DNA of 64,000 bases, from assembly GCA_035353335.1 (NCBI GenBank), contig DAOPZJ010000004.1, positions 15,555 through 79,554 of the forward strand, read 5' to 3'. A program made the translations under genes and the position numbers. This DNA comes from Oscillospiraceae bacterium. GTDB lineage: Bacteria; Bacillota; Clostridia; Oscillospirales; JAKOTC01. Shown one piece after another: positions 1 through 64,000 of the stretch. Below the pieces are notes generated by a model. It was not told the DNA's origin. It made no database searches and was given only the letters and a program-made list of their open reading frames with translations. How positions within the stretch are numbered: the first letter of the stretch is position 1; the number at the start of each line of letters is the position of its first letter.

Positions 1-178
1 TCCCGAATCGACGGGGATCAGACCTAAAATCGTCTTCAGAAGCGTCGATTTGCCGCCGCCGTTCGGGCCGATGATACCCAGGAATTCGCCGTCGGCGACT
101 TCGAGGCAGACGTCCGAAAGCGCGGGCGTCCGGTTATAATACACCGTCAGATTTTCAATATGGATTGCGGACTGCATA
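1..178 (-). CDS. Metal (Zn/Mn-type) ABC transporter ATP-binding protein, N-terminal 59 codons only; gene runs off the left edge
   Basis: Not in the ORF track because no stop lies in the window. Reverse complement from ATG at 178 reads [59 protein letters not shown], with Walker [10 protein letters not shown]. It lies 42 nt downstream of the binding-protein gene on the same strand. Confidence 0.85.
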
Positions 179-220
179 ATGATGACCTTTCTTTGGTAGT
201 TAGGTTTGAAAAATCTATTT

Positions 221-1123
221 TCAAATTTGCATAACCTCCGCCATCAGATTTGCCATTTTCTTCAGGTTGTTGATATAATCAGCGTTAAGCGGTTCAAGCT
301 GAATGGTCTTTCCGCCGATTTCTTCGGCGAATGCGGCGGATTGGCTGCTGTCGATCTCACTCTGATAAAAGATCGCTTTGATGTTTTCGGCTTTTGCAAA
401 GTCGATGACCTCCTGCAGGTGTTGTGCGGTGGCTTCTTTGCCCTCTTCCTCGAGTGCAACCATCGTCAGCCCGTAATCATCGGCAAGATAGCCGAAAGCG
501 GGGTGAAAGACCACGAATTTCTTCATAGTCAAATTTGTAAAAGTCGTCTTAAGTTGGGTGTCCAAATCATCGAGCTGCGCAAGATATGCGGTTGCATTTT
601 GTTCGTAAACCGACGCATTTTCGGGGTCGAGTGCCGACATCTCACGTGCGATGGCCGATACCATAACCTTGACGCGTTTCGGTGAAAGCCAGATGTGCGG
701 ATCGCGCTCACCGGCTTCAAAAGTCCGGTCGGGATAGACCGCCGCGGTCTCATCGGACAGCGCGACCACTTTGACCGTGTTTTTAATATTTGAGAGGATA
801 TATGCCGATTCAATCGGAACGCCGATTGAAAAATAAATCGAGGCCTGTTCCAACCGCTGCATGGTATCGGGTTTCGGCTCGTAATTCTCGGGACTGCTTC
901 CCGGCGGCACCAACGTTACGACGTCGGCGAGATCGCCGCAGACGGCTTGTACAAAAGTCGCTTCGGGCACGATCGTGACGGCGACAATGGGCTTACCGGG
1001 TTGTGCGGATTCCGAAGAAGATGTCTTCGGCGCTTTTGCGCAGGCCGCAGTTAACAGTAATAAAACTATGAGAATGGCGATGATCAATCGGGAGACACCG
1101 TGAGTTGATTTCCGCTTCGGCAT
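221..1123 (-). CDS. Metal ABC transporter substrate-binding lipoprotein (ZnuA/TroA family)
   Basis: ORF 221..1153. The likely start is the internal ATG at 1123, preceded by GGAGG. It has a signal peptide with a lipobox-like LLTAAC. The family-typical layout is visible ([12 protein letters not shown]..., [30 protein letters not shown]). Confidence 0.85.
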
Positions 1124-1363
1124 AGAACCTCCATAGATGCAAATCATTTGCATTTATTATAATTGACACAATCCGTTAAGTCAATACATATTCGGGAGAT
1201 TTCTTTATTGAAGATTCATTATATCCGATTGAAAATTCCAAAAATCTTGAGATTTTAATATCAGTTTTACATGTCGTATGATATTCTTTTAACAGAAGGG
1301 AACGGATTGGTTTCCTTCTCAAAGTGAAATTTAACTTATATTCATATCAAGAGGAGTAGTTCT

Positions 1364-2719
1364 ATGAATCCCAAAGAATTATTATTTTCGGTTTTGAGAC
1401 ACGAGACGGTAAACCAGGTGCCGTGGGTGCCGTTTGCCGGAGTGCATGCCGGGAAACTCGTCGGTTATGACGCACAAGAAGTGCTTACCGATGGCGATAA
1501 GCTCTTCAAAGCGCTCTCCGAAGCCAACCGCCTATATAAACCCAACGGCCAGCCCGTTGTCTTCGATTTGCAGATCGAAGCCGAGATTTTGGGCTGCGAA
1601 CTGGTCTGGACCAAAGACGGCCCGCCGTCGGTCAAGACCCATCCGCTCGCCGAGACCAAACAGATCCCCTGCCGCTGCACTTTGCCCGACGAGACCGACG
1701 GGCGCATTCCGATGGTGCTTGACGTGATGCGGCGCATGAAAAAAGAATTCGGTGATACTACGGCACTCTACGGCCTGATCTGCGGCCCGTTTACATTGGC
1801 CTCCCATCTGCGCGGCAGCGAAATCTTTATGGATATGTTCGACGACGAGGAATATGTGAAACAGCTGCTTGTTTATTGCAACGACGCCGCAAAGCGTATG
1901 ACCGACATGTATATCGCGGCGGGTATGGACGTGATCGCCGTCGTCGACCCGATGGTCTCGCAGGTCTCTTCGGCGCATTTTGAAGAATTTTTGAGCGCCC
2001 CGTTTTCCGAATTGTTTGCCTACATCCGCGCCAAGAACGTCTTTTCTTCGCTCTTTGTGTGCGGCGACGCCACCAAAAATATCGATGTCATGTGCAAGAC
2101 CAACCCCGACTCGATCTCGATTGACGAAAATGTCAACATTGTGACCGCTAAACATATCGCCGACCACTATAATATCACAATCGGCGGAAATATCCCGCTG
2201 ACGACCGTGATGCTGCACGGCACTCAGCAGGACAACATGAAGTGCGTCATCGACATCATCGACAGCGTCGAAAGCAAGAAGAACCTGATTATCGCCCCGG
2301 GCTGCGACATGCCTTATAATGTCCCCGCGGAAAACGCCATCGGCGTGACGCAGGCGGTTTTGCAAACCGAAGAAACACGTAAAATGATTGCGAATTATGT
2401 CGCGGTCAAAGATAAAATCGAGGTCACTCTGCCGGATTACGCCAACCTTAAAAAACCGCTTCTTGAAGTGTTTACACTCGATTCGGCAACCTGCGCGGCC
2501 TGCGGCTACATGAAGGAAGCCGCGCAAAAAGCCAAAGAACACTTCGGCGATAAGATCGATATGGTTGAATATAAATATACGATCAAGGAAAATATCGCGC
2601 GCTGCATCAAATTGGGTGTCAAGAACCTGCCGTCGATCTACATCAACGGACAGCTCAAGTTCTCGTCGATCATCCCGAGCCGTGAGGAACTCTTTGGTGC
2701 AATTGAATCGGTGATGTGA
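1364..2719 (+). CDS. Uroporphyrinogen-decarboxylase (URO-D/MtaA-like) family protein fused to a C-terminal thioredoxin-fold domain with CAAC motif
   Basis: 451 aa. The N-terminal ~350 aa resemble the URO-D/methylcobamide methyltransferase family (PWVPFAGVHAG, DPMVSQVS, IIAPGCDMPYN). The last ~85 aa (LEVFTLDSATCAACGYM...NLPSIYINGQLKF) resemble small MTH895-type thioredoxin-like proteins. Confidence 0.7.
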   Translation: MNPKELLFSVLRHETVNQVPWVPFAGVHAGKLVGYDAQEVLTDGDKLFKALSEANRLYKPNGQPVVFDLQIEAEILGCELVWTKDGPPSVKTHPLAETKQIPCRCTLPDETDGRIPMVLDVMRRMKKEFGDTTALYGLICGPFTLASHLRGSEIFMDMFDDEEYVKQLLVYCNDAAKRMTDMYIAAGMDVIAVVDPMVSQVSSAHFEEFLSAPFSELFAYIRAKNVFSSLFVCGDATKNIDVMCKTNPDSISIDENVNIVTAKHIADHYNITIGGNIPLTTVMLHGTQQDNMKCVIDIIDSVESKKNLIIAPGCDMPYNVPAENAIGVTQAVLQTEETRKMIANYVAVKDKIEVTLPDYANLKKPLLEVFTLDSATCAACGYMKEAAQKAKEHFGDKIDMVEYKYTIKENIARCIKLGVKNLPSIYINGQLKFSSIIPSREELFGAIESVM

Positions 2720-2751
2720 TATAATACAGTCAAAAAGGGGGTGCGCGAGAT

Positions 2752-3669
2752 ATGACCGGACTCTATCTGATCACCGGCTTTCTCGGCGCGGGCAAGACTG
2801 TATTTTTAAAGGGCTTTATCCGGCGCAGTCCCAATATCCGTTTGAAAATCATTGTCAATGAGTTCGGAAAAGAGGGCATTGACGGCGCGTTGATCAGTGA
2901 GACAGGCGCAAAAGTAGAGGAGATCAGCAACGGCTCGATCTTTTGCACCTGCCGCATCGACCAATTCGAAAACGCGCTTATCAAAGCAACTGCCGATAAA
3001 CCGGAATTGATTTTGGTCGAGGCCTCGGGCCTTTCCGACCCGACTTCGATGCAGGTGATTTTGAAGCAGGAGCGTTTTTCGGAAATTGACTATCTCGGGT
3101 GCATCTGCCTCGTCGATCCCAAGACCATTCAAAAAGTGCTCGCGGGCGTGCGCGTCGGCATCAAGCAGCTCGAAGCCGCCGATCTGGTTTTGGTCAACAA
3201 AGCCGATACGGTCTCCGAGCAAGTTCTTTGCGAAACCGAAGCGTTGCTTCGGGATTTACGTCCCGATGTGCGGATTCACCGGACAACCTTCGGGCGGATT
3301 GAGCCGGAATGGTTACAAAATATCCGTAATGGCAAAGAGACCGGCGGTATAACTTATCATCTGAAAGACGTGGGCTTACAAAAGCTGACGATTACAATCA
3401 AGGACTCAATGAGTTACTCGCAGTTCGGTTACTTTCTTGCGGGGTTCGCATCATTCACTTTCAGAGTCAAGGGTATTGTTCTGCTCGAAGGTAAGCTCTC
3501 GTTAGTAGACTGTGTGGGCGAAAAGATATCAATCACCCCGTATTCGGGAGAAGCCGCACATCCCAATAAAATCGTTGCGCTGGCCGGGGCGGGTATGCCG
3601 ATGGAGAAAAAGGTTCAGGAAGCGGCTAAAAATCATTCGGAACACATCGAAGAAATCGAATGGGATTAA
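2752..3669 (+). CDS. CobW/COG0523-family G3E P-loop GTPase (putative metallochaperone), atypical metal motif
   Basis: GFLGAGKT Walker A, IVNEFG, LVEASGLSDP and VLVNKAD motifs are present. The canonical GCxCC motif is replaced by NGSIFCTC. Confidence 0.8.
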   Translation: MTGLYLITGFLGAGKTVFLKGFIRRSPNIRLKIIVNEFGKEGIDGALISETGAKVEEISNGSIFCTCRIDQFENALIKATADKPELILVEASGLSDPTSMQVILKQERFSEIDYLGCICLVDPKTIQKVLAGVRVGIKQLEAADLVLVNKADTVSEQVLCETEALLRDLRPDVRIHRTTFGRIEPEWLQNIRNGKETGGITYHLKDVGLQKLTITIKDSMSYSQFGYFLAGFASFTFRVKGIVLLEGKLSLVDCVGEKISITPYSGEAAHPNKIVALAGAGMPMEKKVQEAAKNHSEHIEEIEWD

Positions 3670-3681
3670 CAGCAATATCGT

Positions 3682-3714
3682 AAACGGCGGCAGGATTCCT
3701 GCCGCCGTTTTTGT
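3682..3714 (+). terminator. Rho-independent terminator after the COG0523 gene
   Basis: Perfect 12-bp stem AACGGCGGCAGG / CCTGCCGCCGTT with loop ATTC, followed by TTTTG. Confidence 0.75.
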
Positions 3715-3742
3715 CGACAAGTAAAAACGGGTATGGTATAAT
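3714..3742 (+). promoter_or_regulatory. Sigma-70-type promoter candidate for the 3827 gene
   Basis: TCGACA, 17-nt spacer, then TGgTATAAT (extended -10). Confidence 0.45.
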
Positions 3743-3826
3743 GAGGACATTCGAGAAAGATGGTCTAAAGTGTGGTTTAAAAATTAAATCCGGTTTTAAA
3801 GTCTTTGTGAGAAAGGTTAAAGAATC

Positions 3827-4789
3827 ATGAAAAATTATATGGATAATTTGAAAACCGGAAACCAGAAGCCCGGTAAAGAGATCAATAAAAAAGGAATGTT
3901 GGACATCGGCATGGTGGAAACCACCCCGGTCGTTTGGAAAGATCGGCTGTATCGTTTTGAATGGGTTCGTAACAACGAATGGGGCGGCGGTTATTGGAAT
4001 AATCAAACCAATCACGGCTATTTCCGTTTTACCGATATGGAGACGGAGGAGGTCACGCCTGCCTTCGGCGTGGATTATGCGTTCGGCAGCGCCTATATAA
4101 AACAGGCATCGGAAGGAGATACCGCTTATGTCTACGGTGTTCAGGGAAAAGGCGGCGGAAACCGTCTCGATGTTTTTCGGTCGCAGGATTTAATAAGCTG
4201 GGAGTCCAAAAAGGTTTTTGAATTTCCCGAAAGTTGGTCTTTATTTAACACCTCCGTCTGCAAAGGCAAAGACGGCTATGTGATGGCGCTCGAAATCGGC
4301 AGCCCGAAAGAAATTTGCGGGGCACCTTTTACCGTTGTATTTGCAGAATCCAAAAATTTAATCGACTGGACCATGATGCCGGTGGAAGATCATATCTATA
4401 CCAAAGAGCGTTATTCGGCCTGCCCGGTGATCCGGTTTGTCGAAGGTTGGTATTATATCATCTATCTGGAGAGCATCCCCGGTTACCGATGGGTGCCCTA
4501 TATCGTCCGCACGGAGGACTTCGTGAATTTCGAAATGGGAATTAAAAATCCGGTGATGGTTTTTAATGCTCAGGACAAAGTGGTTCAGCGCCCGGAGAAG
4601 TTTTCCGCCGACCAGTTAGAGTACATCAAAAACGCGGTGGACAGCAACAACAGCGATATCGACTTATGCGAATACCGCGGAAAGACCGTTATCCTGTACA
4701 GCTGGGGCAATCAGTTGGGCAAGGAGTTTTTGGCCGAAGCCGAATATGACGGGCCGATGGATGACTTTTTAAAATCGTTCTTTAATTGA
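3827..4789 (+). CDS. Hypothetical protein, possibly a five-bladed beta-propeller glycosidase-like fold
   Basis: 320 aa. The motifs SQDLISWES and GWYYIIYLE resemble blade signatures of GH32/43/130-type propellers. No catalytic motif was recognised with certainty. Confidence 0.4.
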   Translation: MKNYMDNLKTGNQKPGKEINKKGMLDIGMVETTPVVWKDRLYRFEWVRNNEWGGGYWNNQTNHGYFRFTDMETEEVTPAFGVDYAFGSAYIKQASEGDTAYVYGVQGKGGGNRLDVFRSQDLISWESKKVFEFPESWSLFNTSVCKGKDGYVMALEIGSPKEICGAPFTVVFAESKNLIDWTMMPVEDHIYTKERYSACPVIRFVEGWYYIIYLESIPGYRWVPYIVRTEDFVNFEMGIKNPVMVFNAQDKVVQRPEKFSADQLEYIKNAVDSNNSDIDLCEYRGKTVILYSWGNQLGKEFLAEAEYDGPMDDFLKSFFN

Positions 4790-4835
4790 AGATTGCCTTA
4801 TTTGTTTTTGATTTAGGCGGGAAAGGGCGGATTGG

Positions 4836-5693
4836 ATGCTGAATTTGGACGTAAAAGTGCTTTGGCTTTCCAAGTGCGCCTATCTGCCCGCAAACGGCGT
4901 CGACATCCACAGCCACCCGTTTTTTCACTACCTCTATATCGCAGACGGCGCGGCGGAGATGACCATCGGCGAAAAGGTCTACTTAGCTGCGGAGGACGAA
5001 TTTTACTTAATTTCACCCAGCGTCAGACACCGGTTTACCGCCGATACGGAAAAAGGCCTCAAGACCATCGAGATCAAGTTCACGGCGAGCGAGATGTTAA
5101 GCGCTCACCTGGCCGAACTCGGGGAACAGATGCGATTTTTCGACGGAAAAATCCGGCGTCTTGCCGAAAATCTGATCGGCGAGGGCATGTCGAAAGCCGC
5201 TTACCGAAACGACATTGTCAACCTGCGTTTTACCGAAATTTTAATGCATCTGCTGCGTGCATCGGACGAAAAAGAGGATGACGTGCAGGGCGTCGATGAT
5301 CCGATTCCGGAATATGCACGTGAGACGGGCGGACCGAACGGCACCGATTTAATAAAAGCGCTGACTTTTATGGAAAAAAATTTGGATCAGCCGGTCGATT
5401 TGGACACGCTGGCCAAAGTCAGCGGAATGAGCCGGTTTCAGTTTAATCGGTCTTTTAAAAGTGCCTACGGAATCACTCCGATTCGGTATCTCGGCGATTT
5501 GAGATTCGCAAAAGCCAAGGAGCTGATGCGCTATTCGGACAAAAACGTGACCCAGATCGCCTACAGCGTCGGGTTCAACGATGTGCATTATTTCAGCCGT
5601 TTTTTCAAACAGCGTGAGAATGTCGCGCCGAACGAGTATCTGAAAAAGGCGCGGGGTTCGCTTTATATTTATCTGGATGAAAAGGACAAATAA
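4836..5693 (+). CDS. AraC family transcriptional regulator (cupin sensor domain plus C-terminal HTH)
   Basis: The C-terminal part (LDTLAKVSGMSRFQFNRSFKSAYGITPIRYL...IAYSVGFNDVHYFSRFFKQ) is a classic AraC-type double HTH. Confidence 0.85.
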   Translation: MLNLDVKVLWLSKCAYLPANGVDIHSHPFFHYLYIADGAAEMTIGEKVYLAAEDEFYLISPSVRHRFTADTEKGLKTIEIKFTASEMLSAHLAELGEQMRFFDGKIRRLAENLIGEGMSKAAYRNDIVNLRFTEILMHLLRASDEKEDDVQGVDDPIPEYARETGGPNGTDLIKALTFMEKNLDQPVDLDTLAKVSGMSRFQFNRSFKSAYGITPIRYLGDLRFAKAKELMRYSDKNVTQIAYSVGFNDVHYFSRFFKQRENVAPNEYLKKARGSLYIYLDEKDK

Positions 5694-5754
5694 TCGTCAT
5701 TGCGAGGGGCTTCAGCCCCGCGGCAATCAGACCGTTGGATGGTAAATGGCATAC

Positions 5755-5777
5755 GGGCGATTGATAATTGCCCCTAC
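5755..5777 (-). repeat. REP-like element (GTAGGG head plus short hairpin), copy 1
   Basis: The minus strand reads GTAGGGGCAATTATCAATCGCCC. It belongs to the same family as the copies at 11157, 50123 and 50216. Confidence 0.55.
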
Positions 5778-5876
5778 AAAGCATTTGTATAACTAATCCG
5801 CAAAAAAGTGCATGGAAAACAACCCTAAACCGTGTTAAAATGAAACCAACCACGTTTCGAAGGGAGTTTTATTTTA

Positions 5877-6893
5877 ATGGATAAATTACAATCAAAGGTC
5901 AGAGTAGCTCTGGTGGGCTGCGGAAGTTTTATCCGCGCCATGCATGTCCCGATTTTAAAGGCGAACCCAAAGTATGAGATTCGCGCGACCATGGACATCA
6001 GTGAGACCGCCGCTATGGATACCGCAAAAGAAACCGGGGCGGCTTATTTCACCACCGATATCGATAAGATTTTGTCCGATGATCAGGTTGACGCGGTCTT
6101 TATCGGCACACGACACGACACCCATGCGGCGCTGACCGTCAAAGCGGCTAACGCGGGCAAACATGTGCTGTGCGAAAAACCGATGGGCCTGAACCGCGAG
6201 GAATGCCGCGCCGTCGTCGAAGCTGTACGCAAAGCGGGCGTCAAATATACGGTTGGCTATAATCGCGGCATGGCGCCGATGATCGTCGCCGCGCGCGATC
6301 TGCTTAAGGATAACGAACATAAGAAAATGATATATCATCGCATTCAGGCACCATTCCCCGCGGACGTTTGGACGCATGACCCCAAGGTGGGCGGCGGGCG
6401 TTTTGTCGGCGAGGGCTGCCATATTTTCGATCTGCTCTGCGAGATCGTCGGCAAGCCGCCGGTGAGCGTCTATGCGTCGGGCGGCACTTTCCTAGACCCC
6501 GAAAAAGTCAGAATCCCCGACAGCGCCATCGTCACAATCACTTTCACAGACGGCTCGGTCGGCACAACGCTGATCACCAGCGCGGGCTGCTCAGCCTTCC
6601 CGAAAGAGTCCACGGAAATTTATTGCGACGGCAAGGCCATCTGGGTCAACGACTTCACCTCGATGGAATATTACGGTTTCGAAGGTCACGCCAAGACCAC
6701 GCTGGCTTTTGATAAAGTCGACAAGGGACATGCGTCCGAGATCGACCAGTTCGCCGATGCGATTTTGCTCGGAAAAGACAGCCCGAACGGCCTCACCAAA
6801 GCGGCGCGCGCGGCGGTGCTGAGCTATATGGTCAACGAATCGGTCGCAAGCGGCAAGCCGGTTGCGATCTGCGAAAAGGACTATATCTTTTAA
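5877..6893 (+). CDS. Gfo/Idh/MocA family NAD(P)-dependent oxidoreductase
   Basis: RVALVGCGSFIRAMH Rossmann start, the HVLCEKPM signature and a C-terminal alpha/beta domain. Confidence 0.85.
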   Translation: MDKLQSKVRVALVGCGSFIRAMHVPILKANPKYEIRATMDISETAAMDTAKETGAAYFTTDIDKILSDDQVDAVFIGTRHDTHAALTVKAANAGKHVLCEKPMGLNREECRAVVEAVRKAGVKYTVGYNRGMAPMIVAARDLLKDNEHKKMIYHRIQAPFPADVWTHDPKVGGGRFVGEGCHIFDLLCEIVGKPPVSVYASGGTFLDPEKVRIPDSAIVTITFTDGSVGTTLITSAGCSAFPKESTEIYCDGKAIWVNDFTSMEYYGFEGHAKTTLAFDKVDKGHASEIDQFADAILLGKDSPNGLTKAARAAVLSYMVNESVASGKPVAICEKDYIF

Positions 6894-7859
6894 ATGAATA
6901 TCGCACTTGTTTTTGATCCCAAAAAGGTTCCCAAGCTCTTTTCAGCCGAGGCCATCGCTCGGTTGGAAGCGCTCGGAGCTATGACATATCACGCGGATTC
7001 GTCCGATGTGGCTAATGCGGATGTCATCATCACCTCGTGGGGCAGCCCGGCGATTGATAAAGAGATTTTAGATCGCTGCCCGAACCTGCGGTTGGTGGCA
7101 CACGCCGCCGGAAGCGTCAAATCGGTTGTGACCGAAGAGCTTTGGGCGTGCGGTGTCCGGGTGACCAATTCGGCAAAGATGCTCGGGATGGGCGTTGCCG
7201 AGACCGCGCTGGGGTTCACCATCTGTGCGGCGAAAAATATCTTTGCACTCAATTCCGGGATTCACGGCGGCGGATGGGATGAGGGCAGGGAAAATGTGCG
7301 CGAACTCTATACCCTCACGGTCGGCGTTTTGGGCTCAGGTTGGGCGGGCGGGCATTACATCAAACTGCTGCAAAACTTCAATGTGCGCGTGCTATGCTAT
7401 GACCCGTATTTGAGCGCGGAAAAAGCGGCTTCACTGGGTTGCGAAAGAGCGACGCTCGAAGAAGTTTTAAAAAACAGCGACGTCGTCTCGATTCACGCCC
7501 CGGCGATTGAGGCGACAAACCATATGATCAACGCCGACACGCTGAAGCTGATGAAAAAGGACGCGGTGCTCATCAATACGGCGCGCGGAACCATCATCGA
7601 CGAGAAAGCGCTGTATGAACATCTTCTGGCGGGCAATCTGCGCTACGCATGCCTCGATGTCTTCGACCCGGAGCCTCCCGAGGCCGACAATCCCCTGCGG
7701 AAATTGCCGAATTGCATACTCACCCCTCATTTGGCGGGACTTGTCACGAACGGCTTACAACGGATCGGAATGCATGTCACCGAGGAAATCGGGCGGTTTT
7801 GCCGCAACGAAAAAATGGAATGCGAAGTGCTGAAAAAGAATCTTGAAACAATGGCGTAA
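6894..7859 (+). CDS. D-isomer-specific 2-hydroxyacid dehydrogenase family protein
   Basis: GVLGSGWAGG NAD-binding motif, INTARG, the LDVFDPEP motif and PHLAG. The start abuts the upstream stop. Confidence 0.85.
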   Translation: MNIALVFDPKKVPKLFSAEAIARLEALGAMTYHADSSDVANADVIITSWGSPAIDKEILDRCPNLRLVAHAAGSVKSVVTEELWACGVRVTNSAKMLGMGVAETALGFTICAAKNIFALNSGIHGGGWDEGRENVRELYTLTVGVLGSGWAGGHYIKLLQNFNVRVLCYDPYLSAEKAASLGCERATLEEVLKNSDVVSIHAPAIEATNHMINADTLKLMKKDAVLINTARGTIIDEKALYEHLLAGNLRYACLDVFDPEPPEADNPLRKLPNCILTPHLAGLVTNGLQRIGMHVTEEIGRFCRNEKMECEVLKKNLETMA

Positions 7860-7902
7860 AATTTATTTATATCATTATCATCTTTGAAAGGGTGGTCATT
7901 TT

Positions 7903-8841
7903 ATGGTCAGAATCGGTGTTGTAAATATCGACGTCTCACATCCGAAGGCGTTTTCGGAGTATTTGAAAAAAGAGAACCGCGCACGCTATGTCGCGGTGTA
8001 TAACGACGGTTTCCGCGGCGACGACGAGGTCGAGGGATTCATCAAAAATTACGGGCTCGAAAAGCGGTGCAAATCGGTCGAGGAACTCGCCGATACCGTG
8101 GATATCGGCTTTATTCAGGGCTGCAACTGGGATAAACACCTCGGCTACGCGATGCCCTTTATCGAGCGTAAAAAGCCGGTCTTTATCGACAAACCGATGG
8201 TCGGCAACCTCGCCGACTGCCGCAAAGTCGAACAGCTGGTCAAAAACGGCGCGGTGATTTTGGGCAGCTCGTCAGTGCGTTATGCCGAGGAGATTCAGGC
8301 GTTTTTGAGCATCCCCGAATCCGAGCGCGGCAAGATCGTCACGGTGTTCGGCACCTCCGGTATGGACGAGTTCAACTACGCCATCCATGTCGTCGAAGCC
8401 ATCGGTGGAATCATGGGTACCGGAGCGGTCTCGACCCGGTATGCGGGGCGCGCAGACGTCGACGGACAGGCCTGCGAGACCTTTGTGATCAAATTCGCAA
8501 ACGGCGCGACGGGCGTATATAATGCCTATTTGGGCGTTTGGCAGCCCTTTGATATGGTGGTCATGACCACCAAATCGACCTACCATTTTCGCATTGAAGC
8601 GGGCAAGGTTTACGGCCAGCTGCTCGACCGTATCTGTGACTATATGGAGACCGGGAAAAACCGGTTGGCTCCGGTTACGACGATCACCGAATCGATCCGC
8701 GTGATGTTAGCCGGACGCATTTCCCGCGCACAGGACGGAAAAGAGATCAAAATCGCCGACATCCCCGAAAACGATCCGGGTTTTGACGGCACCGAATTTG
8801 CACGCGGATATGCCAAAGCCGCAAGCAAGATTTATTTATAA
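7903..8841 (+). CDS. Gfo/Idh/MocA-like protein with degenerate nucleotide-binding motif
   Basis: VFIDKPM resembles the family EKP motif. The N-terminus IGVVNIDVSH lacks GxGxxG. Confidence 0.55.
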   Translation: MVRIGVVNIDVSHPKAFSEYLKKENRARYVAVYNDGFRGDDEVEGFIKNYGLEKRCKSVEELADTVDIGFIQGCNWDKHLGYAMPFIERKKPVFIDKPMVGNLADCRKVEQLVKNGAVILGSSSVRYAEEIQAFLSIPESERGKIVTVFGTSGMDEFNYAIHVVEAIGGIMGTGAVSTRYAGRADVDGQACETFVIKFANGATGVYNAYLGVWQPFDMVVMTTKSTYHFRIEAGKVYGQLLDRICDYMETGKNRLAPVTTITESIRVMLAGRISRAQDGKEIKIADIPENDPGFDGTEFARGYAKAASKIYL

Positions 8842-8844
8842 GTT

Positions 8845-10134
8845 ATGATTCAGATTAAGCGCGCCGACTGCAATTTCGAACGGGAGCCGTTGGTTGCGCC
8901 GTTCGGATTCAAGGGCGGTTATGTCAACGAAATTTGGCAGGCGGCGGCACGGCTCGAAAGCGAATCGGGGCAGAGCGGTGTCGGGCTTGCGATTCAGAGC
9001 ATCCTGTGGTCGGACGCGGCGGTGTTTGCCGCCAATCTGCCGACCGCGGGCAACGCGCTGATGTACCTGATGACCGCGTTTGCGTTGCAAAAAGCCAAAA
9101 AGATCTCGTTCGAGACCCCGACGGATCTGCTCGAAAAGCTCTATCCGCTGACACTCGAATACGGCAAAAAAGTCACGGGCAACCCGAATCTTCGCCCGAC
9201 TTTTGCGCTGAATGCGCTGGTCGCGGTGGACAACGCCGCGTGGCTTCTGTATGCCCGCGAAAAGGGGATTACGAATTTCGACGACCTGGTCCCGGACGAC
9301 GTCAAACCCGCGCTCACGACAAGGCACGAAAAGCTCTCCGCAATCCCGCTGATCACCTACGGCATCTCGATGTCCGATGTGGTTAAGACGCTCGACGAGG
9401 GGTGCTTCTTCCTCAAGGTCAAGATCGGCTCCGACCCCGAGAAGAACGGAGACCTCAACAAGATGGTCGAGTGGGATAAAAAGCGGCTTTCGGACATTCA
9501 CGAGGCGGCCAAAAACCGCACGACGCCCTACACCGCTGACGGTAAAATCCCGTATTACCTTGACGCCAACGGGCGGTATGATAACAAAGACCGCTTGCTC
9601 CGGCTGCTCGACCACGCCGATAAAATCGGCGCTCTGGAGCGGATTATGCTGCTTGAAGAGCCGTTCCCCGAGGACTATTTGGCCGATGTGAGTGATATTC
9701 CGGTGCGGCTTGCGGCGGACGAGAGCGCACATTCCGATGTGGATGCAAAAGAGCGCATTGATCTCGGGTACAAGGCCATCGCTTTGAAACCGATCGCCAA
9801 GACCCTGAGCATGAGTTTTAAGATTTTAAAGATCACCTATGAGCGCAAGATTCCGTGTTTCTGCGCCGATTTGACTGTCAGCCCCGTGATGATCGATTGG
9901 AACAAAAATATCGCGTCGCGTTTGGTTCCGCTGCCCGGTATGAACATCGGCGTGCTCGAGACCAACGGACATCAAAATTACACCCGCTGGGAGACGTTGA
10001 AGTCCTTCCATCCGTGCGCAGGCGCACCGTGGACGGAGGTCAAAGGCGGCACGTTCACACTCAATAAGGACTTTTACGACCGCAGCGGCGGCATTTTCCT
10101 GAGAAGCGAGCACTACGAGAATTTAGTGAAATAA
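8845..10134 (+). CDS. Enolase-superfamily enzyme (mandelate racemase/muconate-lactonizing-enzyme-like)
   Basis: FLKVKIG (KxK), YLDANGRY, LLEEPF and LAADES resemble the metal-ligand and acid/base motifs of the MR/MLE subgroup. The substrate cannot be assigned. Confidence 0.65.
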   Translation: MIQIKRADCNFEREPLVAPFGFKGGYVNEIWQAAARLESESGQSGVGLAIQSILWSDAAVFAANLPTAGNALMYLMTAFALQKAKKISFETPTDLLEKLYPLTLEYGKKVTGNPNLRPTFALNALVAVDNAAWLLYAREKGITNFDDLVPDDVKPALTTRHEKLSAIPLITYGISMSDVVKTLDEGCFFLKVKIGSDPEKNGDLNKMVEWDKKRLSDIHEAAKNRTTPYTADGKIPYYLDANGRYDNKDRLLRLLDHADKIGALERIMLLEEPFPEDYLADVSDIPVRLAADESAHSDVDAKERIDLGYKAIALKPIAKTLSMSFKILKITYERKIPCFCADLTVSPVMIDWNKNIASRLVPLPGMNIGVLETNGHQNYTRWETLKSFHPCAGAPWTEVKGGTFTLNKDFYDRSGGIFLRSEHYENLVK

Positions 10135-10148
10135 AGAGGTGAATTCGC

Positions 10149-11093
10149 ATGGCCAATTACGTGAAAATCAGCGCGATCGGCCCAGCAAGGCGGGAAGTGG
10201 ACCGGAACATGGAAATAAACCGGTGCGTCCAAGACATGATGGATTACTGGGACGGGCTGCTTTCGGATGTTTTAGTTGAAAAGCCCGATCTGATCGTGCT
10301 GCCCGAGGCCTGCGACCAGCCCTGCAACCTGACGCCTGAGCGTCGCATGGCCTATTTCGAGGCAAGAGGCGACCGTTTCCGCGACCGCTTTATGAAAATC
10401 GCACGCGAAAACCGGTGCAATATCGCCTATTGCGCTTATCGCACCCTGCCCGACAGCACGATGCGCAACTCCCTCCAGTTTATCAACCGCAACGGCGGCA
10501 TCGACGGCATCTATGATAAAAATTATCTGGTGATCGGGGAGCATACCGAGGAAAAGATCGCATACGGGCGTGAAATTGCGGTGGTGAACACCGATTTCGG
10601 TACGGTCGGTGGGATCATCTGCTTTGACTTGAACTATGACGAACTGCGTTTGCGGTATCAAAAAAACCCGCCCGAATTGATGGTATTTTCATCGATGTAC
10701 CACGGCGGAATGATGCAGAACGTCTGGGCATATTCCTGCCGGTCGTATCTGGTCAGCGCCATCGCGGGGCCGCCCTGTCAGATCATCTCGCCGCAGGGCG
10801 TTGCGATTGCCGCCTCGACCAATTACACCAACCACGTCACCGCAACGATCAATTTGGATTACGCGCTTGCGCATATGGATGATAACCTTGGCAAACTGCA
10901 CGCGCTCAAGCAGAAGTACGGCCCCAAGGTCACAATCTTTGACCCGGGGTATCTCGGGAGCGTGCTGATCACCAGCGAGACCGACGAGCGCTCCGCTGCC
11001 GACATGGTAGCGGAGTTCGAAATCGAACTGCTCGATGACTATTTCGCCCGTTCGACCAAAGCAAGAGAGGAATCGTTACGGAAGAAAAAGTAA
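10149..11093 (+). CDS. Carbon-nitrogen hydrolase (nitrilase superfamily) protein
   Basis: LIVLPEA (catalytic Glu context), a Lys-containing middle segment and GGIICFDLNY (catalytic Cys context). Confidence 0.7.
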   Translation: MANYVKISAIGPARREVDRNMEINRCVQDMMDYWDGLLSDVLVEKPDLIVLPEACDQPCNLTPERRMAYFEARGDRFRDRFMKIARENRCNIAYCAYRTLPDSTMRNSLQFINRNGGIDGIYDKNYLVIGEHTEEKIAYGREIAVVNTDFGTVGGIICFDLNYDELRLRYQKNPPELMVFSSMYHGGMMQNVWAYSCRSYLVSAIAGPPCQIISPQGVAIAASTNYTNHVTATINLDYALAHMDDNLGKLHALKQKYGPKVTIFDPGYLGSVLITSETDERSAADMVAEFEIELLDDYFARSTKAREESLRKKK

Positions 11094-11113
11094 AACGGTC
11101 TTTATAAAAATTG

Positions 11114-11141
11114 GAGCCGGTTTCCTTTCGAAAACCGGCTC
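11114..11141. terminator. Hairpin terminator between the convergent CN-hydrolase and heliorhodopsin genes
   Basis: GAGCCGGTTT cctttcg AAAACCGGCTC. The T-run is on the minus-strand side (CAATTTTTAT), so it is best placed to terminate the heliorhodopsin transcript. Confidence 0.55.
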
Positions 11142-11156
11142 TCATATTGTAATATA

Positions 11157-11183
11157 GGGCGGAATGAGGGCATCCCGCCCTAC
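11157..11183 (-). repeat. REP-like element, copy 2
   Basis: The minus strand reads GTAGGGCGGGATGCCCTCATTCCGCCC. Confidence 0.6.
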
Positions 11184-11209
11184 TTATCGCTTATATAATG
11201 ATCTTTATT

Positions 11210-11989
11210 TTACGGCTGCATGGCGCCGAACAGGACCAGCCAGGCCAAAACGGACTTTGCTGCCAAGCTGAGAACGATGTAGATGCGCTCGCCGTGCAGA
11301 TAATCCACCCACTTGCCGACGCGTTTATACTGTAAAATCATATTGATCGGGAAGGTGTTGAACGCCACGAAATAAGTGCCGACAATCGCCCAGACAAACC
11401 ACGGAACCATGTCGTAATTGCCGGTTCCGGTCATGTACAGAATGATCACAACCCACGGCGCGATACCGGCGATCGAGCCCCAGACAAACGGACCCCAGTT
11501 GACCTTTTTCTTCTCCGCACCGGCGTTCAGCTGCTCCATCACGAGGCCGAACAGATTCATGGTAGCGTTGACAACGAAAATCAGAATCAAAGTGGCGATG
11601 TCGTAGATGCCGAACAGGGTGCTGATGAGCACGATCATAATCGACGAGCTCAGGGCGTATTCGAACCAGCGGAATTTGTTGATGCCTTTTTGCAGATCGC
11701 TGACATAAGTCTTGCCATTCAGGACGATGAGGGCGTGGGCGGCCGCCGAGATCAGCAAAAACACGGCGACCAGAATACCGAAGGGCAATTTGAAAAGCTC
11801 CCTGCTCGCCGATTCGAGCGACTGCGTGGCGGGGTTATAGGTGAGGTAATTCTGTGTAATTACCGGTTGAAACTCGGCGATTTTTTGAATCACATTCGTG
11901 GCGAGAAACAGCATAGCGATACCCTGAACCAGATGAAACGCACCCATAATCAGGTTGAAGCGTTTGAGTTTTGTAAACGTGTTTTCCAT
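11210..11989 (-). CDS. Heliorhodopsin (type-1-like 7-TM retinal protein with inverted topology)
   Basis: 259 aa. FRWFEYALSSSIMIVLI and GERIYIVLSLAAKSVLAW closely match what I recall of heliorhodopsin 48C12 (FRWVEYSLSSSVMIVLI; GERAYIVLSLVAKSALAW). The Schiff-base Lys (K245), counterion Glu (E110) and His19/His85 are all present. An AAAGGAGG RBS precedes the ATG. Confidence 0.85.
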   Translation of the reverse strand: MENTFTKLKRFNLIMGAFHLVQGIAMLFLATNVIQKIAEFQPVITQNYLTYNPATQSLESASRELFKLPFGILVAVFLLISAAAHALIVLNGKTYVSDLQKGINKFRWFEYALSSSIMIVLISTLFGIYDIATLILIFVVNATMNLFGLVMEQLNAGAEKKKVNWGPFVWGSIAGIAPWVVIILYMTGTGNYDMVPWFVWAIVGTYFVAFNTFPINMILQYKRVGKWVDYLHGERIYIVLSLAAKSVLAWLVLFGAMQP

Positions 11990-12050
11990 TTAGACGGCCT
12001 CCTTTAACGGTTTTATGGCTTGATTTTAATAGGAAAAACACATTTTATCC

Positions 12051-12063
12051 GTGATTTTATCAC
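12051..12063 (-). promoter_or_regulatory. Extended -10 (TGaTAAAAT) embedded in palindrome GTGATAAAATCAC, upstream of the heliorhodopsin gene
   Basis: The minus strand reads TTGTGATAAAATCACGG about 65 nt upstream of the ATG. The -35 is weak. Confidence 0.35.
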
Positions 12064-12088
12064 AATATGGAAAGGATTTTAGCAAAAA

Positions 12089-12116
12089 TAAAAGCGCCTA
12101 ACGACGCTTTTTTATT
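12089..12116 (-). terminator. Terminator after nadE, separating it from the heliorhodopsin gene
   Basis: AAAAGCG / CGCTTTT hairpin with T-runs on both strands. Confidence 0.55.
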
Positions 12117-12152
12117 GATTTTTCTTTTCGAGCACCCTCCATAAAGGGAAAT

Positions 12153-14120
12153 TTATTGAATCTGTTTTTCAAGAGCAGTAATACGCTTAAGCCAAGAAGC
12201 TGCCGAGGCGTCAGAGGGCATTCTCCAGTCGCCGCGCGGGGACAGGGAGACGCTGCCCACTTTGACCCCGTCGGGCAGGCAGCTTCGTTTATACTGCTGC
12301 GCAAAGAACCGCGTGTAGAAAACCCGCAGCCACTTTAAAATGGTCTTGTTGTCAAACTCGCCCCTGAACGCTAATGCGGCCAGATAAAAAATCTTTTCGG
12401 GTTCGAAACCGAAGCGCATGACATAGTAAAGGAAGAAATCATGCAGCGCATAAGGGCCGACGATGTCCTCGGTCTGCTGTGCGATTTTGCCGTCTGCATT
12501 GGGCGGGAGCAGTTCTGGGCTGATCGGCGTGTCAAGAATGTCACGGAGCACTTCGGTGCTTTTTTCAAAGATGTTATATTGGATAATGCCATCGATCATC
12601 CATCGAATCAGCGTCTTCGGAATACTGCCGTTGACATTGTACATGCTCATATGGTCGGCATTGTAGGTACACCAGCCGAGTGCGAGCTCGCTGAGGTCAC
12701 CGGTTCCGACGACAAGCCCTCCGACTTCGCCGGCGTAATCCATCAACACCTGGGTGCGCTCGCGGGCCTGCGTGTTTTCAAAGGTGAGGTCGTGCTTGTT
12801 GATATCGTGGCCGATACTTTGATAGTGCAGCTCGCAGGCCTGCTTGATGTCGATCTCTTTGCTTGTGACGCCGAGGGTCTTCATCAGTTCAAGCGAGTTT
12901 TGATAGGTGCGGTCCGAAGTGCCGAAACAGGGCATGGTAATGCCGATTACATCCGTCAGCGGGCGTTTTAATTCCCGCATGACCTCGGCGCTGACCAGCA
13001 GGGCAAGCGTGGAATCGAGCCCGCCGGAGACGCCGACGACGGCCTTGCCCTTGGTATGCTCAAGGCGCTTTTTCAGCCCCGCGACCTGCATTCGGAAGAT
13101 GTTCAGACAGCGTTCGAGGCGATCTTTTTGGGTGGGTGGGACAAACGGCAGTTTGCGCAGGGGATATAAGGTGCCGTCGCCGTGGAAGTCACTTTTTGAA
13201 TCTGTAATATCAATAGTGCGAACAGGTTCGCTGACCCCGTAGAGGTCGACGCTGTCTTTGAAGCTCTTGTTTTTCATGCGGTCTGCGCGGATTCTGCCGA
13301 GGTCGATGTCCGAAACAAGTAAATAATCGGTGTCGATCAGCTGCTCATTTTCGCGGAGCAGCGCGCCGTTTTCCGCGATCAGCGAATGACCCGAATAGAT
13401 CAGATCGGTGGTTGACTCGGTGCCTCCCGCGGAACAGTAGACATAACCGCAGAGGGTGCGGCCCGACTGCTGCTTGACGAGATCACGGCGGTATTCTCTC
13501 TTGGCGATGATCTCGTTGCTGCAGGAGATATTCACAATCAATTCCGCGCCTCCGAGCGCTAAAAACGTGCTCGGCGGGATCGGCACCCAGAGGTCTTCGC
13601 AGATCTCGACGCCTATACGGAGGCGGTTATTCAAATTGAAAACGAGGCCTCTTCCGATGGGGATGTCGTAGATCTCGGAGATACCAAATAGCGAAGAGGA
13701 CAAAACTTTTTCTTTGAGGTCGCAGGAAGTCGAAAACCATCTGCGCTCGTAAAATTCGCTGTAGTTGGGCATAAAGGTCTTCGGCACAATCCCTTCGATC
13801 CTGCCATGATTGATCACAATCGCGCAGTTATAGAGCTGATTTTGAACGGTGACCGGCATTCCGACCACGGTAATAAAATCCCAAGAACGCGACGCCTCGA
13901 GAAGTTTAATAAGCGCTTTATTCGCTTCGTCGAGCAGCGTTTTTTGAAAGAACAGATCAGCGCAGGTATACCCGGAGATGCAGAGTTCCGGGAACACCAA
14001 CAGATCGGCTTTTGCCTCCTGGGCCTGTTTGGCTTTATTTAAAATTTGAGACAGGTTATATTCGACATCGCCCACGCCGACATTCGGGACGGCGCTCGCG
14101 GCTCGGATAAAATCAAACAT
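12153..14120 (-). CDS. nadE: Glutamine-dependent NAD+ synthetase (N-terminal CN-hydrolase domain plus C-terminal NAD synthase domain)
   Basis: 655 aa. LLVFPELCISGY and GVEICEDLW mark the glutaminase domain. VVGVSGGLDSTLAL is the PP-loop SGGxDS motif. Confidence 0.9.
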   Translation of the reverse strand: MFDFIRAASAVPNVGVGDVEYNLSQILNKAKQAQEAKADLLVFPELCISGYTCADLFFQKTLLDEANKALIKLLEASRSWDFITVVGMPVTVQNQLYNCAIVINHGRIEGIVPKTFMPNYSEFYERRWFSTSCDLKEKVLSSSLFGISEIYDIPIGRGLVFNLNNRLRIGVEICEDLWVPIPPSTFLALGGAELIVNISCSNEIIAKREYRRDLVKQQSGRTLCGYVYCSAGGTESTTDLIYSGHSLIAENGALLRENEQLIDTDYLLVSDIDLGRIRADRMKNKSFKDSVDLYGVSEPVRTIDITDSKSDFHGDGTLYPLRKLPFVPPTQKDRLERCLNIFRMQVAGLKKRLEHTKGKAVVGVSGGLDSTLALLVSAEVMRELKRPLTDVIGITMPCFGTSDRTYQNSLELMKTLGVTSKEIDIKQACELHYQSIGHDINKHDLTFENTQARERTQVLMDYAGEVGGLVVGTGDLSELALGWCTYNADHMSMYNVNGSIPKTLIRWMIDGIIQYNIFEKSTEVLRDILDTPISPELLPPNADGKIAQQTEDIVGPYALHDFFLYYVMRFGFEPEKIFYLAALAFRGEFDNKTILKWLRVFYTRFFAQQYKRSCLPDGVKVGSVSLSPRGDWRMPSDASAASWLKRITALEKQIQ

Positions 14121-14160
14121 AGCACGACCATCCTTTGCAGAAAGATTCGTTTGAGATGGT

Positions 14161-14215
14161 ATAGTGAAGCCACTAAAAAATCAAATACGAGAATAAGCGG
14201 TAAGTGGCTTCACAT
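14161..14215. repeat. GTGAAGCC...GGCTTCAC palindromic element, copy 1
   Basis: ATAGTGAAGCCACT-N-AGTGGCTTCACAT. Its interior is about 70-75% identical, in reverse complement, to the copies at 54849 and 55851. Confidence 0.7.
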
Positions 14216-14218
14216 TGG

Positions 14219-14265
14219 GTAAAACCACTTTAATTTTGCCTTGAATTAAAAGTGGTTTTACTATA
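14219..14265. repeat. Diverged copy of the same palindromic element (GTAAAACCACTT...AAGTGGTTTTAC), tandem to copy 1
   Basis: A 13-bp inverted repeat flanked by TATA. Confidence 0.55.
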
Positions 14266-14376
14266 ATTCGGCTGGCGGAAGAGAGTTTTTATCCCGCCTG
14301 ATTCATTATACCATATTATTGCATAAATTACACCTAGGCAAATCTACTGCATTATGTAGGTGCTGTCCATTCTTTT

Positions 14377-14850
14377 TCAGGGCCGGGCGTACATCCTTTT
14401 AACGGCGTCTCGGATCTCCTGATAACTTGTGCAGCGACAGAGGTTGGACTGAAGCCAGTCTTCAATGACGATTTCATCGGGCAATATCGGTTTTTGCGTT
14501 TTGAGCGCATAGCAGACCATTAAAAAGCCCGAGGTGCAGTAGCCGCACTGGAAAGCATCGGCGTCAATAAAGGCCTTTTGAATCGCGGCAGTGCCGCCGA
14601 GACCTTCGACCGTCAAAATCTCGTGCCCCTCCGCTTCGACCGCGAGCAGCAGGCATGATTTATTCGGCCAGCCGTCGACCATCACAGTGCAGGCCCCGCA
14701 ATCGCCGTTCAGGCAGCCCGGTTTTGCAGCGGTCAATCCAAGCTGTTCCCGCAGTACGTCGAGCAGGATGTCCGACGGGCGCACCATAACTTCGTGCGTT
14801 TCTCCGTTGATGTTTAAAGATACCACAACCTTGCCCTCATATCGAACCAT
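14377..14850 (-). CDS. Xanthine dehydrogenase family [2Fe-2S]-binding small subunit
   Basis: CLNGDCGACTV and CGYCTSG cysteine motifs. Confidence 0.85.
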   Translation of the reverse strand: MVRYEGKVVVSLNINGETHEVMVRPSDILLDVLREQLGLTAAKPGCLNGDCGACTVMVDGWPNKSCLLLAVEAEGHEILTVEGLGGTAAIQKAFIDADAFQCGYCTSGFLMVCYALKTQKPILPDEIVIEDWLQSNLCRCTSYQEIRDAVKRMYARP

Positions 14851-15676
14851 TTTCCCATTCCTCCAACAATGTTTTCAAAGAGTTTTTAAAAACAAAAAGA
14901 CGGTATTCGCCTGAACCCTCCGGATCGCTGTACGGAGGTTCCGGTAATAATCCGGCGGCCTCTTCCGCGCGAACGGCGCAGGGCTTTCTGTGGTCATTCA
15001 GGACGGTCTCAATCTCTGTGCTTCGAAACGGATGAGAGCAGACCCCCGAAAACGCGGTACGGAGTTTGCTGCCCTTCCAAAGCGCGGCGACGGTGACGAG
15101 CGGATAATCGATTTTCTCATTCGCGGATTTTTTTTGATGGGCATGACGTGCGATCAGTGCCCAGAGCGGAATTTGAACCCGCATGACAAATTCGTCCGGA
15201 CAGCGCTCCAGGCGTCCGTGAAACACATTGCGAAACGGTGCGACGCGTTTTCCCTTCGGACCGAAAAAGATGATTTGGGCTTCGGAGAGCATCAGGGGCA
15301 GCGAGGTCTCCCGATAGATGATCGTGCCGCAAAGATTTCCGCCGAGCGTGATCCGGCACTGGTTGGTATGGTCGGCGATTCTGCCGCCGGCCAAACGCAT
15401 CAGCGGAAACAAATTGGATTCGCTGATTTGACTCAGCGTACAGGCCGAGCCGATATACAGATATTCGTCGTCTTTAGATAACACACGGCACTCGGGGATA
15501 TTTTTGATGTCGATCACGGCGTCCGGGCGAATCGCTCCTGCCCGGCTCATTGAAATGATCTCGCTGCCGCCTCCGTAATAAAGCGGGATTTTTCCTTCCG
15601 CCGCAAGAGACGAATAGATGTCCGCGGCTTCCTTGAGGGTATCGGGACGGCAATATATAAAATTAAACGGAATCAT
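14837..15676 (-). CDS. Xanthine dehydrogenase family FAD-binding medium subunit
   Basis: The track ORF extends to 15955, but that extension overlaps the upstream gene. The ATG at 15676 gives MIPFNFIYCRPDTLKEA...YYGGGSEI, a typical CoxM/XdhB-like N-terminus starting 5 nt after the large-subunit stop. Confidence 0.8.
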   Translation of the reverse strand: MIPFNFIYCRPDTLKEAADIYSSLAAEGKIPLYYGGGSEIISMSRAGAIRPDAVIDIKNIPECRVLSKDDEYLYIGSACTLSQISESNLFPLMRLAGGRIADHTNQCRITLGGNLCGTIIYRETSLPLMLSEAQIIFFGPKGKRVAPFRNVFHGRLERCPDEFVMRVQIPLWALIARHAHQKKSANEKIDYPLVTVAALWKGSKLRTAFSGVCSHPFRSTEIETVLNDHRKPCAVRAEEAAGLLPEPPYSDPEGSGEYRLFVFKNSLKTLLEEWENGSI

Positions 15677-15680
15677 GGGT

Positions 15681-17996
15681 TTAATCTCCTTCCGGCGTTC
15701 GCCAAACGTTCTCGGGTGTGAGCGGAAGGGTGACCAATTGCCGCCCGAACGCGGCGGATAGAGCGTTTCCGAGAGCTGCGGGAATTCCGAGAATCCCATG
15801 CTCGGCGAAACTGCGCACGCCGTAGGGCGAATAGCTCTCCGGCGTCTCGACAAATCCGACGCGGTAATCGGGCTCTTGCCCGATATGCAGCAGTTTATAA
15901 GTCCGCAGGTTCGGCAGTTTCGGGACACCGTTTTGGTCATAGAAGAAAACCTCACGGCTCGATAAACTGATACCCATCGACATCCCCCCTGCGATCACAG
16001 CGCGCATCGATTCGGGGTTGATGACCTTACCGACATCAATCACGGTCGAGGCGTTGATGATCCGATAAGTCAATGTGGAAAGATCCGCTTCAACTTCGAC
16101 AACCTGCGCGCCGACCGTCCATTCGGGCCCGGTTTTGCCTTTCCCGGTCAGCGGGTCAAGCGTACAAAGCCCTTTTAGTATATAGCCGCCCCGACCGATG
16201 GCCGGCTCCCCGAGGGACTGCCCGGAATCGGATTTATAACCCTGCACGATATCCTTAAAAGCGATGAATTGTTCGGGATTCTTTTTGGAGAAGACGCGGC
16301 CGTTCTCAACCTCGATTTCCTCCGGCGGACAATTCAAAACACTCGAGCCGTTACTGCGCAGTTGATTGACCAAGTCGTCGGCGGCGCGCATCACGGCATG
16401 TCCGGCCATGAATTCGGTCAAACTCGCGACCGATTTCCAGTGCTCGGGGGCGGCACGGGTATCGACGGAGTAGACGATATGCACCTGATCCGGACTCATC
16501 TTCAGTTTTTCCGCCAGCATCTGTGCCAGATGGGTCTGGCTGTTGGAACCCATCTCGACGACGCCGGTGTGCAGATTGAGCGAGCCGTCGGGATTAAAAG
16601 TGATCAGCGCCCCCGAAATCGCATCGGTCGGCGGATTCTCGGTTTTCCAAAAACAAGAGATTCCCTTTGCGCGTACAGTGTTTTCTTTGATGGTCACCGG
16701 TCTGCCGCCGTTCCAATTCGACAACGAGCGGATGTCATAGAGGCATTTGGTCAGATTGCCGGTGAGATCGTTTGTGCATAAAACCTGCGAAGGAGTCAGG
16801 CAGTCGGGGCCGATGGCGTTTCTTAAACGGAATTCAAACGGATCGAGTGCGTATTTTTTTGCTAAAAGATCGAGTGTCCGCTCAATACAAAAAGTATAGG
16901 ACTCATGTGAAAAACCACGGAAAGAGGTCACATAGGTGTGGTTGGTATAGACGCACAGTGAATCACACCAAAGGTTGTCGACTCGATAAGGGCCTGTGCA
17001 GTCCATTGCGATGGCTTTTGCCATATAGGGGGAGGTGTCGGTATAGGCACCGCAGTCGAGCCGGTAAGTCAGCTCTGCGGCTTGAATCAGTCCATCCTTA
17101 TCTGCTCCGATTTTGATATCCGCTTCAAGTCCCATACGGCAGGGAGCAGAAGCCATATCCTGCTCTCTCGGAATCGAGAGACGCACCGGCTTTCCTCCGA
17201 CGCTGCGTGAAGCAAGGAAAGCTAAAATTTCGAGCATGACCGGTGCTTTACCGCCGAATCCGCCGCCGATGAACGGCACATGGACCCGGATTTTTCCGGA
17301 TTCGATTAAAAAGGTTTCGGATAGTTGCTTGCGGACGCTGTATGGCGCCTGTGAGGAAGTGGTAATCAAAACCTCGCCGTCTGCGGAGATCTCGGCACGT
17401 GCTGTGCGTACCTCCATCGCGAGATGGCCGGAGGGCGGCAGATAAAAACGCTGTTCGACAACGGATGTACAACCTTTGAACGCCTCTTCAACGTTTCCTT
17501 TGCGCATGCGGTAGCGGCTTGCGATATTGGTTCCGGGTTCGGGGTAGATATCGGTCAGCGTTTTCCTGTAACTGTCGTTATCATGAAGCAGCGGTGCACC
17601 CTGAGCAAGTGCCTGCGTCGGTGTCAGCACAATCGGAAGCGGCTGATAATTCACTTGAATCAGACGCACGGCCTGTTCTGCGGCGGGCTTGTCCTGCGCG
17701 ATGACCATCGCGATCGGCTCACCCGCATACCGAACGACACCGCGCGCGAGAGCGGGGCGGTCTTCGGTCAACGGTCCGAACAGCAGCGGACAATCTTTTC
17801 CGATCAAAATCGTTTTGACTCCATTCACCTCAAGCGCCGCAGAAAGATCGATATGGTCGATTTTGGCGTGTGCGCAAGTGCTCATGAAGAGTCGTGCTTC
17901 GAGCAAGCCGGTTGTCGGCAGATCGTCGGTATATTTCGCCTTTCCCGTAACTTTATCCCAAGCATCCTTTCGCCGAATGCTCTCTCCGACAGCCAT
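15681..17996 (-). CDS. Xanthine dehydrogenase family molybdopterin-binding large subunit
   Basis: The likely start MAVGESIRRKDAWDKVTGKAKYTDD is the canonical N-terminus. GGGFGGK motif present. About 770 aa. Confidence 0.85.
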   Translation of the reverse strand: MAVGESIRRKDAWDKVTGKAKYTDDLPTTGLLEARLFMSTCAHAKIDHIDLSAALEVNGVKTILIGKDCPLLFGPLTEDRPALARGVVRYAGEPIAMVIAQDKPAAEQAVRLIQVNYQPLPIVLTPTQALAQGAPLLHDNDSYRKTLTDIYPEPGTNIASRYRMRKGNVEEAFKGCTSVVEQRFYLPPSGHLAMEVRTARAEISADGEVLITTSSQAPYSVRKQLSETFLIESGKIRVHVPFIGGGFGGKAPVMLEILAFLASRSVGGKPVRLSIPREQDMASAPCRMGLEADIKIGADKDGLIQAAELTYRLDCGAYTDTSPYMAKAIAMDCTGPYRVDNLWCDSLCVYTNHTYVTSFRGFSHESYTFCIERTLDLLAKKYALDPFEFRLRNAIGPDCLTPSQVLCTNDLTGNLTKCLYDIRSLSNWNGGRPVTIKENTVRAKGISCFWKTENPPTDAISGALITFNPDGSLNLHTGVVEMGSNSQTHLAQMLAEKLKMSPDQVHIVYSVDTRAAPEHWKSVASLTEFMAGHAVMRAADDLVNQLRSNGSSVLNCPPEEIEVENGRVFSKKNPEQFIAFKDIVQGYKSDSGQSLGEPAIGRGGYILKGLCTLDPLTGKGKTGPEWTVGAQVVEVEADLSTLTYRIINASTVIDVGKVINPESMRAVIAGGMSMGISLSSREVFFYDQNGVPKLPNLRTYKLLHIGQEPDYRVGFVETPESYSPYGVRSFAEHGILGIPAALGNALSAAFGRQLVTLPLTPENVWRTPEGD

Positions 17997-18093
17997 ATTC
18001 AATCGCAGTCCCCCCTTTAAAAATTCATAAAAAGAAAACAAGGGCTGTGGATAATTTGCCCTTGTTTACATTAAATATCCAAATTTTTAATCG

Positions 18094-18348
18094 TTACGTT
18101 TTGCGCCTGATGAGGTTTACGATCAGAAGTAAAATAACCGCGCCGCCTGTCGCCACCAACAAGCTCCAAACATTGAAGCCCGTGATGCCTTTTCCGCCGA
18201 CCAGGTTCATGACAAGACCGCCGATAAAACCGCCGATGATACCGACGATGATATTTGCCCAAGCACCCATTTTTCGGTTGTTTTTCGTGATCATACTCGC
18301 AATCCAACCTGCCAGCGCACCGATGATAATCCATCCGATAATGCCCAC
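18094..18348 (-). CDS. GlsB/YeaQ/YmgE family (transglycosylase-associated) small membrane protein
   Basis: A GTG start preceded by AAAGGAGG gives (M)GIIGWIIIGALAGWIAS..., similar to the E. coli YeaQ N-terminus. Gly-rich TM helices. Confidence 0.8.
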   Translation of the reverse strand: MGIIGWIIIGALAGWIASMITKNNRKMGAWANIIVGIIGGFIGGLVMNLVGGKGITGFNVWSLLVATGGAVILLLIVNLIRRKT

Positions 18349-18463
18349 TTCTTCGCCTCCTTTCATGCCTTTTACAGGCAAAACCCTGTAAGAAACATTA
18401 TATTATAGGCCATTTTCAATAAAATAACCGAAAAAGGTCTATTTCATGAAAAACAATAAAATT

Positions 18464-19168
18464 CTATTTTAATATCATTTGTAAAACGACGTTTGTGCAA
18501 AGAAGCAGCGCCGTAATACCGGCGTGCAAAATCACGGAAGTCCGATATTGCTTTTTTTCATTTATTTTTTCAATCCGGTTTTCCAGAAACTCAACCGGTT
18601 TTAATAGATAGGGTTTGAATTGATATCCAATAAAAATAATCGCGCTTGTGATTAGATTTTGGGCGACAAAGAACAGGATGAACTTATCGACGCTGCTGAT
18701 GACCGAGACGTCCCGGATCCAGGCGGGTACGAGAAACAGCAGATACAGAATATAAAGCACACGCCAGCCGGTGTTTGTTGCAAGCGCCGCTATCGCTTTG
18801 ACAAACGGGTTTTTGCGTTTTGCAAGGCGATTGACCGCAAATACCACCGCCGCCATCGCGAGCGCCTCGAATACAATCGAAACCGCCGGATTGATCACTT
18901 TATCAATTCTGCCCGGCAAAAACAAATTTAACAGTTTGATCGCCGCGCAGAGTAACCCTATAAAACAGATCGACGAAATTTTACCGGTTTTTCGGTAAAC
19001 ATTCGACATAAAAAAGCAGGCAGCGGGATACCAGATCAGCCAGCTGTAGTCGAATGAGACGGCGTGCAGCAAATAATCGGCCGTCGCTTCAAAGATACCC
19101 CATAAAGCGCCCCAAGATAAAATGGTTAAAAAAATGCCGTATTGTTCGGATTTGTTGTTTTTTTTCAT
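18464..19168 (-). CDS. Hypothetical polytopic membrane protein
   Basis: The internal ATG at 19168 has a GGGAG RBS. About six hydrophobic segments. No family recognised. Confidence 0.5.
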   Translation of the reverse strand: MKKNNKSEQYGIFLTILSWGALWGIFEATADYLLHAVSFDYSWLIWYPAACFFMSNVYRKTGKISSICFIGLLCAAIKLLNLFLPGRIDKVINPAVSIVFEALAMAAVVFAVNRLAKRKNPFVKAIAALATNTGWRVLYILYLLFLVPAWIRDVSVISSVDKFILFFVAQNLITSAIIFIGYQFKPYLLKPVEFLENRIEKINEKKQYRTSVILHAGITALLLCTNVVLQMILK

Positions 19169-19337
19169 TTGCTCAGCTCCCGTCTCGCATTCGCTGCAAG
19201 CATATGAATATAAGAACAGATTCATACCGAGCGAGACTCCGGATAAATTTTTCAAATCGTTACAGATTGCAATTTTCAATAAAATTCGATATAATTTCAG
19301 TCGGTTCTTTTTATTAAAGTAAGGAAAAGAGGATATA

Positions 19338-20450
19338 ATGATTCAAAAAGACCGCCTGCTTACCCTGTTCGGGCAGCTTGTCTCAATCGACAGTCCCTCG
19401 TTTTATGAACGGGATGCGGCAGATTTTGTCAAGGCCAAACTGAGCGAGCTCAACATTGCGGTTCAGGAGGATAACGCCGGGGTAAAGTCAAACGGGAACT
19501 GCGGAAATTTGTATGCCTGCATCGAAGGGACGTTAAAACTCCCGCCGTTATTATTTTGCGCTCATCTCGACACAGTCGAGCCTTCGCACGGAAAAAAGGC
19601 AGTGAGCGGTAAAAACGGTATCATTACTTCGGACGGGACTACCATTCTCGGCGCCGACGATTTTGCCGGAGTCGCCGCAATTTGCGAAGCGCTTTTTGCG
19701 CTCAAAGAAGCCGGGATACCGCATCGCCCGCTCGAGCTGCTGTTCACGGTTTCGGAGGAAAAATACAGCGTCGGCGTAAAATTGTTCGACTTTTCAAAAA
19801 TCAAGAGTCGGGAGGCCTATGTTTTCGACCTCTCGGGTCCGGTCGGCGATGCGGCTTACGAAGCTCCGACGATCTTGTCGTTCAAAGCGAAATTTATCGG
19901 GCGTGCCGCTCACGCGGGATTTGTACCCCAAGAGGGCATTCATGCGATTAAAGCGGCGGCAGAGGCGATTTCAAAGATTCGATGCGGCAAGTACGACGGA
20001 ATGACCGTGAATATCGGAACAATTTCCGGTGGAACGGCAACGAATATCATACCCGACAGCTGCGTGATCACGGGAGAAATTCGAAGCAATTCGGACGAAA
20101 ATGCTCATCAAAAATTGGATGAAATCTCAAAGACAATCCGGGATGCTGTTGTGATGGCCGGCGCGGCGGTCGAATTGGAAAGTACCGTACATATCACTGC
20201 TTTTAAAACTGAGCTTTCGCATTCCGCTGTCAAAAGGTTCGAAAACGCCTGCAGACAGTTGCATCTCCAATCGAATTTATGCTCTACTTTTGGCGGAAGC
20301 GACCTCAACACGCTCACTTTACACGGAATAAACGGCATCGTGCTTGCAACCGCGATGAACAACTGCCATTCCTGTGCCGAATACACCAGCGAGCGGGAAC
20401 TCTTGCGGATTACAGAACTCGCTTTCTCCTTAATGACGGCAAAGGATTGA
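19338..20450 (+). CDS. M20/M25/M40 family metallopeptidase (peptidase T-like)
   Basis: FCAHLDTV, GADDFAGVAA, TVSEE and HAG motifs. Confidence 0.8.
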   Translation: MIQKDRLLTLFGQLVSIDSPSFYERDAADFVKAKLSELNIAVQEDNAGVKSNGNCGNLYACIEGTLKLPPLLFCAHLDTVEPSHGKKAVSGKNGIITSDGTTILGADDFAGVAAICEALFALKEAGIPHRPLELLFTVSEEKYSVGVKLFDFSKIKSREAYVFDLSGPVGDAAYEAPTILSFKAKFIGRAAHAGFVPQEGIHAIKAAAEAISKIRCGKYDGMTVNIGTISGGTATNIIPDSCVITGEIRSNSDENAHQKLDEISKTIRDAVVMAGAAVELESTVHITAFKTELSHSAVKRFENACRQLHLQSNLCSTFGGSDLNTLTLHGINGIVLATAMNNCHSCAEYTSERELLRITELAFSLMTAKD

Positions 20451-20495
20451 GTACGGTGACAATAACTTTTCACAATTTTTTTAGGAGAATTTACA

Positions 20496-21590
20496 ATGAA
20501 ACAGACGAAACGAATCCTTGCACTCCTGCTGGCTTTATCAATGATTGTCTTTGCCGGATGCGGTTCGAAAACCATCGGAACCAGTTCGAAACCCTTCGCG
20601 AACAGTGACGGCATTAAAGAAAACGGATTTTGGGAAGGAATAAAAGCGCGCAAATATGTAAAATTGTGCGATTATTCGTCGATTACCATCCCGAGTGAAA
20701 CCCGTGCGATTACCGGTAAGGCCGTTCAGTCAGAGATCGACGATATCCTCTCGGATTATGCCGTCGAAAATAAAGCGACAGACCGCGCTGTCGCGGACGG
20801 CGATTCCGTCAATATCGACTATGTCGGGAGCGTGGACGGCGTTGAATTTGACGGCGGAAGCACGAAAGGCACCGGAACGGACGTCGTCATCGGGAAGACA
20901 AATTACATCGACGATTTCCTGCAGCAGCTCATTGGGCACAAACCCGGTGAATCGTTTGACGTAAATGTGACATTTCCCGAAGATTACGGGGTTGAAAACC
21001 TCAACGGAAAAGACGCGGTTTTTGCCGTTACAATCAACTATATCACAGAGAGCTCCGTCCCGGAACTGACCGATGCGTTTGTCTCGGAACAATTGTCAGT
21101 TTCGCACGGATGGAAGACCGTGGCGGAAATGAAGGCGGATATATTAAACGATCTTCAGGAGGCTGCAATCACAAAATATATTCAGGATTACATTATCGGG
21201 AATTCCACAATAAAATCGCTTCCAAAGGCGATTTTAGAATATCAACAAAATTCAATGATGCTCTATTATCAAAATTATGCCAATCAATACGGGATGGAAT
21301 TTGATGAGTTTCTGAAAACCTATGCGGGATATGCCACGAAAGAAGAATTACTTGAGAAAAATCTGGAAGACAATACGAAAAGCGCAAACTACAGCCTGGT
21401 GATGCAGGCCATTGCGGAAGATGCCGGCATCTCGGTAACCGCGGACGATGTCGCTCCTTATTTCCTTAAATATTTTAATACGGACGACTATTCCGAATAT
21501 GAGACAAATTTCGGAATGCCTTATTTGATGCAGGTGGTATTGTATCAGAAAGTATTGGATTTTCTCAAGAGCAACGCGGTTTCGGCATAA
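20496..21590 (+). CDS. Lipoprotein with FKBP-type PPIase domain and trigger-factor-like C-terminal domain
   Basis: Lipobox VFAGC. GDSVNIDYVGSVDGVEFDGGS...FDVNVTFPEDY is FKBP/trigger-factor-like. Confidence 0.7.
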   Translation: MKQTKRILALLLALSMIVFAGCGSKTIGTSSKPFANSDGIKENGFWEGIKARKYVKLCDYSSITIPSETRAITGKAVQSEIDDILSDYAVENKATDRAVADGDSVNIDYVGSVDGVEFDGGSTKGTGTDVVIGKTNYIDDFLQQLIGHKPGESFDVNVTFPEDYGVENLNGKDAVFAVTINYITESSVPELTDAFVSEQLSVSHGWKTVAEMKADILNDLQEAAITKYIQDYIIGNSTIKSLPKAILEYQQNSMMLYYQNYANQYGMEFDEFLKTYAGYATKEELLEKNLEDNTKSANYSLVMQAIAEDAGISVTADDVAPYFLKYFNTDDYSEYETNFGMPYLMQVVLYQKVLDFLKSNAVSA

Positions 21591-21640
21591 CAAATAATTT
21601 TTCTTTTAGTCACAATTGAGCCATAATTCATACCGATAAT

Positions 21641-21693
21641 ATAGTAAAGCCACTTGAAATCCGACAAGTGAATCAGCGTTAAGTGGTTTTCAC
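21641..21693. repeat. Diverged copy of the palindromic element (TATAGTAAAGCCACTT...AAGTGGTTTTCAC)
   Basis: Inverted repeat with the same TATAGT prefix as the other copies. Confidence 0.5.
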
Positions 21694-21745
21694 GCTCTAT
21701 GAATTTCTTTCGTAACGAATGAACTTGGCGAAAGCAGGTGAATTG

Positions 21746-22426
21746 ATGGTTTATCATATCCTAATTGTTGAAGATCAGCCCGAAATCAGCGGCATGGTCG
21801 CAAAATACCTTGAAATCGAGGGATATCGCGTACTTATCGCAAATGACGGATTTAAGGCGCTTGAACTCTTTAATAAGAATGAAATTCATCTTGCGCTGTT
21901 GGACATTATGATGCCCGGCATCGACGGTTTCGACGTACTTAATGAAATTCGTAAAATATCCGATATACCTGTGATCATGCTGACAGCCAGAACCGAGGAG
22001 ATCGACCGGCTGAAGGGTTTTGACACGGGCGCGGACGACTATGTCGTCAAACCTTTCAGCGTCAAAGAGATCGTGAAACGAGTCAATGCGCTGATGAAGC
22101 GCACCTACCATAACACCGATGAAATCGTATTCAGATGCGATTCGCTGAGATTACACATAAAAAGCATGAAACTTTATCAGGGTGAGAAAGAGATTCCGAT
22201 CACGGCGGCGGAATTTGAACTGCTTCGAGTGCTTTTTAAGAACAAAGGACAGGTGCTAACTCGCGAACAGCTAATTAACGCGGCGTTCGGATTCGAATAT
22301 GAGGGTTATGACCGGAATATCGACAGTGCGATCAAGCGGCTCAGGCAGAAAATCGAGGACGATCCCGCGAACCCGAAAATTTTGCGTACCAAGTACGGCG
22401 CGGGTTATGTGTTGGGAGGTGCGTAA
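21746..22426 (+). CDS. OmpR/PhoB-family response regulator
   Basis: The start MVYHILIVEDQ has an RBS. Receiver Asp context LALLDIMMPG. Winged-helix C-terminus LRTKYGAGY. Confidence 0.9.
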   Translation: MVYHILIVEDQPEISGMVAKYLEIEGYRVLIANDGFKALELFNKNEIHLALLDIMMPGIDGFDVLNEIRKISDIPVIMLTARTEEIDRLKGFDTGADDYVVKPFSVKEIVKRVNALMKRTYHNTDEIVFRCDSLRLHIKSMKLYQGEKEIPITAAEFELLRVLFKNKGQVLTREQLINAAFGFEYEGYDRNIDSAIKRLRQKIEDDPANPKILRTKYGAGYVLGGA

Positions 22427-22427
22427 G

Positions 22428-23777
22428 GTGACCATCAGACGGCAGTGGCTATGGGTTCTGACCATCACGGCGGTTTTGGCCATATGCATCAATTCCTGGA
22501 TTTCATCTTCGCTGATCAATAAATATTTCTTGTCCTACAACACCGCGAATTACAACAATCACATTAGCCAAATCGAACAACTCGCGGCAAGCGCTTTAAA
22601 AGACGGAGGCATTACAAATCAACAGCTCTCCGTGCAGCTTGAATCGCATTTGGACGACCCGATTGTCAGCATAAAACTCTATAATGCAGCCGGAATGCTT
22701 GTTGCGGAAGCTGCGAACATGCCGGGCAACGGGTATGGGATGGGAAACGGAATGGGCAACGGAATGCACTGGAATTCCGAAGAGGTTGACACCTACCGGA
22801 TCATGGACGGCGGCACGGTTTTAGGCGTCCTCAACGTCACAAGATACAGTTCACTGAGAAATTCACAGGTCGCAGTACAATTTCAAGCCGCTCTGCTTCA
22901 AAACAGCGCTCTCTCTTTCGCAATTGTTCTGGCAGTGCTGATTATTATCGGAATTTTTGTCAGCCGGAGATTGAGCCGGGATTTGACAAACACGGCCTCC
23001 CAGGCACTCAGCATCGACATGGACGGAGACACGAGTTTTAAGCCGTCAAGAGTCCGGGAAATCAGAGTGATTCAGTCGAGCCTGGATACGCTCCGCGACC
23101 GGTTGAAAATCAAACAGATCAGCAGAAAAATGACTGTGGACGAGCTTGTCCATCAGACCAGAACACCGCTCACGATTTTACAGACCCATCTGGAGGGGCT
23201 TGAGGACGGCATTACGACGATGTCGGAAGACGAGATCAAAGTGTTTCGGTCACAGATTGACAACATTACATCTATCATATCAAATATGAGCATTCTGATC
23301 GACGCCGACAGACCTGTGCAGGAACTTCACCCCGAAGAAATCGATCTGCATGTGCTGCTCAGCCAAGTTATAAGCGGTTTAAAAGTGCAGTTCGATAAAA
23401 AGAAGATTGAGCTTCAAATGCCGAATACTCAGAAAGTTATCTTGAAAACCGATCCGTATAAACTGAGCCAATGTATTTATAATCTGATCACGAACGCCTA
23501 TAAATTCATGGCTTCCGGCGGGATAGTTGAACTGTCTTATGAGACGGCTGACGCAAAGGTCTTGATACATGTGAAAGACACCGGTGTAGGAATTGCCGAA
23601 GAAGATTTGCCGCACCTGTTTGACGCCTATTTCAGAGGACATAACACTTCCGGGCGCAAAGGGGACGGACTAGGGCTATATATCGTGAAAGAGAATCTGG
23701 AGCAAATGGGCGGTTCGATCGGCGTCCGGTCAAAGCCGGGAGAAGGCAGCGAATTCACGATCACCCTTCCATTATAA
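22428..23777 (+). CDS. Sensor histidine kinase (two TM helices, HAMP, HisKA, HATPase_c) with Met/Gly/Asn-rich extracytoplasmic loop
   Basis: GTG start 1 nt after the RR stop. H-box LVHQTRTPLT. N, G1 (DTGVGI) and G2 (GDGLGL) boxes. The sensor loop contains GNGYGMGNGMGNGMH. Confidence 0.85.
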   Translation: MTIRRQWLWVLTITAVLAICINSWISSSLINKYFLSYNTANYNNHISQIEQLAASALKDGGITNQQLSVQLESHLDDPIVSIKLYNAAGMLVAEAANMPGNGYGMGNGMGNGMHWNSEEVDTYRIMDGGTVLGVLNVTRYSSLRNSQVAVQFQAALLQNSALSFAIVLAVLIIIGIFVSRRLSRDLTNTASQALSIDMDGDTSFKPSRVREIRVIQSSLDTLRDRLKIKQISRKMTVDELVHQTRTPLTILQTHLEGLEDGITTMSEDEIKVFRSQIDNITSIISNMSILIDADRPVQELHPEEIDLHVLLSQVISGLKVQFDKKKIELQMPNTQKVILKTDPYKLSQCIYNLITNAYKFMASGGIVELSYETADAKVLIHVKDTGVGIAEEDLPHLFDAYFRGHNTSGRKGDGLGLYIVKENLEQMGGSIGVRSKPGEGSEFTITLPL

Positions 23778-23792
23778 TTAATAACATACTTT

Positions 23793-23830
23793 AAACACCT
23801 CCGTCTATATGAGAACGGAGGTGTTTTTAT
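23793..23830 (+). terminator. Rho-independent terminator after the kinase gene
   Basis: AAACACCTCCGT / ACGGAGGTGTTT stem followed by TTATT. Confidence 0.65.
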
Positions 23831-23945
23831 TACCGTAAAAGATTTTTAAAATTATTTTTATGAGCATATTTCTGCCACAGTCGAATTTTATGATAGAGCC
23901 ATAACCACCGAAGACGGTGGGAATTCAAGGAGGTAAACATATACC

Positions 23946-24530
23946 ATGTTCAATTCTAAGATGAAAAAGATTCTTGCAGCCGGCGCTGCGGTTCTCGCAT
24001 TATCGGCATTGTCCATTACCGCTTTTGCGGCATCCGCTTATAAAAGCCCCGCGGAAGCCGTTGCCGCGCTGACCGGAAAAACGGTTGAAAGCGTCGTCGA
24101 CCAGCGGCAGGAGACCGGAGACACCTACTGCACGATCGCAAGCGAAGGAGGCGTTTTGGATGAATACAAAGCATCTGTGCTTCAAATGAAAAAAGATACT
24201 TTGAATGCGCGGGTCGCCGCAGGCACATTGACGCAAGAGAGAGCTGATGAGATTATAGCGGCCATTGAAAAAAATATGGCCGACTGTGATGGAACCTGTG
24301 ACGGTAACGGCGGCGCAATGATGGGCCGGGGCTTCGGCGCTGGCAACGGCAACTGCGCAGGCAATGAGAGCGGGACCTGCACGGGTAACGGTACCGGGAA
24401 CGGAACCTGCACGGGCAACGGCAACACTGACGGAACTTGCACAGGCAACGGTTTCGGCGGCGGGCGCGGCGGTCAGTGCGGAATGCGCGGGCAGAACGGT
24501 TCCTGCCTGACAGCAAACAATAACGGCTGA
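23946..24530 (+). CDS. Secreted protein: helical N-domain (tentatively DUF2680-like) plus Cys/Gly/Asn-repeat tail
   Basis: Signal peptide ending AFA-ASAY. GTLTQERADEIIAAIEKNMADCDG, followed by CxGNGxGNGTC-type repeats (9 Cys in the last 80 aa). Confidence 0.6.
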   Translation: MFNSKMKKILAAGAAVLALSALSITAFAASAYKSPAEAVAALTGKTVESVVDQRQETGDTYCTIASEGGVLDEYKASVLQMKKDTLNARVAAGTLTQERADEIIAAIEKNMADCDGTCDGNGGAMMGRGFGAGNGNCAGNESGTCTGNGTGNGTCTGNGNTDGTCTGNGFGGGRGGQCGMRGQNGSCLTANNNG

Positions 24531-24560
24531 TACTGTTCAACGAAACCCTTGAAATAACAA

Positions 24561-24595
24561 GCAAGCGGGCGTCGGAAGACGCCCGCTTGCTTTTT
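24561..24595. terminator. Bidirectional terminator between convergent genes
   Basis: 13-bp stem GCAAGCGGGCGTC / GACGCCCGCTTGC followed by TTTTT. Confidence 0.7.
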
Positions 24596-24602
24596 CGATG
24601 AT

Positions 24603-25361
24603 TCAGATTTGCTTTTTGTCGAACATGAGGATTGAAAGAAAGATAAAAGACACTGTGAGGCCACCGGCGACGATCATTGCAGGATAAAAATCTGTCGGTA
24701 AAACCTGCCCGGAGATTAAACCCGTGTTCAGATTGGCGCAGCTGATGGGGTTATACTTATTCCAGGTCGGTATGATACTCATGAGCAAGGTAACTGCGAT
24801 AAGGCAGAAGGTAAACAGCAATCCGCCGTAGTTTCCCTTGAATAAAATACCGCCCAAAATCAATTCCGTGATCAACAGCACGCCGTATACCCAGAGACCT
24901 GCCGCCGAAAGAAACAGGTTCTTAACATTATCCATGCTCCAGAAATACGCTGTATAACCATAAGTGATACCAAAGCAAAGAGCATAACATGCTGTCCAAA
25001 TCAACGTTGCGGAGGTGAATTTGGACAGGATCACAACGGGCCTCGAAAGCCCTTTTGTCAGCATATTGACCAGGGTGCCTTTGCTGAATTCACCGGACAT
25101 GATGCCGCCGAACACGAGCACGACGACGATCAGCCCCATTTGGGAGACGTTTTTGAAAAATTGTCCCCAGGAGTCCAGCGCCGAGGGCGTCGGAAGCGTG
25201 ATGCTCATGCCCTCAGGCATCACCGAGCTCATGATATCCGGCAGAATTTTAGCTGTGACGGGGCTCATGATTCCGAACAGCAGAAACACAATCAGCAGAA
25301 TTAACAGCTTATGCGTCCGTGAACTTTCCATGAGTTCTTTCTTTAAAAATGCTGTATACAT
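24603..25361 (-). CDS. ABC-2 type transporter permease
   Basis: 252 aa with six TM segments, immediately downstream of the ABC ATPase. Confidence 0.7.
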   Translation of the reverse strand: MYTAFLKKELMESSRTHKLLILLIVFLLFGIMSPVTAKILPDIMSSVMPEGMSITLPTPSALDSWGQFFKNVSQMGLIVVVLVFGGIMSGEFSKGTLVNMLTKGLSRPVVILSKFTSATLIWTACYALCFGITYGYTAYFWSMDNVKNLFLSAAGLWVYGVLLITELILGGILFKGNYGGLLFTFCLIAVTLLMSIIPTWNKYNPISCANLNTGLISGQVLPTDFYPAMIVAGGLTVSFIFLSILMFDKKQI

Positions 25362-25363
25362 TA

Positions 25364-26278
25364 TTAAACCGCCTCCAAAAACAAGGTCTCGATGCTCGGC
25401 TCGAGAAGTTCGAATTTAATAGGACGCAGCCCTTTTTGTGAAAGGATGTCGATGGTGTCCTTTTGCGCGCGGGCGGCGTTTGCGGCCCTTAAAATCACCG
25501 TTGTGCCGTTTGTCTCGGTTTTGTTCAGATAGTCCGGCGTATCGATCGCCGAGAGGAAAACTTTCAGGTCATCCGGTGAACTGAATTCGATTAAAAGGCC
25601 GTCTTCGCGGTGCTGCTTTTTAATATCAGCGATGGTGCCGCAGAGCGCCAATTTACCGTTGTTAAGCAGGGCGATGCGGTCGCAAATGCGCTCCACGTCC
25701 GAGAGGATGTGGGTTGAAAACAGCACGGTGGTTTTGCCTGTGACCTGCTCCAAAATATCGAGTAATTCTTTTCGGCCGATGGGATCGAGCGCCGAGGTCG
25801 GCTCGTCACAGATGAGCAGTTTCGGCTCGTTGATCAATGCCTGCGCGATGCCGAGACGCTGTTTCATACCTCTCGAAAAGCCGCCGATTCGCTTGTTGGC
25901 CTTTTCAAGCCCGACCAAATGGATCAATTCCTCGCAGCGGCTTTTCAGAGTTTTGTGATCCAACCCCGTGATTTCGCCGCAGAGCGTCAAATATTCGATG
26001 GGTTTCATGTAGCCGTAGAACTCGGGCACGTCGGGCAGATAGCCGATAAAACGGTTGGTCCTGGTCTGACCGTACCGGACAGACTCGCCGTTGACGCGGA
26101 TGGTTCCGCTGTCCGTCTTTAGTAACCCCAGAATCATCTTCATCGTCGTGGTTTTGCCCGCGCCGTTTTGGCCGATAAAGCCGAAGATGGATTTTTCGGG
26201 CACCTCAAAAGAGATATCATCGATGACCTTATTGTCGCCGAAGCTCTTTGAGACATGTTCAAGCGTTAAGATATTCAT
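25364..26278 (-). CDS. ABC transporter ATP-binding protein
   Basis: Walker A GQNGAGKTT, signature FSRGMKQRL, Walker B LLICDEP. Confidence 0.9.
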   Translation of the reverse strand: MNILTLEHVSKSFGDNKVIDDISFEVPEKSIFGFIGQNGAGKTTTMKMILGLLKTDSGTIRVNGESVRYGQTRTNRFIGYLPDVPEFYGYMKPIEYLTLCGEITGLDHKTLKSRCEELIHLVGLEKANKRIGGFSRGMKQRLGIAQALINEPKLLICDEPTSALDPIGRKELLDILEQVTGKTTVLFSTHILSDVERICDRIALLNNGKLALCGTIADIKKQHREDGLLIEFSSPDDLKVFLSAIDTPDYLNKTETNGTTVILRAANAARAQKDTIDILSQKGLRPIKFELLEPSIETLFLEAV

Positions 26279-26320
26279 GAATCGGATTTTCCTTTCGTAT
26301 TAAGGTTGAAGTTTTATTTT

Positions 26321-26521
26321 TCAACCTTCCTCACCTTTACCGAAAACAAAGTAGACAATGGGGCCGATGATCTGGACAAAGCACATGATGATCCAAAAGA
26401 CCTTGCTGCCGAACCGGTAATGAGGGTGTTTGAGAACATGTACCAGCGCCGCAACTGTCAGCGACAATTCCGCAATGAGGATCGGGATTAAAAACGGGAG
26501 ATACTCAATCAATTTTTCCAT
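26321..26521 (-). CDS. PLDc_N-domain small membrane protein
   Basis: 66 aa with two TM helices. The pattern VLKHPHYRFGSKVFWIIMCFVQIIGPIVYFVFG is typical of the PLD-nuclease N-terminal domain family. Confidence 0.7.
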   Translation of the reverse strand: MEKLIEYLPFLIPILIAELSLTVAALVHVLKHPHYRFGSKVFWIIMCFVQIIGPIVYFVFGKGEEG

Positions 26522-27644
26522 AAGATGACCATCCTTTCATAAATAGCGCTCCCTCGAGATGATTGAGGATATTTTGATAAACGGGGTTTTGCGCCAAAAA
26601 AGTAAACGCGGGGTTATTTTTGATGATGTTTATAACATCCTGTCGAATTAACTTGATATCGCGGGGGACGCTTTTGTTGAGCTCGTTTTCCTCCAGCCAA
26701 TCGTCGAGCAGGTCAAAGTATTGGTCGCCGTGCAATTCCACCGCAAAGCTCGCAGAGGTGCAGACTCGTTCGTAACCGGCTAACATTTCAAGCGTCTTTT
26801 CCGCGTTTTGATTTGTTGCATAAGTCAGCGCGGCCACATAGTAAATCGGGGCAAGCAGATCGGGCCGGAGCCGATCGAAATCAAACACCTCGGCGACTTT
26901 GAGAAAACGGGCTAACAGAGGGTCAAACCGCCCGTCTTTCATATACAGTGACAGATAGGACGGGGCAAGACTAAGGAGGATGCCGAGATACTGGTAGACG
27001 CCTACCTGCATGACTGTCGCGGCTTTTTTGGAATCGCCCTTCATCTGATAAGCGCCCGAGAGAATGACTTCGGTGCTCATCACGGGCTTGGTGGAGCCCT
27101 CCAAAAGTTCAAGAACTTCGAGCGGTTTTTGCAGGGTCAGATAACAAATCGCCTGCATCGAGTTGGCTTGTTTTGAGAGCCAGAGGTCGTCTCCGTCGGT
27201 CTTGATATGTTCGCATAACCTGATGATCTCATTCAAAATCTCCTGCTGCTTTTCGGGTTCTTTCGCCAGCGGATGGTGGTTCAATAACAGCGCCGCAATC
27301 TCAAAGACCAACGGGAAGCAGGCGTAATACTTTTTTACGAGTTCCCTGCACTCTGCGTAAACCTCCTCAAAGGGTTTACTGCTGAAATCATGTGCAAGGC
27401 GGTTATAGTTTTTTTTAATATCCTCGGCGGTCATCTGGGGCAGGTAGCCGATCAGCTCGTCGATGCTGATGTTGAAATAGGCGGCAAGGCGCGGCAGAAA
27501 CGTGATGTCGGGATAACTCTGTCCGGTCTCCCACTTGGAGACCGAGGCCTTTGAGACGCTCATGTATTCGGCGAGCTCATCTTGCGTAATGTTTCTTTCG
27601 TGCCGCTTTGCGGCAATCACCGTCGAAATGTTGATCTCTTTCAA
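26505..27644 (-). CDS. XRE-family HTH transcriptional regulator with long helical (TPR-like) C-terminal domain
   Basis: N-terminus IAAKRHERNITQDELAEYMSVSKASVSKWETGQSYPD. About 300 further residues look helical-repeat-like. Confidence 0.8.
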   Translation of the reverse strand: MKEINISTVIAAKRHERNITQDELAEYMSVSKASVSKWETGQSYPDITFLPRLAAYFNISIDELIGYLPQMTAEDIKKNYNRLAHDFSSKPFEEVYAECRELVKKYYACFPLVFEIAALLLNHHPLAKEPEKQQEILNEIIRLCEHIKTDGDDLWLSKQANSMQAICYLTLQKPLEVLELLEGSTKPVMSTEVILSGAYQMKGDSKKAATVMQVGVYQYLGILLSLAPSYLSLYMKDGRFDPLLARFLKVAEVFDFDRLRPDLLAPIYYVAALTYATNQNAEKTLEMLAGYERVCTSASFAVELHGDQYFDLLDDWLEENELNKSVPRDIKLIRQDVINIIKNNPAFTFLAQNPVYQNILNHLEGALFMKGWSSYGKID

Positions 27645-27830
27645 GAAAAATCACCTCACGAGAAACATTATCACCCTTTTCACATGGAATATCAAGGGAT
27701 TTATAATTGATTTCAGTTGATTAAATCAACTAATTGGAAACATTAAAAAATAAGCGTTCCCGCAAGAACACTCCTGGCTTCGCTTATTTCGGTTGAAGGA
27801 GGGTAAATCTGTTGGAGCTATTCGCCCGAT

Positions 27831-28328
27831 TTAAATTGAGCGGATATAGCTATATAAATTAAATGGTTTATTTCTTGCATTTTCAAGGGCTTCGCTCAAT
27901 ATATGCACGAATTCTTCAAGTCCGGCCCGGTCCGTTTCAGTGAAGCGCCCGACGGAAGGACTGTCGACATCCAGCACTCCGATGATTTTGCCTTGAACGC
28001 GAAGCGGGATAACGATTTCCGAATTGGATGCGCTGTCGCAGGCGATATGACCGGGAAACTCATGCACGTCTTTGTCCAGCATCGTCGTACCTTGCCGTAC
28101 AGCGGCTCCGCAAACGCCCTTTCCGACCGGAATCTCAATGCACGCAGGTTTTCCCTGAAACGGGCCGAGGATGATTTTTTCGTTTTCAGCAAAATAAAAC
28201 CCGGCCCAATTGATGTCTTCGAGCGTGTTGAAAATTAACGCCGAGGCATTGGCGAGATTTGCGATATAATGCGGCACCCCTTGGATCAATGCCCGCAGCT
28301 GCGCGTTCATTTCATTATAATCGGTCAT
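27831..28328 (-). CDS. msrC: GAF-domain protein, free methionine-(R)-sulfoxide reductase-like
   Basis: The start at 28328 gives MTDYNEM...NWAGFYF...GPFQGKPACIEIPVGKGVCG...HIACDSASNSEIV, as in the YebR/fRMsr family. The track ORF is over-extended upstream. Confidence 0.8.
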   Translation of the reverse strand: MTDYNEMNAQLRALIQGVPHYIANLANASALIFNTLEDINWAGFYFAENEKIILGPFQGKPACIEIPVGKGVCGAAVRQGTTMLDKDVHEFPGHIACDSASNSEIVIPLRVQGKIIGVLDVDSPSVGRFTETDRAGLEEFVHILSEALENARNKPFNLYSYIRSI

Positions 28329-28492
28329 GTTTATCCTCCGGAAGAGTTCAATTTTTGGGCTCGCTGAAAATAAAATCGAATATAAGGCAAAATCAAAAGC
28401 AGACAAATTGAAAAATATGCCGTGAGTCGTATTATAACATATAGTGCGAAAACCGCAACGCAATTTTTCGGGTGCTGACAAACATGCGGATA

Positions 28493-28521
28493 TTGACATA
28501 TTCTATGGAATATGATAAAAT
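28493..28521 (+). promoter_or_regulatory. Near-consensus sigma-70 promoter upstream of tRNA-Ser
   Basis: TTGACA, 17-nt spacer, then TGaTAAAAT. Confidence 0.55.
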
Positions 28522-28588
28522 CAAAAACCGCGATAGGGAGAGCGCATACGGTTTTACCGATGCAAATCTTTCAGTCGCTGTAAAATAC

Positions 28589-28677
28589 GGAGAGGTATCG
28601 AAGAGGTCATAACGGGGCTGACTCGAAATCAGTTTGGGGGCAACTCCACGTGGGTTCGAATCCCACCCTCTCCGCCA
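28589..28677 (+). tRNA. tRNA-Ser (anticodon CGA), class II with long variable arm, CCA encoded
   Basis: Acceptor GGAGAGG/CCTCTCC. Anticodon stem-loop GCTGA-CTCGAAA-TCAGT. Variable arm TGGGG-GCAA-CTCCA. T arm GTGGG-TTCGAAT-CCCAC. 3' end GCCA. Confidence 0.85.
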
Positions 28678-28681
28678 AAAA

Positions 28682-28710
28682 GCCGGTAACGCAAGTTAAC
28701 CGGTTTTTTT
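28682..28710 (+). terminator. Terminator after tRNA-Ser
   Basis: CCGGTAAC / GTTAACCGG stem (one bulge) followed by T7. Confidence 0.6.
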
Positions 28711-28896
28711 ATTGTTAGCAATTTTTTCCGAATGGCATCTTTTAATGTACTCCTTTTATTGCGCTTTATGTATATTTGTGATATAATATATTTGGGTAAA
28801 ATGACGAAAAAGAATTCGGATCATTTGCCCGGAGCATTTGATTATGCCAAACGACATATAATTTGGCTCGGAAACCTTTGAAAGGGGTGTTTTTTT

Positions 28897-29325
28897 ATGG
28901 GACCCATGATCTGGATATGGGCGGGCATTTTTGTGGTCACGCTTCTCATCGAAGGCGCAACTGTCAGCTTGGTCAGCATTTGGTTCGCTGCCGGCGCTCT
29001 GGTCGCCGGTGTCGCAACCTTGTTCGGCGCGCAGCTGTGGCTTCAGCTCGTCTTGTTCATCGTGGTCTCCGGCGCAACTTTAACGGCGACACGGCCTTTA
29101 ATGCGTAAAATGCGCGGCAAAAAGGAACCGACCAATGCGGACCGCAACATCGGCGCAGAAGCGGTTGTTTTAACACCGATTGAACCGCATACATTGGGCA
29201 CAGTCAATGTTAACGGGCTTGTCTGGAACGCAGTCGATGTGGACGGCGGAAACATTCCCGCCGGCGAAGTCGTCATCGTCAAACACATCCAAGGCACAAA
29301 ACTGCTCGTTAAAAAACAATCATAA
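28897..29325 (+). CDS. NfeD family membrane protein
   Basis: N-terminal TM helices plus a C-terminal OB-like segment (GTVNVNGLVWNAV...GEVVIVKHIQGTKLLV). Upstream of the SPFH gene. Confidence 0.8.
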   Translation: MGPMIWIWAGIFVVTLLIEGATVSLVSIWFAAGALVAGVATLFGAQLWLQLVLFIVVSGATLTATRPLMRKMRGKKEPTNADRNIGAEAVVLTPIEPHTLGTVNVNGLVWNAVDVDGGNIPAGEVVIVKHIQGTKLLVKKQS

Positions 29326-29374
29326 CCCACGAATCATGAGAAGAAAACAGTCATAACAGACAGGAGGATTACTT

Positions 29375-30319
29375 ATGATCTTTGCAGCAATCGGTGTCGG
29401 CGGAAGCGTCGCAATCGCAATTATCGCTCTTTTCGTTCTGATCGTTCTGGTATCGAATATCAAAGTCGTGCCGCAGGCACATGCTTATGTCATCGAACGC
29501 CTCGGTGCTTATCACACAACTTGGGAAACCGGTCTGCACGCCAAAATCCCGTTCTTTGATAAAATTTCGAAAAAGGTCTCGCTGAAAGAACGCATTGCCG
29601 ACTTCCCGCCGCAGCCCGTCATCACCAAGGATAACGTCACCATGCAGATCGACACCGTCGTCTACTTCCAGGTGACCGACCCGAAACTGTTCTCCTACGG
29701 CGTTGAAAACCCGATGATGGCCATCGAAACGCTGGCGGCGACGACCCTGCGCAACATCATCGGCGAATTGGAACTCGACCAGACTCTGACTTCCCGTGAC
29801 ACCATCAACGCCAAGATCCGTGTGATTTTGGACGTCGCGACCGACCCGTGGGGCATCAAAGTTAACCGCGTCGAGCTCAAGAACATCCTGCCGCCGAAAG
29901 AAATTCAAAACGCGATGGAGCGTCAGATGAAAGCTGAGCGCGAACGCCGTGAGGCGATTTTGCGCGCTGAAGGCGAAAAGAACGCCGCCATCCTCGTCGC
30001 CGAAGGTCAGAAGCAGTCTGTAATTCTCTCTGCGGAAGCCGATAAGCAATCCAAGATTTTGGCCGCCGAAGCCGAAAAGGAAAAGAAAATCCGCGAAGCC
30101 GAAGGTGAAGCCGAAGCGATTCTCAAGGTGCAGTCCGCGCTGGCTGACGGTATCAAGATGCTGAACGAATCCGCTCCTTCTCAGCAGGTCATCGCGCTCA
30201 AGAGTTTGGAAGCGCTGACAAAAGTCGGTCAGGGCTCGTCTACAAAGATCATCATTCCGTCCGAGATCCAGTCGCTGGCGGGTCTTGCGACTTCTGTTAA
30301 GGAACTCATGAAAGAATAA
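29375..30319 (+). CDS. SPFH/band-7 (stomatin/prohibitin-like) protein
   Basis: VPQAHAYVIERLGAYH, ITKDNVTMQIDTVVYFQV and a coiled-coil AEREAEA-rich tail. Confidence 0.9.
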   Translation: MIFAAIGVGGSVAIAIIALFVLIVLVSNIKVVPQAHAYVIERLGAYHTTWETGLHAKIPFFDKISKKVSLKERIADFPPQPVITKDNVTMQIDTVVYFQVTDPKLFSYGVENPMMAIETLAATTLRNIIGELELDQTLTSRDTINAKIRVILDVATDPWGIKVNRVELKNILPPKEIQNAMERQMKAERERREAILRAEGEKNAAILVAEGQKQSVILSAEADKQSKILAAEAEKEKKIREAEGEAEAILKVQSALADGIKMLNESAPSQQVIALKSLEALTKVGQGSSTKIIIPSEIQSLAGLATSVKELMKE

Positions 30320-30339
30320 AAGTTCTTTAGATTACATCC

Positions 30340-30374
30340 AAACGCCTGTCGAAGAGATTTTCGACAGGCGTTTC
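30340..30374 (+). terminator. Rho-independent terminator after the SPFH gene
   Basis: AAACGCCTGTCGAA / TTCGACAGGCGTTT stem. Confidence 0.7.
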
Positions 30375-30497
30375 TGTATTAAGGAATTATAATGCAGCGC
30401 TTGACAATATTGCGAGATAAAGTATAATTTTAGCGAATCGGTTTTTTAATATTTCTTTGTAAAGTAAAATATCTATTATGAAAACGGAAGAAAACGC

Positions 30498-31040
30498 TTG
30501 ATGATTGAAAAAGACGAATTAAGGGCATGGGCCATTCAAAAAGCGATGGTGATTCCCGAGCGGAGAAAAAAGGAAGCAGATCTTGCGGCGGCGGAAAAGC
30601 TGCTCTTATCAAAAGAATTTAATGAATCTAAGATAGTTTTTTGCTATATCTCCGTCCGCGATGAGGTTTCAACACTTGAAATACTAAAAGCGGCGATTCA
30701 GCTCAAAAAGAAACTATGCGTGCCGAGATGTCTGCCCGAATACGCCATGGAAGCTGTGACTATCGAAAATATCAATGATTTGGAAAATGATTTATACGGT
30801 ATTCCGACCGTGAAAAAGGGCGGGCAAGTCATACCTGTTTCCTTGATTGATTTAGCAGTGCTGCCATGCCTGTGCGCCGATGAAAGAGGTTATAGAATCG
30901 GGTACGGAAAGGGATATTACGACCGCTTTTTGGCCGAATATCAGGGATTCTCGGTTGTGCTGTGCCGAAAAGAACTTTTAGTGAATGAGATTCCCGCGGA
31001 ACCGCACGATCGAAAAGCCGATCTTGTCATCGCGTCATAA
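30498..31040 (+). CDS. 5-formyltetrahydrofolate cyclo-ligase
   Basis: 180 aa. GYRIGYGKGYYDRFL and PHDRKADLV are signatures of the family. Confidence 0.8.
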   Translation: MMIEKDELRAWAIQKAMVIPERRKKEADLAAAEKLLLSKEFNESKIVFCYISVRDEVSTLEILKAAIQLKKKLCVPRCLPEYAMEAVTIENINDLENDLYGIPTVKKGGQVIPVSLIDLAVLPCLCADERGYRIGYGKGYYDRFLAEYQGFSVVLCRKELLVNEIPAEPHDRKADLVIAS

Positions 31041-31062
31041 CTAAATCCAAAGGAGAACATTT

Positions 31063-32247
31063 ATGTTTCAACCTGTTTGTGAAACGCTTCAAAATCCGGA
31101 GCGCTACCTCAAAAAGACCGCCGAGCTGACGCCGGAAAAACTGCAAAAAGCCCTTGAACAGGCGCTTGTGCGCATCGACAGAGGCATTGAGTTATTTGGG
31201 GGGAAAACCTTTCCGCCGGCGGGCTCAGGCGCAGGATATCTCTATCAGGCGACCGTGAACAAGGGCTGGACCGAGGGCTTTTGGCCGGGGATGCTGTGGC
31301 TTGCCTATCAATTGACCAAAGACGATAAATACCGCACTGTCGCCGAGCAGAGCGTTGGCAGCTTTGCCGAGCGCATGGATAACCGGGTCAATGTCGATTT
31401 TCACGACATGGGCTTTTTATTCGGACTTTCCTGTGTGATGGCGTATATGCTCACAGGAAATAAAAAAGCCCGGACTTACGCACTCAAATCTGCGGATTGC
31501 CTTGCCAACCGCTATCAGGAAAAAGGGCGGTTTATTCAGGCCTGGGGACCGATGGGCGTGCCGGACAATTACCGACTGATCGTCGATTGCTATATGAATC
31601 TGCCGATGCTGTTTTGGGCAACCGAACAGACCGGTAATCAGCGTTATGCCGAGATTGCAAAGATTCATGCAGAAACTGCTTTCGAGACGGTTTTCCGTCC
31701 GGACGGGACGACTTTTCACACCTTTTTCTTTGATCCCGAAACCGGCGAACGGCTGCGCGGTGTGACCGCACAGGGCTATTCCGACGACTCCTGTTGGGCG
31801 CGTGGACAGAGCTGGGGCATCTACGGGCTTCCGCTCTATTTCGATGACAGCGGCGATAAGTCCAAACTGCCGTTATGGTATCAGATTACGAACGTTTTCC
31901 TGAATGCCCTTCCGTCCGATCTGGTTTCCTATTGGGATTTGATTTTCGGCGAGGGCAGCACAGAGCCGCGCGATACTTCAGCGGCTGCGATCACTGCCTG
32001 CGGGATATTGAGAGCGGAAAAATACCTGGCGGATAAAAACAAATATGACTCCGCTGCCAAAGCCATTGTTTGTTCGCTGATTGATCACTATACGACTGCG
32101 CAGGGTGAAAAGTCCACCGCGCTGCTCAGCGACGGCTTGTATAACTGGCCGGCGTCCAAAGCGCCCGAAGGCACGATCTTCGGCGACTATTTTTACATAG
32201 AAGCGCTGGCGAAATTGATCAAGCCGGATATCAAGCTATTTTGGTAA
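31063..32247 (+). CDS. Glycoside hydrolase family 88 (unsaturated glucuronyl/galacturonyl hydrolase)
   Basis: WTEGFWPGMLWLAY, DFHDMGFLF, WARGQSWGIYG. Confidence 0.85.
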   Translation: MFQPVCETLQNPERYLKKTAELTPEKLQKALEQALVRIDRGIELFGGKTFPPAGSGAGYLYQATVNKGWTEGFWPGMLWLAYQLTKDDKYRTVAEQSVGSFAERMDNRVNVDFHDMGFLFGLSCVMAYMLTGNKKARTYALKSADCLANRYQEKGRFIQAWGPMGVPDNYRLIVDCYMNLPMLFWATEQTGNQRYAEIAKIHAETAFETVFRPDGTTFHTFFFDPETGERLRGVTAQGYSDDSCWARGQSWGIYGLPLYFDDSGDKSKLPLWYQITNVFLNALPSDLVSYWDLIFGEGSTEPRDTSAAAITACGILRAEKYLADKNKYDSAAKAIVCSLIDHYTTAQGEKSTALLSDGLYNWPASKAPEGTIFGDYFYIEALAKLIKPDIKLFW

Positions 32248-32262
32248 GGATGATAAATTAAA

Positions 32263-34059
32263 ATGAAGTTTTTTGAACATGCAAACTATCGGGTGCTGCC
32301 GTTTAAGGAATACAAACTCTTTTCGGATTTAAATAAAACTCCCGCCGATATCCCTGCGGCAAAACAAAAAGTATTGATTGAGCGGGCTAAACAGATGGCA
32401 GGGAAAACGATTCCGGTTTTGCCGGCATCGTTATACCGGGAATTTACGATCAACGGCAATCGTACGAATTTTCAAGCCCTTTATTTCGAGCGCCGGGAGC
32501 GCCTGATCGCACTCACATTCGGAGAACTTTTCGAGAAAAAGAGTGTTTATATCACCGAAATCATCGATTTGATCTGGGCGATTTGCGAGGAGACCAGTTG
32601 GGTCATTCCCGCGCACAATGTTGCAAAAGATCAATCATTGCTGTCAAAACCGCTGCCGGATGTGTTTGACGACAATATTGTCGCCATCGACCTATTCAGC
32701 GCTGCAACGGGTGCGACGCTGGCGTGGGTGTTTTATTTGATCGGTGACCGGATTGACACAGAAATTCCCGAAATCATCCGCGAACGGGTGGAATATGAGC
32801 TCAACCGCCGCATCATCAAGCCGTATCTGACCTACACGATGCGGTGGATCACCGAATTCGTCAACAACTGGACTCCGTGGATTGTCTCGAATGTGCTTTC
32901 AGTGACGGCGCTGGCCGTCAGGGATACCGCAGCCCGGGAGGCCGTGGTCAAACGCTCTTTAGAATTCCTCGATATTTTCACCGAGACCTATGACGATGAC
33001 GGCGGCTGCGACGAAGGCGCGGGGTATTGGGTTGCGGCGGGCGCGGCGTGGCTTGATGCGCTCGAACAGCTTTATGATATGACCGGCGGCGATATCAACA
33101 TTTTCGGGCACGAATTTACCCGAAGAGTCGGCGAATACATTATGAACGTGAACATCGGCGGGAAAAAGTTTGTGACCTTTGCCGACGCGCATTTTAAGTT
33201 GAATTCATTCGACTTCGGGGTTGTATACCGTTACGGAAAGCGGGTAAACAGCGAACGACTGAAAAGCTTTGCCGCGGAGCATCTTGACAACGAGACCGTT
33301 ATCACCGAGAGCAACCTGAACTTTTTTATGTATCGGTTTGTAAAAAACCTTGTTCAGAAGATCGAACCGCCGACAGGATATATCCCCCCGGAAACTGCTT
33401 ATTACGATGGCATGCAGCTGGGCGTGATGCGCGGCAAACACCTTTTCACCGCGTTCAAGGGCGGGCACAACAACGAGAGCCACAACCACAACGATGTCGG
33501 CAGTTTCATCGTCTATTTCGACGAAGAACCGTGGCTGATTGACGTTGGCGTCGGGACCTACACCCGCGATACCTTCAGCGAAAACCGTTATAAAATTTGG
33601 ACGATGCAGTCAAGCTGGCACAACCTCCCTGAGATCGACGGGGAAACGCAGCATAACGGCGGCGAATACAAAGCCGACAAGTTCACATTTGACGAGGATA
33701 AGAAGACCGCATTTGTCAGTTATCCGGACGCATATGAAAAAGGCGCAGACGTCAAGGTCTGCACCCGCGAGTGGATTTTTGACGGGGATGTTTTAATCGT
33801 AAAAGATTATATTGTCTGCGAAAACCCGACCGAGGTGTGCTGGAACTTTATGCTGCGTGATAAACCCGAACTGACCGAAAGCGGTTTTTCCCTGAACGGG
33901 CATACTTTAGCCGCCGATATTCCGATAAAAATCATCGTCGAGTCCAAAGAGTTGAACGACGAGAGTTTGAAAAAAGATTGGAATCGGGATTATTTGTATC
34001 GAGTGAAAATTATTACGGAGAATAAAAAAGAACACTTGATTGCGTTTGAAATCCAATAA
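32263..34059 (+). CDS. Heparinase II/III-family polysaccharide lyase-like protein
   Basis: 598 aa. GGHNNESHNHNDVGSF and TFSENRYKIWTMQSSWHN resemble the heparinase II/III C-terminal domain. Confidence 0.75.
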   Translation: MKFFEHANYRVLPFKEYKLFSDLNKTPADIPAAKQKVLIERAKQMAGKTIPVLPASLYREFTINGNRTNFQALYFERRERLIALTFGELFEKKSVYITEIIDLIWAICEETSWVIPAHNVAKDQSLLSKPLPDVFDDNIVAIDLFSAATGATLAWVFYLIGDRIDTEIPEIIRERVEYELNRRIIKPYLTYTMRWITEFVNNWTPWIVSNVLSVTALAVRDTAAREAVVKRSLEFLDIFTETYDDDGGCDEGAGYWVAAGAAWLDALEQLYDMTGGDINIFGHEFTRRVGEYIMNVNIGGKKFVTFADAHFKLNSFDFGVVYRYGKRVNSERLKSFAAEHLDNETVITESNLNFFMYRFVKNLVQKIEPPTGYIPPETAYYDGMQLGVMRGKHLFTAFKGGHNNESHNHNDVGSFIVYFDEEPWLIDVGVGTYTRDTFSENRYKIWTMQSSWHNLPEIDGETQHNGGEYKADKFTFDEDKKTAFVSYPDAYEKGADVKVCTREWIFDGDVLIVKDYIVCENPTEVCWNFMLRDKPELTESGFSLNGHTLAADIPIKIIVESKELNDESLKKDWNRDYLYRVKIITENKKEHLIAFEIQ

Positions 34060-34190
34060 TTTCTTTCATTAAAAAAATGATGCAGCTTGGGTGTTTGCCG
34101 AAGCTGTGTTATATATATTTTTTTTAAAATGAACAAATGAAGCAATATATCAGGAATATCCTTAACTCTTAACTTTATGGATATTGGTTC

Positions 34191-35348
34191 TCACAGATAA
34201 AGTCCGATCAATCGTTGATAACGTTCCAAAACGGCATCGAGCAGGATATCCCAGGAGACCGGGATGGACTTTTGAGCATTTTTGCCGAGTTCTTTTAACT
34301 TCTTCGGATTTTTTAAAGCATCCTCGATCACACGGGCGAGCGCCATCGAATTATCGACCGAAAGCAGGCCGTTTTCTCCTTCGATAATACCTTCGGCAGT
34401 ACTGCTGCCTCTTGTCATCACTGATGCCGTGCTCATTGCGGCGGCCTCCCGTATGACCATCGGCGCGTTGTCATAGACGGAAGGAAAAACAAACAGCGAC
34501 GCCGCCTGGTACAAACCGTCTAATTTGGCAGTATCGAGTATATGGCCCGGCAAAACTGTGATATCACTGATTTCGAGTGCGCTGCATTTTTCCTCGATTT
34601 CGGCGCGGTGCGGTCCCTGTCCGGCTAAGACAAGGCGAAATTTGACTCCGGCTTTTTTTAAGACCGATGCAGCCTCAAGAATCCGCAGAATATTCTTTTT
34701 CCAATTGAGCTGTCCGACGAAAAGCAAAATCGGATCGCCATCGGGTGAATATTGTTTCAACGCTTTTTCTTTTTCATCCGGAACGGGTTTTCGAACATCG
34801 GTGCCGTTTGGCATTACGATGACGTCGCGGGAAAACCCGTAACTTTTCAATGTCTCTGCGCTGGATGCGCTGACCGCCCAGACCTCGTCGCATTTTTCAT
34901 AGAACGCCACAACATATTTGACTCCGAAATCGGCCAAAACTTCCTGCTTTGTGACCTGCAGAAAATCGTCGTAATATTTGGAGTGGAAAGTGCCGACCAG
35001 CGGAACTCCTTGTTTTTTGGCGATCCGCAGGCCTTCCTGACCTGCGGTAAACGGGCTGTGGACATGGACAATGTCAAAATCGATCATCTCCATGCGGGCG
35101 TGGTAGTGTTGGTCGAACAGCGGAACCCCTGCGCGATACTGCGGCATTTTCGGCAGCGGCATTCCGGCGAAATCTACGATCTCAAACGGATATTTGCCCC
35201 GACAGCCGGTGTCTGACATCGGCGCGATCACATAACAGTCATGCCCTTTTTGGCCAAGTGTCTGTGAATATCCCAAAACGACTCTACCGACGCCGTCGGC
35301 AATCGGTAAAAAAGAGTCGGTGAATTCTCCGATGCGCATATATTTCAT
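34191..35348 (-). CDS. Glycosyltransferase family 4 (GT-B fold)
   Basis: N-terminus IGEFTDSFLPIADGVGRV. C-terminal FVFPSVYDNAPMVIREAAA is an E-x7-E-like region. Confidence 0.8.
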   Translation of the reverse strand: MKYMRIGEFTDSFLPIADGVGRVVLGYSQTLGQKGHDCYVIAPMSDTGCRGKYPFEIVDFAGMPLPKMPQYRAGVPLFDQHYHARMEMIDFDIVHVHSPFTAGQEGLRIAKKQGVPLVGTFHSKYYDDFLQVTKQEVLADFGVKYVVAFYEKCDEVWAVSASSAETLKSYGFSRDVIVMPNGTDVRKPVPDEKEKALKQYSPDGDPILLFVGQLNWKKNILRILEAASVLKKAGVKFRLVLAGQGPHRAEIEEKCSALEISDITVLPGHILDTAKLDGLYQAASLFVFPSVYDNAPMVIREAAAMSTASVMTRGSSTAEGIIEGENGLLSVDNSMALARVIEDALKNPKKLKELGKNAQKSIPVSWDILLDAVLERYQRLIGLYL

Positions 35349-35376
35349 ACCTCCCTAATGCTGTACTCCATGCTTT

Positions 35377-37635
35377 TTATTTCTCTTTCGAAAACATCGT
35401 AATTTTTTCGTACCAATTTTTATATTGCTTCAGCGAGAACGGCGGTGTTCCGGTGACAAAATGATTGGTACCGCGTCCGTTTTGGGTACGCCATTCGATT
35501 AAAAACAGCGCTTTGTCGCTGTACATCGCGGGGATGCGTTCGAGCACCGAGAAGCCGTCGGCAGGAATCGAGAATTCCCGTTCAAACAGCGGTACACCCC
35601 TCTCATCACAGATCCGGACTTCACCCGAGAGCGGTTTGAGAGTATCGTTCACCGAGACCACGGGCAGGTTCCAGCTCTCCATCGCGCCGATCATGACGCA
35701 AAACGGCGTTTGGGAACGCTTGATATAGTCATAGGCGAGTTTCTTTTCAAAATACCAGTCGACCACTGCGTCGGACATCTGGGGCCAGCCGTCGAGCAGG
35801 TTCCACCACAAAATGCCGCTCTTGACCGATTTTTGGGTGCGCACGTTTTCGATGAAAAACTTCTTTGCTTCGGCTTGCGAGACCTGCGAAGCAAAAGTAT
35901 AATCATCGAGATTGTCCGGCACTTCGCCGAACAACTGCCGGATCTGTCTTTCCATCAAGAGCACGCGGTAGTCGTTGTCACGCTGGTCGGAGGAATGCAG
36001 ATTCCATTCGCTGTTGTTGGTATAAGGCCAGAGCTTATCCGGTGAGATGAATTTTTTGAGCGATTTTCGGCCCGGGCAGCCGTGGTAGCCGGTCTCGCTG
36101 AAAAAATGCGCTTTGGCGGTGGTATAAAAACTGCTCTTAAAATAGTCGCGCGGCCCCCAGAGGTGGAATTCCGGCAGCAAATCGTCGCGCTGCGCAGCTG
36201 CAAGTTCGTCGCAGATATACGGCGAACTGGGCAGATAGGGTCGGTTATAATCGTTTAGTTTGACGGCCTCCGGCAGTACCTTGCGGGTCAAAATATTCAG
36301 CGAGGGCAGGGTATGGTTTTGGTAAAGAATTGCGTCGCACTCGTTGTCGCCTGCCCAGAGCACCAGCGACGGGTGGTTGCGAAACTTTTTAATAATAAAA
36401 GCGGCCTCATCCGCGAGTTTTTTACAAAATTTCTCGTCTTGAGGATAGGCGTGGCAGGCCATGGCGAAGTCCTGCCAGACCATAATACCATGCTCATCGC
36501 AGAAGTCAAAGAAACAGTCCTCAGGGTAGAGGTTGCCGCCCCAGCAGCGCACCATATTGCATCCGATGTCATAAAGCAAATCGAGGGCTTTTTCATAACG
36601 ATCCCTATCGCGGCTGTGGAAAGCGTCGAGCGGCACCCAGTTGGTTCCTTTGCAAATGATGCGCTGCCCGTTGATGATAAATTCGAACTTGCCGTTCTGA
36701 CCGTCGGTGACTTCGCTGCGCGCGAGTTTCACGGTGCGGATTCCGACTTTAAGTGTCTTGTAAGCGACTTTTTCGCCGCCGATAAATATATTGACGGTCA
36801 CCTCGTAGAGATTCTGGCCACCGTAATCGCGCGGCCACCACACTTTCGGAGACGGAACTTTCACACGGACTAACACGTCTTTATAATATAGTTTTTCGGT
36901 CACCGAAAACCTGCTCTCACCGCACACGCCGGTAATCTCAATGCGGGAACCGGATTTAATCTGCTCTAATCCGAGATCGGTCATCACCGCAAAATCAAGT
37001 TCGGCAGTGTCGGCGGTCAGCTTTAATACGTCGAATGCGACTTCGGTGACCGAGAAAGCGGGTTTTTCGTAAAGAAAAACATCTTTATACAGACCGAAAG
37101 TCACCGCGCGGGGCATGATGTCCCAGCCGAATTCATGCGGCGGCTTGCGCACAAACACCGAGTCGTGGTTGAGCGGAACGGTATTGCGGGTCATAAACGC
37201 GTCGGGGGTCTCATTGTAAGCAGCCAAAATCGGGCTGTGCAAAAGAACCGCAAGGGTATTGTGCGCTTTCAACAGGGCAGTGACATCGAATTCATATTCG
37301 ATGAAAGAGTTATCGCTTTGACCAAACTTTTCGCCATTCAAATAATATTCGGCGATACAGTCGACACCGGAAAAATGCAGAATTGCAAGGCCTTTATAAC
37401 CGGGGTTATCGAAGTTTTTCGTATAACAAAACGCGCAGTCCTCGAGGTCTTTGAGCGCGGTGGTGTTCATCCCGAAATAGAGGTCGGACGGCAAAATTCC
37501 CGCCGTCGAGAGGTCGAGTTCGACATTTCCGGGCACCGTCGCCGGACAGGTATTTGTGGGTTCGGAAAGGTCAAAATTGCCCTCCTTGTCCCAGAAAAGC
37601 GTCCATTTTCCGTTAAGAGATACCGTACGCATCAA
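35377..37635 (-). CDS. Glycoside hydrolase family 2 (beta-mannosidase/exo-glucosaminidase-like)
   Basis: 752 aa. RCWGGNLYPEDCFFDFCDEHGIMVWQDF and WAGDNEC are typical of the GH2 subfamily. Confidence 0.8.
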   Translation of the reverse strand: MMRTVSLNGKWTLFWDKEGNFDLSEPTNTCPATVPGNVELDLSTAGILPSDLYFGMNTTALKDLEDCAFCYTKNFDNPGYKGLAILHFSGVDCIAEYYLNGEKFGQSDNSFIEYEFDVTALLKAHNTLAVLLHSPILAAYNETPDAFMTRNTVPLNHDSVFVRKPPHEFGWDIMPRAVTFGLYKDVFLYEKPAFSVTEVAFDVLKLTADTAELDFAVMTDLGLEQIKSGSRIEITGVCGESRFSVTEKLYYKDVLVRVKVPSPKVWWPRDYGGQNLYEVTVNIFIGGEKVAYKTLKVGIRTVKLARSEVTDGQNGKFEFIINGQRIICKGTNWVPLDAFHSRDRDRYEKALDLLYDIGCNMVRCWGGNLYPEDCFFDFCDEHGIMVWQDFAMACHAYPQDEKFCKKLADEAAFIIKKFRNHPSLVLWAGDNECDAILYQNHTLPSLNILTRKVLPEAVKLNDYNRPYLPSSPYICDELAAAQRDDLLPEFHLWGPRDYFKSSFYTTAKAHFFSETGYHGCPGRKSLKKFISPDKLWPYTNNSEWNLHSSDQRDNDYRVLLMERQIRQLFGEVPDNLDDYTFASQVSQAEAKKFFIENVRTQKSVKSGILWWNLLDGWPQMSDAVVDWYFEKKLAYDYIKRSQTPFCVMIGAMESWNLPVVSVNDTLKPLSGEVRICDERGVPLFEREFSIPADGFSVLERIPAMYSDKALFLIEWRTQNGRGTNHFVTGTPPFSLKQYKNWYEKITMFSKEK

Positions 37636-37830
37636 TTGATTCCTCCGTCAAGTCAAACATTTTTTGTCGGAACAATTTTAACATAACGGGTTTTGAAAAG
37701 CAAGTAAAGCGCCCCCGTTTCATTTTTTCTCGCAATATGATATAATTCAGCATTGGGTAAATCAGACTGAAAAAACGTGAAAATCGCATAATGAATGACT
37801 GTTGATGACAGAGTAAAAGGAGTGTCGAAT

Positions 37831-38880
37831 TTGATAATAGGCTGGCAGGCCGGAATCTCTTATGAGAGCCCGACGGCTGAGGGAAACGATTTGCCGCACA
37901 TGCTGCGGCTGCTCGACGAGATGGCTGAGCACGGCATGAATTATCTGAGCTTGATGATGACGAGCTATGCCCGATTCGATCCGGGTCACGATGGTTTCTG
38001 CTGGCCGGTAAAAGATCAAAAACTCGAATGTTTACGGGATAAAACTTGCCTGAATGCCGACGCGAAAACCGAATTTATTTCAAAAGTAATTGACGAGGCC
38101 AAACAGCGCAATATCGGCATACAGCTTTTTTCAAATTTAACGATATATAACCCCGAGAGAATCCGGGTATCATTTCCGAATGCCGCCGAGCAGCAATTGA
38201 AAAACGGGGAATTGTGCTCGTGGCTATTTTGTCCCACCAGCGCCGATGTATGGGACTTAGAACAGCGCGAGATTGCGGATTTGTTGGCGCTTTATAACCA
38301 TCCCAATGTGAAATCGGTGGGGTATGAGCGGCTCAGCTTTGCGCCGGGTTCGTGTTATTGTCCTGCCTGTGCCGAAGAATTCAAGGCTGATACCGGCGGA
38401 GACATTCACGATTTTACCGACGAAGACATGTTGTTTGATCGGTGGAAAACCGATGTGATCACGGCGAAGATGAAACTATTGAATGAGAAAATCAAGTCGA
38501 TCAAGCCCGGTACACAGGTCTATTTGCACTCGTCGTGTGCCGAGGGTTGGGGCCATGACCCAAACCGTCTGAAAGGTGCCTTGATCGACGCCGTGATGCC
38601 GCATATTGCACACTTTGAAACCACGCAAGCCCATTTTAACGCGTTGCTCGATAGGTTAGCACCCAACGACTTAGTGCTGCAAGTATGCGTACGCAATAAA
38701 GCGTTAAATAATTATCCGATTTGGACGAAAACTCCCGAGATGATCGGGCAGTTCGGCGATTGGATCAATGAATATCACGAAAAAGACAATCGACTTAGAG
38801 GTGTTTTATTCTTTAACGAGAACACGGTGTGCTCCGAAAACCGAAAAGCTGTTTATGAAGTTGCAAAACGGTTAAAGTAA
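37831..38880 (+). CDS. Hypothetical TIM-barrel glycosidase-like protein with CYCPAC motif
   Basis: The track ORF starts at 37795, but a TTG at 37831 has an AAAGGAG RBS. SCYCPACAEEFK occurs in uncharacterised glycoside-hydrolase-like families. Function unassigned. Confidence 0.45.
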   Translation: MIIGWQAGISYESPTAEGNDLPHMLRLLDEMAEHGMNYLSLMMTSYARFDPGHDGFCWPVKDQKLECLRDKTCLNADAKTEFISKVIDEAKQRNIGIQLFSNLTIYNPERIRVSFPNAAEQQLKNGELCSWLFCPTSADVWDLEQREIADLLALYNHPNVKSVGYERLSFAPGSCYCPACAEEFKADTGGDIHDFTDEDMLFDRWKTDVITAKMKLLNEKIKSIKPGTQVYLHSSCAEGWGHDPNRLKGALIDAVMPHIAHFETTQAHFNALLDRLAPNDLVLQVCVRNKALNNYPIWTKTPEMIGQFGDWINEYHEKDNRLRGVLFFNENTVCSENRKAVYEVAKRLK

Positions 38881-38973
38881 TAAAATTTCATTCTGTTTCT
38901 ATAATGGATTGACAAGCGCATTGCGGCCCATTAAAACGGCTTTGTTCGCTAAAAAAAGTTAAATTTCGAAGTG

Positions 38974-39014
38974 ATACAGCCGTGTGATTTATTACATTGC
39001 TGTATGGTTTTTTA
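38974..39014 (+). terminator. Terminator-like hairpin
   Basis: ATACAGC / GCTGTAT stem followed by GGTTTTTT. Confidence 0.5.
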
Positions 39015-39106
39015 AGAAGAGGAAAGTGATAAACTCACTGATTATTTGGATCGGTATTCGTTAATATAAAAATATAAAAGCGGGAGAACCTGGAGGATTG
39101 GGCTTT

Positions 39107-39925
39107 ATGAAGCGTTACATAATTTTTATATTAGCAGTGGTATTGTTATTTAGCAGCTGTGCTGATTTGGGGCTGAAACAACCGGATGGGATCAGCTCGG
39201 CATCGCTAAAATCGAGCCGGGTTTCGGTTCAAAGCGAGCAATCTCCGGAAGCGGTTGGGGCGAGCCAAAATTCGAATCAACAGCAGAGCAGTCAATTTAA
39301 AAGCAGCCGACAATCCTCGGTAACCTCGGAGAGCATGGCGGACGCGATTTCTTCAGCCACCCTAAGCCGTTACCGCGAAAACGAAGTCACGGAATACGAG
39401 GGATTTCGGCTGGATCCCGCCGTCGGATCGAGAGATAATTCGATTAAGGGGATACAATATGTTGATCCCGAGGGGTTTGTGATAAAAATTGATGGTTTGG
39501 TCGATAAAACTATTGAACTGGATATCGCAAAAGTGCGGGCGATGCTGGATTATCAGCGGCTGGTGACGCTGCATTGCGTCGAAGGCTGGGAAGCCACGAT
39601 CTTATGGCGCGGGGCTTTGCTTGCCGACTTGATAGATTTGGCGGGAGCAAAATCAACTGCCGACACGGTGATTTTTGAAGCGGTGGACGGGTATACCACC
39701 TCACTTCCGCTGGAATATGTGCTTTCGAAAAAATTGATTTTGGCTTATGAAGCCAACGGATTGGATCTGCCGCCCGATATGGGATATCCGTTCATCGTGG
39801 TGGCCGAAGCCAAGCGCGGGTATAAATGGGCTCGCTGGGTCAACCGCATAACACTGTCCGATGATTTAAATTACCGGGGTTACTGGGAGAGCCGTGGATT
39901 TTCAAATAAGGGAGATCTAAAATAA
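39107..39925 (+). CDS. Lipoprotein with sulfite-oxidase/MsrP (YedY)-like molybdopterin-binding domain
   Basis: Lipobox LFSSC, a Ser/Gln-rich linker, then LHCVEGWEATILWRG and GYKWARWVNRITL. Confidence 0.7.
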   Translation: MKRYIIFILAVVLLFSSCADLGLKQPDGISSASLKSSRVSVQSEQSPEAVGASQNSNQQQSSQFKSSRQSSVTSESMADAISSATLSRYRENEVTEYEGFRLDPAVGSRDNSIKGIQYVDPEGFVIKIDGLVDKTIELDIAKVRAMLDYQRLVTLHCVEGWEATILWRGALLADLIDLAGAKSTADTVIFEAVDGYTTSLPLEYVLSKKLILAYEANGLDLPPDMGYPFIVVAEAKRGYKWARWVNRITLSDDLNYRGYWESRGFSNKGDLK

Positions 39926-39928
39926 TTG

Positions 39929-39957
39929 TTGACAAATGAAAAATATGGGCATATACT
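39929..39957 (+). promoter_or_regulatory. Consensus-like sigma-70 promoter of the ars operon
   Basis: TTGACA, 17-nt spacer, TATACT. Confidence 0.6.
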
Positions 39958-39963
39958 ATAGAT

Positions 39964-39983
39964 ACATCAAAAATATTTGATGT
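39964..39983. promoter_or_regulatory. ArsR operator-like palindrome 1 (ACATCAAAAATATTTGATGT)
   Basis: A perfect 20-bp palindrome starting 7 nt after the -10 box. Confidence 0.55.
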
Positions 39984-39996
39984 GAGGTGAACGATC

Positions 39997-40311
39997 TTGG
40001 AAGATAAAAATGAAAAGCAAGCAAGGGTTTTCAAGGCATTCTGTGATGAAAACCGTCTGCGGATATTGGAACTGCTGCGCGGCGGAGAAAAGTGCGCCTG
40101 TGTGCTGATGGATAAACTCGATATGAGCCAGTCGGCGATCTCGTATCACATGAAGGTTCTGGTCGAGTCGGGCATCGTCGAGAGCCGCCAGGAGGGCAAG
40201 TGGACGCATTACAAACTCAGTGAAACGGGCAGTGCGCAAGCCGTTGAATTGTTGAGAGAACTGACTACACCTAACACGGTTTGTGATAAAGAAACCTGCT
40301 GCCAAAAATAA
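39997..40311 (+). CDS. arsR: ArsR/SmtB family metalloregulator
   Basis: TTG start with a GAGGTG RBS. GEKCACVLMDKLDMSQSAISYHMKVL carries a CxC metal site and the HTH. Confidence 0.85.
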   Translation: MEDKNEKQARVFKAFCDENRLRILELLRGGEKCACVLMDKLDMSQSAISYHMKVLVESGIVESRQEGKWTHYKLSETGSAQAVELLRELTTPNTVCDKETCCQK

Positions 40312-40351
40312 AGCCATCGCAATGATCCGCGGATGGCTTTTATCAAAACCA

Positions 40352-40373
40352 ATACATCAAAATTATTTGATAT
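40352..40373. promoter_or_regulatory. ArsR operator-like palindrome 2 (ATACATCAAAATTATTTGATAT)
   Basis: Near-duplicate of palindrome 1. It lies between arsR and the permease gene, just after the hairpin AAAGCCATC/GATGGCTTT (40310..40340). Confidence 0.5.
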
Positions 40374-40387
40374 GAAAGGGTAGCGCA

Positions 40388-41401
40388 ATGCAAGTATTAA
40401 AAGCTATTTGGGACTTTATACAAACCCAAATTCTCGGTATGAAGTGGTTAAATGACCTCATCGGGAGCGGGCTTTCCGCCCTTGGATTGGATCTTGAAAA
40501 CCGGTGGGTCAACAGCGCACAGTTTTTCCTTTATGATGTAATTAAAATCACGGTGCTGCTGTGCCTGTTGATTTTTGTGATCAGCTACATCCAGAGCTAT
40601 TTTCCGCCGGAGCGCAGTAAAAAGATTCTCGGACGCTTTCACGGCATCGGTGCAAATACCGTTGCAGCGCTGCTCGGTACGGTTACGCCGTTTTGTTCGT
40701 GTTCGTCCATTCCACTGTTCATCGGCTTTACCTCCGCGGGCCTGCCGGTCGGCGTGACGTTTTCGTTTCTGATTTCCTCGCCGATGGTCGACTTAGGTTC
40801 CTTGGTGCTGTTGATGAGCATTTTCGGGGTTAAGGTTGCAATAATCTATGTTTTGTTCGGACTGATTGTCGCGGTTGCAGGCGGTACGCTGATTGAAAAA
40901 CTGCATATGGAGAGATATGTGGAGAGCTTTATTCTGACCGCCGGAAGCGTGGACATCGAATCGCCCGATCTGACTAAAAGAGACCGGCTGGTTTACGCCA
41001 AAGAACAGATGTTCGCGACTTTTAAAAAGGTGATCCTGTACATTTTAATCGGCGTTGCGGTCGGTGCTGTCATTCACAATTGGATTCCCGAGCAATGGAT
41101 CAGCGCCGCACTCGGCAGCAACAACCCCTTCGGCGTGATCATTGCGACATTGATCGGCGTCCCGATGTACGCGGATATTTTTGGCACGATTCCGATTGCC
41201 GAAGCCCTGTTTGCAAAAGGTGCGCAATTAGGTGTGATCCTGTCTTTTATGATGGCCGTTACAACGCTGTCGCTTCCGTCGATGATCATGCTTCGTAAAG
41301 CGGTGAAACCCAAACTGCTGGCACTGTTTATCGCAATTTGTACCGTCGGCATCATCCTGGTCGGATATCTGTTCAACGCACTTCAGACACTGATTATATA
41401 A
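40388..41401 (+). CDS. arsP: COG0701-type permease (ArsP-like organoarsenical efflux permease)
   Basis: 337 aa, polytopic. The TPFCSCSSIPLF motif is characteristic of this permease family. Confidence 0.7.
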   Translation: MQVLKAIWDFIQTQILGMKWLNDLIGSGLSALGLDLENRWVNSAQFFLYDVIKITVLLCLLIFVISYIQSYFPPERSKKILGRFHGIGANTVAALLGTVTPFCSCSSIPLFIGFTSAGLPVGVTFSFLISSPMVDLGSLVLLMSIFGVKVAIIYVLFGLIVAVAGGTLIEKLHMERYVESFILTAGSVDIESPDLTKRDRLVYAKEQMFATFKKVILYILIGVAVGAVIHNWIPEQWISAALGSNNPFGVIIATLIGVPMYADIFGTIPIAEALFAKGAQLGVILSFMMAVTTLSLPSMIMLRKAVKPKLLALFIAICTVGIILVGYLFNALQTLII

Positions 41402-41423
41402 AAACTTATCGGAGGAAAAGAAA

Positions 41424-41714
41424 ATGGCTAAAAAGTGGTATCCTGTTGTCAATTATCTGATTTGCGAGGACTGCGGCACCTGTGTTGCAAAGTGCCCGCA
41501 CGGCGTGTATGACGTCAAAAAGGCGCCGTCGCCGGTTGTGATAAGCCCCGATGAATGCGTCGATCACTGCCACGGCTGCGGCAACCGCTGTCCCGTCGGT
41601 GCGATTACTTATGTCGGCGACGACACCGGCTGGACGCCGCCGAACAAAAAAGCGGCGGCTGAAAGTTCATGCGGCTGCGACGGCGGCAACAGCAGAGGCG
41701 GCTGTGATTGCTGA
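41424..41714 (+). CDS. Small 4Fe-4S dicluster ferredoxin-like protein with Cys-rich tail
   Basis: CEDCGTCVAKCP and CVDHCHGCGNRCP motifs. Tail SSCGCDGGNSRGGCDC. Confidence 0.7.
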   Translation: MAKKWYPVVNYLICEDCGTCVAKCPHGVYDVKKAPSPVVISPDECVDHCHGCGNRCPVGAITYVGDDTGWTPPNKKAAAESSCGCDGGNSRGGCDC

Positions 41715-41740
41715 CAATAAATTAAAACGAAAAGGAGCGA

Positions 41741-42085
41741 GTGATTATGTCAATCTTTAATAAGAAAAAGGAAGAATCCTGCTGCTGTGGAAACTGCGAC
41801 GCAAAAAGTATGGAACAAGCAGAGAAGGCAAAAACCGAAGGCGCGAGTGTAAAAGTGCTTGGAAGCGGCTGCGCCAAATGCAATCAGCTCGAAGCGTCGG
41901 TCAAAGAGGCCTTGTTGTTGCTCGGAATGGATGCGGCGATCGACCATGTGACCGATTTCGCCCAGATTGCCGCATACGGCGTCATGAGCACGCCCGCACT
42001 GGTCGTGGACGGCAAGGTCGTTTCTTACGGCAAGGTGTTGAAGACCGAAGAAGTCATCAAAATTTTACAGAAAGTCAGGGGCTAA
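41741..42085 (+). CDS. Thioredoxin-fold protein (MTH895/redox-active disulfide protein 2-like) with N-terminal CCCGNC extension
   Basis: VKVLGSGCAKCNQLE...STPALVVDGKVVSYGKV. The upstream 35 aa contain CCCGNCD. Confidence 0.75.
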   Translation: MIMSIFNKKKEESCCCGNCDAKSMEQAEKAKTEGASVKVLGSGCAKCNQLEASVKEALLLLGMDAAIDHVTDFAQIAAYGVMSTPALVVDGKVVSYGKVLKTEEVIKILQKVRG

Positions 42086-42087
42086 AA

Positions 42088-42291
42088 ATGAAAGCTGTCA
42101 TTGATAAGAGGAAGTGCTCTTCCGACCTGAGGATGTGCAAGCCGATGAAAGAATGTCCCACCGGTGCGATTTCGTGGATTGAAGACGACGACGAGCCGCT
42201 CGGTTCCCGCATGGAGATCGATGAGGGTAAATGCACCGGCTGCGGGCTCTGTGTCGAGTTGTGCTGCGGAAACTGCATCGAAGTAAAGTAA
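42088..42291 (+). CDS. Small 4Fe-4S-binding-domain protein
   Basis: The ATG at 42088 lies within track ORF 41878..42291. MKAVIDKRKCSS...CPTGAI...CTGCGLCVELCCGNC. Confidence 0.6.
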   Translation: MKAVIDKRKCSSDLRMCKPMKECPTGAISWIEDDDEPLGSRMEIDEGKCTGCGLCVELCCGNCIEVK

Positions 42292-42335
42292 AACAAATAT
42301 AACACGTTATAACTGCGAACCTTAAGGAGTTATTT

Positions 42336-43124
42336 ATGAGTGGCAAAGAGGAAACCAGAGAGCAAATCCGAAAAAAGTATTCGAAAATTGCGTTGAAGGG
42401 CGGCGAAGATTGCGGCTGCAGTTCGGGATGCTGCGGTGCGAAACCCCGCCTTGACGTTAAGGAAATCACCAAAAATCTCGGATACTCCGATGATGACCTT
42501 TCAAATATGCCCAATCAGGTAAATATGGGCCTCGGCTGCGGGAATCCTCTTGCGATCGCCTCACTCAAAGAGGGCGAGACGGTTCTCGATTTGGGCAGCG
42601 GGGGCGGTTTCGACTGCTTTTTGGCCAGGAGAAAAGTCGGTGAATCCGGGCATGTCATCGGCATCGATATGACGCCCGAAATGATCAAGCTGTCGCGTGA
42701 AAACGCCCGAAAAAGCAAAGTCGCGAATGTGGAGTTTCGCCTTGGCGAAATTGAGCATATGCCGGTTGCGGACGGCGTCGTGGATGTGATTATCTCAAAC
42801 TGCGTGATCAATTTATCGGTTGAAAAAGAAAAGGTGTTCAAAGAGGCCTACCGGGTTTTGAAAACCGGAGGGAGAATCTGCGTTTCCGACGTCGTTGCGA
42901 CTGCCGAACTGCCCGAGGAATTGAAAAAGAACATCGCCATGCTGACGGGCTGCATTGCGGGAGCGGAATATGTTGAAAACCTCAGAGCGATGTTAACAAA
43001 CGCCGGTTTTAAAAACATTCGAATGACCCCGAAAGACAACAGCAGAGAAATCCTGTCCTCTTGGGCGCCCGGAAAAGGCGTCGAAAATTACGTGGCTTCC
43101 TATATCATCGAGGCGGAAAAATAA
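42336..43124 (+). CDS. arsM: Arsenite S-adenosylmethionine methyltransferase
   Basis: N-terminal CGCSSGCCG, SAM motif VLDLGSGGGFDCF, and ISNCVINL. Confidence 0.85.
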   Translation: MSGKEETREQIRKKYSKIALKGGEDCGCSSGCCGAKPRLDVKEITKNLGYSDDDLSNMPNQVNMGLGCGNPLAIASLKEGETVLDLGSGGGFDCFLARRKVGESGHVIGIDMTPEMIKLSRENARKSKVANVEFRLGEIEHMPVADGVVDVIISNCVINLSVEKEKVFKEAYRVLKTGGRICVSDVVATAELPEELKKNIAMLTGCIAGAEYVENLRAMLTNAGFKNIRMTPKDNSREILSSWAPGKGVENYVASYIIEAEK

Positions 43125-43136
43125 TAATTTTCGAAA

Positions 43137-44240
43137 TTGTTCGGTATTCAAACACGAATCGGAGATGGTGTTGTGGATAAAATAAAAAAACAGGGCATCG
43201 GATTTTTTGAAAAATATCTGACGGTTTGGGTGCTGTTATGTATGGCGGCGGGTATCTTGATCGGCAAATTTTTGCCCGGAATCCCCGGTTTTCTCGAAAA
43301 AATTCAATATGCGGGGCAAAATATCCCGATTGCCGTCCTCATTTGGATTATGATCTACCCGATGATGATGAAGATTGATTTTCAGTCCATAAAAAATGTG
43401 AGAAAGAACCCGCTCGGATTGGTGATTTCATCCGGAAACAGCTGGCTGGTAAAACCGTTTCTGATGTTCGGTCTGTCGTCTCTCTTTTTCTATGTCATCT
43501 TCAAAGCGTTTATCCCGCATGATTTGGCGCAAAGCTATGTGACAGGCGCCGTATTGCTGGGCGTTGCCCCGTGTACAGCAATGGTTTTTGTGTGGAGCAA
43601 CCTCACAAAGGGCGATCCCGCGCACACGCTGGTGCAGGTTTCCGTCAACGATCTGTTGATCATTGTTTTGTTTGTCCCGCTGACAACTCTACTGCTCGGA
43701 ATCAATCAAAGTCAAATCCCTTGGGATACACTGATTTTTTCCATCGTTCTCTTTGTCGTAATTCCTTTGTCGGCAGGCGCTGTAACGAGGAGTTTAATGA
43801 TCAGGAAAAAAGGTTTGGAATATTTCAACGAAAAGTTTGTTCCGAAATTCGACGGGATTACCACTTCCGGTTTGTTGCTGACGCTCGTTATCATTTTTAC
43901 ATTTCAAGGCGATGTGATTCTGGAAAATCCGTTTTATGTGCTCTTGATCGCCGTTCCGCTGATTCTTCAAAATATCATCTCCGCGACGATTGCCTATCAG
44001 TTGTGCAGGTGGGCGAAACTGCCTCATAACATTTCCGCGCCCGCCTCTCTGATCGCCGCTTCCGATTTCTTTGAATTGTCGGTGGCTGTCGCGATTTCGC
44101 TGTTCGGGCCGGATTCCCCGGTGGTGCTTGTCTGCACGGTCGGCGTACTGACAGAAGTTCCGGTGATGCTGCTGCTTGTGAAATTTATCAACAAAACAAA
44201 GCATTGGTTTCCCGAGACCGGCAAGGAAACAGCAAAATGA
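43137..44240 (+). CDS. acr3: ACR3-family arsenite efflux transporter
   Basis: FFEKYLTVWV, IAVLIWIMIYPMMMKIDF and GVAPCTAMV motifs. An alternative GTG start at 43173 has a GGAG RBS. Confidence 0.9.
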   Translation: MFGIQTRIGDGVVDKIKKQGIGFFEKYLTVWVLLCMAAGILIGKFLPGIPGFLEKIQYAGQNIPIAVLIWIMIYPMMMKIDFQSIKNVRKNPLGLVISSGNSWLVKPFLMFGLSSLFFYVIFKAFIPHDLAQSYVTGAVLLGVAPCTAMVFVWSNLTKGDPAHTLVQVSVNDLLIIVLFVPLTTLLLGINQSQIPWDTLIFSIVLFVVIPLSAGAVTRSLMIRKKGLEYFNEKFVPKFDGITTSGLLLTLVIIFTFQGDVILENPFYVLLIAVPLILQNIISATIAYQLCRWAKLPHNISAPASLIAASDFFELSVAVAISLFGPDSPVVLVCTVGVLTEVPVMLLLVKFINKTKHWFPETGKETAK

Positions 44241-44635
44241 AGAAAGTCGCTTTTATCTGCGTCCATAACTCCTGCCGAAGTCAAATCGCCGAGGCGCTCG
44301 GAAAGCATTTCGCCGCAGATGTTTTTCAGAGTTATTCCGCAGGCACGGAAGTAAAAGACCGCATTAATCCCGACACCGTTCGGCTGATGAAGCAGCTTTA
44401 TGGAATCGACATGGAGTTGACCCAGCGTCCCAAGCTGCTCGCCGATCTGCCGCCGGTGGATGTGGTCATCACGATGGGCTGCAATGTCGAGTGTCCTTAT
44501 CTGCCGTGTAAACGTCGGGAGGATTGGGGACTCGACGATCCTACAGGCAAATCGGATGATCATTTCATTACTGTAATCAAAACGATTGAATCAAAAATCA
44601 TTTCTTTAAAGACGGAACTTGGGGGGCGTTCATGA
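44237..44635 (+). CDS. arsC: Arsenate reductase, low-molecular-weight phosphatase (thioredoxin-coupled) type
   Basis: MKKVAFICVHNSCRSQIAEA carries the CX5R P-loop. ATGA overlap with the acr3 stop. Confidence 0.85.
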   Translation: MKKVAFICVHNSCRSQIAEALGKHFAADVFQSYSAGTEVKDRINPDTVRLMKQLYGIDMELTQRPKLLADLPPVDVVITMGCNVECPYLPCKRREDWGLDDPTGKSDDHFITVIKTIESKIISLKTELGGRS

Positions 44636-44853
44636 AAAGAGCAATTATAAATTCCGCGATATGTGAAAATTGCAGCCCTTGTAATGTGGAAATTAATTGT
44701 CCTAATAATGCGGTAATCAGAGAAACAAATAGCGATAAACCATGGATAGATTTTTATAAATGCTGCGGGTGTATGAAATGTAAATCTTTTTGTCTCATTA
44801 AAGCGATTGAAGAAATTTCTCGTCCTTGCGGTGAGAAAAGAAAAGGCTGGTAA
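44632..44853 (+). CDS. Small Cys-rich 4Fe-4S-like protein
   Basis: CENCSPCNVEINCP and CCGCMKCKSFC motifs. 4-nt overlap with arsC. Confidence 0.55.
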   Translation: MKRAIINSAICENCSPCNVEINCPNNAVIRETNSDKPWIDFYKCCGCMKCKSFCLIKAIEEISRPCGEKRKGW

Positions 44854-45018
44854 TAGTTTCGCTGGTTCCAATTTTTAAGGTTATCATGCGATCGGAGTTT
44901 ATAGAGCAAGGCGATTTGACAACAAATCGCCTTTACTATTTTGCGTCAGTCTTCGGATTGACATCGTAAGCAATCGCTTTTATAATGAAATTAACGGAAG
45001 AAGATCGAAGGGGTTGCG

Positions 45019-45792
45019 ATGGAGCAAAACAATATGGTCGACCTGGTTATTTTTATAGGGCAGTCGAATATGTCCGGGCGGGGGAATGCCGCCGAAAGCG
45101 TCGTGTGCAAAAGCGGACATGGCTATGAGTTCCGCGCCGTCAGCGACCCAACCCGGCTGTATGATCTTGTCGAGCCGTTCGGCGTCAATGAGCATAACCC
45201 CGAGAGCGGCGTCAACGACCATGCGATGGCAGGTTCCATGGTTTCGGCTCTTTGCGAGTCCTATTTTTCCCTGACAAACATCCCGATCGTCGCGGTATCG
45301 TGCAGCATGGGCGGAACCGACACCGAATTCTGGCATCCCGATAAACCGCCGATTCAAGACGCAATAGCCCGTTTGAAAGCAGCAGAGAAGTATTTAACTG
45401 ATCATAGTTATTCGATTCGGCACCGGTTTATGATCTGGTGCCAGGGTGAGCAGGACGGGTTTAATGGACTGCCGGGCGAGGAGTACAACGTCCGGCTGAC
45501 TGCGATTATCAATCGAATGAAAACGGCCGGAATCGAGAAATGCTTTGTCATTCAAATCGGGCACCAACGCGATAATGACTCTTTCGATGAGATTATCGCG
45601 GCACAGGAAACACTCTGCCGTGAAAATCCAGACGCGGTTTTAGCCTCGGTCAGGTTTTCCGAAATGCGGGAATTGATGAAAGACAACTGCCATTTTACGC
45701 AGCAGGGGTATAATATCACAGGTGCCGACGCAGGATTGAATATGGCGCGGTGTGTTTTGACCGGTAAAAAACCGCTGCTATACCGTAAATAA
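45019..45792 (+). CDS. Sialate O-acetylesterase-like (DUF303/SGNH-type) carbohydrate esterase
   Basis: The LVIFIGQSNMSGRG motif and WCQGEQD. Confidence 0.7.
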   Translation: MEQNNMVDLVIFIGQSNMSGRGNAAESVVCKSGHGYEFRAVSDPTRLYDLVEPFGVNEHNPESGVNDHAMAGSMVSALCESYFSLTNIPIVAVSCSMGGTDTEFWHPDKPPIQDAIARLKAAEKYLTDHSYSIRHRFMIWCQGEQDGFNGLPGEEYNVRLTAIINRMKTAGIEKCFVIQIGHQRDNDSFDEIIAAQETLCRENPDAVLASVRFSEMRELMKDNCHFTQQGYNITGADAGLNMARCVLTGKKPLLYRK

Positions 45793-45847
45793 TCACATTT
45801 CCGCTGTTTCATCAACTCTAATAAAAGTTTTGATTGGAGGGATTCGA

Positions 45848-47686
45848 GTGAGTAAAATATTTCAATCGGTCTTTCATGTTTTTGCGGGCGCATGGAAAGC
45901 ATTGAAACGATATCCGGTCTCTATCGGCTGCGCAGCGGCTTTTTCGGTTGTGGTGCTGATCCGGATTCAGCTTGACTGGCAGCAGCAGGAGCCGTATAAC
46001 TTCTTGTTCAACTGTCTGAACTGGTCGTTTGCGCTCGGAGCCATCGTCAGTCTGGCTGCGGTCGTATTGGCTGTCAGCCGCTTCGGGGGTAATAAGGTAT
46101 TTATTATCGCCAATCTATTCGGCATTATTGCCGCCGCTGTGACATTTGCTTTGCTGTACTTCCTTCCCGAATTCAATGCCCCAAACAGCTATGCAATGCT
46201 CAGAAGTATTGCCCAAATTCGCGTCGCCGTGCTGATTTTAATCAGCTTAATCCTGTTTATCCTTTTCGCGGGTTTCCGCGAACACCGAACCGAGTTTGAT
46301 TCGGCTCTGTTCATGGCGGAAAAGGCCTTTTTTATCTCTCTGATTTACGGACTTGTCATTTTTGCAGGTACGTCCGGCATTGCCGCGGCATTTAAATATC
46401 TGATTTACAGTGACATGAGCGAAAAAGTGTATCAATATATCGGTACGCTGTCGGGGCTCATCGGATATACACTGTTTGTCGGATATTTCCCGGACTTCAC
46501 TAAGGGCATTGACGACCCGAGACGGGACGAAGCGCAGCGGCAGCCGCGGTTTATTGAGATTCTGTTTTCCTACATCATGATCCCGATTGTTTTGGTCCTG
46601 ACGCTCGTATTGCTCATTTGGACGGGGCGGACCGTTCTGACCGGGATGCAGGTCGAATTCATTCAGCTTTATTCCATTGCGGCAGCATACACCCTCGGCG
46701 GTCTGTGGCTGCATGCAATGACCATCCGCAGCGAATCTGCCCTCGCAAAAATATACCGGATTGTCTACCCGATCGCCTCTTTCATCATCCTGATCTTTGA
46801 GGCCTGGGCGGTGATCCGTCAGCTTCTGAATACCGGTTTAAAGACGACCGAATATATTTTTATCCTCTTGTGGGTGCTTGCGTTCGTGGGGTCTATATCG
46901 ATTCTCACGAAAAAACTGCGCGCGCATGTTTTTATTGCGCTGACGGCATGTTTTCTGGCGGCCATATCGATTCTGCCGGTTATCGGTTATCGGGATTTAC
47001 CGGTCACTGCTCAAATCAACCGGTTGGAAAAACTATTGGTCAGTCAGGATATGCTGCCGGGCAATACCTTGTCAAAAGCCAAGACAGAACCCGTAGAATC
47101 GATAAAAATCGCCGTTACCGACGCGGTGTATTATCTCATCAACGAAGACCAAAACAGATTGCCGGTATGGTTCGATGCGGCCGCGGTTAAAGAAAAGGGT
47201 TTTAAAGAGGTCTTCGGGTTTGAGCAAACCCAAGCACAAACGCAAAATCCCGAAACGCCCGAAACCCCTAAAAGTCTGTTTATCTCTCTCAACTCATCAG
47301 CAATGCCGATTAAAGATTACGATTGGGTTGTCGGCTTCCGGAAAAACGGTTCGGAACCGATTCGATTCACCGGTAAAAACGGCGATTACGAAGTAAAATG
47401 GATCACGGAGTCGGAGAAAAAAGCCCCCTTAATCAGCATTTCATTGAATGGTCAGGTACTGATCGAGCAGAGTTTGGATAACTATTTTAAAAAAATGACC
47501 GAGCAATACGGGCTAAATGTGAAAGATTCCATCACCGGAACTTTGGACAATATGAGCATTGGCTTTGAAACCGACTCGTTCAAAGCCCTGTTGGTTTTAA
47601 ATTCGGTGCAAATTTCGGTGAACACATCAACCGGAGAGGACTTTTATTGGGCTGAACCGGGAGTGCTGTATATTTCGGAAAAATAA
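45848..47686 (+). CDS. Large polytopic membrane protein (tentatively DUF4153-like) with soluble C-terminal domain
   Basis: GTG start with a GGAGGG RBS. About 10-12 TM segments, then roughly 230 soluble residues. Confidence 0.5.
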   Translation: MSKIFQSVFHVFAGAWKALKRYPVSIGCAAAFSVVVLIRIQLDWQQQEPYNFLFNCLNWSFALGAIVSLAAVVLAVSRFGGNKVFIIANLFGIIAAAVTFALLYFLPEFNAPNSYAMLRSIAQIRVAVLILISLILFILFAGFREHRTEFDSALFMAEKAFFISLIYGLVIFAGTSGIAAAFKYLIYSDMSEKVYQYIGTLSGLIGYTLFVGYFPDFTKGIDDPRRDEAQRQPRFIEILFSYIMIPIVLVLTLVLLIWTGRTVLTGMQVEFIQLYSIAAAYTLGGLWLHAMTIRSESALAKIYRIVYPIASFIILIFEAWAVIRQLLNTGLKTTEYIFILLWVLAFVGSISILTKKLRAHVFIALTACFLAAISILPVIGYRDLPVTAQINRLEKLLVSQDMLPGNTLSKAKTEPVESIKIAVTDAVYYLINEDQNRLPVWFDAAAVKEKGFKEVFGFEQTQAQTQNPETPETPKSLFISLNSSAMPIKDYDWVVGFRKNGSEPIRFTGKNGDYEVKWITESEKKAPLISISLNGQVLIEQSLDNYFKKMTEQYGLNVKDSITGTLDNMSIGFETDSFKALLVLNSVQISVNTSTGEDFYWAEPGVLYISEK

Positions 47687-47717
47687 ATTAAAATTGCCGA
47701 TTATATCATTACGAGGG

Positions 47718-48176
47718 CTAGGCTTCAGAGGATTCGGCCTGCTCTTTTTTGGCTTGCTTTTCGGCAAGCTTATTGGTATCAATGGTATTGCGGAAAACCA
47801 CAAACCGCTGGAATAAAAACTCGGTCACAAAATTAATAAACATGTTAATAAAGGTCACTAAATATTCGTTCCAAAGCAGGTCTTCGACCAACCAATCGCC
47901 GAAAACGGTTGAAAGCGGCGTGAAAATGGCATAATAACCGAATACCTTGAGCATTGCGATCGGCACGTTGTTCGCGGATTTAAAAGTGAATTTACTGTTT
48001 AGGGTGAAATTCCAAAGGACGGACAGCACCAGCGCGATCAGATAACTTCCCCAATAAGGCAGCCGGATGATTTCGTTCAGGAAAGCGAAGCTGCCCATCT
48101 GGATGAGACCCGCGCTGACGGAAAACAACAAAAACTTAATCCACCGCCAAAATTCTTTTATGTTCTGCTTTTTCAT
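47718..48176 (-). CDS. GtrA-family membrane protein
   Basis: 152 aa with four TM helices. The pattern FLLFSVSAGLIQMGSFAFL...FQRFVVF is typical of GtrA-like proteins. Confidence 0.75.
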   Translation of the reverse strand: MKKQNIKEFWRWIKFLLFSVSAGLIQMGSFAFLNEIIRLPYWGSYLIALVLSVLWNFTLNSKFTFKSANNVPIAMLKVFGYYAIFTPLSTVFGDWLVEDLLWNEYLVTFINMFINFVTEFLFQRFVVFRNTIDTNKLAEKQAKKEQAESSEA

Positions 48177-48337
48177 TTCAATTCCGCCTTTCGCGGCTTT
48201 TGGAATTATTATAGCATAAATGGGCAGGCAGTCAAATAGTCAAATATATCGTAAAAACCCGCAAGCCACGGCATTTGCCATGGCTTGCGGGTTTTCTATA
48301 TCGGAGGACTGTTGATGTATCATCAAGTAAAGATTAT

Positions 48338-49504
48338 TTATCCTTTGCCTTTTACGCCGTTGTTGGCACCGTTATTACCGTTCGGAGTGCTCACGCAGGA
48401 AGATGAACAAGACGAGGGGCAGGAGGATGTGCAGGAAGACGGGCAGGAGGATGTGCAGCTGCTTGTGTTCTTATTATTACCATACCCGTTGCCGTTACCA
48501 TTGCCGTTATTTCCGGGTGTCGTCGAAGATGCGGTCGGTTTGTTTCCCTTGTTTTCTTTCTCTTTTTCCTGGTTAGAAGAGGTCTTATTCGAGTTTTTGT
48601 TTTGATTGCCGTTTCCGCTTTGGCCGATCGTGCCGCTTTGGCCGATGGTCACGTCTTCGTCATCATCTTTCAATCCTTGGGTTTTCAAAGCTGCGTTGCG
48701 GATGCGCTGGAGCGAATCGGCATTAGAGCCGTTGCCCTGGCCGTTGCCGTTGCCGTTGTTTCCGGGTTGATTGCCGAGCAGTGCGTTTCCTGCCGCGATG
48801 ATTTCGCTGATCTTGGCGTTTTTATATTGTTCAATGGTGATCGAGGGGTCAAGGGACTGCAGGATTTGAATCAGTTTATACTTTCCGGGAGACACGCCGA
48901 GTTCCCGCGCTTTCTGTGCGAAATGCAGGGTGATTGCATCGGTGTAGACGGTCGCAGTGGTTTCGCCTTTGTTTAAAGTAAGCGTAATACAATTTTCACA
49001 GATGGTTTGAATCCGTGCGGCTGTTTGTTCGTTGTTGGATTCGGCGGTGACTGCAATGACCGAAGAGCCGTCATCCTTGATGTAGCCCTGAGCGCCGGCT
49101 TGCTCGACCAGACCGCTGACGGCGTCTTCCAAAGACAGATTTTTGACATCGACTCCGGCAAGCAGATTTTCACCGTCGTCGTTATAGGCCTTCGCCGAGA
49201 CAACGCTTCCGAAGGCGTTGACGCCGAGTTCCACACTCGGATTGATGTCAACACTGACATAATTGACAGGGGTGGCGTAAAGGACGAACCCACCGACCGT
49301 AAGCAGCGCGCAGGCGGCGACGGCAGAGATGGCACCGAGGATTTTCTTCATAAACGGATTCTCCTTTTTATTTGTTTTAGTCCGGATGGTTCCCATGCGC
49401 TCATATTCCGATTTCGCAAGTTCCGTCCGAACGAAGGCCTTGGTCTTTTCTTTCAAGGTCCCTTCGGCTTTGATTTTGTTCAAATCATCGGAAAAGGATG
49501 TCAT
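48338..49504 (-). CDS. Membrane-anchored anti-sigma factor-like protein with low-complexity Gly/Asn and Cys/Ser-repeat tail
   Basis: 4-nt overlap with the ECF sigma gene. One TM helix (ILGAISAVAACALLTVGGFVLY), an extracytoplasmic domain, then GNNGNGNGQGNG ... CTSSCPSSCTSSCPSSCSSSC. Confidence 0.65.
   Translation of the reverse strand: MTSFSDDLNKIKAEGTLKEKTKAFVRTELAKSEYERMGTIRTKTNKKENPFMKKILGAISAVAACALLTVGGFVLYATPVNYVSVDINPSVELGVNAFGSVVSAKAYNDDGENLLAGVDVKNLSLEDAVSGLVEQAGAQGYIKDDGSSVIAVTAESNNEQTAARIQTICENCITLTLNKGETTATVYTDAITLHFAQKARELGVSPGKYKLIQILQSLDPSITIEQYKNAKISEIIAAGNALLGNQPGNNGNGNGQGNGSNADSLQRIRNAALKTQGLKDDDEDVTIGQSGTIGQSGNGNQNKNSNKTSSNQEKEKENKGNKPTASSTTPGNNGNGNGNGYGNNKNTSSCTSSCPSSCTSSCPSSCSSSCVSTPNGNNGANNGVKGKG
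48396..48467. repeat. Three degenerate 24-bp tandem units inside the anti-sigma gene
   Basis: CAGGAGGATGTGCAGGAAGACGGG x about 3. On the minus strand these encode the CTSSCPSS repeats. Confidence 0.7.
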
Positions 49505-50001
49505 TCGAGTTCACTCACTTTCTTTTTCAGGCGGGACTTTGCGCGGCGGAGCAAGGAATAGGCAGTGTTCGGGTTGATTTGCATGATTTTTGCGATCTCC
49601 GGGATCGGTCTGCCCTCGTAATAATGCAGGTAGACAACCTCTTTTTGATCGGGAGGCAGTTCCAGCACCGCTTTTGTCACATCGCTCTGCTCGGGGAGTT
49701 CATAAGGGATCTCCTGTTCGTCGATATCGACAACGTTTTTGCGCCAAAAGCTCTTGTGCAGGTCTTTGCATTGATTGAATGCAACGCGGCACAGCCACGC
49801 TTTTTGGTGTTCCTCGCTCTCGAATGTGTCGAAGTTTTGGAAAAACTTCAGAAACACTTCTTGAAACACATCCTCGACGTCGGCGTTGTTTTTCAGGTAA
49901 AGAAAGCAGATACGGCGGACCATGTCGGAGTATTTTTCAATTGCCGTCGTGATGTAGTCGTTGGAACCGGATGGACTCACTGCCTTCCCCCCTTCCACCA
50001 T
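49501..50001 (-). CDS. ECF (sigma-70 family, group 4) RNA polymerase sigma factor
   Basis: Region 2 (DVEDVFQEVFLKF) and region 4 (EGRPIPEIAKIMQINPNTAYSLLRRAKSRL). Confidence 0.85.
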   Translation of the reverse strand: MVEGGKAVSPSGSNDYITTAIEKYSDMVRRICFLYLKNNADVEDVFQEVFLKFFQNFDTFESEEHQKAWLCRVAFNQCKDLHKSFWRKNVVDIDEQEIPYELPEQSDVTKAVLELPPDQKEVVYLHYYEGRPIPEIAKIMQINPNTAYSLLRRAKSRLKKKVSELE

Positions 50002-50122
50002 AAATACGAATGAAAGTGACGAATCCGTTTATGATTTAAAAAAATTTTATCATATTTTTTTATTTTTCACAAGAAAGCCGCAAAGGCCATCTGTCCTTTG
50101 CGGCTTAATCAATGAAGTCTAT

Positions 50123-50167
50123 GTAGGGCGGGATGCATCGAACCGTGTCGGTTCGTTACATCCCGCC
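50123..50167 (+). repeat. REP-like element, copy 3 (long hairpin)
   Basis: GTAGGGCGGGATGCATCGAACCGTGTCGGTTCGTTACATCCCGCC. Confidence 0.6.
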
Positions 50168-50215
50168 GCAAATCTTTTTTAACAACGATTTCAGAACCTC
50201 AGTGATTATTTAAAT

Positions 50216-50263
50216 GTAGGGCGATTCATAATCGCCCGCTGTGATTATATGATATCACCCTAC
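50216..50263. repeat. REP-like pair: GTAGGGCGATTCATAATCGCCC plus inverted GTAGGGTG head
   Basis: GTAGGGCGAT-TCATA-ATCGCCC, then GTGATTATATGATATCACCCTAC. Confidence 0.6.
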
Positions 50264-50284
50264 ATTTTTCTTGCCAACATGTTT

Positions 50285-52300
50285 TTAAAGATTTAATAAT
50301 TTCATAACCTCGGCATTATCTTTGACAAACAACGGGATCACCCCGAGCGGCGCGTCGACGGTAACGATCTGCCCGCCCTGATATGCCTGTTTGCTCCATG
50401 CATCCGTCCATGTCGCGCCTGCGGGCAGATAAACGGTCTTTTTCGTCTCACCCTCGCCGGTAACCGGGGCGACCAGCAGATCATGTCCGAACAGGTAGGC
50501 GTCTTCAACCTTCCATGCGGTCTCGTCATTCGGGAAATCATAAAAGAACGGCTTCATCACCGGAGTGCCTTTTTCGTGGGCTTCGGCCATCGTCTGTTTG
50601 ATGTAGGGTTTGAGGCGGTCGCGAAGTAAGATATACTTACACAAAATTTCCTCGACCTGCGGTGTAAAACTCCAGATTTCGTTCGGGCCGCCGGTCGAAC
50701 AGGTGCCGCCGCCCTTGGGGCCGAGTTTGGTCTTGTCGCGCGGGGTGCGATCGCCGTGCAGCCGCATGACCGGGCAAAAGGTGCCGAACTCAAACCAGCG
50801 CATGAGCAGCTCATGAAAGCGCGGGTCGTGGACATTGCCGCTGTGAAAGCCGCCGATGTCGGAATTCCACCACGGGATGCCCGCAAGCCCGGTGTTCAAG
50901 CCTGCCGGAATCTGATTGCGCAGCTGCGTGAAAGTGGACGAGGTATCGCCCGACCAGAGCAGCGCCCCGTATTTCTGAGAACCCGCCCAAGCACAGCGGA
51001 TCAAGCTGATCGGGTTTTCGACGCCCGCAGCTCTCTCGCCGTCGTAAAAGGCCTTGGCGAACCCGATCGAAAAAACGTTTGCGCATTCGAGCGCGCTGCC
51101 CGCGTAATAACGATAGATATCAAAATCGGGATTGGTGAAGTTGGGCTCGGCTTCGTCGAGCCAAAATAACGCCGCGCCGTTATCAAAATAGTTCTTTTTA
51201 CAGGCGTCCCAGACATATTTCTGCGCTTCGGGATTTGTCATGTCGACAAACTGAGTGTAGCCGATACAGTCCTGCGTAAATTTAAGGCCGCGGTCGACCC
51301 GCACCGGCAGGCCGCGGTCGGTCATCTCTATGAAATTTTCGGAACCCGGTTCGAGTGTAGGCCATACCGAGACCATCAGCTTCATGCCCATATCGTCGAG
51401 CTCACGCGCCATCGCCGCCGGGTCGGGCCAGTAGTCGAGGTCGAATTTCCAGTCGCCCTGAAAAGGCCAGTGGAAAAAGTCCGCCACAATCACCCCGACC
51501 GGCAGGCTCCTGCGGTGATATTCGCGCGCCACGGACAGCAGTTCCTCCTGTGTGCGGTAACGCAGCTTACACTGCCAAAAGCCCATCGCAAAATCGGGCA
51601 TCATCGGGGCTGTGCCGCTCACCTTTGCATAATTTTCTTCAATTTCGGCGGGGGAATCTCCTGCGGTGATCCAGTAGTCGATCTGCTTGCCCGAGCAGGC
51701 GTGCCACTTGGTCAAATTCTTGCCGAATTCCGCGCTGCCGACGGCGGGATTATTCCATAAAAAGCCGTAACCCATACTCGAGATCAAAAACGGGATCGGC
51801 GCCTGGGTATTGCGCGGCGCGAGCTCGAGCGTGCAGCCCTTTATGTCGAGATAGGGCTGTTGAAACTGCCCCATGCCGAAGATGTGTTCTTTATCGTTGG
51901 AGTCAAAATGCACCGTGATCTCAAAATTTTCGCCCGGCAGTCCACGGTATTCACGGCCATATCTTCCTAGGTCGATGACCTGATTGAGGTCGTCACCGCC
52001 GTGCTGGGTGCTGCGGTAATATTCGCCGAGCAGCAATTCGTCTTTTTGGTTATAAAAACGCAGTTTGCCGAAGGAATTGATTTTGGCGGTGATTTTGCCG
52101 TTTGTGATAGCTGCAACATCGCCGCTAATTTCAATCACAGCTTCTTTTTTCGCCGGAATCGACAGCGCCCAATCGTTGTCCGCGAAAGCCGTGTTTTGAG
52201 TGGCAAGGACGCGGACGCCGTCGCCCCATGCCATCAGCTGCACAAGCTCCTTGCGCCGTCTGAAGTGCAAAACCTCGTTTTCGATTGAAAAATACTCCAT
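50285..52300 (-). CDS. Glycoside hydrolase family 31 (alpha-xylosidase/alpha-glucosidase-like)
   Basis: The ATG at 52300 has a GGAGG RBS and gives MEYFSIENEVLHF. FWLDEAEP and LWSGDTSS motifs. The track ORF extension to 52780 overlaps the divergent AraC gene. Confidence 0.85.
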   Translation of the reverse strand: MEYFSIENEVLHFRRRKELVQLMAWGDGVRVLATQNTAFADNDWALSIPAKKEAVIEISGDVAAITNGKITAKINSFGKLRFYNQKDELLLGEYYRSTQHGGDDLNQVIDLGRYGREYRGLPGENFEITVHFDSNDKEHIFGMGQFQQPYLDIKGCTLELAPRNTQAPIPFLISSMGYGFLWNNPAVGSAEFGKNLTKWHACSGKQIDYWITAGDSPAEIEENYAKVSGTAPMMPDFAMGFWQCKLRYRTQEELLSVAREYHRRSLPVGVIVADFFHWPFQGDWKFDLDYWPDPAAMARELDDMGMKLMVSVWPTLEPGSENFIEMTDRGLPVRVDRGLKFTQDCIGYTQFVDMTNPEAQKYVWDACKKNYFDNGAALFWLDEAEPNFTNPDFDIYRYYAGSALECANVFSIGFAKAFYDGERAAGVENPISLIRCAWAGSQKYGALLWSGDTSSTFTQLRNQIPAGLNTGLAGIPWWNSDIGGFHSGNVHDPRFHELLMRWFEFGTFCPVMRLHGDRTPRDKTKLGPKGGGTCSTGGPNEIWSFTPQVEEILCKYILLRDRLKPYIKQTMAEAHEKGTPVMKPFFYDFPNDETAWKVEDAYLFGHDLLVAPVTGEGETKKTVYLPAGATWTDAWSKQAYQGGQIVTVDAPLGVIPLFVKDNAEVMKLLNL

Positions 52301-52417
52301 ATCATTACCTCCCGTCCGGAATTTGTTAAATTTCAACCCCATTATAGCGCCGGGATTGCAATAAAAAAATAAACAGATATAATAAAAGATATAGAAAATG
52401 AAACCGGAGGGACGACG

Positions 52418-53335
52418 GTGATTTTTAAACTCAACCTCGAAAAAGATTTTACGGTAAATCTGATCGGGCACTCGATCTGCGCGCAGGGTTGGTGCATTCC
52501 CGACCGGTTTATTCCCGATATCGAGATGATCGCGGTGCGCAGCGGCATGATGCGCTGCAGAGTCGGCGAAAATATATTCGATGTGCATGAGAGCGAAGTC
52601 ATCTTGGTGCCGCCCGGCGAGGTATTTTGCCAGTCCGCCCCTGACGGCCCCTGCCGTGCTTATTACACGCATTATTCGGTGTTTACCGAGCAGCTTGAAC
52701 AAGCCGATATCCCTTCGGCGGTCACGGAGATAAATGAGCCGAAATCCGGAAAGACGTCCTATTTTTTCGAACTCAAACAACCGTCCTCCGCTGAGATGGC
52801 GGTTTGTCTTCCACCGGTGATCAGGACGGGAAAATTCCGGGATGAGGTCTGGACATTATTCGAGCGCGCGTTACTTGAGCGCAATCGACCCGCCGCTAGG
52901 TATCAAATCATGATCTCGTTTTACATCCGGCAGATTTTGATTTTATTATATCGCGCCTGCCTGAACGAGGCTCCCGAAGCGGCAAAGGGTGAAAAGGAAC
53001 AAAAAAAAGTGGTGCAGGAAGCCCTGCACCATATCAAAAACCACTATTCCGAAGAAATCGATATCCAGCAGCTAAGCAGGCGGCTGTTTGTTTCGTATCA
53101 ATATTTGACGCGCCAGTTTAAGCTGAGTACGGGCGTTTCCCCGGTCAAGTATCTCAATCGACTGCGGATTGATGAGGCCAAAAAGCGCATCCGCACCACC
53201 GGTCGGACATTAGAGCAGATTGCACGCGAAGTCGGCTTTGAAAACGGGTACTATTTTAGCCGGGTCTTTCGGCAATACGAGGGAATTTCACCTTCAAAAT
53301 ATCGCAGTTGGCTCAACAGTAAAAACAATGAATAA
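52418..53335 (+). CDS. AraC family transcriptional regulator
   Basis: The C-terminus IQQLSRRLFVSYQYLTRQFKLSTGVSPVKYL...GFENGYYFSRVFRQYEG is AraC-type. Confidence 0.85.
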   Translation: MIFKLNLEKDFTVNLIGHSICAQGWCIPDRFIPDIEMIAVRSGMMRCRVGENIFDVHESEVILVPPGEVFCQSAPDGPCRAYYTHYSVFTEQLEQADIPSAVTEINEPKSGKTSYFFELKQPSSAEMAVCLPPVIRTGKFRDEVWTLFERALLERNRPAARYQIMISFYIRQILILLYRACLNEAPEAAKGEKEQKKVVQEALHHIKNHYSEEIDIQQLSRRLFVSYQYLTRQFKLSTGVSPVKYLNRLRIDEAKKRIRTTGRTLEQIAREVGFENGYYFSRVFRQYEGISPSKYRSWLNSKNNE

Positions 53336-53384
53336 AAATTATTTGATTTTTATGGAATCGCGAATATGTTATACTGATTAACGA

Positions 53385-54839
53385 ATGGAGTGGATGATGA
53401 TGATCACAAAAATCGCACCCTACGAACCGTTTGAACAAGGCGCGCCCAGATTGAACATGCCGGGCGTTTACGGGGCATCCCCCGGAAAACCCGTGCTTTT
53501 TAAAATTCCCGCCGTGGGCAAAACGCCTTTGCGTTTTTCCTGCACGCCTAAATTGCCGGACGGGTTGACGCTTGATACGGACATCGGAATTCTTTCCGGA
53601 ATCGTGGAAATCGCCGGGGAATATCCGATCAAAATCATTGTTGAGAATGCTCTCGGGCGAACCGAAAAACCGCTTTTACTGCGAATTTGCAAAGACGGCG
53701 TCTGCCGTACCCCGCTGCTCGGATGGACGAGTTGGAACGCGTTTCGCAATCGTATTACGCAAAATGATATCGCACAGACCGCTAAGCTGCTCGACGAGAC
53801 GGGTCTTTCGGCTTATGGCTATCAATATGTCAACATCGACTCGGGCTGGCAGGGCGAATACGGCGGAAAACACAACGCCATCCAACCAAACGCCAAATTT
53901 CCTGGCATGAAAGCGCTGGCTGATGAAGTCCACGCAAGCGGACTCAAACTCGGCATCTATTCCACACCAATGCAGCGGGCTTGGGGCGGCGGCGAATACC
54001 CCGGCTGCACGCGCGGAAAACTCGACAAGACCAATATGGATGCCTATTACGGCATCGGCTGTGATCACTTTGAAAAAAACAACGTCGAGCAGTGGGCCGA
54101 GTGGGGAATCGATTATCTCAAATACGACTGGACGCCCTGCGATATCAAAAACGCAGATTTAATGAAACAGTGTTTGCTAAATAGTGCGCGGGATTTTGCT
54201 TATTGCATCACGGTCAAAGCGGGCATTGAAGACGCATCCTACTGGAGTGAAAATTGCAGTTCATGGCGTGACAACACCGACACCGACGACCGGTGGGAGA
54301 GCATTATCGCTCGCTTTTCGAATGATTTTTGGGCTGAACATTGTAATCCGGGGCACTTTTACGATCTCGATATGTTGGATACCGGCGTTATCGACGGGCA
54401 TAAGAACCGACTGACGCCGGACGAGCAATTGATCTCGTTTTCAATTCGGGCAATTTTCCCGTCCCCGATTCAACTAAGCTGCGACCTGTCCAAACTGACC
54501 GAATTTGATTTGGCGATGCTGTGCAACGATGAAATTTTGGCGATTAATCAAGATATTCTCGGACTCGGCGCGGTCTGCATCTTTGAACAGCGAACCCGTA
54601 CCATGGACAGAAGCGAAAAAGAGAACCTGAAGATCTATATAAAACCATTATCAGACGGCACATCGGCGATTGGGTTTTTTAACCTCGGCGAAACGGAAGC
54701 CATAATGCCGCTTCCGGTTGAAAAAGGTGCGGTGATTCGTGACCTCTGGGCCAAGGAGGATATTATAGTTCGAGAACCGACATTAATTTTACAGCCGCAT
54801 ACCTGCAGAATGCTGAAAGCCGTAAACATAATCCGCTGA
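53385..54839 (+). CDS. Glycoside hydrolase family 27 alpha-galactosidase-like enzyme with N-terminal Ig-like domain
   Basis: TPLLGWTSWNAF, YQYVNIDSGWQ, GIDYLKYDW. Confidence 0.8.
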   Translation: MEWMMMITKIAPYEPFEQGAPRLNMPGVYGASPGKPVLFKIPAVGKTPLRFSCTPKLPDGLTLDTDIGILSGIVEIAGEYPIKIIVENALGRTEKPLLLRICKDGVCRTPLLGWTSWNAFRNRITQNDIAQTAKLLDETGLSAYGYQYVNIDSGWQGEYGGKHNAIQPNAKFPGMKALADEVHASGLKLGIYSTPMQRAWGGGEYPGCTRGKLDKTNMDAYYGIGCDHFEKNNVEQWAEWGIDYLKYDWTPCDIKNADLMKQCLLNSARDFAYCITVKAGIEDASYWSENCSSWRDNTDTDDRWESIIARFSNDFWAEHCNPGHFYDLDMLDTGVIDGHKNRLTPDEQLISFSIRAIFPSPIQLSCDLSKLTEFDLAMLCNDEILAINQDILGLGAVCIFEQRTRTMDRSEKENLKIYIKPLSDGTSAIGFFNLGETEAIMPLPVEKGAVIRDLWAKEDIIVREPTLILQPHTCRMLKAVNIIR

Positions 54840-54848
54840 GGATGCTGA

Positions 54849-54904
54849 TATAGTGAAGCCGCTTACCATTTATTCTTACCTTGGTTTTCTAGTAGCTTCA
54901 CAAT
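54849..54904. repeat. GTGAAGCC...GCTTCAC palindromic element, copy 4
   Basis: ATATAGTGAAGCCGCTTACC...TAGTAGCTTCACAAT. Confidence 0.7.
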
Positions 54905-54997
54905 GGATACAATAATAAAGGGCCGATTGCAAATGAACTGCAGCGGCCTTTTTGGTTGTTGCTGACATTTATAAACACTGTGCGGTTACTGTTTTTT

Positions 54998-55810
54998 TTA
55001 CGCCCGAACCATTCCGTAAAAGTGCAAAATGTTCATATCCTCAATCATCTTGCTGCCGTGAGAACCGCGATTTCCCGCGGTTTCGTGCTGCCCGTGGTCG
55101 GGCGCATAGCACAGAAGGGTGTTATGGTCAGTATAGTGTTGTTTGATGGTTTTCACGATTTCGTCAAAGCACTCCGCTTCAATGGAAATGGCGTTTAGCG
55201 CCTGTTTGGACTCCGGGCCGAACGCGTGCGCGGCGCTGTCGTATTCAAACGTATGGATGCTGATGAGGTCATATTTGTTTTCGGTAATCAAACGTTGGGA
55301 GGTTTCTTTGATTCGGATTGCGTTGGGCTCTTCAAAGTAATCCAGTTCACGCCCGGCGAAAATGTGCAAAAACGAGGAATCCGTGCCGGCGACAATGGCG
55401 ATTTTCTTCCCTTGTGCCAGCAGCACATCATACAGAGTTTCGCATTCCAGCTTCGGTCTGACATAGGTGAGAATGCCGTGCACCTCAGGCTCCACGCCGG
55501 TATACATGGACGCGTGGGCGACCGGGGTGACCGATTCCACGGTACTGCACATGGGCAGCGCCATTTGCGTATGCGCATACACAGGTGCAAACAGCGAAAT
55601 TTCTTTTTGCCACACATACATGGGCACAGCATCGGCATGGTATATCACCGCGCGGTCGGCAAAAAAGGACAGACGGTCGGTCAAAATATCCATCGCCCAT
55701 TGAATCGGCTGTTCAAATTGTTTCGGCAGTTGGAAGCCCATGCAGTAAGCGAGGTTGCCCGCAAAATGCTGAAGCGGCAAAGCATTATAATGATCCATAT
55801 TGAAAAGCAC
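54998..55810 (-). CDS. Alkaline-phosphatase-superfamily (type I phosphodiesterase/nucleotide pyrophosphatase-like) protein
   Basis: 270 aa. HTFEYDSAAHAFGP and PDHGQHE...GSHGS resemble metal-ligand segments of the family. Confidence 0.6.
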   Translation of the reverse strand: MLFNMDHYNALPLQHFAGNLAYCMGFQLPKQFEQPIQWAMDILTDRLSFFADRAVIYHADAVPMYVWQKEISLFAPVYAHTQMALPMCSTVESVTPVAHASMYTGVEPEVHGILTYVRPKLECETLYDVLLAQGKKIAIVAGTDSSFLHIFAGRELDYFEEPNAIRIKETSQRLITENKYDLISIHTFEYDSAAHAFGPESKQALNAISIEAECFDEIVKTIKQHYTDHNTLLCYAPDHGQHETAGNRGSHGSKMIEDMNILHFYGMVRA

Positions 55811-55850
55811 CTTTCGTTTTTATCGACTTTTGAGCGGCGTTATATATTAT

Positions 55851-55907
55851 ATTGTGAAGCCCCTCTTATCGCTTATCTCCGCCTTGATTTTTAAGCGGCT
55901 TCACAAT
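55851..55907. repeat. GTGAAGCC...GGCTTCAC palindromic element, copy 5
   Basis: ATTGTGAAGCCCCTCTTATCGCTTATCTCC...TTAAGCGGCTTCACAAT. Confidence 0.7.
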
Positions 55908-55962
55908 ATTAAACCAAAAAAGGCCGTTGCAAACGGCAACAGCCCTTGTTGTAACTCACCTA

Positions 55963-56244
55963 TTACTGTTTTCTAAAGCAATCGCTGCAGTAGACGGGAC
56001 GGTCGCTGCGCGGTTCAAAAGGAACCTTGCAGGATTTTCCGCATTCCGCGCAAACTGCATCGTACATTTTACGCGGACCTGCGCCGTTGCCGCCGCCGGT
56101 GCTGGCTTTACGGGCACTGCGGCAGGCTTTGCAGCGCTGCGGCTCGTTTGTGAAGCCCTTTTCCGCGTGAAATTCCTGCTCGCTGGCAGTGAAAGTGAAT
56201 TGTTGACCGCAGTCTTTGCAGGTCAGGATTTTGTCTTTGTACAT
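55963..56244 (-). CDS. Zinc-ribbon protein with four CxxC pairs
   Basis: 93 aa. CKDCG...CKACR...CAECG...CSDCF. Confidence 0.65.
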   Translation of the reverse strand: MYKDKILTCKDCGQQFTFTASEQEFHAEKGFTNEPQRCKACRSARKASTGGGNGAGPRKMYDAVCAECGKSCKVPFEPRSDRPVYCSDCFRKQ

Positions 56245-56396
56245 GAAATACCTCTTTAATTATTTGCAAATCTTTTGATTCGCTACCTTATCATACAGTA
56301 TGATTAACTAAAATGCAACTAATATTTTTAAAATAACGAAAATAATCCGAGAAAATGCTGATTAAAATAAAAATTATGCCGAAAACAGCCGTAATT

Positions 56397-56735
56397 TTAA
56401 GTTAATTTCTTATGACTCTCTCTTTTTTTCCGCAATATGCTTACCGCAACCGCGGCAAGCGTCACACAAGCGCAGCCTGCCAAAAATCCGATCCGGAGCG
56501 AATGCTGTTTTTTGAGCCGATGGGAGAGATCGTCGTAACCGCTGCCGATGTTGATGTCCGAGACCTCAGGCCTGCGAACCGTTAATTTCGCGGTTCTTGC
56601 GTATTGCTGGTATTGCTTACGGCAGGCGGAGCAGACGCGCAGGTGTTCCCGGACGGCTTCACGGGTTGAGACGCTGAGTGTATTATCCCGATACAGAGTG
56701 ATCATATCCAAAACGGCGTCACAGTTCAAGTTCAT
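56397..56735 (-). CDS. zf-HC2-type anti-sigma factor, single TM
   Basis: HLRVCSACRKQY motif, a C-terminal TM helix, and overlap with the sigma gene. Confidence 0.75.
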   Translation of the reverse strand: MNLNCDAVLDMITLYRDNTLSVSTREAVREHLRVCSACRKQYQQYARTAKLTVRRPEVSDINIGSGYDDLSHRLKKQHSLRIGFLAGCACVTLAAVAVSILRKKRESHKKLT

Positions 56736-57228
56736 TTTTCAATTCCTCCGTCAGCATTTTTTTGGCGCGAAAATAAATGACCTTTGCTGAGTTTTCGCTG
56801 ATTCCGAGTGCCTCCGCGACTTCGGTAAAGGGAAGCTCGGCATAGATGCGCAAGATTACGACATCGCGGTATTTATCGGGCAATTTGTGCACCAGCCGTT
56901 TGACCGAATCACAGACCGCCCTGCGTATCAATGAATCCTCCGGATTGTCGAGATTCGTCCGGCAGAAAGCATCGGTAACCAGATCGGTGTTGATGGCATC
57001 AAGGCCCTGATTATGTTTGCGCAAGTATTTATAATAGGTGTGTTTTGCGATTGCGGCGAGCCAGGTAAACAGCTCGCTCTTTCCTTTGAAGCGGTGAAAA
57101 GCCGAAAAGGCCTGAAAAAAAGTCTCCTGTGTCAGTTCTTCGGATAAAAGCGCGTCGCCGCAGAGCGCGAACAGGAATGCATGAACGCGGGAGGCGTTTT
57201 CACGGTAGATTTTTTCAAATGGGTCCAA
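56719..57228 (-). CDS. ECF RNA polymerase sigma factor
   Basis: TTG start with a GAGGTG RBS. Region 2 (LSEELTQETFFQAF) and region 4 (LPFTEVAEALGISENSAKVIYFRAKKML). Confidence 0.85.
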   Translation of the reverse strand: MDPFEKIYRENASRVHAFLFALCGDALLSEELTQETFFQAFSAFHRFKGKSELFTWLAAIAKHTYYKYLRKHNQGLDAINTDLVTDAFCRTNLDNPEDSLIRRAVCDSVKRLVHKLPDKYRDVVILRIYAELPFTEVAEALGISENSAKVIYFRAKKMLTEELKNELEL

Positions 57229-57387
57229 TTCGCACCTCTTTTCCTCTTTGATAAATGCTTAATATAGTTAGTACCCGTTTACGGGTAAAAGTTACAAAAT
57301 ATTTTTTTAAAACTGATTAAAATATTGTAACTTTCTCCCGTTTGATCGGACTAACTCTCTGTGGCTGAATCCACGGGAGGAACATGA

Positions 57388-58353
57388 ATGAGTTTTAAAA
57401 TCGTCGGCACGGGCATGTGCGTGCCGGAACGCATCGTCACAAACGACGAGCTTTCACAGTTGGTCGACACCAATGACGAGTGGATTTCACAGCGGGTGGG
57501 TGTTCGTCAAAGACATATCTGCACTTCGGAGACAACAACGGATTTAGCGTTCACAGCCGCCAAACGCGCGCTCGACGACTGCGGCATGAAAGCCGAGGAA
57601 CTGGACCTGATCTTAGCTGCCACAGTCAGCGGAGATACTGTGACGCCGTCTCTTTCCTGCGTGATTCAAAAAAGGCTCGGGGTACATTGCATGGCGATGG
57701 ACATCAGCGCGGCATGTTCGGCGTTTGTGTTTTTGCTCGAAACGGCGGCCTGCTTTTTCGCCCGCGGCACATCGCACAGCGAGTATCAAAATATTCTCGT
57801 CGTGGGTGCGGAACGCCTGAGCCGGATCACGGACTGGGAAGATCGCTCGTCCTGTGTGATCTTCGGTGACGGGGCGGGGGCTGCGGTGCTCTCCCGCGGC
57901 GAAAATTATCTCGACGCCGTATTCACGGTAACAGGAGACGAAAATGCGCTGCGGGTTCCGAATTACGCCGGGAAGAGCCCGTTTTCGATGCTCGCGCCCG
58001 AATCGCCCTATATCCATATGAGCGGGCAGGAGGTCTACAAGTATGCAGTTCTGTCGATGGCGCAGGATATCGGCACGCTGTTAACCCGAAACGGCCTCTC
58101 GGCAGATGCCTTAAAATTCATTATACCACACCAGGCCAACCGGCGCATCATCGAAGCGGCGGCAGAGCGCTCGGGCATACCGATCAATAAGTTTGTGATC
58201 AACATCGACCGTTACGGCAACACCTCATCGGCCAGCATTCCGATTGCGCTGGACGAACTCAACAAAGAGGGTAAACTGGAAAAAGGCGATCTGCTGCTGC
58301 TGACGGCATTCGGCGGAGGTCTTGCAAGCGCATCCTGCCTGTTAAAATGGTAA
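57388..58353 (+). CDS. fabH: 3-oxoacyl-ACP synthase III
   Basis: The active-site context DISAACSAF, HQANRRI and GNTSSASIP form the Cys-His-Asn triad. Confidence 0.9.
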   Translation: MSFKIVGTGMCVPERIVTNDELSQLVDTNDEWISQRVGVRQRHICTSETTTDLAFTAAKRALDDCGMKAEELDLILAATVSGDTVTPSLSCVIQKRLGVHCMAMDISAACSAFVFLLETAACFFARGTSHSEYQNILVVGAERLSRITDWEDRSSCVIFGDGAGAAVLSRGENYLDAVFTVTGDENALRVPNYAGKSPFSMLAPESPYIHMSGQEVYKYAVLSMAQDIGTLLTRNGLSADALKFIIPHQANRRIIEAAAERSGIPINKFVINIDRYGNTSSASIPIALDELNKEGKLEKGDLLLLTAFGGGLASASCLLKW

Positions 58354-58387
58354 CATTCGAAATATAAAAAATAAAGGAGAAATTGAC

Positions 58388-58612
58388 ATGGTAACCGAAA
58401 AAATCAAATCACTGTTAGTCGAAAAGCTTGAGTACGACGCCTCTAAAATCACGAACGAGACCATTATGACCGATCTCGGCATCGATTCGCTTGACATCAC
58501 AGAGTTGGTCATGGATCTCGAAAACGAATATAAAATCGAGATCGAACTGGCTGAAGACATTAAAACGGTAGCCGATCTGGCAAACGTCATTGAAGAAAAG
58601 ATAAAGGGTTAA
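58388..58612 (+). CDS. acpP: Acyl carrier protein
   Basis: 74 aa with the phosphopantetheine site LGIDSLD. Confidence 0.9.
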   Translation: MVTEKIKSLLVEKLEYDASKITNETIMTDLGIDSLDITELVMDLENEYKIEIELAEDIKTVADLANVIEEKIKG

Positions 58613-58615
58613 ATT

Positions 58616-59566
58616 ATGATCAAATCAATTATTTGCGAACGGTTAGGCATCCGTTATCCGGTGTTTCAGGGCGGTATGGCCTGGATCGCCGACGGGAAAC
58701 TGGCCGCCGCCGTCTCGAATGCGGGCGGACTCGGTCTGATTTCGGCGATGAACGCGGGGCCCGATTATCTGCGTGAGCAAATTTCGGTCGCCCGTTCGCT
58801 GACCGATCAGCCGTTCGGCGTCAACATCATGCTGCAAAGTCCGTTTGCCGAACAGGTTGCCGATGTGGTCGCCGAAGAGAAAGTCAAAGTCGTAACCACC
58901 GGAGCGGGTATGCCGACCGATTTTATGGCGCGCTGGAAGGCCGCAGGCGTTGTAATTATCCCGGTGATCGCCTCGGTGGCGATGGCGCAGAAGATGGAAA
59001 AACTGGGCGCTGACTCCGTCATCGCTGAAGGTGAGGAATCCGGCGGGCATATCGGCGAACTGACGACGATGGCTATGGTACCGCAGGTGTGCGATGCGGT
59101 GAAAATCCCCGTGATCGCAGCGGGCGGCATCGGCGACGGCAGAGGCATGGCGGCGGCATTGATGCTCGGGGCGTGCGCAGTCCAGATGGGCACGCGGTTT
59201 TTGGTCGCCAAGGAGTGCGGCGTACATCAAAATTATAAGGATATGGTGCTCAAAGCGACTGATATTTCGACCGTCACAACCGGACGGCGTTTTGCCGCAA
59301 GCACTTGTCGTCAGCTGAAGAATCAATTCAGCCGGAATTTTAAACAGGTTGAATTTTTACCCGAGACCACGGTTGAAATGATCAACGCACTCGGCGTCGG
59401 CTCTTTACGAAAAGCGGCTGTCGAGGGCGACACCAAAGCCGGATGCTTTTTGGCGGGGCAGATTGCGGGAATGGTAAACCGCGAGCAGACCGCCGAGGAG
59501 ATCATCACCGAGGTTGTCGGACAGGCGGAAACGCTGCTCAAAGGGGCCTGCAAATGGGTCGGATAG
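58616..59566 (+). CDS. fabK: Enoyl-ACP reductase II (FMN-dependent, nitronate monooxygenase family)
   Basis: PVFQGGMAWI and AAGGIGDGRG motifs, plus its position in the fab cluster. Confidence 0.85.
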   Translation: MIKSIICERLGIRYPVFQGGMAWIADGKLAAAVSNAGGLGLISAMNAGPDYLREQISVARSLTDQPFGVNIMLQSPFAEQVADVVAEEKVKVVTTGAGMPTDFMARWKAAGVVIIPVIASVAMAQKMEKLGADSVIAEGEESGGHIGELTTMAMVPQVCDAVKIPVIAAGGIGDGRGMAAALMLGACAVQMGTRFLVAKECGVHQNYKDMVLKATDISTVTTGRRFAASTCRQLKNQFSRNFKQVEFLPETTVEMINALGVGSLRKAAVEGDTKAGCFLAGQIAGMVNREQTAEEIITEVVGQAETLLKGACKWVG

Positions 59567-60465
59567 CGTTTCTATTCTCGGGGCAGGGCGCGCAGTTTCC
59601 GGGTATGGCAAAAGAATTTTACGAAACCGGCGCCATTGTTCGGGAATTGTTTGACGCGGCGGAAGTGATTCGCCCCGGGACTCTGCGGCAGTGTTTTGAA
59701 GGCACGCCCGAGGAACTCAAGCAGACCGAAAATACGCAGCCGTGTCTATATTTAGCTGACTTTGCGGCGGCAATTGCGGCGCGTGAAGCGGGAATCAAAC
59801 CGGACACGGCGGCGGGATTTTCACTCGGCGAGCTGCCCGCGCTGGCGTTCGCCGGAGCTTTCGATCCGTTGGACGGTTTTCGGCTGGTCTGTGAGCGAGG
59901 TCGAATCATGGCAAAGTACGCAAGCAAGATCAAAGCGTCGATGATGGCGGTGGTCAAACTGCCGCATGAGACGGTCGAATCCGTTTGCGCCGAATTCGAC
60001 GGAGTCTGGCCGGTGAACTACAACACACCGGAACAGCTTGTAGTGTCCGGATTGGACGAACAACTGAAGCTGTTTGAGGAAAAAATCCGCGAAAAGGGAG
60101 GTCGGTGCGTTCCGCTTGCAGTCGGCGGGGGTTTTCATTCTCCGTTAATGGACGGCGCGGCAGAAGAATTTGAAAAAGCGCTTGAAAAATATGAAATCAG
60201 AACACCTGTTTTGCAGTGCTATACCAACTGTACAGGGGAACCGTATACAAAAAACCCGAAATATTTATTAAACCGGCAGATCAATCACCCGGTCCGTTGG
60301 CAGCAAACCGTCTCGGCAATGCTCGCCGACGGCGTGACTGTTTTTATCGAGACCGGAGTGGGATCGGTACTGACCAAAATGGTGCAGCGTATGGCTCCCG
60401 GGGCCGTCTGGCGTTCGGTGCAGACGCCGCGGGAAATCGAACTCGTTTTGGAGGAACTAAAATGA
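59554..60465 (+). CDS. fabD: Malonyl-CoA:ACP transacylase
   Basis: The start MGRIAFLFSGQGAQFPGM lies at 59554. The active site is GFSLGE. Confidence 0.9.
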   Translation: MGRIAFLFSGQGAQFPGMAKEFYETGAIVRELFDAAEVIRPGTLRQCFEGTPEELKQTENTQPCLYLADFAAAIAAREAGIKPDTAAGFSLGELPALAFAGAFDPLDGFRLVCERGRIMAKYASKIKASMMAVVKLPHETVESVCAEFDGVWPVNYNTPEQLVVSGLDEQLKLFEEKIREKGGRCVPLAVGGGFHSPLMDGAAEEFEKALEKYEIRTPVLQCYTNCTGEPYTKNPKYLLNRQINHPVRWQQTVSAMLADGVTVFIETGVGSVLTKMVQRMAPGAVWRSVQTPREIELVLEELK

Positions 60466-61199
60466 TGTTACAGGGAAAGGTTGCGGTCGTGACCGGCGGT
60501 TCACGGGGCATCGGGCGCGCAATCTGCTTGAAATTAGCCGAAGAGGGCGCTTCGGTCGCGTTTTTATTTGCCGGGAATACCGAAAGCGCAGAAAAGACGC
60601 TTGCCGAATTAAAAGCGCTCGGAACGAAGGCGGCTTGTTACCGCAGCGATGTCTCGGATTTTGCGGCGGTCTCCGCTGTGTTCGGCGAGATTGTTAAAGA
60701 GTTCGGAACCGTCGATATTTTAATCAACAATGCGGGCATCACCTGTGATAAGTTAATGCTAGCGATGATAGAAGACGAATTCGACCGTGTGGTAAATGTC
60801 AATTTAAAAGGCGCGTTCAACACCATCAAGCAGGTCTATCCGATTTTTGCGCGCAAGCGTTCGGGTAAGATTATTAACATCTCCTCGATCGCGGGTATCA
60901 CGGGCAACGCCGGGCAAGTGAATTACGCTTCCGCCAAAGCCGGGTTAATCGGCTTGACAAAATCGGTGGCGCGCGAACTCGCGGGGCGCGGAATTTGCTG
61001 CAACGCGGTGGCTCCCGGCTTTATCGAAACCGATATGACCGCCGCAACGCCGCTCAATCAGCAAATGCTTGCGTCGGTACCTCTAAACCGCATGGGAAAA
61101 CCGGAGGAAGTGGCCGAACTCGTGTCTTTTTTGGCTTCTCCGAAAAGCGATTATATCACCGGAAGCGTAATTCAAATCGACGGCGGCCTGGCAATGTGA
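60462..61199 (+). CDS. fabG: 3-oxoacyl-ACP reductase
   Basis: ATGA overlap with fabD. TGGSRGIG, NNAG and YASAKAG are the SDR motifs. Confidence 0.9.
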   Translation: MMLQGKVAVVTGGSRGIGRAICLKLAEEGASVAFLFAGNTESAEKTLAELKALGTKAACYRSDVSDFAAVSAVFGEIVKEFGTVDILINNAGITCDKLMLAMIEDEFDRVVNVNLKGAFNTIKQVYPIFARKRSGKIINISSIAGITGNAGQVNYASAKAGLIGLTKSVARELAGRGICCNAVAPGFIETDMTAATPLNQQMLASVPLNRMGKPEEVAELVSFLASPKSDYITGSVIQIDGGLAM

Positions 61200-61272
61200 A
61201 TATTCGAAGGGAAGAAGTGTTTTCGGTAAAATCGATTTTTTTATCAAGCATTATAGAGAGGATGAAAACAAC

Positions 61273-62502
61273 ATGAGACGCGTGGTTGTCACCGGAATGG
61301 GCGCATTGACACCGATCGGAAACGATGTTCCGACCTTTTGGGAAAACCTGAAGGCGGGGTCTTTGGGTATCGGCCCGATCACCAAATTTTCCGTCGAGGA
61401 CTGCAAATATAAGCTGGCAGCACAGCTGAAGGACTTCGATGCGCTGAGCTGCCTGGATAAAAACACGGTGCGCAGAACCGATTTATTCGTGCAGTACGCA
61501 CTCTTTGCCGCCGCGGAGGCCATGGAGGACAGCGGTTTGGAAGGCACGATGCAGCCCGAGGACTTGAGTGTGGTTTTCGGCTCGGGCATCGGCGGTTTTG
61601 AGACCTTCTGCGCCGAACATGTCTCCATGCTCGAGGGCGGCCCGCGAAAGGTCTCTCCGCTTTTTGTGCCCAAAATGATCTCAAATATCGCGGCGGGCAA
61701 CATCGCCATCCGTTACGGCGCGCGCAATTCCTGCCTGTCGGTGACGACGGCCTGCGCGACCGGAACAACCGCCATCGGCGAAGCGTTCCGTGCGATCCGC
61801 GACGGTTATGCCGAAGCCGCCATCTGCGGCGGTAGCGAGGCGGCGATTACACCACTGGCTATGGCCGGATTTACGAATGCGTTGGCGCTCTCCACTTCCG
61901 ACGATCCCAAAGCGGCATCTCTGCCTTTTGATAAGCGGCGCGGCGGTTTTGTGATGGGCGAGGGCGCGGGAGCATTGATTTTAGAAGAATACGAACACGC
62001 GGTCAGACGCGGCGCGAAAATTTATGCCGAGGTCTGCGGCTACGGCGCAACCTGTGACGCTTATCATGTGACCGCTCCGGCACCGGAACCCGATACCGCG
62101 GCAAGAGCTGTCAAAAACGCATTGCTCGGCTCTGAAAACGTTGATCCGACCCGGATTTACGTCAACGCGCACGGCACCGGCACCGCGCTCAACGACCGCT
62201 GCGAGACGGCGGCTTATAAAAAGGTCTTCGGCGAAAAAGCGGGCGAGCTGCACATCAGCTCCACCAAGTCGATGACCGGACATATGCTCGGGGCAGCGGG
62301 TGCGATTGAGGCTGTTGCGGCGATTCTGGCGCTGCGCGAGGGCATCATTCCGCCCACCATCAACCTGAATGAACCCGACCCCGACTGCGATTTGAATTAT
62401 ACGCCCAACAAAGCGAAAAATACCGATCTCGATCTGTCGATTTCAACTTCGCTGGGATTCGGCGGTCACAACGCCTGCATCGCTTTTCGGAAAGTAGTTT
62501 AA
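61273..62502 (+). CDS. fabF: 3-oxoacyl-ACP synthase II
   Basis: The active-site Cys context TACATG, plus HGTGT and GFGGHN. Confidence 0.9.
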   Translation: MRRVVVTGMGALTPIGNDVPTFWENLKAGSLGIGPITKFSVEDCKYKLAAQLKDFDALSCLDKNTVRRTDLFVQYALFAAAEAMEDSGLEGTMQPEDLSVVFGSGIGGFETFCAEHVSMLEGGPRKVSPLFVPKMISNIAAGNIAIRYGARNSCLSVTTACATGTTAIGEAFRAIRDGYAEAAICGGSEAAITPLAMAGFTNALALSTSDDPKAASLPFDKRRGGFVMGEGAGALILEEYEHAVRRGAKIYAEVCGYGATCDAYHVTAPAPEPDTAARAVKNALLGSENVDPTRIYVNAHGTGTALNDRCETAAYKKVFGEKAGELHISSTKSMTGHMLGAAGAIEAVAAILALREGIIPPTINLNEPDPDCDLNYTPNKAKNTDLDLSISTSLGFGGHNACIAFRKVV

Positions 62503-62590
62503 AGTAAATTTTCAACCCGGAGTTTGGTTCCTACAGCAAAAGAATTTTACTCCGTAAACCATGCCAAACTTCCAAAAAGGAGGTCACATT

Positions 62591-63058
62591 ATGCAATTAC
62601 AACTTGTCAAAGATTTGGCCGAATTGATGCGCCAATACGGACTCGGGCGGCTTGAAGTGCGCGACAGCGAAGTCCATGTGCTGCTCGAGTCGCAAAAACA
62701 CGCCTCCGATCCGGCAGCCATTGTAACGCCGTCTGTTGCCGTGGCGAATACCGTTGTGCCGGCTGTTAATACCGAAAAACCGGTACCCGCATCTGCACCG
62801 GAAACACCAAAGACCGATGCCTACTGCCAGAAGTCACCGTTGGTCGGTACGCTGTATTTAGCCCCGTCCGAGGACAGCCCGCGTTTTGTCGAGGTCGGCA
62901 CAAAAGTCAAAAAAGGCGACACCCTCTGCATCGTCGAAGCCATGAAAGTGCTGAACGAGCTGACCGCCGAAACTGACGGCAAAATAGTCGAGGTCTGCGG
63001 AAAAAACGCCGCGCTTGTAGAATTCGGCCAGCCGCTGTTTTTAATCGAGAAGGTTTAA
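62591..63058 (+). CDS. accB: Biotin carboxyl carrier protein of acetyl-CoA carboxylase
   Basis: The ATG at 62591 has an AAAGGAGG RBS. Biotinylation motif EAMKV. Confidence 0.85.
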   Translation: MQLQLVKDLAELMRQYGLGRLEVRDSEVHVLLESQKHASDPAAIVTPSVAVANTVVPAVNTEKPVPASAPETPKTDAYCQKSPLVGTLYLAPSEDSPRFVEVGTKVKKGDTLCIVEAMKVLNELTAETDGKIVEVCGKNAALVEFGQPLFLIEKV

Positions 63059-63061
63059 ACT

Positions 63062-63475
63062 ATGACGCAAGAGCAAATAAAACAGATTTTGCCGCATCGG
63101 GATGCGATGTTATTGATCGACGAGGCCGAAGCCGTCGACGGCGTTTCGCATGCCAAAAAGCTGATAAAAGGCGACGAGTGGTTTTTACGCGGGCATTTTC
63201 CGGGCGACCCGGTGGTGCCGGGCGTGATTTTATGTGAAATTTTAGCGCAGTCCACCTGCGTGTTACTGGCACCCGGAGGACGAACCCTCTTCACGGGACT
63301 CGATAAAGTGCGTTTTAAAAATATTGTCAAACCGGGCGATTTGTTCGAGACGGAATGCGTGATCACCAAGGCGCGCGCCCCATTTTATTGGGCGTCCGGA
63401 AAGGGATTCGTGGACGGAAAACTCTGCGTAAGCGCGGATTTTTCGTTTGCCATGATCACAGAACCCCATGTTTAA
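63062..63475 (+). CDS. fabZ: 3-hydroxyacyl-ACP dehydratase
   Basis: LPHRDAMLLID and HFPGDPVVPGV motifs. Confidence 0.9.
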   Translation: MTQEQIKQILPHRDAMLLIDEAEAVDGVSHAKKLIKGDEWFLRGHFPGDPVVPGVILCEILAQSTCVLLAPGGRTLFTGLDKVRFKNIVKPGDLFETECVITKARAPFYWASGKGFVDGKLCVSADFSFAMITEPHV

Positions 63476-64000
63476 AAAGATTTTAGTCGCAAACCGCGGT
63501 GAAATCGCCGTACGCATCATCCGCGCCTGCCGCGAGATGGGCATTGCCACGGTCGCGGTGTATTCCGAACCGGACAAAAACGCCCTGCACGCCGCCCTTG
63601 CCGACGAGCGCATCTGCATCGGCCCGGCTTCGGCGGTGCAGAGCTACTTGAATATGCAAAATATCATCAGCGCCGCGTTGGCCACCCATGCCGAGGCCAT
63701 CCACCCCGGCTACGGATTTTTATCCGAGAACAGCTTGTTCGCCGCGCTGTGTGTTCAAAACGATATCGTTTTCATCGGTCCGGAGAGCGAAGTCATCGAC
63801 CGGATGGGCAACAAGGATCAGGCGCGCCGGCTGATGATATCGGCGGGCGTTCCGGTTATTCCGGGCAGCGGCGTTGTAAAAGACGTAACAGCAGCCAAAA
63901 AAGCGGCGGCTAAAATCGGCTATCCGCTGCTCGTGAAAGCCAGTGCGGGCGGCGGCGGCAAGGGCATCCGCATTGTCGAGCGCGAAGAAGACCTCGAAAA
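63468..64000 (+). CDS. accC: Biotin carboxylase, N-terminal 177 codons; gene runs off the right edge
   Basis: Not in the ORF track. The ATG at 63468 gives MFKKILVANRGEIAVRIIRACREMGIATVAVYSEPD...GYPLLVKASAGGGGKGIR. Confidence 0.9.
   Translation, partial: MFKKILVANRGEIAVRIIRACREMGIATVAVYSEPDKNALHAALADERICIGPASAVQSYLNMQNIISAALATHAEAIHPGYGFLSENSLFAALCVQNDIVFIGPESEVIDRMGNKDQARRLMISAGVPVIPGSGVVKDVTAAKKAAAKIGYPLLVKASAGGGGKGIRIVEREEDLE

Follow-up and report, generated by a model that had tools for sequence, protein, structure and literature searches.

A URO-D-family methyltransferase-like protein fused to a thioredoxin-fold domain and its variant COG0523 GTPase partner: a probable corrinoid-dependent methyl-transfer pair of anaerobic Clostridia

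Two genes and their domains

We analyzed a stretch of 64,000 nucleotides from an Oscillospiraceae bacterium (the window), in which two adjacent genes on the plus strand encode a fused protein and a GTPase. The genes are separated by a 32-nt spacer (2720..2751, plus strand) that, on direct reading of the sequence, carries the ribosome-binding site AAAGGGGG, and they form one compact operon. A hairpin and T-run resembling an intrinsic terminator (3683..3713, plus strand; scan match at 3685-3704 followed by the T tail) closes this two-gene operon.

The first gene (gene 1; 1364..2719, plus strand) encodes a 451-aa protein that joins an MtaA-like methyltransferase barrel of the URO-D superfamily to a thioredoxin-fold domain, as judged from the open reading frame, Pfam, NCBIfam, an AlphaFold2 model and Foldseek. 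This bore out the original prediction that a URO-D/MtaA-like barrel and a C-terminal CAAC module are combined in one protein. The (beta/alpha)8 barrel (residues 3-332; 1370..2359, plus strand) matched Pfam URO-D (PF01208) with an E-value of 3e-49, and in phmmer residues 7-327 matched MtaA (4AY7) with an E-value of 1e-18.

The closest relative of gene 1, by sequence and by structure, is MtaA and not HemE. Against the NCBIfam models, gene 1 scored 153 bits with MtaA/CmuA (TIGR01463), 133 with MtbA and 131 with MtaA, under every curated methyltransferase cutoff (235, 600 and 400 bits, respectively), and 54.8 bits with hemE (TIGR01464; cutoff 302.95). The AlphaFold2 model had a pLDDT of 89 and a pTM of 0.88. 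Its top structural match in Foldseek was MtaA (4AY7/4AY8), with a TM-score over the target of 0.87-0.90, compared to approximately 0.77 for true decarboxylases. The name given in the source database, 'uroporphyrinogen decarboxylase family protein', and the Pfam URO-D match would make gene 1 the HemE of tetrapyrrole biosynthesis. We see virtually no chance that this is correct: the hemE score is far below its cutoff and below the 131-153 bits reached with the MtaA/MtbA models, MtaA is a clearly better structural match than any decarboxylase, and the neighboring genes in relatives (below) are components of corrinoid methyltransferases, not haem genes. The HemE identity is effectively refuted by these three results.

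The zinc site of MtaA is altered in gene 1. In the alignment to 4AY7, F231-V-C233-G (2054..2065, plus strand) occupies the position of the His-x-Cys zinc ligands of MtaA with Phe in place of His, just as the original prediction had read this motif, and F231, C233 and G234 are invariant in all 80 aligned proteins. The second cysteine ligand falls within P-G-C314-D-M (2297..2311, plus strand), which aligns with 'apgcg' of MtaA; P312, G313, C314, D315 and M316 are likewise invariant (80/80). Between them, D254-E255-N256 (2123..2131, plus strand) aligns with the Glu-Glu of MtaA ('sveek' in 4AY7) and may provide a third metal ligand. These residues are also invariant (80/80), and D-E-N/Q is maintained across the whole clade with Phe-Cys-Cys (F-C-C), which contains unfused members too; relatives farther off have His-Cys-Cys (H-C-C). 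The His-Cys-Cys zinc site is thus missing from all 80 sequences, which have Phe231-Cys233-Cys314. Metal binding by gene 1 is not assured, because it does not have the His ligand by which S-methylating URO-D enzymes are defined and it scores below the MtaA/CmuA cutoff.

The C-terminal domain (residues 366-450; 2459..2713, plus strand) has a thioredoxin fold of the MJ0307/MTH895 type, in agreement with the original prediction. In phmmer, residues 367-449 matched residues 5-82 of the 85 residues of MTH895 (1NHO) with an E-value of 6e-10, and the module matched MJ0307 (1FO5) with an E-value of 4e-4. It also matched NCBIfam TIGR00411 (E-value of 5e-12), and Pfam Thioredoxin_3 over residues 374-443 with 24.0 bits, marginally below the cutoff of 24.8. 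The modeled topology is beta-alpha-beta-alpha-beta-beta-alpha (strands at 366-371, 399-404, 424-427 and 430-434; helices at 378-397, 408-417 and 440-450), and the pLDDT per 10-residue block was mostly 84-96 (76 in one block). By alignment and in the model, the CxxC motif C377-A-A-C380 (2492..2503, plus strand) opens helix 1. All four of its residues are invariant in the genome loci (80/80). The metagenome loci mostly have CAAC, with a few CPAC or CSAC, and CAPC is the motif in distant fused clades. Among the aligned proteins, L422-P423, at the cis-Pro position, does not vary. The minimal thioredoxins MJ0307 and MTH895 share with this domain the length of approximately 85 residues, the topology, the CxxC opening helix 1 and the cis-Pro, but they are free-standing whereas the domain here is fused to an enzyme, and the CxxC dipeptide is Pro-Tyr in 1NHO and invariantly Ala-Ala in the fusion. 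The module had also been likened to a thioredoxin-like protein at 41741 in an ars locus; the two belong to the same Pfam family (Thioredoxin_3) but have no pairwise similarity in BLASTP.

The second gene (gene 2; 2752..3669, plus strand) encodes a G3E GTPase of the COG0523 type (305 aa) with a variant switch-I motif. Residues 5-175 matched Pfam cobW (E-value of 5e-34), and the protein matched YjiA (1NIJ) with an E-value of 1e-15. The P-loop GFLGAGKT (2776..2799, plus strand) and the other GTPase motifs, EASG at residue 90 and NKAD at residue 149, are intact; among 120 database homologs, the P-loop is present in 116 and NKxD in 119. Alignment to YjiA placed G-S-I-F-C-T-C (2932..2952, plus strand) against GCICC, confirming that it replaces the G-C-x-C-C motif with which COG0523 proteins canonically bind metal. 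In the orthologs at the related loci, Ser is conserved in 56 of 58, Phe in 57 and both Cys in all 58, and every one of the 120 database homologs has GS[IV]FCxC and none has GCxCC. Pfam detected no CobW_C domain in the gene 2 protein at E <= 0.01; CobW_C (PF07683) is a precomputed match for many orthologs that are 45-52% identical. The CxCC motif underlies metal binding by COG0523 proteins, and its absence from gene 2 counts against the explanation of the pair that we propose below.

The intergenic region and the neighboring zinc importer

Divergently upstream from the pair is znuA, followed by znuC, znuB and a FUR-family gene that ends the znu operon. The ZnuA/ZnuC-type importer had been recognized in the original prediction, and znuB and the FUR-family gene complete its operon. 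The zinc-regulon (Zur) setting suggested for the pair was not supported by the relatives. The adjacency to znu was found only in this genome and in a sister species that is 87% identical, and ZnuA was next to the fusion in none of 73 well-flanked related loci. In a relative at 79% identity, an operon for a PocR-AraC regulator, a corrinoid protein, DUF1638 and RACo (a reductive activator) is in the place of znu. The position beside the zinc importer is very probably a local accident and no clue to function.

The inverted repeat thought to be a possible operator is at chance level. It had been described as ATTGAC-N10-GTCAAT at 1169-1190, but ATTGAC is at 1162-1167 and GTCAAT at 1180-1185, with a spacer of 12 nt. 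The N10 form is not matched exactly at the site; when two mismatches or fewer are allowed, it has 2 matches in the window compared to 3.3 expected. Twelve similar short pairs, the ATTGAC/GTCAAT pair among them, occur in 300 AT-rich bases, and the sister species has not conserved the left arm. Both arms fall on -35-like hexamers, which belong to two promoter-like sites that overlap and point in opposite directions. One of these sites (TTGACA, 18 nt, CATATT; 1163..1192, plus strand; 10 of 12 consensus positions) has the left arm as its -35 and could drive the pair; it is not conserved in the sister species. The other, a znuA promoter-like site (TTGACT, 17 nt, TATAAT; 1156..1184, minus strand; 11 of 12 positions), has the right arm as its -35, and the segment AGTCAATACAT there is conserved in the sister species (L087). 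Promoter-like sites in the region, found by consensus scan only, numbered 5, not above the 3.1 expected from shuffled sequences.

An exact 7-1-7 palindrome near znuA, TGCAAATcATTTGCA (1138..1152, no strand), is a candidate operator for a Fur-family regulator (Zur). It is the only exact copy in the window, is conserved in L087, and lies beside the znuA -10, approximately 210 nt from the start codon of the fusion. The fusion and GTPase might belong to zinc homeostasis, with the GTPase as a zinc chaperone and the fusion as its client, and Zur would regulate both genes so that they are induced, along with the divergent znuACB, when zinc is limiting. The gene order here and in the sister species, the conserved palindrome within the common intergenic region, and the many COG0523 proteins that are in Zur regulons (PMC2770081) would fit this. 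We nonetheless consider it very unlikely. In addition to the absence of ZnuA from the related loci and the corrinoid cassette at the same position in the 79% relative, the palindrome is at the znuA end of the region, the proposed inverted repeat is neither conserved nor above chance, and the CxCC motif, typical in zinc-linked COG0523 proteins, is missing from the GTPase.

Gene neighborhoods in relatives

The fusion and the GTPase are strongly co-conserved. We found fused URO-D-thioredoxin relatives at 156 loci in two independent collections, mostly in non-methanogenic Clostridia and their relatives, and the fusion is 60-87% identical across orders. The compact order of fusion then GTPase was present at 60 of 72 genome loci and 37 of 54 metagenome loci, and the GTPase was present at 63 of 69 well-flanked fusion loci, supporting the original suggestion of an enzyme pair. 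The few fusion loci with no GTPase nearby include both copies in Lawsonibacter faecis, and an unfused F-C-C member (L175) is also followed by the GTPase. The fusion had not been recognized as a described architecture in the original prediction. We found no description of it in the literature searched; it is not rare, however, as 156 fused loci make it common.

In relatives, the pair is normally inside a corrinoid methyltransferase cassette. A corrinoid protein was near the fusion at 30 of 50 and 15 of 23 well-flanked loci in the two locus sets (approximately 60-65%), RACo at 23 of 50 and 9 of 23, and the PocR-AraC regulator at 23 of 50 and 4 of 23. DUF1638, DUF2284 and a radical SAM gene were further recurrent neighbors. 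The neighboring corrinoid protein scored highest with models of the MtgC/MtbC type. Genes of the MttB family flank the corrinoid protein and the fusion in L069, L072, L075 and approximately ten metagenome loci. One distant fused clade has the order URO-D, corrinoid protein, URO-D-thioredoxin, RACo, and another has TRAP transporter, corrinoid protein, MttB, URO-D-thioredoxin. A first methyltransferase is absent from most cassettes. URO-D genes occur singly at most loci; approximately 10 of 80 have a second paralog, which is 18-24% identical and has variable ligands. Among the recurrent neighbor clusters of the fusion loci, there was no H4folate (pterin-binding) methyltransferase and there were no selenium genes, and the key cysteines are not replaced by selenocysteine.

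The window itself contains no corrinoid protein, RACo, PocR-AraC regulator, MttB or second URO-D methyltransferase. The original statement that no corrinoid protein is nearby was therefore accurate for these 64 kb but misleading, since the pair in relatives is normally in such a cassette, and the chemistry, which had been left open, is thereby narrowed considerably. In this genome, without those partners in the window, the assignment rests on orthology.

Proposed role in methyl transfer and comparison with known systems

Based on the neighborhoods and the relationship to MtaA, we believe that the pair very probably belongs to a corrinoid-dependent methyltransferase module. It is somewhat less certain, though still probable, that the two genes form the core of a methyl-transfer system dependent on a corrinoid (vitamin B12) and are here separated from their usual partners. 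The system is widespread in anaerobic Clostridia, yet uncharacterized.

By analogy with MtaA, gene 1 would demethylate a methyl-Co(III) corrinoid protein. The methyl acceptor would be a soft nucleophile, with a thiol, sulfide or selenide the likeliest candidates, and it would be activated by binding to a metal. Because the usual His is Phe across the clade, the ligands of this metal would be Cys233, Cys314 and probably one of Glu255 and Asp254. Gene 1 would be a shared second methyltransferase (MT2), served by substrate-specific first methyltransferases (MT1) of the MttB or URO-D type; some genomes encode these beside it, and others at a different position. The high identity of the fusion across orders, compared to the variable partner methyltransferases, fits a shared MT2 and not a substrate-specific MT1. 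We put transfer in the MT2 direction at about an even chance.

The fusion could instead be the MT1, demethylating a methyl thioether or selenide onto the corrinoid protein, or could catalyze both half-reactions like MtsA. Substrates might be methanethiol, dimethyl sulfide, methylselenol or methionine-like compounds, and the CxxC of the thioredoxin domain would take up the thiol or selenol set free, or process it. Most cassettes have a single methyltransferase beside the corrinoid protein, the two retained Cys ligands favor a soft S or Se substrate, and type 1 mlp clusters and the sdm genes of M. voltae, the nearest systems on record, have been proposed to demethylate methyl-Se and methyl-S compounds (PMC10418091). 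However, the fusion is in the MT2 slot wherever a recognized MT1 family (MttB) adjoins it, its conservation does not resemble that of the variable partners, and neither selenocysteine nor recurrent selenium genes accompany it. We find the MT1 assignment rather unlikely. In one unfused F-C-C relative (P0129), the next gene encodes a homocysteine S-methyltransferase, a possible MT2; this fits a fusion-type enzyme acting as MT1 at that locus and counts against the MT2 role.

The fused thioredoxin domain is predicted to be a redox-active dithiol, given the invariant CAAC and the conserved cis-Pro. We suggest, tentatively, that it keeps the cysteine ligands or the thiol acceptor of the MT2 reaction reduced, or that it delivers the acceptor.

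Metal insertion is the most plausible reading of the role of the GTPase. Gene 2 would be devoted to the metal site of gene 1, which it would install or repair in a GTP-dependent manner, and we put the chance that it serves this site at about even. An unlikely alternative is that it handles the corrinoid, gating B12 loading or repair and inserting no metal, like the chaperone MeaB of methylmalonyl-CoA mutase. The G3E class includes MeaB (PMC2770081), the CxCC metal-binding motif is lost, and the GTPase is located in B12-dependent cassettes. However, it is kept with the methyltransferase in 24 of 26 well-flanked loci with no corrinoid protein or RACo nearby, including the window, and the converse, a corrinoid protein or RACo with no GTPase, was rare (4 of 69 well-flanked loci). 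The sequence is also of the cobW/COG0523 type (the YjiA match; CobW_C in orthologs) and not of the MeaB type, and two invariant switch-I cysteines remain.

The MtaA, MtbA and MtsA methylcobamide:coenzyme M methyltransferases of Methanosarcina (4AY7) are the best sequence and structure match. They share with the fusion the barrel fold, two Cys zinc ligands, the acidic residue pair and genomic partners (corrinoid protein, reductive activator and, in some loci, an MttB-family first methyltransferase). They differ in that the fusion clade has Phe for the His zinc ligand, carries the C-terminal thioredoxin domain and is mostly in non-methanogenic hosts. Non-methanogenic Clostridia and their relatives are not expected to make coenzyme M, and the acceptor of the fusion would therefore differ from that of MtaA.

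MtaA-like proteins of non-methanogens with no H4folate methyltransferase have been proposed to be S- or Se-methyltransferases (PMC10418091). The type 1 mlp clusters (Kountz and Balskus 2023 preprint, PMC10418091) are described as having a corrinoid protein and Ram/RACE and no H4folate methyltransferase, and a thiol- or selenol-type substrate is proposed for them. At the loci here, the corrinoid protein and RACo recur, and no H4folate methyltransferase was among the recurrent neighbor clusters. By their description, they are set apart by at least Mlp2 and Mlp3 and an invariant His-Cys-Cys, whereas the loci here usually have one URO-D gene, Phe-Cys-Cys, a fused thioredoxin domain and a GTPase partner, and PMC10418091 has no mention of these features.

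The link between COG0523 and corrinoid methyltransferases is already on record. Haas et al. (2009, PMC2770081) described a COG0523 'subfamily 13' that co-localizes with mtaA, mtaB, mtaC and ramM and is presumed to function in metallocenter assembly for zinc-dependent methyltransferases. Like gene 2 in its relatives, it is a cobW-type G3E GTPase whose gene is found near mtaA-like, corrinoid-protein and activator genes. That survey chose its COG0523 set by homology and the CXCC motif (PMC2770081). Compared by description, the gene 2 subfamily would have been left out of that set by its CXCC motif requirement, since all 120 homologs have GS[IV]FCxC.

The two-gene operon and its products

The genes for the fusion and its GTPase form an operon. 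The fusion gene (1364..2719, + strand) is a 451-aa ORF, followed on the same strand by the 305-aa ORF of the GTPase gene (2752..3669). The intercistronic spacer is only 32 nt and contains a ribosome-binding site (AAAGGGGG), and a terminator (hairpin and T-run, 3683-3713) lies 3' of the GTPase gene, indicating that the two genes constitute a two-gene operon.

The fusion is most similar to corrinoid methyltransferases of the MtaA type. The URO-D domain covers residues 3-332 (Pfam, E 3e-49), and the Thioredoxin_3 match at residues 374-443 is marginally below the Pfam cutoff (24.0 bits versus 24.8). NCBIfam scores were 153 bits for MtaA/CmuA, 133 for MtbA, 131 for MtaA, and 55 for hemE, none of which reached the curated cutoff. 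Compared with solved structures, the barrel matched the methylcobalamin:CoM methyltransferase MtaA (4AY7, E 1e-18), and the C-terminal 85 residues resembled two minimal thioredoxins: MTH895 over its full length (1NHO, E 6e-10) and MJ0307 (1FO5). The AlphaFold2 model was confident (pLDDT 89, pTM 0.88), and the thioredoxin fold that the original prediction had assigned to the C-terminal segment was recovered, with the topology beta-alpha-beta-alpha-beta-beta-alpha and CAAC opening helix 1. A Foldseek search of solved structures ranked MtaA highest (TM 0.87-0.90), with true decarboxylases at approximately 0.77, and returned no chain spanning both domains.

The second gene encodes a cobW-type G3E GTPase (Pfam cobW, E 5e-34; YjiA match, E 1e-15) with a variant metal-binding motif. 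The P-loop, ExSG, and NKxD motifs are retained, and CobW_C was detected in many orthologs. In contrast to canonical COG0523 GTPases, the defining CxCC is missing: GSIFCTC aligns opposite GCICC of YjiA, as had been proposed. All 58 orthologs from the loci and all 120 database homologs carry the motif GS[IV]FCxC, and none has GCxCC.

Conservation of the pair and of its residues

The fusion is common in genomes and metagenomes. At least 120 protein clusters are at least 70% identical to it, with lengths of 445-475 aa plus one variant of 559 aa, and the only name they carry is 'uroporphyrinogen decarboxylase family protein', which is a misleading annotation for these genes. The long variant (cluster P0039, 73% identical) has a Biotin_lipoyl hit (PF00364) besides URO-D, which could reflect either an additional fused domain or an artifact of gene calling. 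Scanning species-representative genomes gave 80 loci, in Oscillospiraceae, Christensenellales, Cellulosilyticaceae, Tissierellia, Halanaerobiales, Haloplasma, Spirochaetes, and others; an independent metagenome scan, in which 76-77 of 80 loci were fused, replicated this result. Cultured hosts include Tissierella creatinini and the gut species Ruthenibacterium lactatiformans, Butyricicoccus pullicaecorum, Lawsonibacter faecis, and Bengtsoniella intestinalis. The original prediction had treated the architecture as unfamiliar. In the literature searched we found no published description of the fusion, its metal site, or the GS[IV]FCxC subfamily, yet the architecture itself is widespread.

The pairing of the fusion with the GTPase is real and strongly conserved. 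The GTPase gene is directly 3' of the fusion gene in 60/72 genome and 37/54 metagenome loci with sufficient flank, and it is present in 63 of the 69 loci that have at least 4 kb on either side, consistent with the earlier view of the two genes as a genuine pair. The two fusion copies in Lawsonibacter faecis (loci L044 and L050) both lack a GTPase gene within 10 kb, and in a locus from Eubacteriaceae (L079) GTPase genes flank the fusion on both sides.

The putative metal site deviates from the His-Cys-Cys zinc site of MtaA throughout the family. F231, C233, C314, D254-E255-N256, and C377-A-A-C380 are 100% conserved in 80 aligned fusions, and the thioredoxin cis-Pro position (L422-P423) is also unvarying. 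The deviation in the zinc motif noted previously was thus confirmed in all 80: F231 occupies the position of the His ligand, and the fusion differs from MtaA and MtbA in this respect as well as in falling under the NCBIfam cutoffs. We compared representatives of the wider family at 50% identity. The Phe-Cys-Cys (F-C-C) site together with D-E-N/Q defines a clade of fused members (with CAAC, CAPC, or CPAC) and a few unfused ones, and the canonical His-Cys-Cys site is found in more distant relatives. Since the clade includes unfused members, the Phe substitution is older and broader than the fusion, which weakens the idea that the fusion caused the change from His to Phe, with the CxxC replacing a lost ligand. 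Weak NCBIfam matches to selenoprotein relatives raised the possibility of selenocysteine at the CxxC or CxC cysteines. There was no in-frame stop aligned with the key cysteines, and therefore selenocysteine is not involved.

The upstream region and neighboring genes of the window

The adjacency of the zinc importer genes is local. The original prediction described the pair as divergent from znuA-znuC and pointed to the zinc links of COG0523 proteins and MtaA-type enzymes. By tblastn, ZnuA was near the fusion in 0/80 genome loci, and it was absent from all 73 well-flanked loci (0/50 genome, 0/23 metagenome), and on these grounds we rejected a Zur or zinc regulon as a trait of the family. The znuACB-fur arrangement was common to the source genome (Oscillospiraceae MAG, GCA_035403805.1) and its 87%-identical sister species and was found only there; at 79% identity, and likewise in loci L001 and L008, the position of znu is occupied by a divergent operon of genes for PocR-AraC, a corrinoid protein, DUF1638, and RACo (a reductive activator). 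The zinc-regulon framing therefore fails beyond the lineage of the window.

The inverted repeat proposed as an operator is at chance level. Its spacing and coordinates had been misread: ATTGAC is at 1162-1167 and GTCAAT at 1180-1185, with a spacer of 12 nt, and the form with a 10-nt spacer is not enriched across the window. The repeat is one of 12 comparable pairs within 300 AT-rich bases. Two promoter-like sites, divergent and overlapping, account for its arms as their -35-like boxes, and the left arm has not been preserved in the sister species. With the exception of this repeat, the initial observations were largely correct. A better candidate is the exact 7-1-7 palindrome TGCAAATcATTTGCA (1138-1152), just downstream of the -10-like box of znuA, which is the sole copy in the window and is kept in the 87%-identical sister. 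The palindrome probably serves as Fur-family (Zur) operator for the znu operon, in which znuA is followed by znuC, znuB, and a FUR-family gene. The znuA ORF is listed from 1153 (minus strand). An alternative ATG at 1123, preceded by GGAGG, encodes MPKRK... and a lipoprotein-like signal, agrees with the 300-aa gene call of other assemblies, and is probably the true start.

The leader of the fusion gene contains a hairpin with a 10-bp stem (1294-1319), and a hairpin of different sequence lies at a similar place in the sister species (locus L087, approximately 9912-9947). The folding z scores of these hairpins (-1.6 and -2.7) were marginal and unconvincing, and a search of Rfam (E ≤ 1) over positions 1-5000 gave no relevant riboswitch or known RNA.

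Immediately 3' of the pair is an ORF of 320 aa (3827-4789) that is Pfam-negative and whose synteny with the next gene, for an AraC-type regulator, is kept in the sister species. The contig of this anaerobic Oscillospiraceae MAG also carries a heliorhodopsin gene (PF18761; approximately 11210-11989, minus strand; 19847-20626 in locus L081), approximately 8.5 kb 3' of the pair. An ars-like locus (40388-44240) contains genes for a permease, a small protein of the 4Fe-4S type (41424-41714), and a protein with a strong Thioredoxin_3 match (41741-42085, 92 bits); by eye, we assigned a SAM-methyltransferase-like gene (42336-43124) followed by one for an Acr3-like permease (43137-44240). The suggested resemblance between the fused thioredoxin module and the thioredoxin-like protein of this locus was not upheld, as the two had no pairwise similarity.

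Corrinoid cassettes and a model for methyl transfer

In relatives, the pair is frequently found with genes for corrinoid-dependent methyl transfer. We defined recurrent neighbors by de novo clustering and Pfam and NCBIfam scans. They encode a 211-aa corrinoid protein (B12-binding_2 and B12-binding; top models MtgC/MtbC), a RACo-type reductive activator, a PocR-AraC regulator, DUF1638, DUF2284, and DUF5714 proteins, and a BioB-like radical SAM protein. Some loci additionally have BCCT transporters alongside MttB-family methyltransferases, ABC transporters of the NitT/TauT type, or another URO-D paralog. The usual order is PocR-AraC (opposite strand), corrinoid protein, fusion, GTPase, (radical SAM), (DUF2284), and RACo. 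Among well-flanked loci, the corrinoid protein was present in 30/50 genome and 15/23 metagenome loci, RACo in 23/50 and 9/23, PocR-AraC in 23/50 and 4/23, and the MttB family in 2/50 and 6/23. None of these cassette genes is within the 64-kb window, and the earlier statement that no corrinoid protein is nearby was correct for that interval.

This setting has partial precedent. A COG0523 subfamily adjoins mtaA/mtaB/mtaC/ramM (Haas et al. 2009, PMC2770081); that set was chosen by homology plus the CXCC motif, whereas the GTPase of the window belongs to a subfamily without CXCC. Type 1 mlp clusters contain at least two MtaA-like His-Cys-Cys proteins, a corrinoid protein, and a RACE activator, and are proposed to function in methyl-S or methyl-Se metabolism (Kountz and Balskus 2023, PMC10418091). 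The fusion loci mostly do not have this multi-Mlp content, and the text of that paper does not mention a thioredoxin fusion or a GTPase; it explicitly poses the question of the role of MtaA-like enzymes in organisms without coenzyme M. The pair probably works in the manner of a corrinoid methyltransferase of the MtaA/MtbA type assisted by a COG0523-type helper, and the candidate chemistry is now corrinoid-dependent methyl transfer.

The arrangement of the loci points to a second methyltransferase (MT2), which takes the methyl group from the corrinoid protein. The order MttB, corrinoid protein, fusion was found in L069, L072, L075, and approximately 10 metagenome loci. A 39%-identical fused clade has TRAP transporter, corrinoid protein, MttB, and fusion, and a 41%-identical one has URO-D, corrinoid protein, fusion, and RACo. 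Next to a recognized first, substrate-demethylating methyltransferase (MT1), the fusion occupies the slot that MtbA has in methanogens. The fusion is 60-87% identical across orders, and the accompanying URO-D paralogs are only 18-24% identical with variable ligands; a constant fusion with variable partners is the pattern expected of a shared MT2 serving substrate-specific partners. In the main alternative, the fusion itself would be an MT1 that removes methyl groups from methyl-S or methyl-Se compounds, the role suggested for mlp clusters. Many cassettes hold a single methyltransferase, and one unfused relative in the F-C-C clade precedes a gene for homocysteine S-methyltransferase (L172, 2613-3458; PF02574, E 3e-64), both in keeping with this alternative.

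As an MT2, the fusion would demethylate the methyl-Co(III) corrinoid protein and hand the methyl group to a soft nucleophile held at the putative metal site of Cys233, Cys314, and Glu255 or Asp254. The GTPase gene is kept beside the methyltransferase gene in 24 of 26 loci without a corrinoid protein or RACo. A cobW-type GTPase gene also follows an unfused F-C-C member (L175, 1370-1597), its start overlapping the stop codon of that member; the contexts of unfused members come from three short loci. These arrangements make the metal site of the methyltransferase, rather than the corrinoid protein, the more likely client of the GTPase. The thioredoxin domain might keep ligand or acceptor thiols reduced, or present the acceptor; this is the weakest step.

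In its entirety, the following model is tentative, and we consider it unlikely that all of its parts hold together. As a methyltransferase of the methyl-corrinoid:thiol (or sulfide/selenide) kind, the fusion would be the bacterial equivalent of MtbA, with an acceptor other than coenzyme M. The CAAC domain would take part in the catalytic cycle by presenting, generating, or relaying the acceptor thiol, and the dedicated CxC-type G3E GTPase would install the unusual Cys2-carboxylate metal site. Non-methanogenic, largely non-acetogenic Clostridia, including human-gut Oscillospiraceae, would thereby be able to dispose of methyl groups removed from quaternary amines and other methylated substances independently of tetrahydrofolate; to our knowledge, the methyl acceptor of the bacterial second methyltransferases known so far is tetrahydrofolate. 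If true, the model would give the COG0523 family a new client-chaperone pair.

What becomes of methylated compounds from the diet and the environment, among them betaines, carnitine-type amines, methoxylated aromatics, and methyl-sulfur or methyl-selenium compounds, depends on B12-dependent methyl transfer in anaerobes. The fusion family is large, extremely conserved, and uncharacterized, is found in gut and environmental anaerobes, and is open to experiment at three points: the metal site with Phe in place of His, the invariant CAAC, and a dedicated GTPase with a non-canonical motif. Solving the system would name the methyl acceptor, might reveal a source of volatile methyl-sulfur compounds, and would provide a defined client for the poorly understood COG0523 GTPases.

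In Pseudoflavonifractor, Butyricicoccus, and relatives (L033, L037, L058, and L078), the pair adjoins genes for a DUF5714 protein and for an ABC transporter of the NitT/TauT type whose binding protein is NMT1-like, hinting at a transported substrate other than the betaine-type one of the MttB/BCCT loci.

Follow-up and report, generated by a model that had tools for sequence, protein, structure and literature searches.

A heliorhodopsin with intact retinal-binding residues beside nadE in an Oscillospiraceae bacterium, and the large clade of anaerobic and facultative bacteria to which its sequence assigns it

A locus that pointed to an interaction partner would be useful for working out the physiological role of heliorhodopsins (HeRs). 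In the stretch of DNA analysed here (64,000 nucleotides, referred to as the window), an HeR gene has nadE as its upstream neighbour on the same strand. A first-pass annotation, made from the sequence, had speculated on a link between light and NAD or nitrogen metabolism. We asked whether the gene is a genuine HeR, how it came to lie beside nadE and whether its surroundings reveal a partner. The two genes are:

11210..11989, minus strand: HeR coding sequence, 259 aa, with Schiff-base lysine K245, counterion E110 and histidines H19 and H85
12153..14120, minus strand: nadE, glutamine-dependent NAD+ synthetase (Pfam CN_hydrolase and NAD_synthase)

The window protein matched the Pfam family Heliorhodopsin (PF18761) with an E value of 2.3e-94 and 315.7 bits (cut-off 26.7 bits). 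This HMM comparison, proposed with the first-pass annotation as a check, covered the profile at full length (1-242 of 242 positions). A search of PDB sequences returned heliorhodopsins only, including TaHeR (6is6, E 1e-57) and 48C12 (6su3, E 2e-49), to which overall identity is 46.5% and 47%, respectively. In the phmmer alignment, where the chain numbering of 48C12 is its native numbering, H19, H85, E110 and K245 correspond to H23, H80, E107 and K241 of 48C12, and E110 is aligned to E107 inside the motif FRW(F/V)EY. Two peptide blocks, FRWFEYALSSSIMIVLI (residues 106-122) and GERIYIVLSLAAKSVLAW (residues 233-250), had been described by eye as near-identical to 48C12. Counted from the same alignment, 14 of 17 and 15 of 18 residues are identical. 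At the level of sequence, these comparisons confirm the initial identification of a genuine, intact HeR that has kept its retinal-binding residues.

An AlphaFold2 (AF2) model computed from 24 close homologues reached a moderate confidence (pLDDT 68.6) and displayed seven long helices (residues 2-51, 68-90, 105-125, 131-154, 166-189, 197-222 and 227-257), in agreement with the hydropathy profile, which also fits seven transmembrane helices. The first of these is the first membrane helix, extended by the model into the low-confidence external loop ECL1 (residues 39-65, pLDDT <50). When the model was compared with the PDB using Foldseek, the best nine matches were all HeR structures (TM 0.70-0.76). 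Lysine and arginine residues are distributed unevenly, with 11 in the N-terminus and ICL1-3, which are predicted to be cytoplasmic, versus 3 in the external loops. The predicted topology thus fits the inverted orientation with a cytoplasmic N-terminus, as had been expected.

The stop codon of nadE (12153) and the start codon of the HeR gene (11989) are separated by a gap of 163 nt. The following signals were located in this gap and downstream of the HeR gene:

12090..12111, minus strand: intrinsic terminator after nadE, from the terminator scan; 9-bp stem, then U tract UUUUAUUUU
12051..12063, minus strand: palindrome GTGATAAAATCAC, which contains TGATAAAAT, a candidate extended -10
11998..12005, minus strand: ribosome-binding site (RBS) AAAGGAGG, read from the sequence, 8 nt 5' of the HeR ATG
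11156..11181, minus strand: GC-rich hairpin, initially called a 'REP-like' element; RNA fold -21.9 kcal/mol
11114..11141, minus strand: hairpin with U tract, likely HeR terminator, from the terminator scan

The terminator that had been postulated after nadE was found at 12111..12090, with an RNA fold of -11.8 kcal/mol (z -3.93). The proposed extended -10 within a palindrome stood in part. The palindrome does hold a TG-n-TAAAAT element (TG at 12062-12061, TAAAAT at 12059-12054), but a sigma-70 scan found no canonical -35/-10 pair upstream of the HeR gene, and no good -35 is present at 16-18 nt from the candidate -10. A plausible HeR promoter is therefore the candidate extended -10 itself. A conserved 8-mer or operator was sought in 76 upstream regions of HeR relatives, and RBS-like and A/T-rich words were all that emerged; 8-mers of the AAAGGAG type are the commonest upstream words. 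Downstream, the hairpin at 11141..11114 folds at -22.3 kcal/mol (z -7.2). It is kept in two relatives that lack the HeR (L092 and L093, described below) and on sequence comparison is assigned to the ancestral spacer between convergent genes. The downstream hairpin and the second element of the first-pass annotation were thus recovered, but its label of a REP-like repeat for the hairpin at 11156..11181 was rejected, this element being present in a single copy within the window; alignment and blastn boundaries show that its 3' part is common to the HeR-less relatives. An Rfam scan of the whole window at gathering thresholds returned one tRNA only (28589-28674) and no structured RNA near the HeR gene. 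Since one terminator lies upstream and another downstream, the gene most probably forms its own, stand-alone transcription unit; together with its own RBS, this makes the monocistronic arrangement suggested earlier probable.

Among homologues of NadE, which carry the name NAD+ synthase (glutamine-hydrolysing), the nearest ones on long contigs are those of L092 (84% identical) and L093 (81%). As in the window, where the HeR gene occupies the spacer between convergent nadE and a GFO/2-Hacid_dh/MR_MLE/CN_hydrolase operon, nadE of both contigs is convergent with a CN_hydrolase-MR_MLE-GFO operon, and the flanking proteins are 76-94% identical to their window counterparts. Between nadE and the CN_hydrolase operon, neither L092 nor L093 contains an HeR or an HeR remnant. 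Homology in blastn ends at window positions ~12141-12148 and restarts at ~11166-11179, which delimits one further feature:

11180..12140, minus strand: lineage-specific segment of ~0.96 kb, from blastn and alignment against L092 and L093

The segment carries the nadE-side terminator, the promoter region, the HeR gene and ~30 nt of 3' sequence, and it is absent from the relatives that share the flanking synteny. As these relatives are syntenic and yet HeR-less, the HeR gene of the window appears to sit on a lineage-specific segment of about 1 kb.

The same HeR protein, identical in sequence, was found on 13 contigs, including those of the NCBI MAG GCA_035403805.1, which is labelled Oscillospiraceae bacterium, and of two JGI metagenomes of digester samples (3300009692 and 3300025858). 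Pfam annotation took in nearly every gene called in the 64 kb, with about 8 ORFs lacking any match. The window encodes glycoside hydrolases and a polysaccharide lyase (GH88, heparinase II/III, GH2, GH31 and melibiase), in line with the fermenter-like surroundings noted at first, and their presence supports a polysaccharide-degrading member of the Clostridia as host. A xanthine-dehydrogenase-type operon, an arsenic-resistance-like cluster, fatty-acid synthesis genes and two-component systems were also annotated. Among the called genes of the window, no Pfam families of retinal or carotenoid synthesis (Blh, Crt), photolyases, or LOV, BLUF or B12 photoreceptors were detected, in agreement with the earlier reading. 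The GC3 of the HeR gene is 0.73, like that of neighbouring genes; a recent horizontal transfer into this genome was considered and rejected, GC and GC3 both matching the neighbours. The habitats of the host appear to be anaerobic and for the most part dark, and the use of a light sensor there is not obvious.

How widespread are such proteins? A protein database search yielded 4145 homologues of the window HeR at E<=1e-10, the best 120 of them 78-94% identical, and the clade motifs recur in at least 592 genome stretches. Carriers belong to the Clostridia, Erysipelotrichales, Bacilli, Izemoplasmatales, Acholeplasmataceae, Anaerolineae and Dehalococcoidia, and a few carrying MAGs are labelled Sumerlaeota or Thermotogaceae. 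By its sequence, the window HeR is accordingly placed in a very large clade whose carriers are anaerobes or facultative anaerobes from the Bacillota, the Chloroflexota and a few further phyla. Close homologues are also found in cultured organisms: Proteiniclasticum ruminis DSM 24773, Halolactibacillus alkaliphilus, Pelagirhabdus alkalitolerans and Peloplasma aerotolerans.

Across 78 species-level relatives, the equivalents of H19, H85, E110 and K245 are invariant (78/78). These four chromophore-related residues are among 116 of the 259 positions that are nearly invariant in the same species, and conservation is highest in TM3, TM6, TM7 and ICL3. Compared with the window gene, clade HeRs show a median pS of 0.85, that is, saturated synonymous sites, and a pN of 0.165; for comparisons with a finite dS, dN/dS is ~0.07. 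The GC3 of HeR genes tracks the GC content of the host (r 0.94) over a range of 26-62%. Low dN/dS and host-like GC3 together indicate that the HeR genes are old residents under strong purifying selection. Identity is not higher within classes (~0.76) than between phyla (~0.75-0.78), a comparison biased by the 80 loci being a top-scoring subset. Such flat identity points to past transfer between phyla, to saturation of the few free sites, or to both.

To survey the neighbourhoods, the ORFs lying up to 6 kb from the HeR gene at 81 loci were all clustered by single linkage. No general neighbour family emerged from these loci. The largest cluster, present at 17 of 81, is a mix of GGDEF proteins and response-regulator-like proteins of ~224 aa; the latter are paired with histidine kinases. 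Other recurrent neighbours are ABC ATPases (12 loci), a class II-type photolyase (6/81) and Dak2-DegV (6). Relatives never have fewer than 42 nt between the HeR gene and the gene upstream; at 31 of 76 loci these two are on opposite strands, and at 46 of 72 the gene that follows is convergent with the HeR gene. Clade HeRs are thus usually stand-alone genes without a universal neighbour, so that a partner must be found biochemically.

We consider it highly probable that the window gene encodes a canonical, functional HeR of this anaerobic clade, expressed as a stand-alone unit from the ~1-kb lineage-specific segment. By analogy with TfHeR, the Halolactibacillus HeR, 48C12 and TaHeR, the protein would take up exogenous all-trans-retinal; an exogenous source is suggested by the lack of a pathway in the window together with HeR-only genomes being mostly without one. 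Judging from its characterised relatives, it would absorb green light at ~540-550 nm and pass through a slow photocycle with a long-lived photointermediate and no net ion transport. The activated protein may then modulate a partner via its cytoplasmic face, as TfHeR, AbHeR and OcHeR do. In the clade HeRs, surface conservation peaks at ICL3 and TM6-TM7.

Which partner could this be? An unlikely but specific answer is that the protein works like TfHeR, by binding and stimulating a class II CPD photolyase whose gene lies in another part of the genome. A benefit in the form of better repair after occasional exposure to light or UV is similarly doubtful. TfHeR itself apparently falls within the window clade at ~79% identity, and in four clade loci (L046, L047, L055 and L083) the gene immediately upstream of the HeR gene is a divergent photolyase gene (PF00875), while two more loci (L033 and L062) have one nearby. 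However, these six are all that were found within 6 kb among the 81 clade loci, and the 64-kb window contains no photolyase. A photolyase encoded elsewhere is our best specific guess for a partner, and it is a long shot.

Somewhat less probable still is a conserved role of the clade HeRs that is independent of routine sunlight and is exerted through a housekeeping partner encoded elsewhere rather than by a neighbour. Most clade carriers are probably unable to make retinal. Since identities of 71-81% and invariant chromophore residues are maintained in hundreds of species, a sunlight-independent role is conceivable. One possibility would be an alarm for surface exposure, signalled by light and oxygen; another would be a sensor of exogenous retinoids or carotenoids. 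Many of the species that carry clade HeRs are obligate anaerobes living largely in the dark, for instance in digesters, sludge or groundwater.

It is very improbable that the HeR acts as a light-dependent regulator of the adjacent NadE, tying light to NAD and nitrogen metabolism in an independent re-creation of the helR-GS-NAD synthase linkage of Actinobacteria. The idea draws on the position of nadE directly upstream on the same strand; on AbHeR, which binds and regulates glutamine synthetase (GS; PMC9529153), confirming the statement in the first-pass annotation that an HeR modulates a glutamine-utilising enzyme; on the co-transcription of GS and NAD+ synthetase with HeR in Nanopelagicales; and on NAD+ synthetase being one of ten groups of frequent HeR neighbours (PMC8612252, PMC11109279). 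Immediate adjacency to any one single-copy gene is also rarely expected, with a probability of ~2/3000 per locus by a rough estimate. Against this, the 163-nt gap contains a terminator, no GS gene is present, and in the actinobacterial operons it is GS, not NAD synthase, that helR adjoins. Conservation of the neighbourhood argues in the same direction. In a survey with one genome per species, no NadE homologue was found within 6 kb of the HeR gene in any of the 80 best-scoring species-level loci (0/80), whose HeRs are 71-81% identical to that of the window. It was likewise absent from two closer contigs with HeRs of 83% identity, and within this HeR-locus survey the pairing occurred only in five contigs of the same species. 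The nearest nadE-syntenic relatives are HeR-less at this site, and an indel in the spacer between the convergent units therefore created the adjacency. Absence of the pairing in relatives had been named beforehand as a reason to abandon the light/NAD or nitrogen speculation, and it is what was found. The adjacency of nadE and the HeR gene is thus most probably accidental, the product of a lineage-specific insertion in the convergent spacer, and we judge nadE to lie outside the HeR system. The partner of the window HeR is not readable from the locus, and NadE is an unlikely one.

It is scarcely credible that the gene is a functionless passenger left decaying after horizontal transfer to a dark-living anaerobe. 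It is lineage-specific at its site and has no retinal pathway nearby, but its ORF is intact and preceded by a good RBS, none of the catalytic residues has been lost, codon GC3 is fully host-adapted, 13 contigs from several samples encode the identical protein and the dN/dS of the clade is ~0.07.

For the canonical HeR that we favour, the window locus consequently offers no real clue to its role, given that the adjacency to nadE stems from a lineage-specific insertion. This negative result is a guard against over-reading the synteny of one genome. What novelty is left lies at the level of the clade, in a tightly conserved retinal protein that persists in many anaerobes of dark habitats.

Among characterised systems, TfHeR of Trichococcus flocculiformis, a helper of class II CPD photolyase that acts by binding and stimulating the enzyme (PMC9769723), seems to be close to the window protein. 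The HeR of a Carnobacteriaceae MAG (L033) is 78.5% identical to the window HeR, starts with MKEITTEK and ends with MQP, the termini encoded by the cloning primers for TfHeR, and has a photolyase gene upstream on the same strand. As the termini coincide, TfHeR appears to belong to the window clade at ~79% identity, as judged through this proxy. Both proteins have the key residues and a similar length and come from bacteria of the sludge or digester type. However, TfHeR is encoded in an operon with the photolyase and a DUF2238 protein, whereas the window gene has neither and stands alone beside nadE; a class II CPD photolyase beside the HeR gene, the hallmark of the TfHeR type, does not occur within the 64 kb.

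A Halolactibacillus HeR expressed in E. coli binds retinal and has its absorption maximum at 545 nm (PMC7807009). The HeR of H. alkaliphilus (L052), which may differ from the published protein as the species is not stated there, is 75% identical to the window HeR, and the 545-nm protein probably belongs to the same clade. It comes from an alkaliphile of the Bacilli, the window HeR from an oscillospiracean anaerobe. With 48C12 and TaHeR (PDB 6su3, 6uh3 and 6is6) the window HeR has the fold and the H/H/E/K constellation in common, but relative to both, insertions have lengthened two loops of the window clade, the first external loop by 7 residues and the one joining helices 5 and 6 by 2-3. The hosts differ as well, that of 48C12 being a freshwater actinobacterium and that of TaHeR a Thermoplasmatales archaeon.

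NAD+ synthetase is a recurrent HeR neighbour in freshwater Actinobacteria, in the order helR-GS-NAD synthase; in the Nanopelagicales operon, whose genes are co-transcribed, GS follows helR at 25-36 nt and the next gap, to NAD synthase, is 61 nt (PMC8612252, PMC11109279). Given this recurrence, the adjacency in the window was not a priori meaningless. Both here and in the AbHeR-GS or Nanopelagicales systems, an HeR lies near an ATP-dependent enzyme of amidotransferase type that uses glutamine or ammonia, and NAD+ synthase is common to the Nanopelagicales operon and the window. In contrast to that operon, the window lacks GS, has a 163-nt gap with a terminator and shows an unconserved adjacency, so that neither co-transcription with GS and NAD+ synthase nor a conserved neighbourhood is seen; the two HeRs also belong to different clades. 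A further kind of partner is represented by OcHeR, which modulates an ABC transporter. Finally, Bulzu et al. described HeR clusters from anaerobic Firmicutes and from Anaerolineae/Chloroflexi in sediments and sludge, and HeR-only genomes that are mostly without a complete retinal pathway. Since HeRs of sludge and sediment anaerobes have thus already been described, the window gene adds a member to a known group.

The window-specific segment of about 0.96 kb that carries the heliorhodopsin (HeR) gene (11180..12140, minus strand) has an imperfect 15-nt direct repeat near its ends, the two copies being identical at 12 of 15 positions:

12105-12119, minus strand: direct-repeat copy ATCAATAAAAAAGCG, near one end of the segment
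11188-11202, minus strand: direct-repeat copy ATCATTATATAAGCG, near the other end

ATCATTATAAAA is present once in the spacers of the HeR-less relatives, which share the nadE synteny. The direct repeat may be a target-site duplication, or it may have arisen by chance in A/T-rich DNA.

When the palindrome in front of HeR was searched across the whole window at up to 2 mismatches, 7 matches were observed, against 1.8 expected. Among them is a copy with a single mismatch:

39026-39038, plus strand: GTGATAAACTCAC

This copy precedes an Oxidored_molyb gene (39107-39925) by ~70 nt, a distance similar to that between the palindrome and HeR. The copy could represent a shared operator, or simply A/T-rich promoter sequence. 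An arsenic-resistance-like cluster is located at ~39967-44635 and comprises an HTH_5 regulator, an ArsP_1 permease, ferredoxins, a thioredoxin, a methyltransferase, an SBF/Acr3-like carrier and a low-molecular-weight phosphatase. Directly upstream of nadE is an operon that is kept in the relative L091:

14377-18041, minus strand: xanthine-dehydrogenase-family operon (MoCoBD, FAD_binding_5 and 2Fe-2S subunits)

One complete Christensenellaceae chromosome (OY762278.1) carries two HeR copies of the clade of the window HeR:

2.07 Mb (L008): HeR copy, 80% identical to the window HeR
1.39 Mb (L016): HeR copy, 79% identical

Clade HeRs, 72-74% identical, were also found in metagenome-assembled genomes (MAGs) assigned to Sumerlaeota (L061, L065) and Thermotogaceae (L071), lineages not usually counted as monoderms. 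Such occurrences could be real (a Mesotoga HeR has been published) or could represent binning errors.

On two contigs whose HeR is 83% identical to that of the window, Amino_oxidase (PF01593) genes are situated just upstream of HeR:

714-4084 (contig L089): two Amino_oxidase genes
691-2262 (contig L090): one complete Amino_oxidase gene

A FecR-domain gene comes after them. The Amino_oxidase genes might encode CrtI-like carotenoid desaturases, in which case they would be relevant to chromophore supply.

In a more distant relative (L094), whose NadE is 70% identical to that of the window, a spore-photoproduct-lyase-family gene (PF20903, 3773-4786) directly follows nadE, in the position that HeR occupies in the window. 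Among the 81 clade loci surveyed, a DNA photolyase (PF00875) was encoded close to HeR in six:

L046, L047, L055, L083: photolyase directly upstream of HeR, divergent
L033, L062: photolyase in the vicinity of HeR

These six loci reproduce, within the clade of the window HeR, the published association of photolyase with TfHeR, the heliorhodopsin of Trichococcus flocculiformis.

Follow-up and report, generated by a model that had tools for sequence, protein, structure and literature searches.

Does a secreted protein with a Gly-, Asn- and Cys-rich tail belong to the two-component system encoded directly upstream of it and, if so, what might it do there? The original prediction was that a regulator and a kinase are followed by a separately transcribed secreted gene that may act as a ligand buffer or co-sensor. 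Within the window, by which we mean the whole 64-kb stretch of DNA analysed, the genes, the terminator and the separate promoter all bear out the transcriptional part of this prediction.

Genes and transcription units of the locus

The first gene (21746–22426, + strand) encodes a response regulator of 226 amino acids that belongs to the OmpR/PhoB family, with both the receiver domain (Response_reg, 1.2e-29, 103.2 bits) and the winged-helix output domain (Trans_reg_C, 7.8e-24, 84 bits) present. It falls below every cut-off of the NCBIfam equivalog models and therefore has no named orthologue group. The second gene (22428–23777, + strand; GTG start, as called in the source assembly) encodes a class I transmembrane histidine kinase of 449 amino acids, in which HATPase_c scores 99.3 bits and HisKA 25.7 bits, just short of the cut-off of 26.9; the H-box HQTRTPL is present. 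The kinase also misses all NCBIfam equivalog cut-offs. Downstream of both genes is a predicted intrinsic terminator (23793–23828, + strand), a hairpin followed by a T-run (a U-run in the RNA), with a folding energy of −19.5 kcal/mol (z = −6.45). A simple terminator scan overlooked this hairpin, which was detected by a fold-energy and shuffle test in which 0 of 200 shuffles folded equally well.

The third gene (23946–24530, + strand), which has the Shine–Dalgarno sequence AAGGAGG at 23927–23933, encodes a secreted protein of 194 amino acids. A Sec-type signal peptide ending AFA/AS (residues 1–28; 23946–24029, + strand) precedes a five-helix domain that is modelled with high confidence (residues 31–113; AF2 pLDDT >90) and a Gly/Asn/Cys tail that is predicted to be disordered (residues 114–194; 24285–24527, + strand; AF2 pLDDT <50). 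Further downstream, a strong bidirectional terminator (24559–24592; 15-bp stem, −33.6 kcal/mol, z = −6.9) lies between this gene and a convergent ABC-transporter operon.

The folded domain had been recognized only tentatively as DUF2680-like, and the profile search places it in that family: Pfam DUF2680 (PF10925) matches residues 71–112 with 31.8 bits (E = 1.6e-07), above the gathering threshold of 25 bits. The model, whose namesake is Bacillus subtilis YckD, spans only about 42 residues, and the helix-hairpin G-x-[LMI]-T-Q-E-x-A-D region of the window protein fits it above threshold. We found 239 homologues of the window protein; homologues score 20–38 bits against the DUF2680 model, and the family profile matches 3367 clusters at 50% identity. 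NCBIfam has no family for the secreted protein. We found no functional report in the literature on DUF2680 and YckD, nor did that on Desulfosporosinus copper transcriptomes say anything about function. The combination of signal peptide, five-helix domain, Gly-rich tail beginning CDGTG and linkage to a two-component system is absent from any family description that we found.

A conserved three-gene unit

Using the family profile, we collected 80 loci from other genomes. The regulator–kinase pair adjoins the DUF2680 gene in 64 of these, or about 84% of the loci with enough flanking sequence. The pair is divergent from the DUF2680 gene in 37 loci, co-directional and upstream, as in the window, in 19, and downstream in 4; a further 4 are linked but were mis-scored. 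When all neighbourhood open reading frames were clustered, the kinase, the regulator and the DUF2680 protein were the sole conserved genes, each in 64 loci. All three closest relatives have the gene order of the window, and the identity of the window regulator to the DUF2680-linked regulators elsewhere is 37–44%. An accessory gene thus adjoins kinase and regulator genes across taxa, as in an accessory-protein two-component module, and the linkage on which the original prediction depended is conserved. The three genes form a conserved signalling unit of anaerobic Gram-positive bacteria; carriers include Oscillospiraceae, Syntrophomonas, Desulfosporosinus and Pelotomaculum.

In about 12 loci with long enough flanks, no two-component system lies beside the DUF2680 gene. 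Three copies are on plasmids, and both of the two that we inspected are orphans amid mobile-element genes and are uninformative. A membrane polyferredoxin resembling NapH/MauN occurs within the module in 11 loci, and is missing from most loci. The window holds no polyferredoxin, no second DUF2680 gene and no second two-component system.

A promoter box shared by the secreted protein and the regulator

Across the family, a pho-box-like box, AAAACAYACTTTTGCCAYA, takes the place of the −35 element in front of DUF2680 genes, and many regulator genes are also preceded by it. This box, a direct repeat whose period is 11 bp, stops 9–10 nt short of a TATAAT-like −10 element. In leave-one-out tests, the box was the top match of the entire locus in 28 of 34 loci. 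Of the matches of at least 15 bits in 79 loci, 45 precede DUF2680 genes, 20 precede regulator genes and 4 precede a co-located polyferredoxin gene; where the DUF2680 gene is divergent, the boxes stand back-to-back.

In the window, a pho-box-like direct repeat, TGAGCATATTTCTGCCACAGTC (23861–23882, + strand; half-sites GCATA and CCACA, 11 bp apart), stands in for the −35 element of the DUF2680 gene, with a −10 element, TATGAT, at 23889–23894. DUF2680 genes of other taxa are preceded by the same box in the same geometry. The block AGCATATTTCTG(C/A)CACAG and the −10 element are invariant in three loci (L085, L086 and L087) whose flanks diverge, which amounts to a phylogenetic footprint. A candidate box, TAGTCACAATTGAGCCATAATT (21607–21628, + strand), precedes the two-component operon and is followed by the −10-like TATAGT at 21640–21645, which a promoter scan pairs with TTGAGC. 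This second box is conserved only in the near-identical locus L085 and is therefore the weaker element. The matrix was derived from other genomes and is dominated by other clades, and the window boxes score just 12–14 bits against it (12.2 bits at the DUF2680 gene and 14.1 bits at the operon).

Because a conserved direct-repeat box occupies its promoter, the DUF2680 gene is probably controlled by the adjacent regulator, which would bind that box. The presence of the box upstream of both DUF2680 and regulator genes points to the secreted protein as the dedicated, probably autoregulated output of the system. Such putative control agrees with the earlier idea of a co-sensor or buffer. The operon box is among just 6 matches of at least 12.2 bits in the window, both strands included. 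Other matrix matches are at 50036 (+), 49132 (+), 59601 (−), 41420 (−) and 34102 (−). A wider regulon was considered and rejected on the two of these, 50036 and 49132, that we checked against the list of open reading frames, neither of which is in a promoter position: the former faces away from a sigma gene and the latter lies inside an anti-sigma gene.

Right after the predicted transcription start of the DUF2680 gene, the 5′ untranslated region contains a candidate hairpin, CCACCG-aaga-CGGTGG (23905–23920, + strand; fold z = −2.76), that is kept in L085–L087 and has a comparable counterpart in 15 of 28 loci. An Rfam search of this leader returned sub-threshold noise only and no family match.

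Low-complexity segments of the kinase and the secreted protein

Two transmembrane helices of the kinase enclose an extracytoplasmic domain (approximately residues 36–146). The AF2 model of residues 1–205, of moderate to low confidence, has a transmembrane helix, two helices, four strands and a second transmembrane helix, and in Foldseek the ectodomain matches extracellular domains of WalK/YycG and other kinases (E = 7e-6 to 2e-2). A homologue search with the sensor domain found just 2 matches; the domain is therefore fast-evolving and the confidence of its structure model limited. The Met/Gly/Asn repeat described earlier in the extracytoplasmic loop is present: NMPGNGYGMGNGMGNGMHWN (residues 97–116; 22716–22775, + strand) lies between sensor-domain strands 2 and 3 and is predicted to be disordered (pLDDT <50 at residues 99–115). 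In the kinases of relatives, the corresponding position is also rich in Gly and Met, with indels of repeat units. Under a strict criterion, 20 of 58 linked kinases have such loops, and Met-rich variants are present in some others.

The tail of the secreted protein is rich in Cys and repetitive, as originally described, but it contains 8 Cys rather than the 9 then counted, the ninth (C62) being in the helical domain. Family tails range from 32 to 103 residues. The first tail Cys (in CDGTG) is invariant across 106 sequences, at least two Cys occur in 110 of 119 tails, and 107 of 119 have a Cys within the last 12 residues. The original prediction implied repeats shared by orthologues rather than strain-specific low-complexity drift. 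This holds for the Gly-rich tails and the Gly/Met-rich loops, which are features of the family, but not for the Cys-rich CxGNG repeats, the expansion of which is confined to the window's clade, where copy number varies.

The CxGNG repeats may accordingly be neutral products of slippage in a generic Gly-rich tail, with no function of their own, a reading that we take seriously while leaning somewhat against it. Underlying them in the DNA are 2.7 tandem copies of a 30-nt repeat that specifies GTCTGNGxxx units (24371–24451, + strand; TRF score 92, 80% matches), and a 92%-identical homologue (P0002) has exactly one unit fewer. High Cys counts are restricted to P0001–P0008, P0013 and L023, and most members of the family have 2–3 Cys. 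Clusters of G[NQM]G exceed what chance would give, being limited to three open reading frames of the window: those of the kinase loop, the DUF2680 tail and an unrelated anti-sigma factor (48338–49504), in which we confirmed the similar tail noted earlier, with GNGNG runs and an (xSSC)n run. Neutral slippage is harder to reconcile with the maintained reading frame, the retention of Cys in each repeat unit, and the persistence of multiple TC(T/D)G units in several clade members despite 30% divergence.

Comparison with known accessory-protein systems

By analogy, the module resembles the accessory-protein circuits of Escherichia coli (CpxP and ZraP), apparently without being related to them. The cpxP gene is divergent from cpxRA and is a top member of its regulon, and its product inhibits CpxA via the periplasmic domain of the kinase (PMC6737893). 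Divergent DUF2680 loci share this arrangement, in which the gene for a small secreted helical protein points away from an operon for an OmpR-type regulator and a kinase; their back-to-back boxes mirror it. However, CpxP belongs to an unrelated fold family and lacks a Gly-rich tail, and feedback on the kinase is known for CpxP and would apply to DUF2680 by analogy only.

The zraPSR system has been described as functionally homologous to CpxPAR (PMC12314577). ZraP and the window protein are built alike, each starting with a Sec signal peptide that ends in AFA, followed by a small helical domain and, at the C terminus, a Gly-rich tail with Cys, and zraP adjoins its kinase–regulator operon (zraSR) divergently, as do most DUF2680 genes. 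The tail of ZraP, GAGMGMGYGGCGGGGHMGMGHW, is rich in Gly and Met and contains Cys; His-rich motifs are absent from the window protein. ZraR is a sigma-54 activator, whereas the window regulator is of the OmpR/PhoB type, and ZraP–ZraSR is a zinc-responsive envelope-stress system of E. coli and Salmonella, whereas the window host is a Gram-positive anaerobe without a periplasm.

Homology to CpxP, Spy and ZraP was rejected, with no support from any of four approaches. The sole match from a sequence profile search of the PDB was a chance one, to a helix of 3-hydroxyacyl-CoA dehydrogenase. The Pfam models LTXXQ (PF07813) and Metal_resist (PF13801) did not match the DUF2680 protein even at E values up to 10, whereas ZraP itself, as a control, matches Metal_resist at 4.8e-23. 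Foldseek found no match in the PDB for the DUF2680 protein model, which does not show the antiparallel helical-hairpin cradle of CpxP/Spy/ZraP, and hhalign of the family profile against E. coli ZraP aligned the signal peptide alone (probability 53%). The conserved G-x-[LMI]-T-Q-E-[RQK] of the family (MTQEQ in many members, LTQER in the window) resembles the LTXXQ motif without matching it, and is present in a single copy. With no homology detected, the mechanism of these proteins is not transferable by descent.

SilE offers a different parallel: silE is a separate transcription unit beside silRS, and a role for SilE in signalling to SilS has been proposed (PMC5008109). SilE and PcoE are, like the window protein, secreted products of separately transcribed genes beside two-component genes, and are intrinsically disordered proteins proposed to soak up the inducer (PMC5008109). 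SilE binds Ag+ through His/Met motifs, whereas His is absent from the window tail, which contains 3 Met; the window module has no nearby efflux system, and the DUF2680 protein adds a folded domain. We rejected membership of this metal-sponge class on the composition of the tails, which across the family contain 0.4% His and 3.9% Met. For the kinase, the ectodomain model resembles the extracellular PAS/PDC domain of WalK (Foldseek E = 7e-6 to 7e-3), and WalK is likewise governed by extracytoplasmic accessory proteins, YycH and YycI; these are membrane-anchored and unrelated to DUF2680. Identity with WalK itself was rejected (138 bits against an NCBIfam cut-off of 725), the similarity being limited to the fold class of the ectodomain.

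Proposed mechanism

On balance we lean towards a self-contained three-gene envelope-signalling module in which the secreted DUF2680 protein is the dedicated, regulator-driven output, with a role in buffering or protection, in feedback on the kinase, or in both. The kinase would use a PDC/PAS-like domain bearing the floppy Gly/Met-rich loop to sense a signal on the outside of the membrane, and would phosphorylate the OmpR/PhoB-type regulator. The phosphorylated regulator may then bind the pho-box-like repeat in the −35 place ahead of the DUF2680 gene as well as, probably, its own operon promoter. Binding would switch on the DUF2680 protein, with its five-helix domain and a disordered tail closed by the invariant CDGTG Cys and the Cys near the C terminus. 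At the membrane surface, this protein would most likely protect against or buffer the inducing stress, modulate the sensor domain of the kinase, or do both. The proposed role, feedback on the kinase included, would follow the logic of CpxP–CpxAR, ZraP–ZraSR and SilE–SilRS.

Kinase-tuning accessory proteins (CpxP, ZraP and SilE) have been studied thoroughly in Proteobacteria. To our knowledge, scarcely any are known from Clostridia or other strict anaerobes, whose envelope lacks a periplasm; a convergent solution there, if true, would broaden the principle. DUF2680 is a large family without an assigned function, and our analysis appears to give it a testable role, as the dedicated secreted partner that one particular two-component system controls through its regulator, with the promoter box defined.

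A bolder version of the proposed module seems rather doubtful to us. It would be an unrecognized, widespread envelope stress, soft-metal or redox system of anaerobic Gram-positive bacteria, with some Chloroflexi and Actinobacteria, convergent with ZraPSR and CpxPAR, in which the kinase loop and the Cys-bracketed tail share a ligand or bind each other and the secreted protein titrates the signal at the kinase. If true, this would be sensing between two low-complexity segments, a mechanism not described for histidine kinases. The composition of loop and tail does not covary (matched pairs 0.468 versus shuffled pairs 0.461; permutation p = 0.39), which argues against a specific loop–tail recognition code.

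Candidate stimuli

Sensing and buffering of a thiophilic metal (Cu(I), Ag(I), Zn or Cd), bound by loop Met and tail Cys/Met with the tail as a sponge like SilE, PcoE or ZraP, is in our view unlikely. Linked kinase loops are rich in Met, which makes up about 20% of their residues other than Gly, and contain GMGMGMG and MPMMMM runs, and the window loop resembles the ZraP tail; GMHGSGM and GHGHG motifs occur in the tails of Chloroflexi and actinobacterial relatives, and tails of the window's clade have up to 8 Cys. Only the content of His correlates between loop and tail across loci (rho 0.63, uncorrected p = 0.003). Beyond composition, nothing was found in favour of the metal or redox specificity put forward in the original prediction. 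Besides being poor in His and Met, family tails are 5.7% Arg with a median net charge of +2, unlike known metal sponges. A genomic tie to metal resistance was rejected, as a motif screen for P1B-ATPases and HMA domains in 79 loci returned one P-type ATPase without the CPx motif and no HMA motif, with no metal-efflux genes nearby. Both signalling proteins are far under the curated cut-offs of the heavy-metal models (kinase, 98.6 versus 292.55 for TIGR01386 cztS_silS_copS; regulator, 184 versus 279.2 for TIGR01387 cztR_silR_copR), and we rejected identity with a heavy-metal sensor system.

Sensing of thiol or redox state (oxidant or oxygen), with the Cys pair that brackets the tail forming a disulfide reversibly, as a readout of extracytoplasmic redox state for strict anaerobes, and the module controlling redox-protective functions, seems quite unlikely. 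The invariant first Cys and the nearly invariant C-terminal Cys do flank an otherwise variable loop, the carriers are anaerobic, and the polyferredoxin shares the box in 4 of its 11 loci. Yet most loci, the window included, lack the polyferredoxin, Cys is absent from the kinase loops, and clustering of open reading frames revealed no conserved thioredoxin-like or Dsb-like neighbour. Peptide signalling, in which a secreted pro-protein releases its variable tail as a positively autoregulated, quorum-sensing-like signal for the kinase, recalls the classic pheromone layout of Gram-positive bacteria (a kinase–regulator pair beside a small secreted product with positive autoregulation), with boxes at both promoters and a variable tail on a conserved remainder, but is very improbable given a low-complexity tail of such uneven length that does not covary with the loop, no linked processing or export genes among the clustered reading frames, and conservation that is highest in the folded domain, where a mere pro-region would not be expected to show it. 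For the proposed three-gene module, thiol-reactive, soft-metal or redox stress ranks first as the stimulus on composition only. The module would offer a compact, portable three-part sensor cassette, the inducer of which could be found by a reporter screen.

A conserved regulator–kinase–DUF2680 module

The original prediction described a two-component system with a Met/Gly/Asn-rich sensor loop and a secreted protein with a CxGNG-repeat, Cys-rich tail; the genes, loop, terminators, signal peptide, DUF2680 match and repeats were all found in the window, which confirms the observation. An OmpR/PhoB-type response regulator (Response_reg and Trans_reg_C; 21746–22426, +) is followed by a 449-amino-acid histidine kinase (HisKA and HATPase_c; 22428–23777, +), in which residues 97–116 form the loop NMPGNGYGMGNGMGNGMHWN (22716–22775, +). 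A hairpin with a U-run (23793–23828, +; −19.5 kcal/mol, z = −6.45) precedes the ORF for the 194-amino-acid DUF2680 protein (23946–24530, +). This ORF contains a 30-nt tandem DNA repeat that codes for GTCTGNG units (24371–24451, +), and a very strong bidirectional terminator lies beyond it (24559–24592).

A family-profile scan with one genome per species gave 80 loci (L-numbers below), with carriers that include Oscillospiraceae, Syntrophomonas, Peptococcaceae, Desulfosporosinus, Pelotomaculum, Anaerovoracaceae, Lachnospiraceae and Acidaminococcaceae; more distantly related members come from Chloroflexi, an actinomycete and Erysipelotrichaceae. Cultured candidate carriers are Sinanaerobacter chloroacetimidivorans, Anaerovorax sp. 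IOR16, Clostridium boliviensis E-1, Desulfosporosinus metallidurans OL and Peptoclostridium acidaminophilum. When linkage was scored by tblastn with the window's regulator and kinase as queries, the pair was divergent and started directly upstream of the DUF2680 gene in 37 of the 80 loci, was co-directional upstream, as in the window, in 19 and lay downstream in 4; L005, L009, L011 and L030 are linked yet were mis-scored by the thresholds used. All-against-all clustering of every locus ORF identified only kinase, regulator and DUF2680 as conserved, each in 64 loci, and 4 of the remaining loci have flanks too short to judge. The proposed association of kinase and repeat protein is thus conserved (64/80), and the window protein's three nearest relatives keep the order regulator–kinase–DUF2680.

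The next commonest neighbour (11/80 loci) is a NapH/MauN-like membrane polyferredoxin with Fer4_5 and 4Fe-4S dicluster domains, located inside or beside the module (for example, L025 6576–7718, L029 6522–7874, L049 9156–10271, L053 6471–7322, L066 6584–7981, L005 3811–4665 and L011 2633–4036). The window has no polyferredoxin gene.

A pho-box-like promoter element

Upstream of DUF2680 genes we identified a conserved 22-nt element, AAAACAYACTTTTGCCAYAnnT (CTATCATACTTCTATCACAATT in the co-directional subgroup), which consists of two CAYA half-sites 11 bp apart and ends 9–10 nt before a TATAAT-like −10 element. At PhoB promoters, the pho box is where an OmpR/PhoB-type activator stands in for the −35 element, and the DUF2680 box has matching geometry. 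In leave-one-out scans, the box 5′ of the DUF2680 gene was the best site of the whole locus, on both strands, at 28 of 34 loci. Matrix matches of at least 15 bits across 79 loci lie upstream of DUF2680 genes (45), regulator genes (20), the polyferredoxin gene (4) and variant DUF2680 genes (3), with about 10 more at sites where the ORF call failed. Because its gene carries the box in four loci, the polyferredoxin may be a further regulon member. Divergent loci have two boxes in a back-to-back arrangement, which is what autoregulation of a divergent pair would predict.

A scan of the window (128 kb, both strands) with a matrix built without it gave just six matches that reached or passed 12.2 bits, two of them at expected promoter positions: a candidate box at the DUF2680 promoter (23861–23882, +), followed by TATGAT (23889–23894), and one at the regulator promoter (21607–21628, +), followed by TATAGT (21640–21645). 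Across L085 (near-identical to the window), L086 and L087, AGCATATTTCTG(C/A)CACAG, the −10 element, a 5′-UTR hairpin and the Shine–Dalgarno sequence are invariant, and the sequence further upstream diverges. The candidate box 5′ of the window regulator is kept only in the near-identical strain, so autoregulation of the regulator operon in this clade is less certain. Co-inheritance, repeat geometry and position lead us to infer binding of the box by the adjacent regulator, whose dedicated target the DUF2680 gene seems to be.

Following a conserved (A/C)CATAGCA element, the small hairpin (23905–23920) sits at the extreme 5′ end of the DUF2680 mRNA as predicted. It is also present in L085–L087 and in 15 of 28 other loci, matches no Rfam family and may stabilize the mRNA. 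Five DUF2680 genes (L035, L039, L051, L056 and L028) lack an adjacent two-component system and still have the box, which suggests that they are paralogues regulated in trans.

The secreted DUF2680 protein

The window protein begins with a signal peptide of the Sec type (K-rich start, hydrophobic core and AFA|AS), and the DUF2680-like domain proposed for it is borne out by a Pfam match of 31.8 bits against a threshold of 25. A database search returned 239 homologues; a profile search of 1.84 billion cluster representatives found 3,367 clusters at E ≤ 1e-3 and 813 at E ≤ 1e-10. In family alignments, the signal-peptidase site is conserved (TAFAAS), conservation of the mature domain is high (...TPAEAVAGLTGKTVESV..ER.ETGKTYGTIA.EAGKLEEFK...KKD.L...VAAGTMTQERADEII.A.E.NQ), and the Cys of the NCDGTG motif is invariant. 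In an AlphaFold2 model built with 106 sequences, residues 31–113 of the window protein form five helices (pLDDT > 90) and the tail is disordered.

Tails start with a semi-conserved GQxMGAGFG and continue as variable GxG repeats. At least two Cys occur in 110 of 119 tails, and 107 have Cys among the last 12 residues; the composition is 38% G, 7.5% Q, 7.5% N, 5.7% R, 5.6% C, 3.9% M and 0.4% H, with a median net charge of +2. The Cys-richest tails belong to the window's clade (homologues P0001–P0008 and P0013, and locus L023), and a homologue 92% identical to the window protein lacks exactly one repeat unit. On this survey and repeat loss, the Gly-rich, Cys-bracketed tail is a trait of the family, whereas the CxGNG expansion is specific to the clade, with an unstable copy number, which limits the predicted Cys-rich repeats to the window's clade. 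The nine Cys originally assigned to the tail are those of the entire protein: the tail, from C114, has eight, and the ninth is C62.

Longer variants of approximately 300 amino acids (L071, L075, L076, L070 and L077) have an extra N-terminal region and mostly lack CDGTG. Their hosts are Acidaminococcaceae, an Acholeplasmataceae genome and an actinomycete. A regulator–kinase pair adjoins L071, L075, L076 and L077 (the L070 flank is too short to judge), and the box is present at L071, L075 and L076. L004 and L075 are two modules of one genome, an Acidaminococcales bin. In L046, a small ORF just 3′ of the DUF2680 gene (6725–7009; MPRGDGTGPIGAGPMTGRR...GFGAGRGMGGFNC) shares DGTG, Gly-rich and Cys motifs with the DUF2680 tail; it may resemble DUF5320. 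Two plasmid copies of DUF2680 (NZ_CP086158.1 and NZ_CP007453.1) both lie amid mobile-element genes.

The kinase sensor domain

Kinase residues 1–205 were modelled as a transmembrane helix, two helices, four β-strands and a second transmembrane helix, with moderate to low confidence because just three sequences were available. The Gly/Met loop, disordered in the model (pLDDT 35), connects strands 2 and 3. Using this model, Foldseek groups the ectodomain with extracytoplasmic PAS/PDC sensors (WalK/YycG, E = 7e-6 to 7e-3); other matches are a Clostridium perfringens kinase sensor (4onx) and, weakly, CitA and CusS. With two database matches only, the sensor domain is fast-evolving.

The Gly/Met-rich loop is not peculiar to the window kinase. 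Loops of relatives are Gly/Met-rich with repeat-unit indels (FGMMNGKMGGMMG, FGPMKGMMH, GNRY----GMGNGMH and GGGYGMIGGMMYGRM), and a stretch strongly rich in Gly and Met is present in 20 of 58 DUF2680-linked kinases (GMGMGMGMGRHGMGG, GGGMGMGMGMGG and GQMHGRGMMGQGMG among them), which makes the predicted loop a family property. A GGYGAYLRFLDD-like motif comes after many such loops, and kinases of the co-directional subgroup have QMPMM(R/M)N runs.

A probable accessory-protein two-component module

By analogy, the DUF2680 module most likely follows a logic like that of CpxP–CpxAR, ZraP–ZraSR and SilE–SilRS. The divergent cpxP gene is among the top regulon members, and CpxP inhibits CpxA via its periplasmic domain (PMC6737893); ZraP–ZraSR has been characterized as functionally homologous to Cpx (PMC12314577); and silE, a separate transcription unit, encodes a disordered sponge with a proposed signalling role towards SilS (PMC5008109). 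The architectural match with Escherichia coli ZraP is striking: in ZraP, a signal peptide with SAFA at its end precedes a helical domain and the tail GIPRGAGMGMGYGGCGGGGHMGMGHW, and the gene is divergent from zraSR.

We detected no kinship to CpxP, Spy or ZraP. Pfam, searched to E = 10, gave no match to these families, a profile search of PDB sequences found nothing real, Foldseek with the DUF2680 domain gave no match under E = 2.5, and the hhalign alignment with ZraP was restricted to the signal peptide. The LTXXQ motif of CpxP, Spy and ZraP and the DUF2680 motif [LM]TQE[QR] show resemblance only, and a weak SHOCT-like match suggests a generic helix-hairpin. Kinase and regulator fall under every NCBIfam equivalog cut-off, those of the heavy-metal, WalK, BaeS and CpxR models included. 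On these results, we class the module by its probable function, as an accessory-protein two-component module, and place it in none of these families.

The analysis establishes the anatomy of the module, its secretion signal, three-gene linkage and promoter box, and the disorder and composition of loop and tail. Beyond the transcriptional wiring, we infer a mechanism in which a stimulus at the outer face of the membrane would activate the kinase. The phosphorylated regulator would bind the box and induce the DUF2680 gene and, in many cases, the regulator's own operon; the secreted product would then mitigate the stress, damp the kinase or both.

The stimulus may be a soft metal, given the Met-rich kinase loops, Met/His motifs in the tails of distant relatives, the likeness to ZraP and the extra Cys of the window's clade; however, metal-efflux and HMA genes are absent from 79 neighbourhoods, and the tails are His-poor, positively charged and merely mildly enriched in Met. 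Redox is another candidate, consistent with two conserved bracket Cys in secreted proteins of strict anaerobes and with a box-bearing polyferredoxin in a minority of loci. Pheromone-like signalling is disfavoured because the low-complexity tail varies in length and because loop and tail composition do not covary (p = 0.39).

No functional literature on DUF2680 or YckD came up in full-text searches, and we know of no description of the DUF2680/two-component linkage, of its promoter box or of paired low-complexity features. Systems in which a kinase–regulator pair has a secreted, autoregulated accessory protein are well known; the protein family, host range and Gly-rich features set this one apart as a new version. 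A large DUF family thereby gains a testable role, and the module points to a convergent solution in Gram-positive anaerobes.

Neighbouring genes in the window

Directly 5′ of the two-component operon, a lipoprotein-like protein (…FAGCGS) with FKBP and trigger-factor C-terminal domains (20496–21590, +) may be an extracytoplasmic foldase; its gene has a counterpart in L085 and is absent from L086 and L087. A convergent operon (24603–27644, −) encodes an ABC-2 permease, an ABC ATPase, a small PLDc_N membrane protein and an XRE-type regulator. L085 and L086 also have the first three of these genes 3′ of the DUF2680 gene; the XRE-type regulator occurs there in L085 only, and none of the four was found in neighbourhoods of the wider family.

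An RsgI-like anti-sigma factor (48338–49504, −; Pfam RsgI_M, 2e-33) overlaps its ECF/SigI-like sigma gene (49501–50001, −). Its extracytoplasmic C terminus is purely low-complexity, with GNNGNGNGQGNG and GNNGNGNGNGYGNN, then TSSCTSSCPSSCTSSCPSSCSSSC. It is the sole ORF in the window with GNG clusters besides the kinase and the DUF2680 protein, and G[NQM]G clusters are confined to the same three ORFs in the 64 kb.
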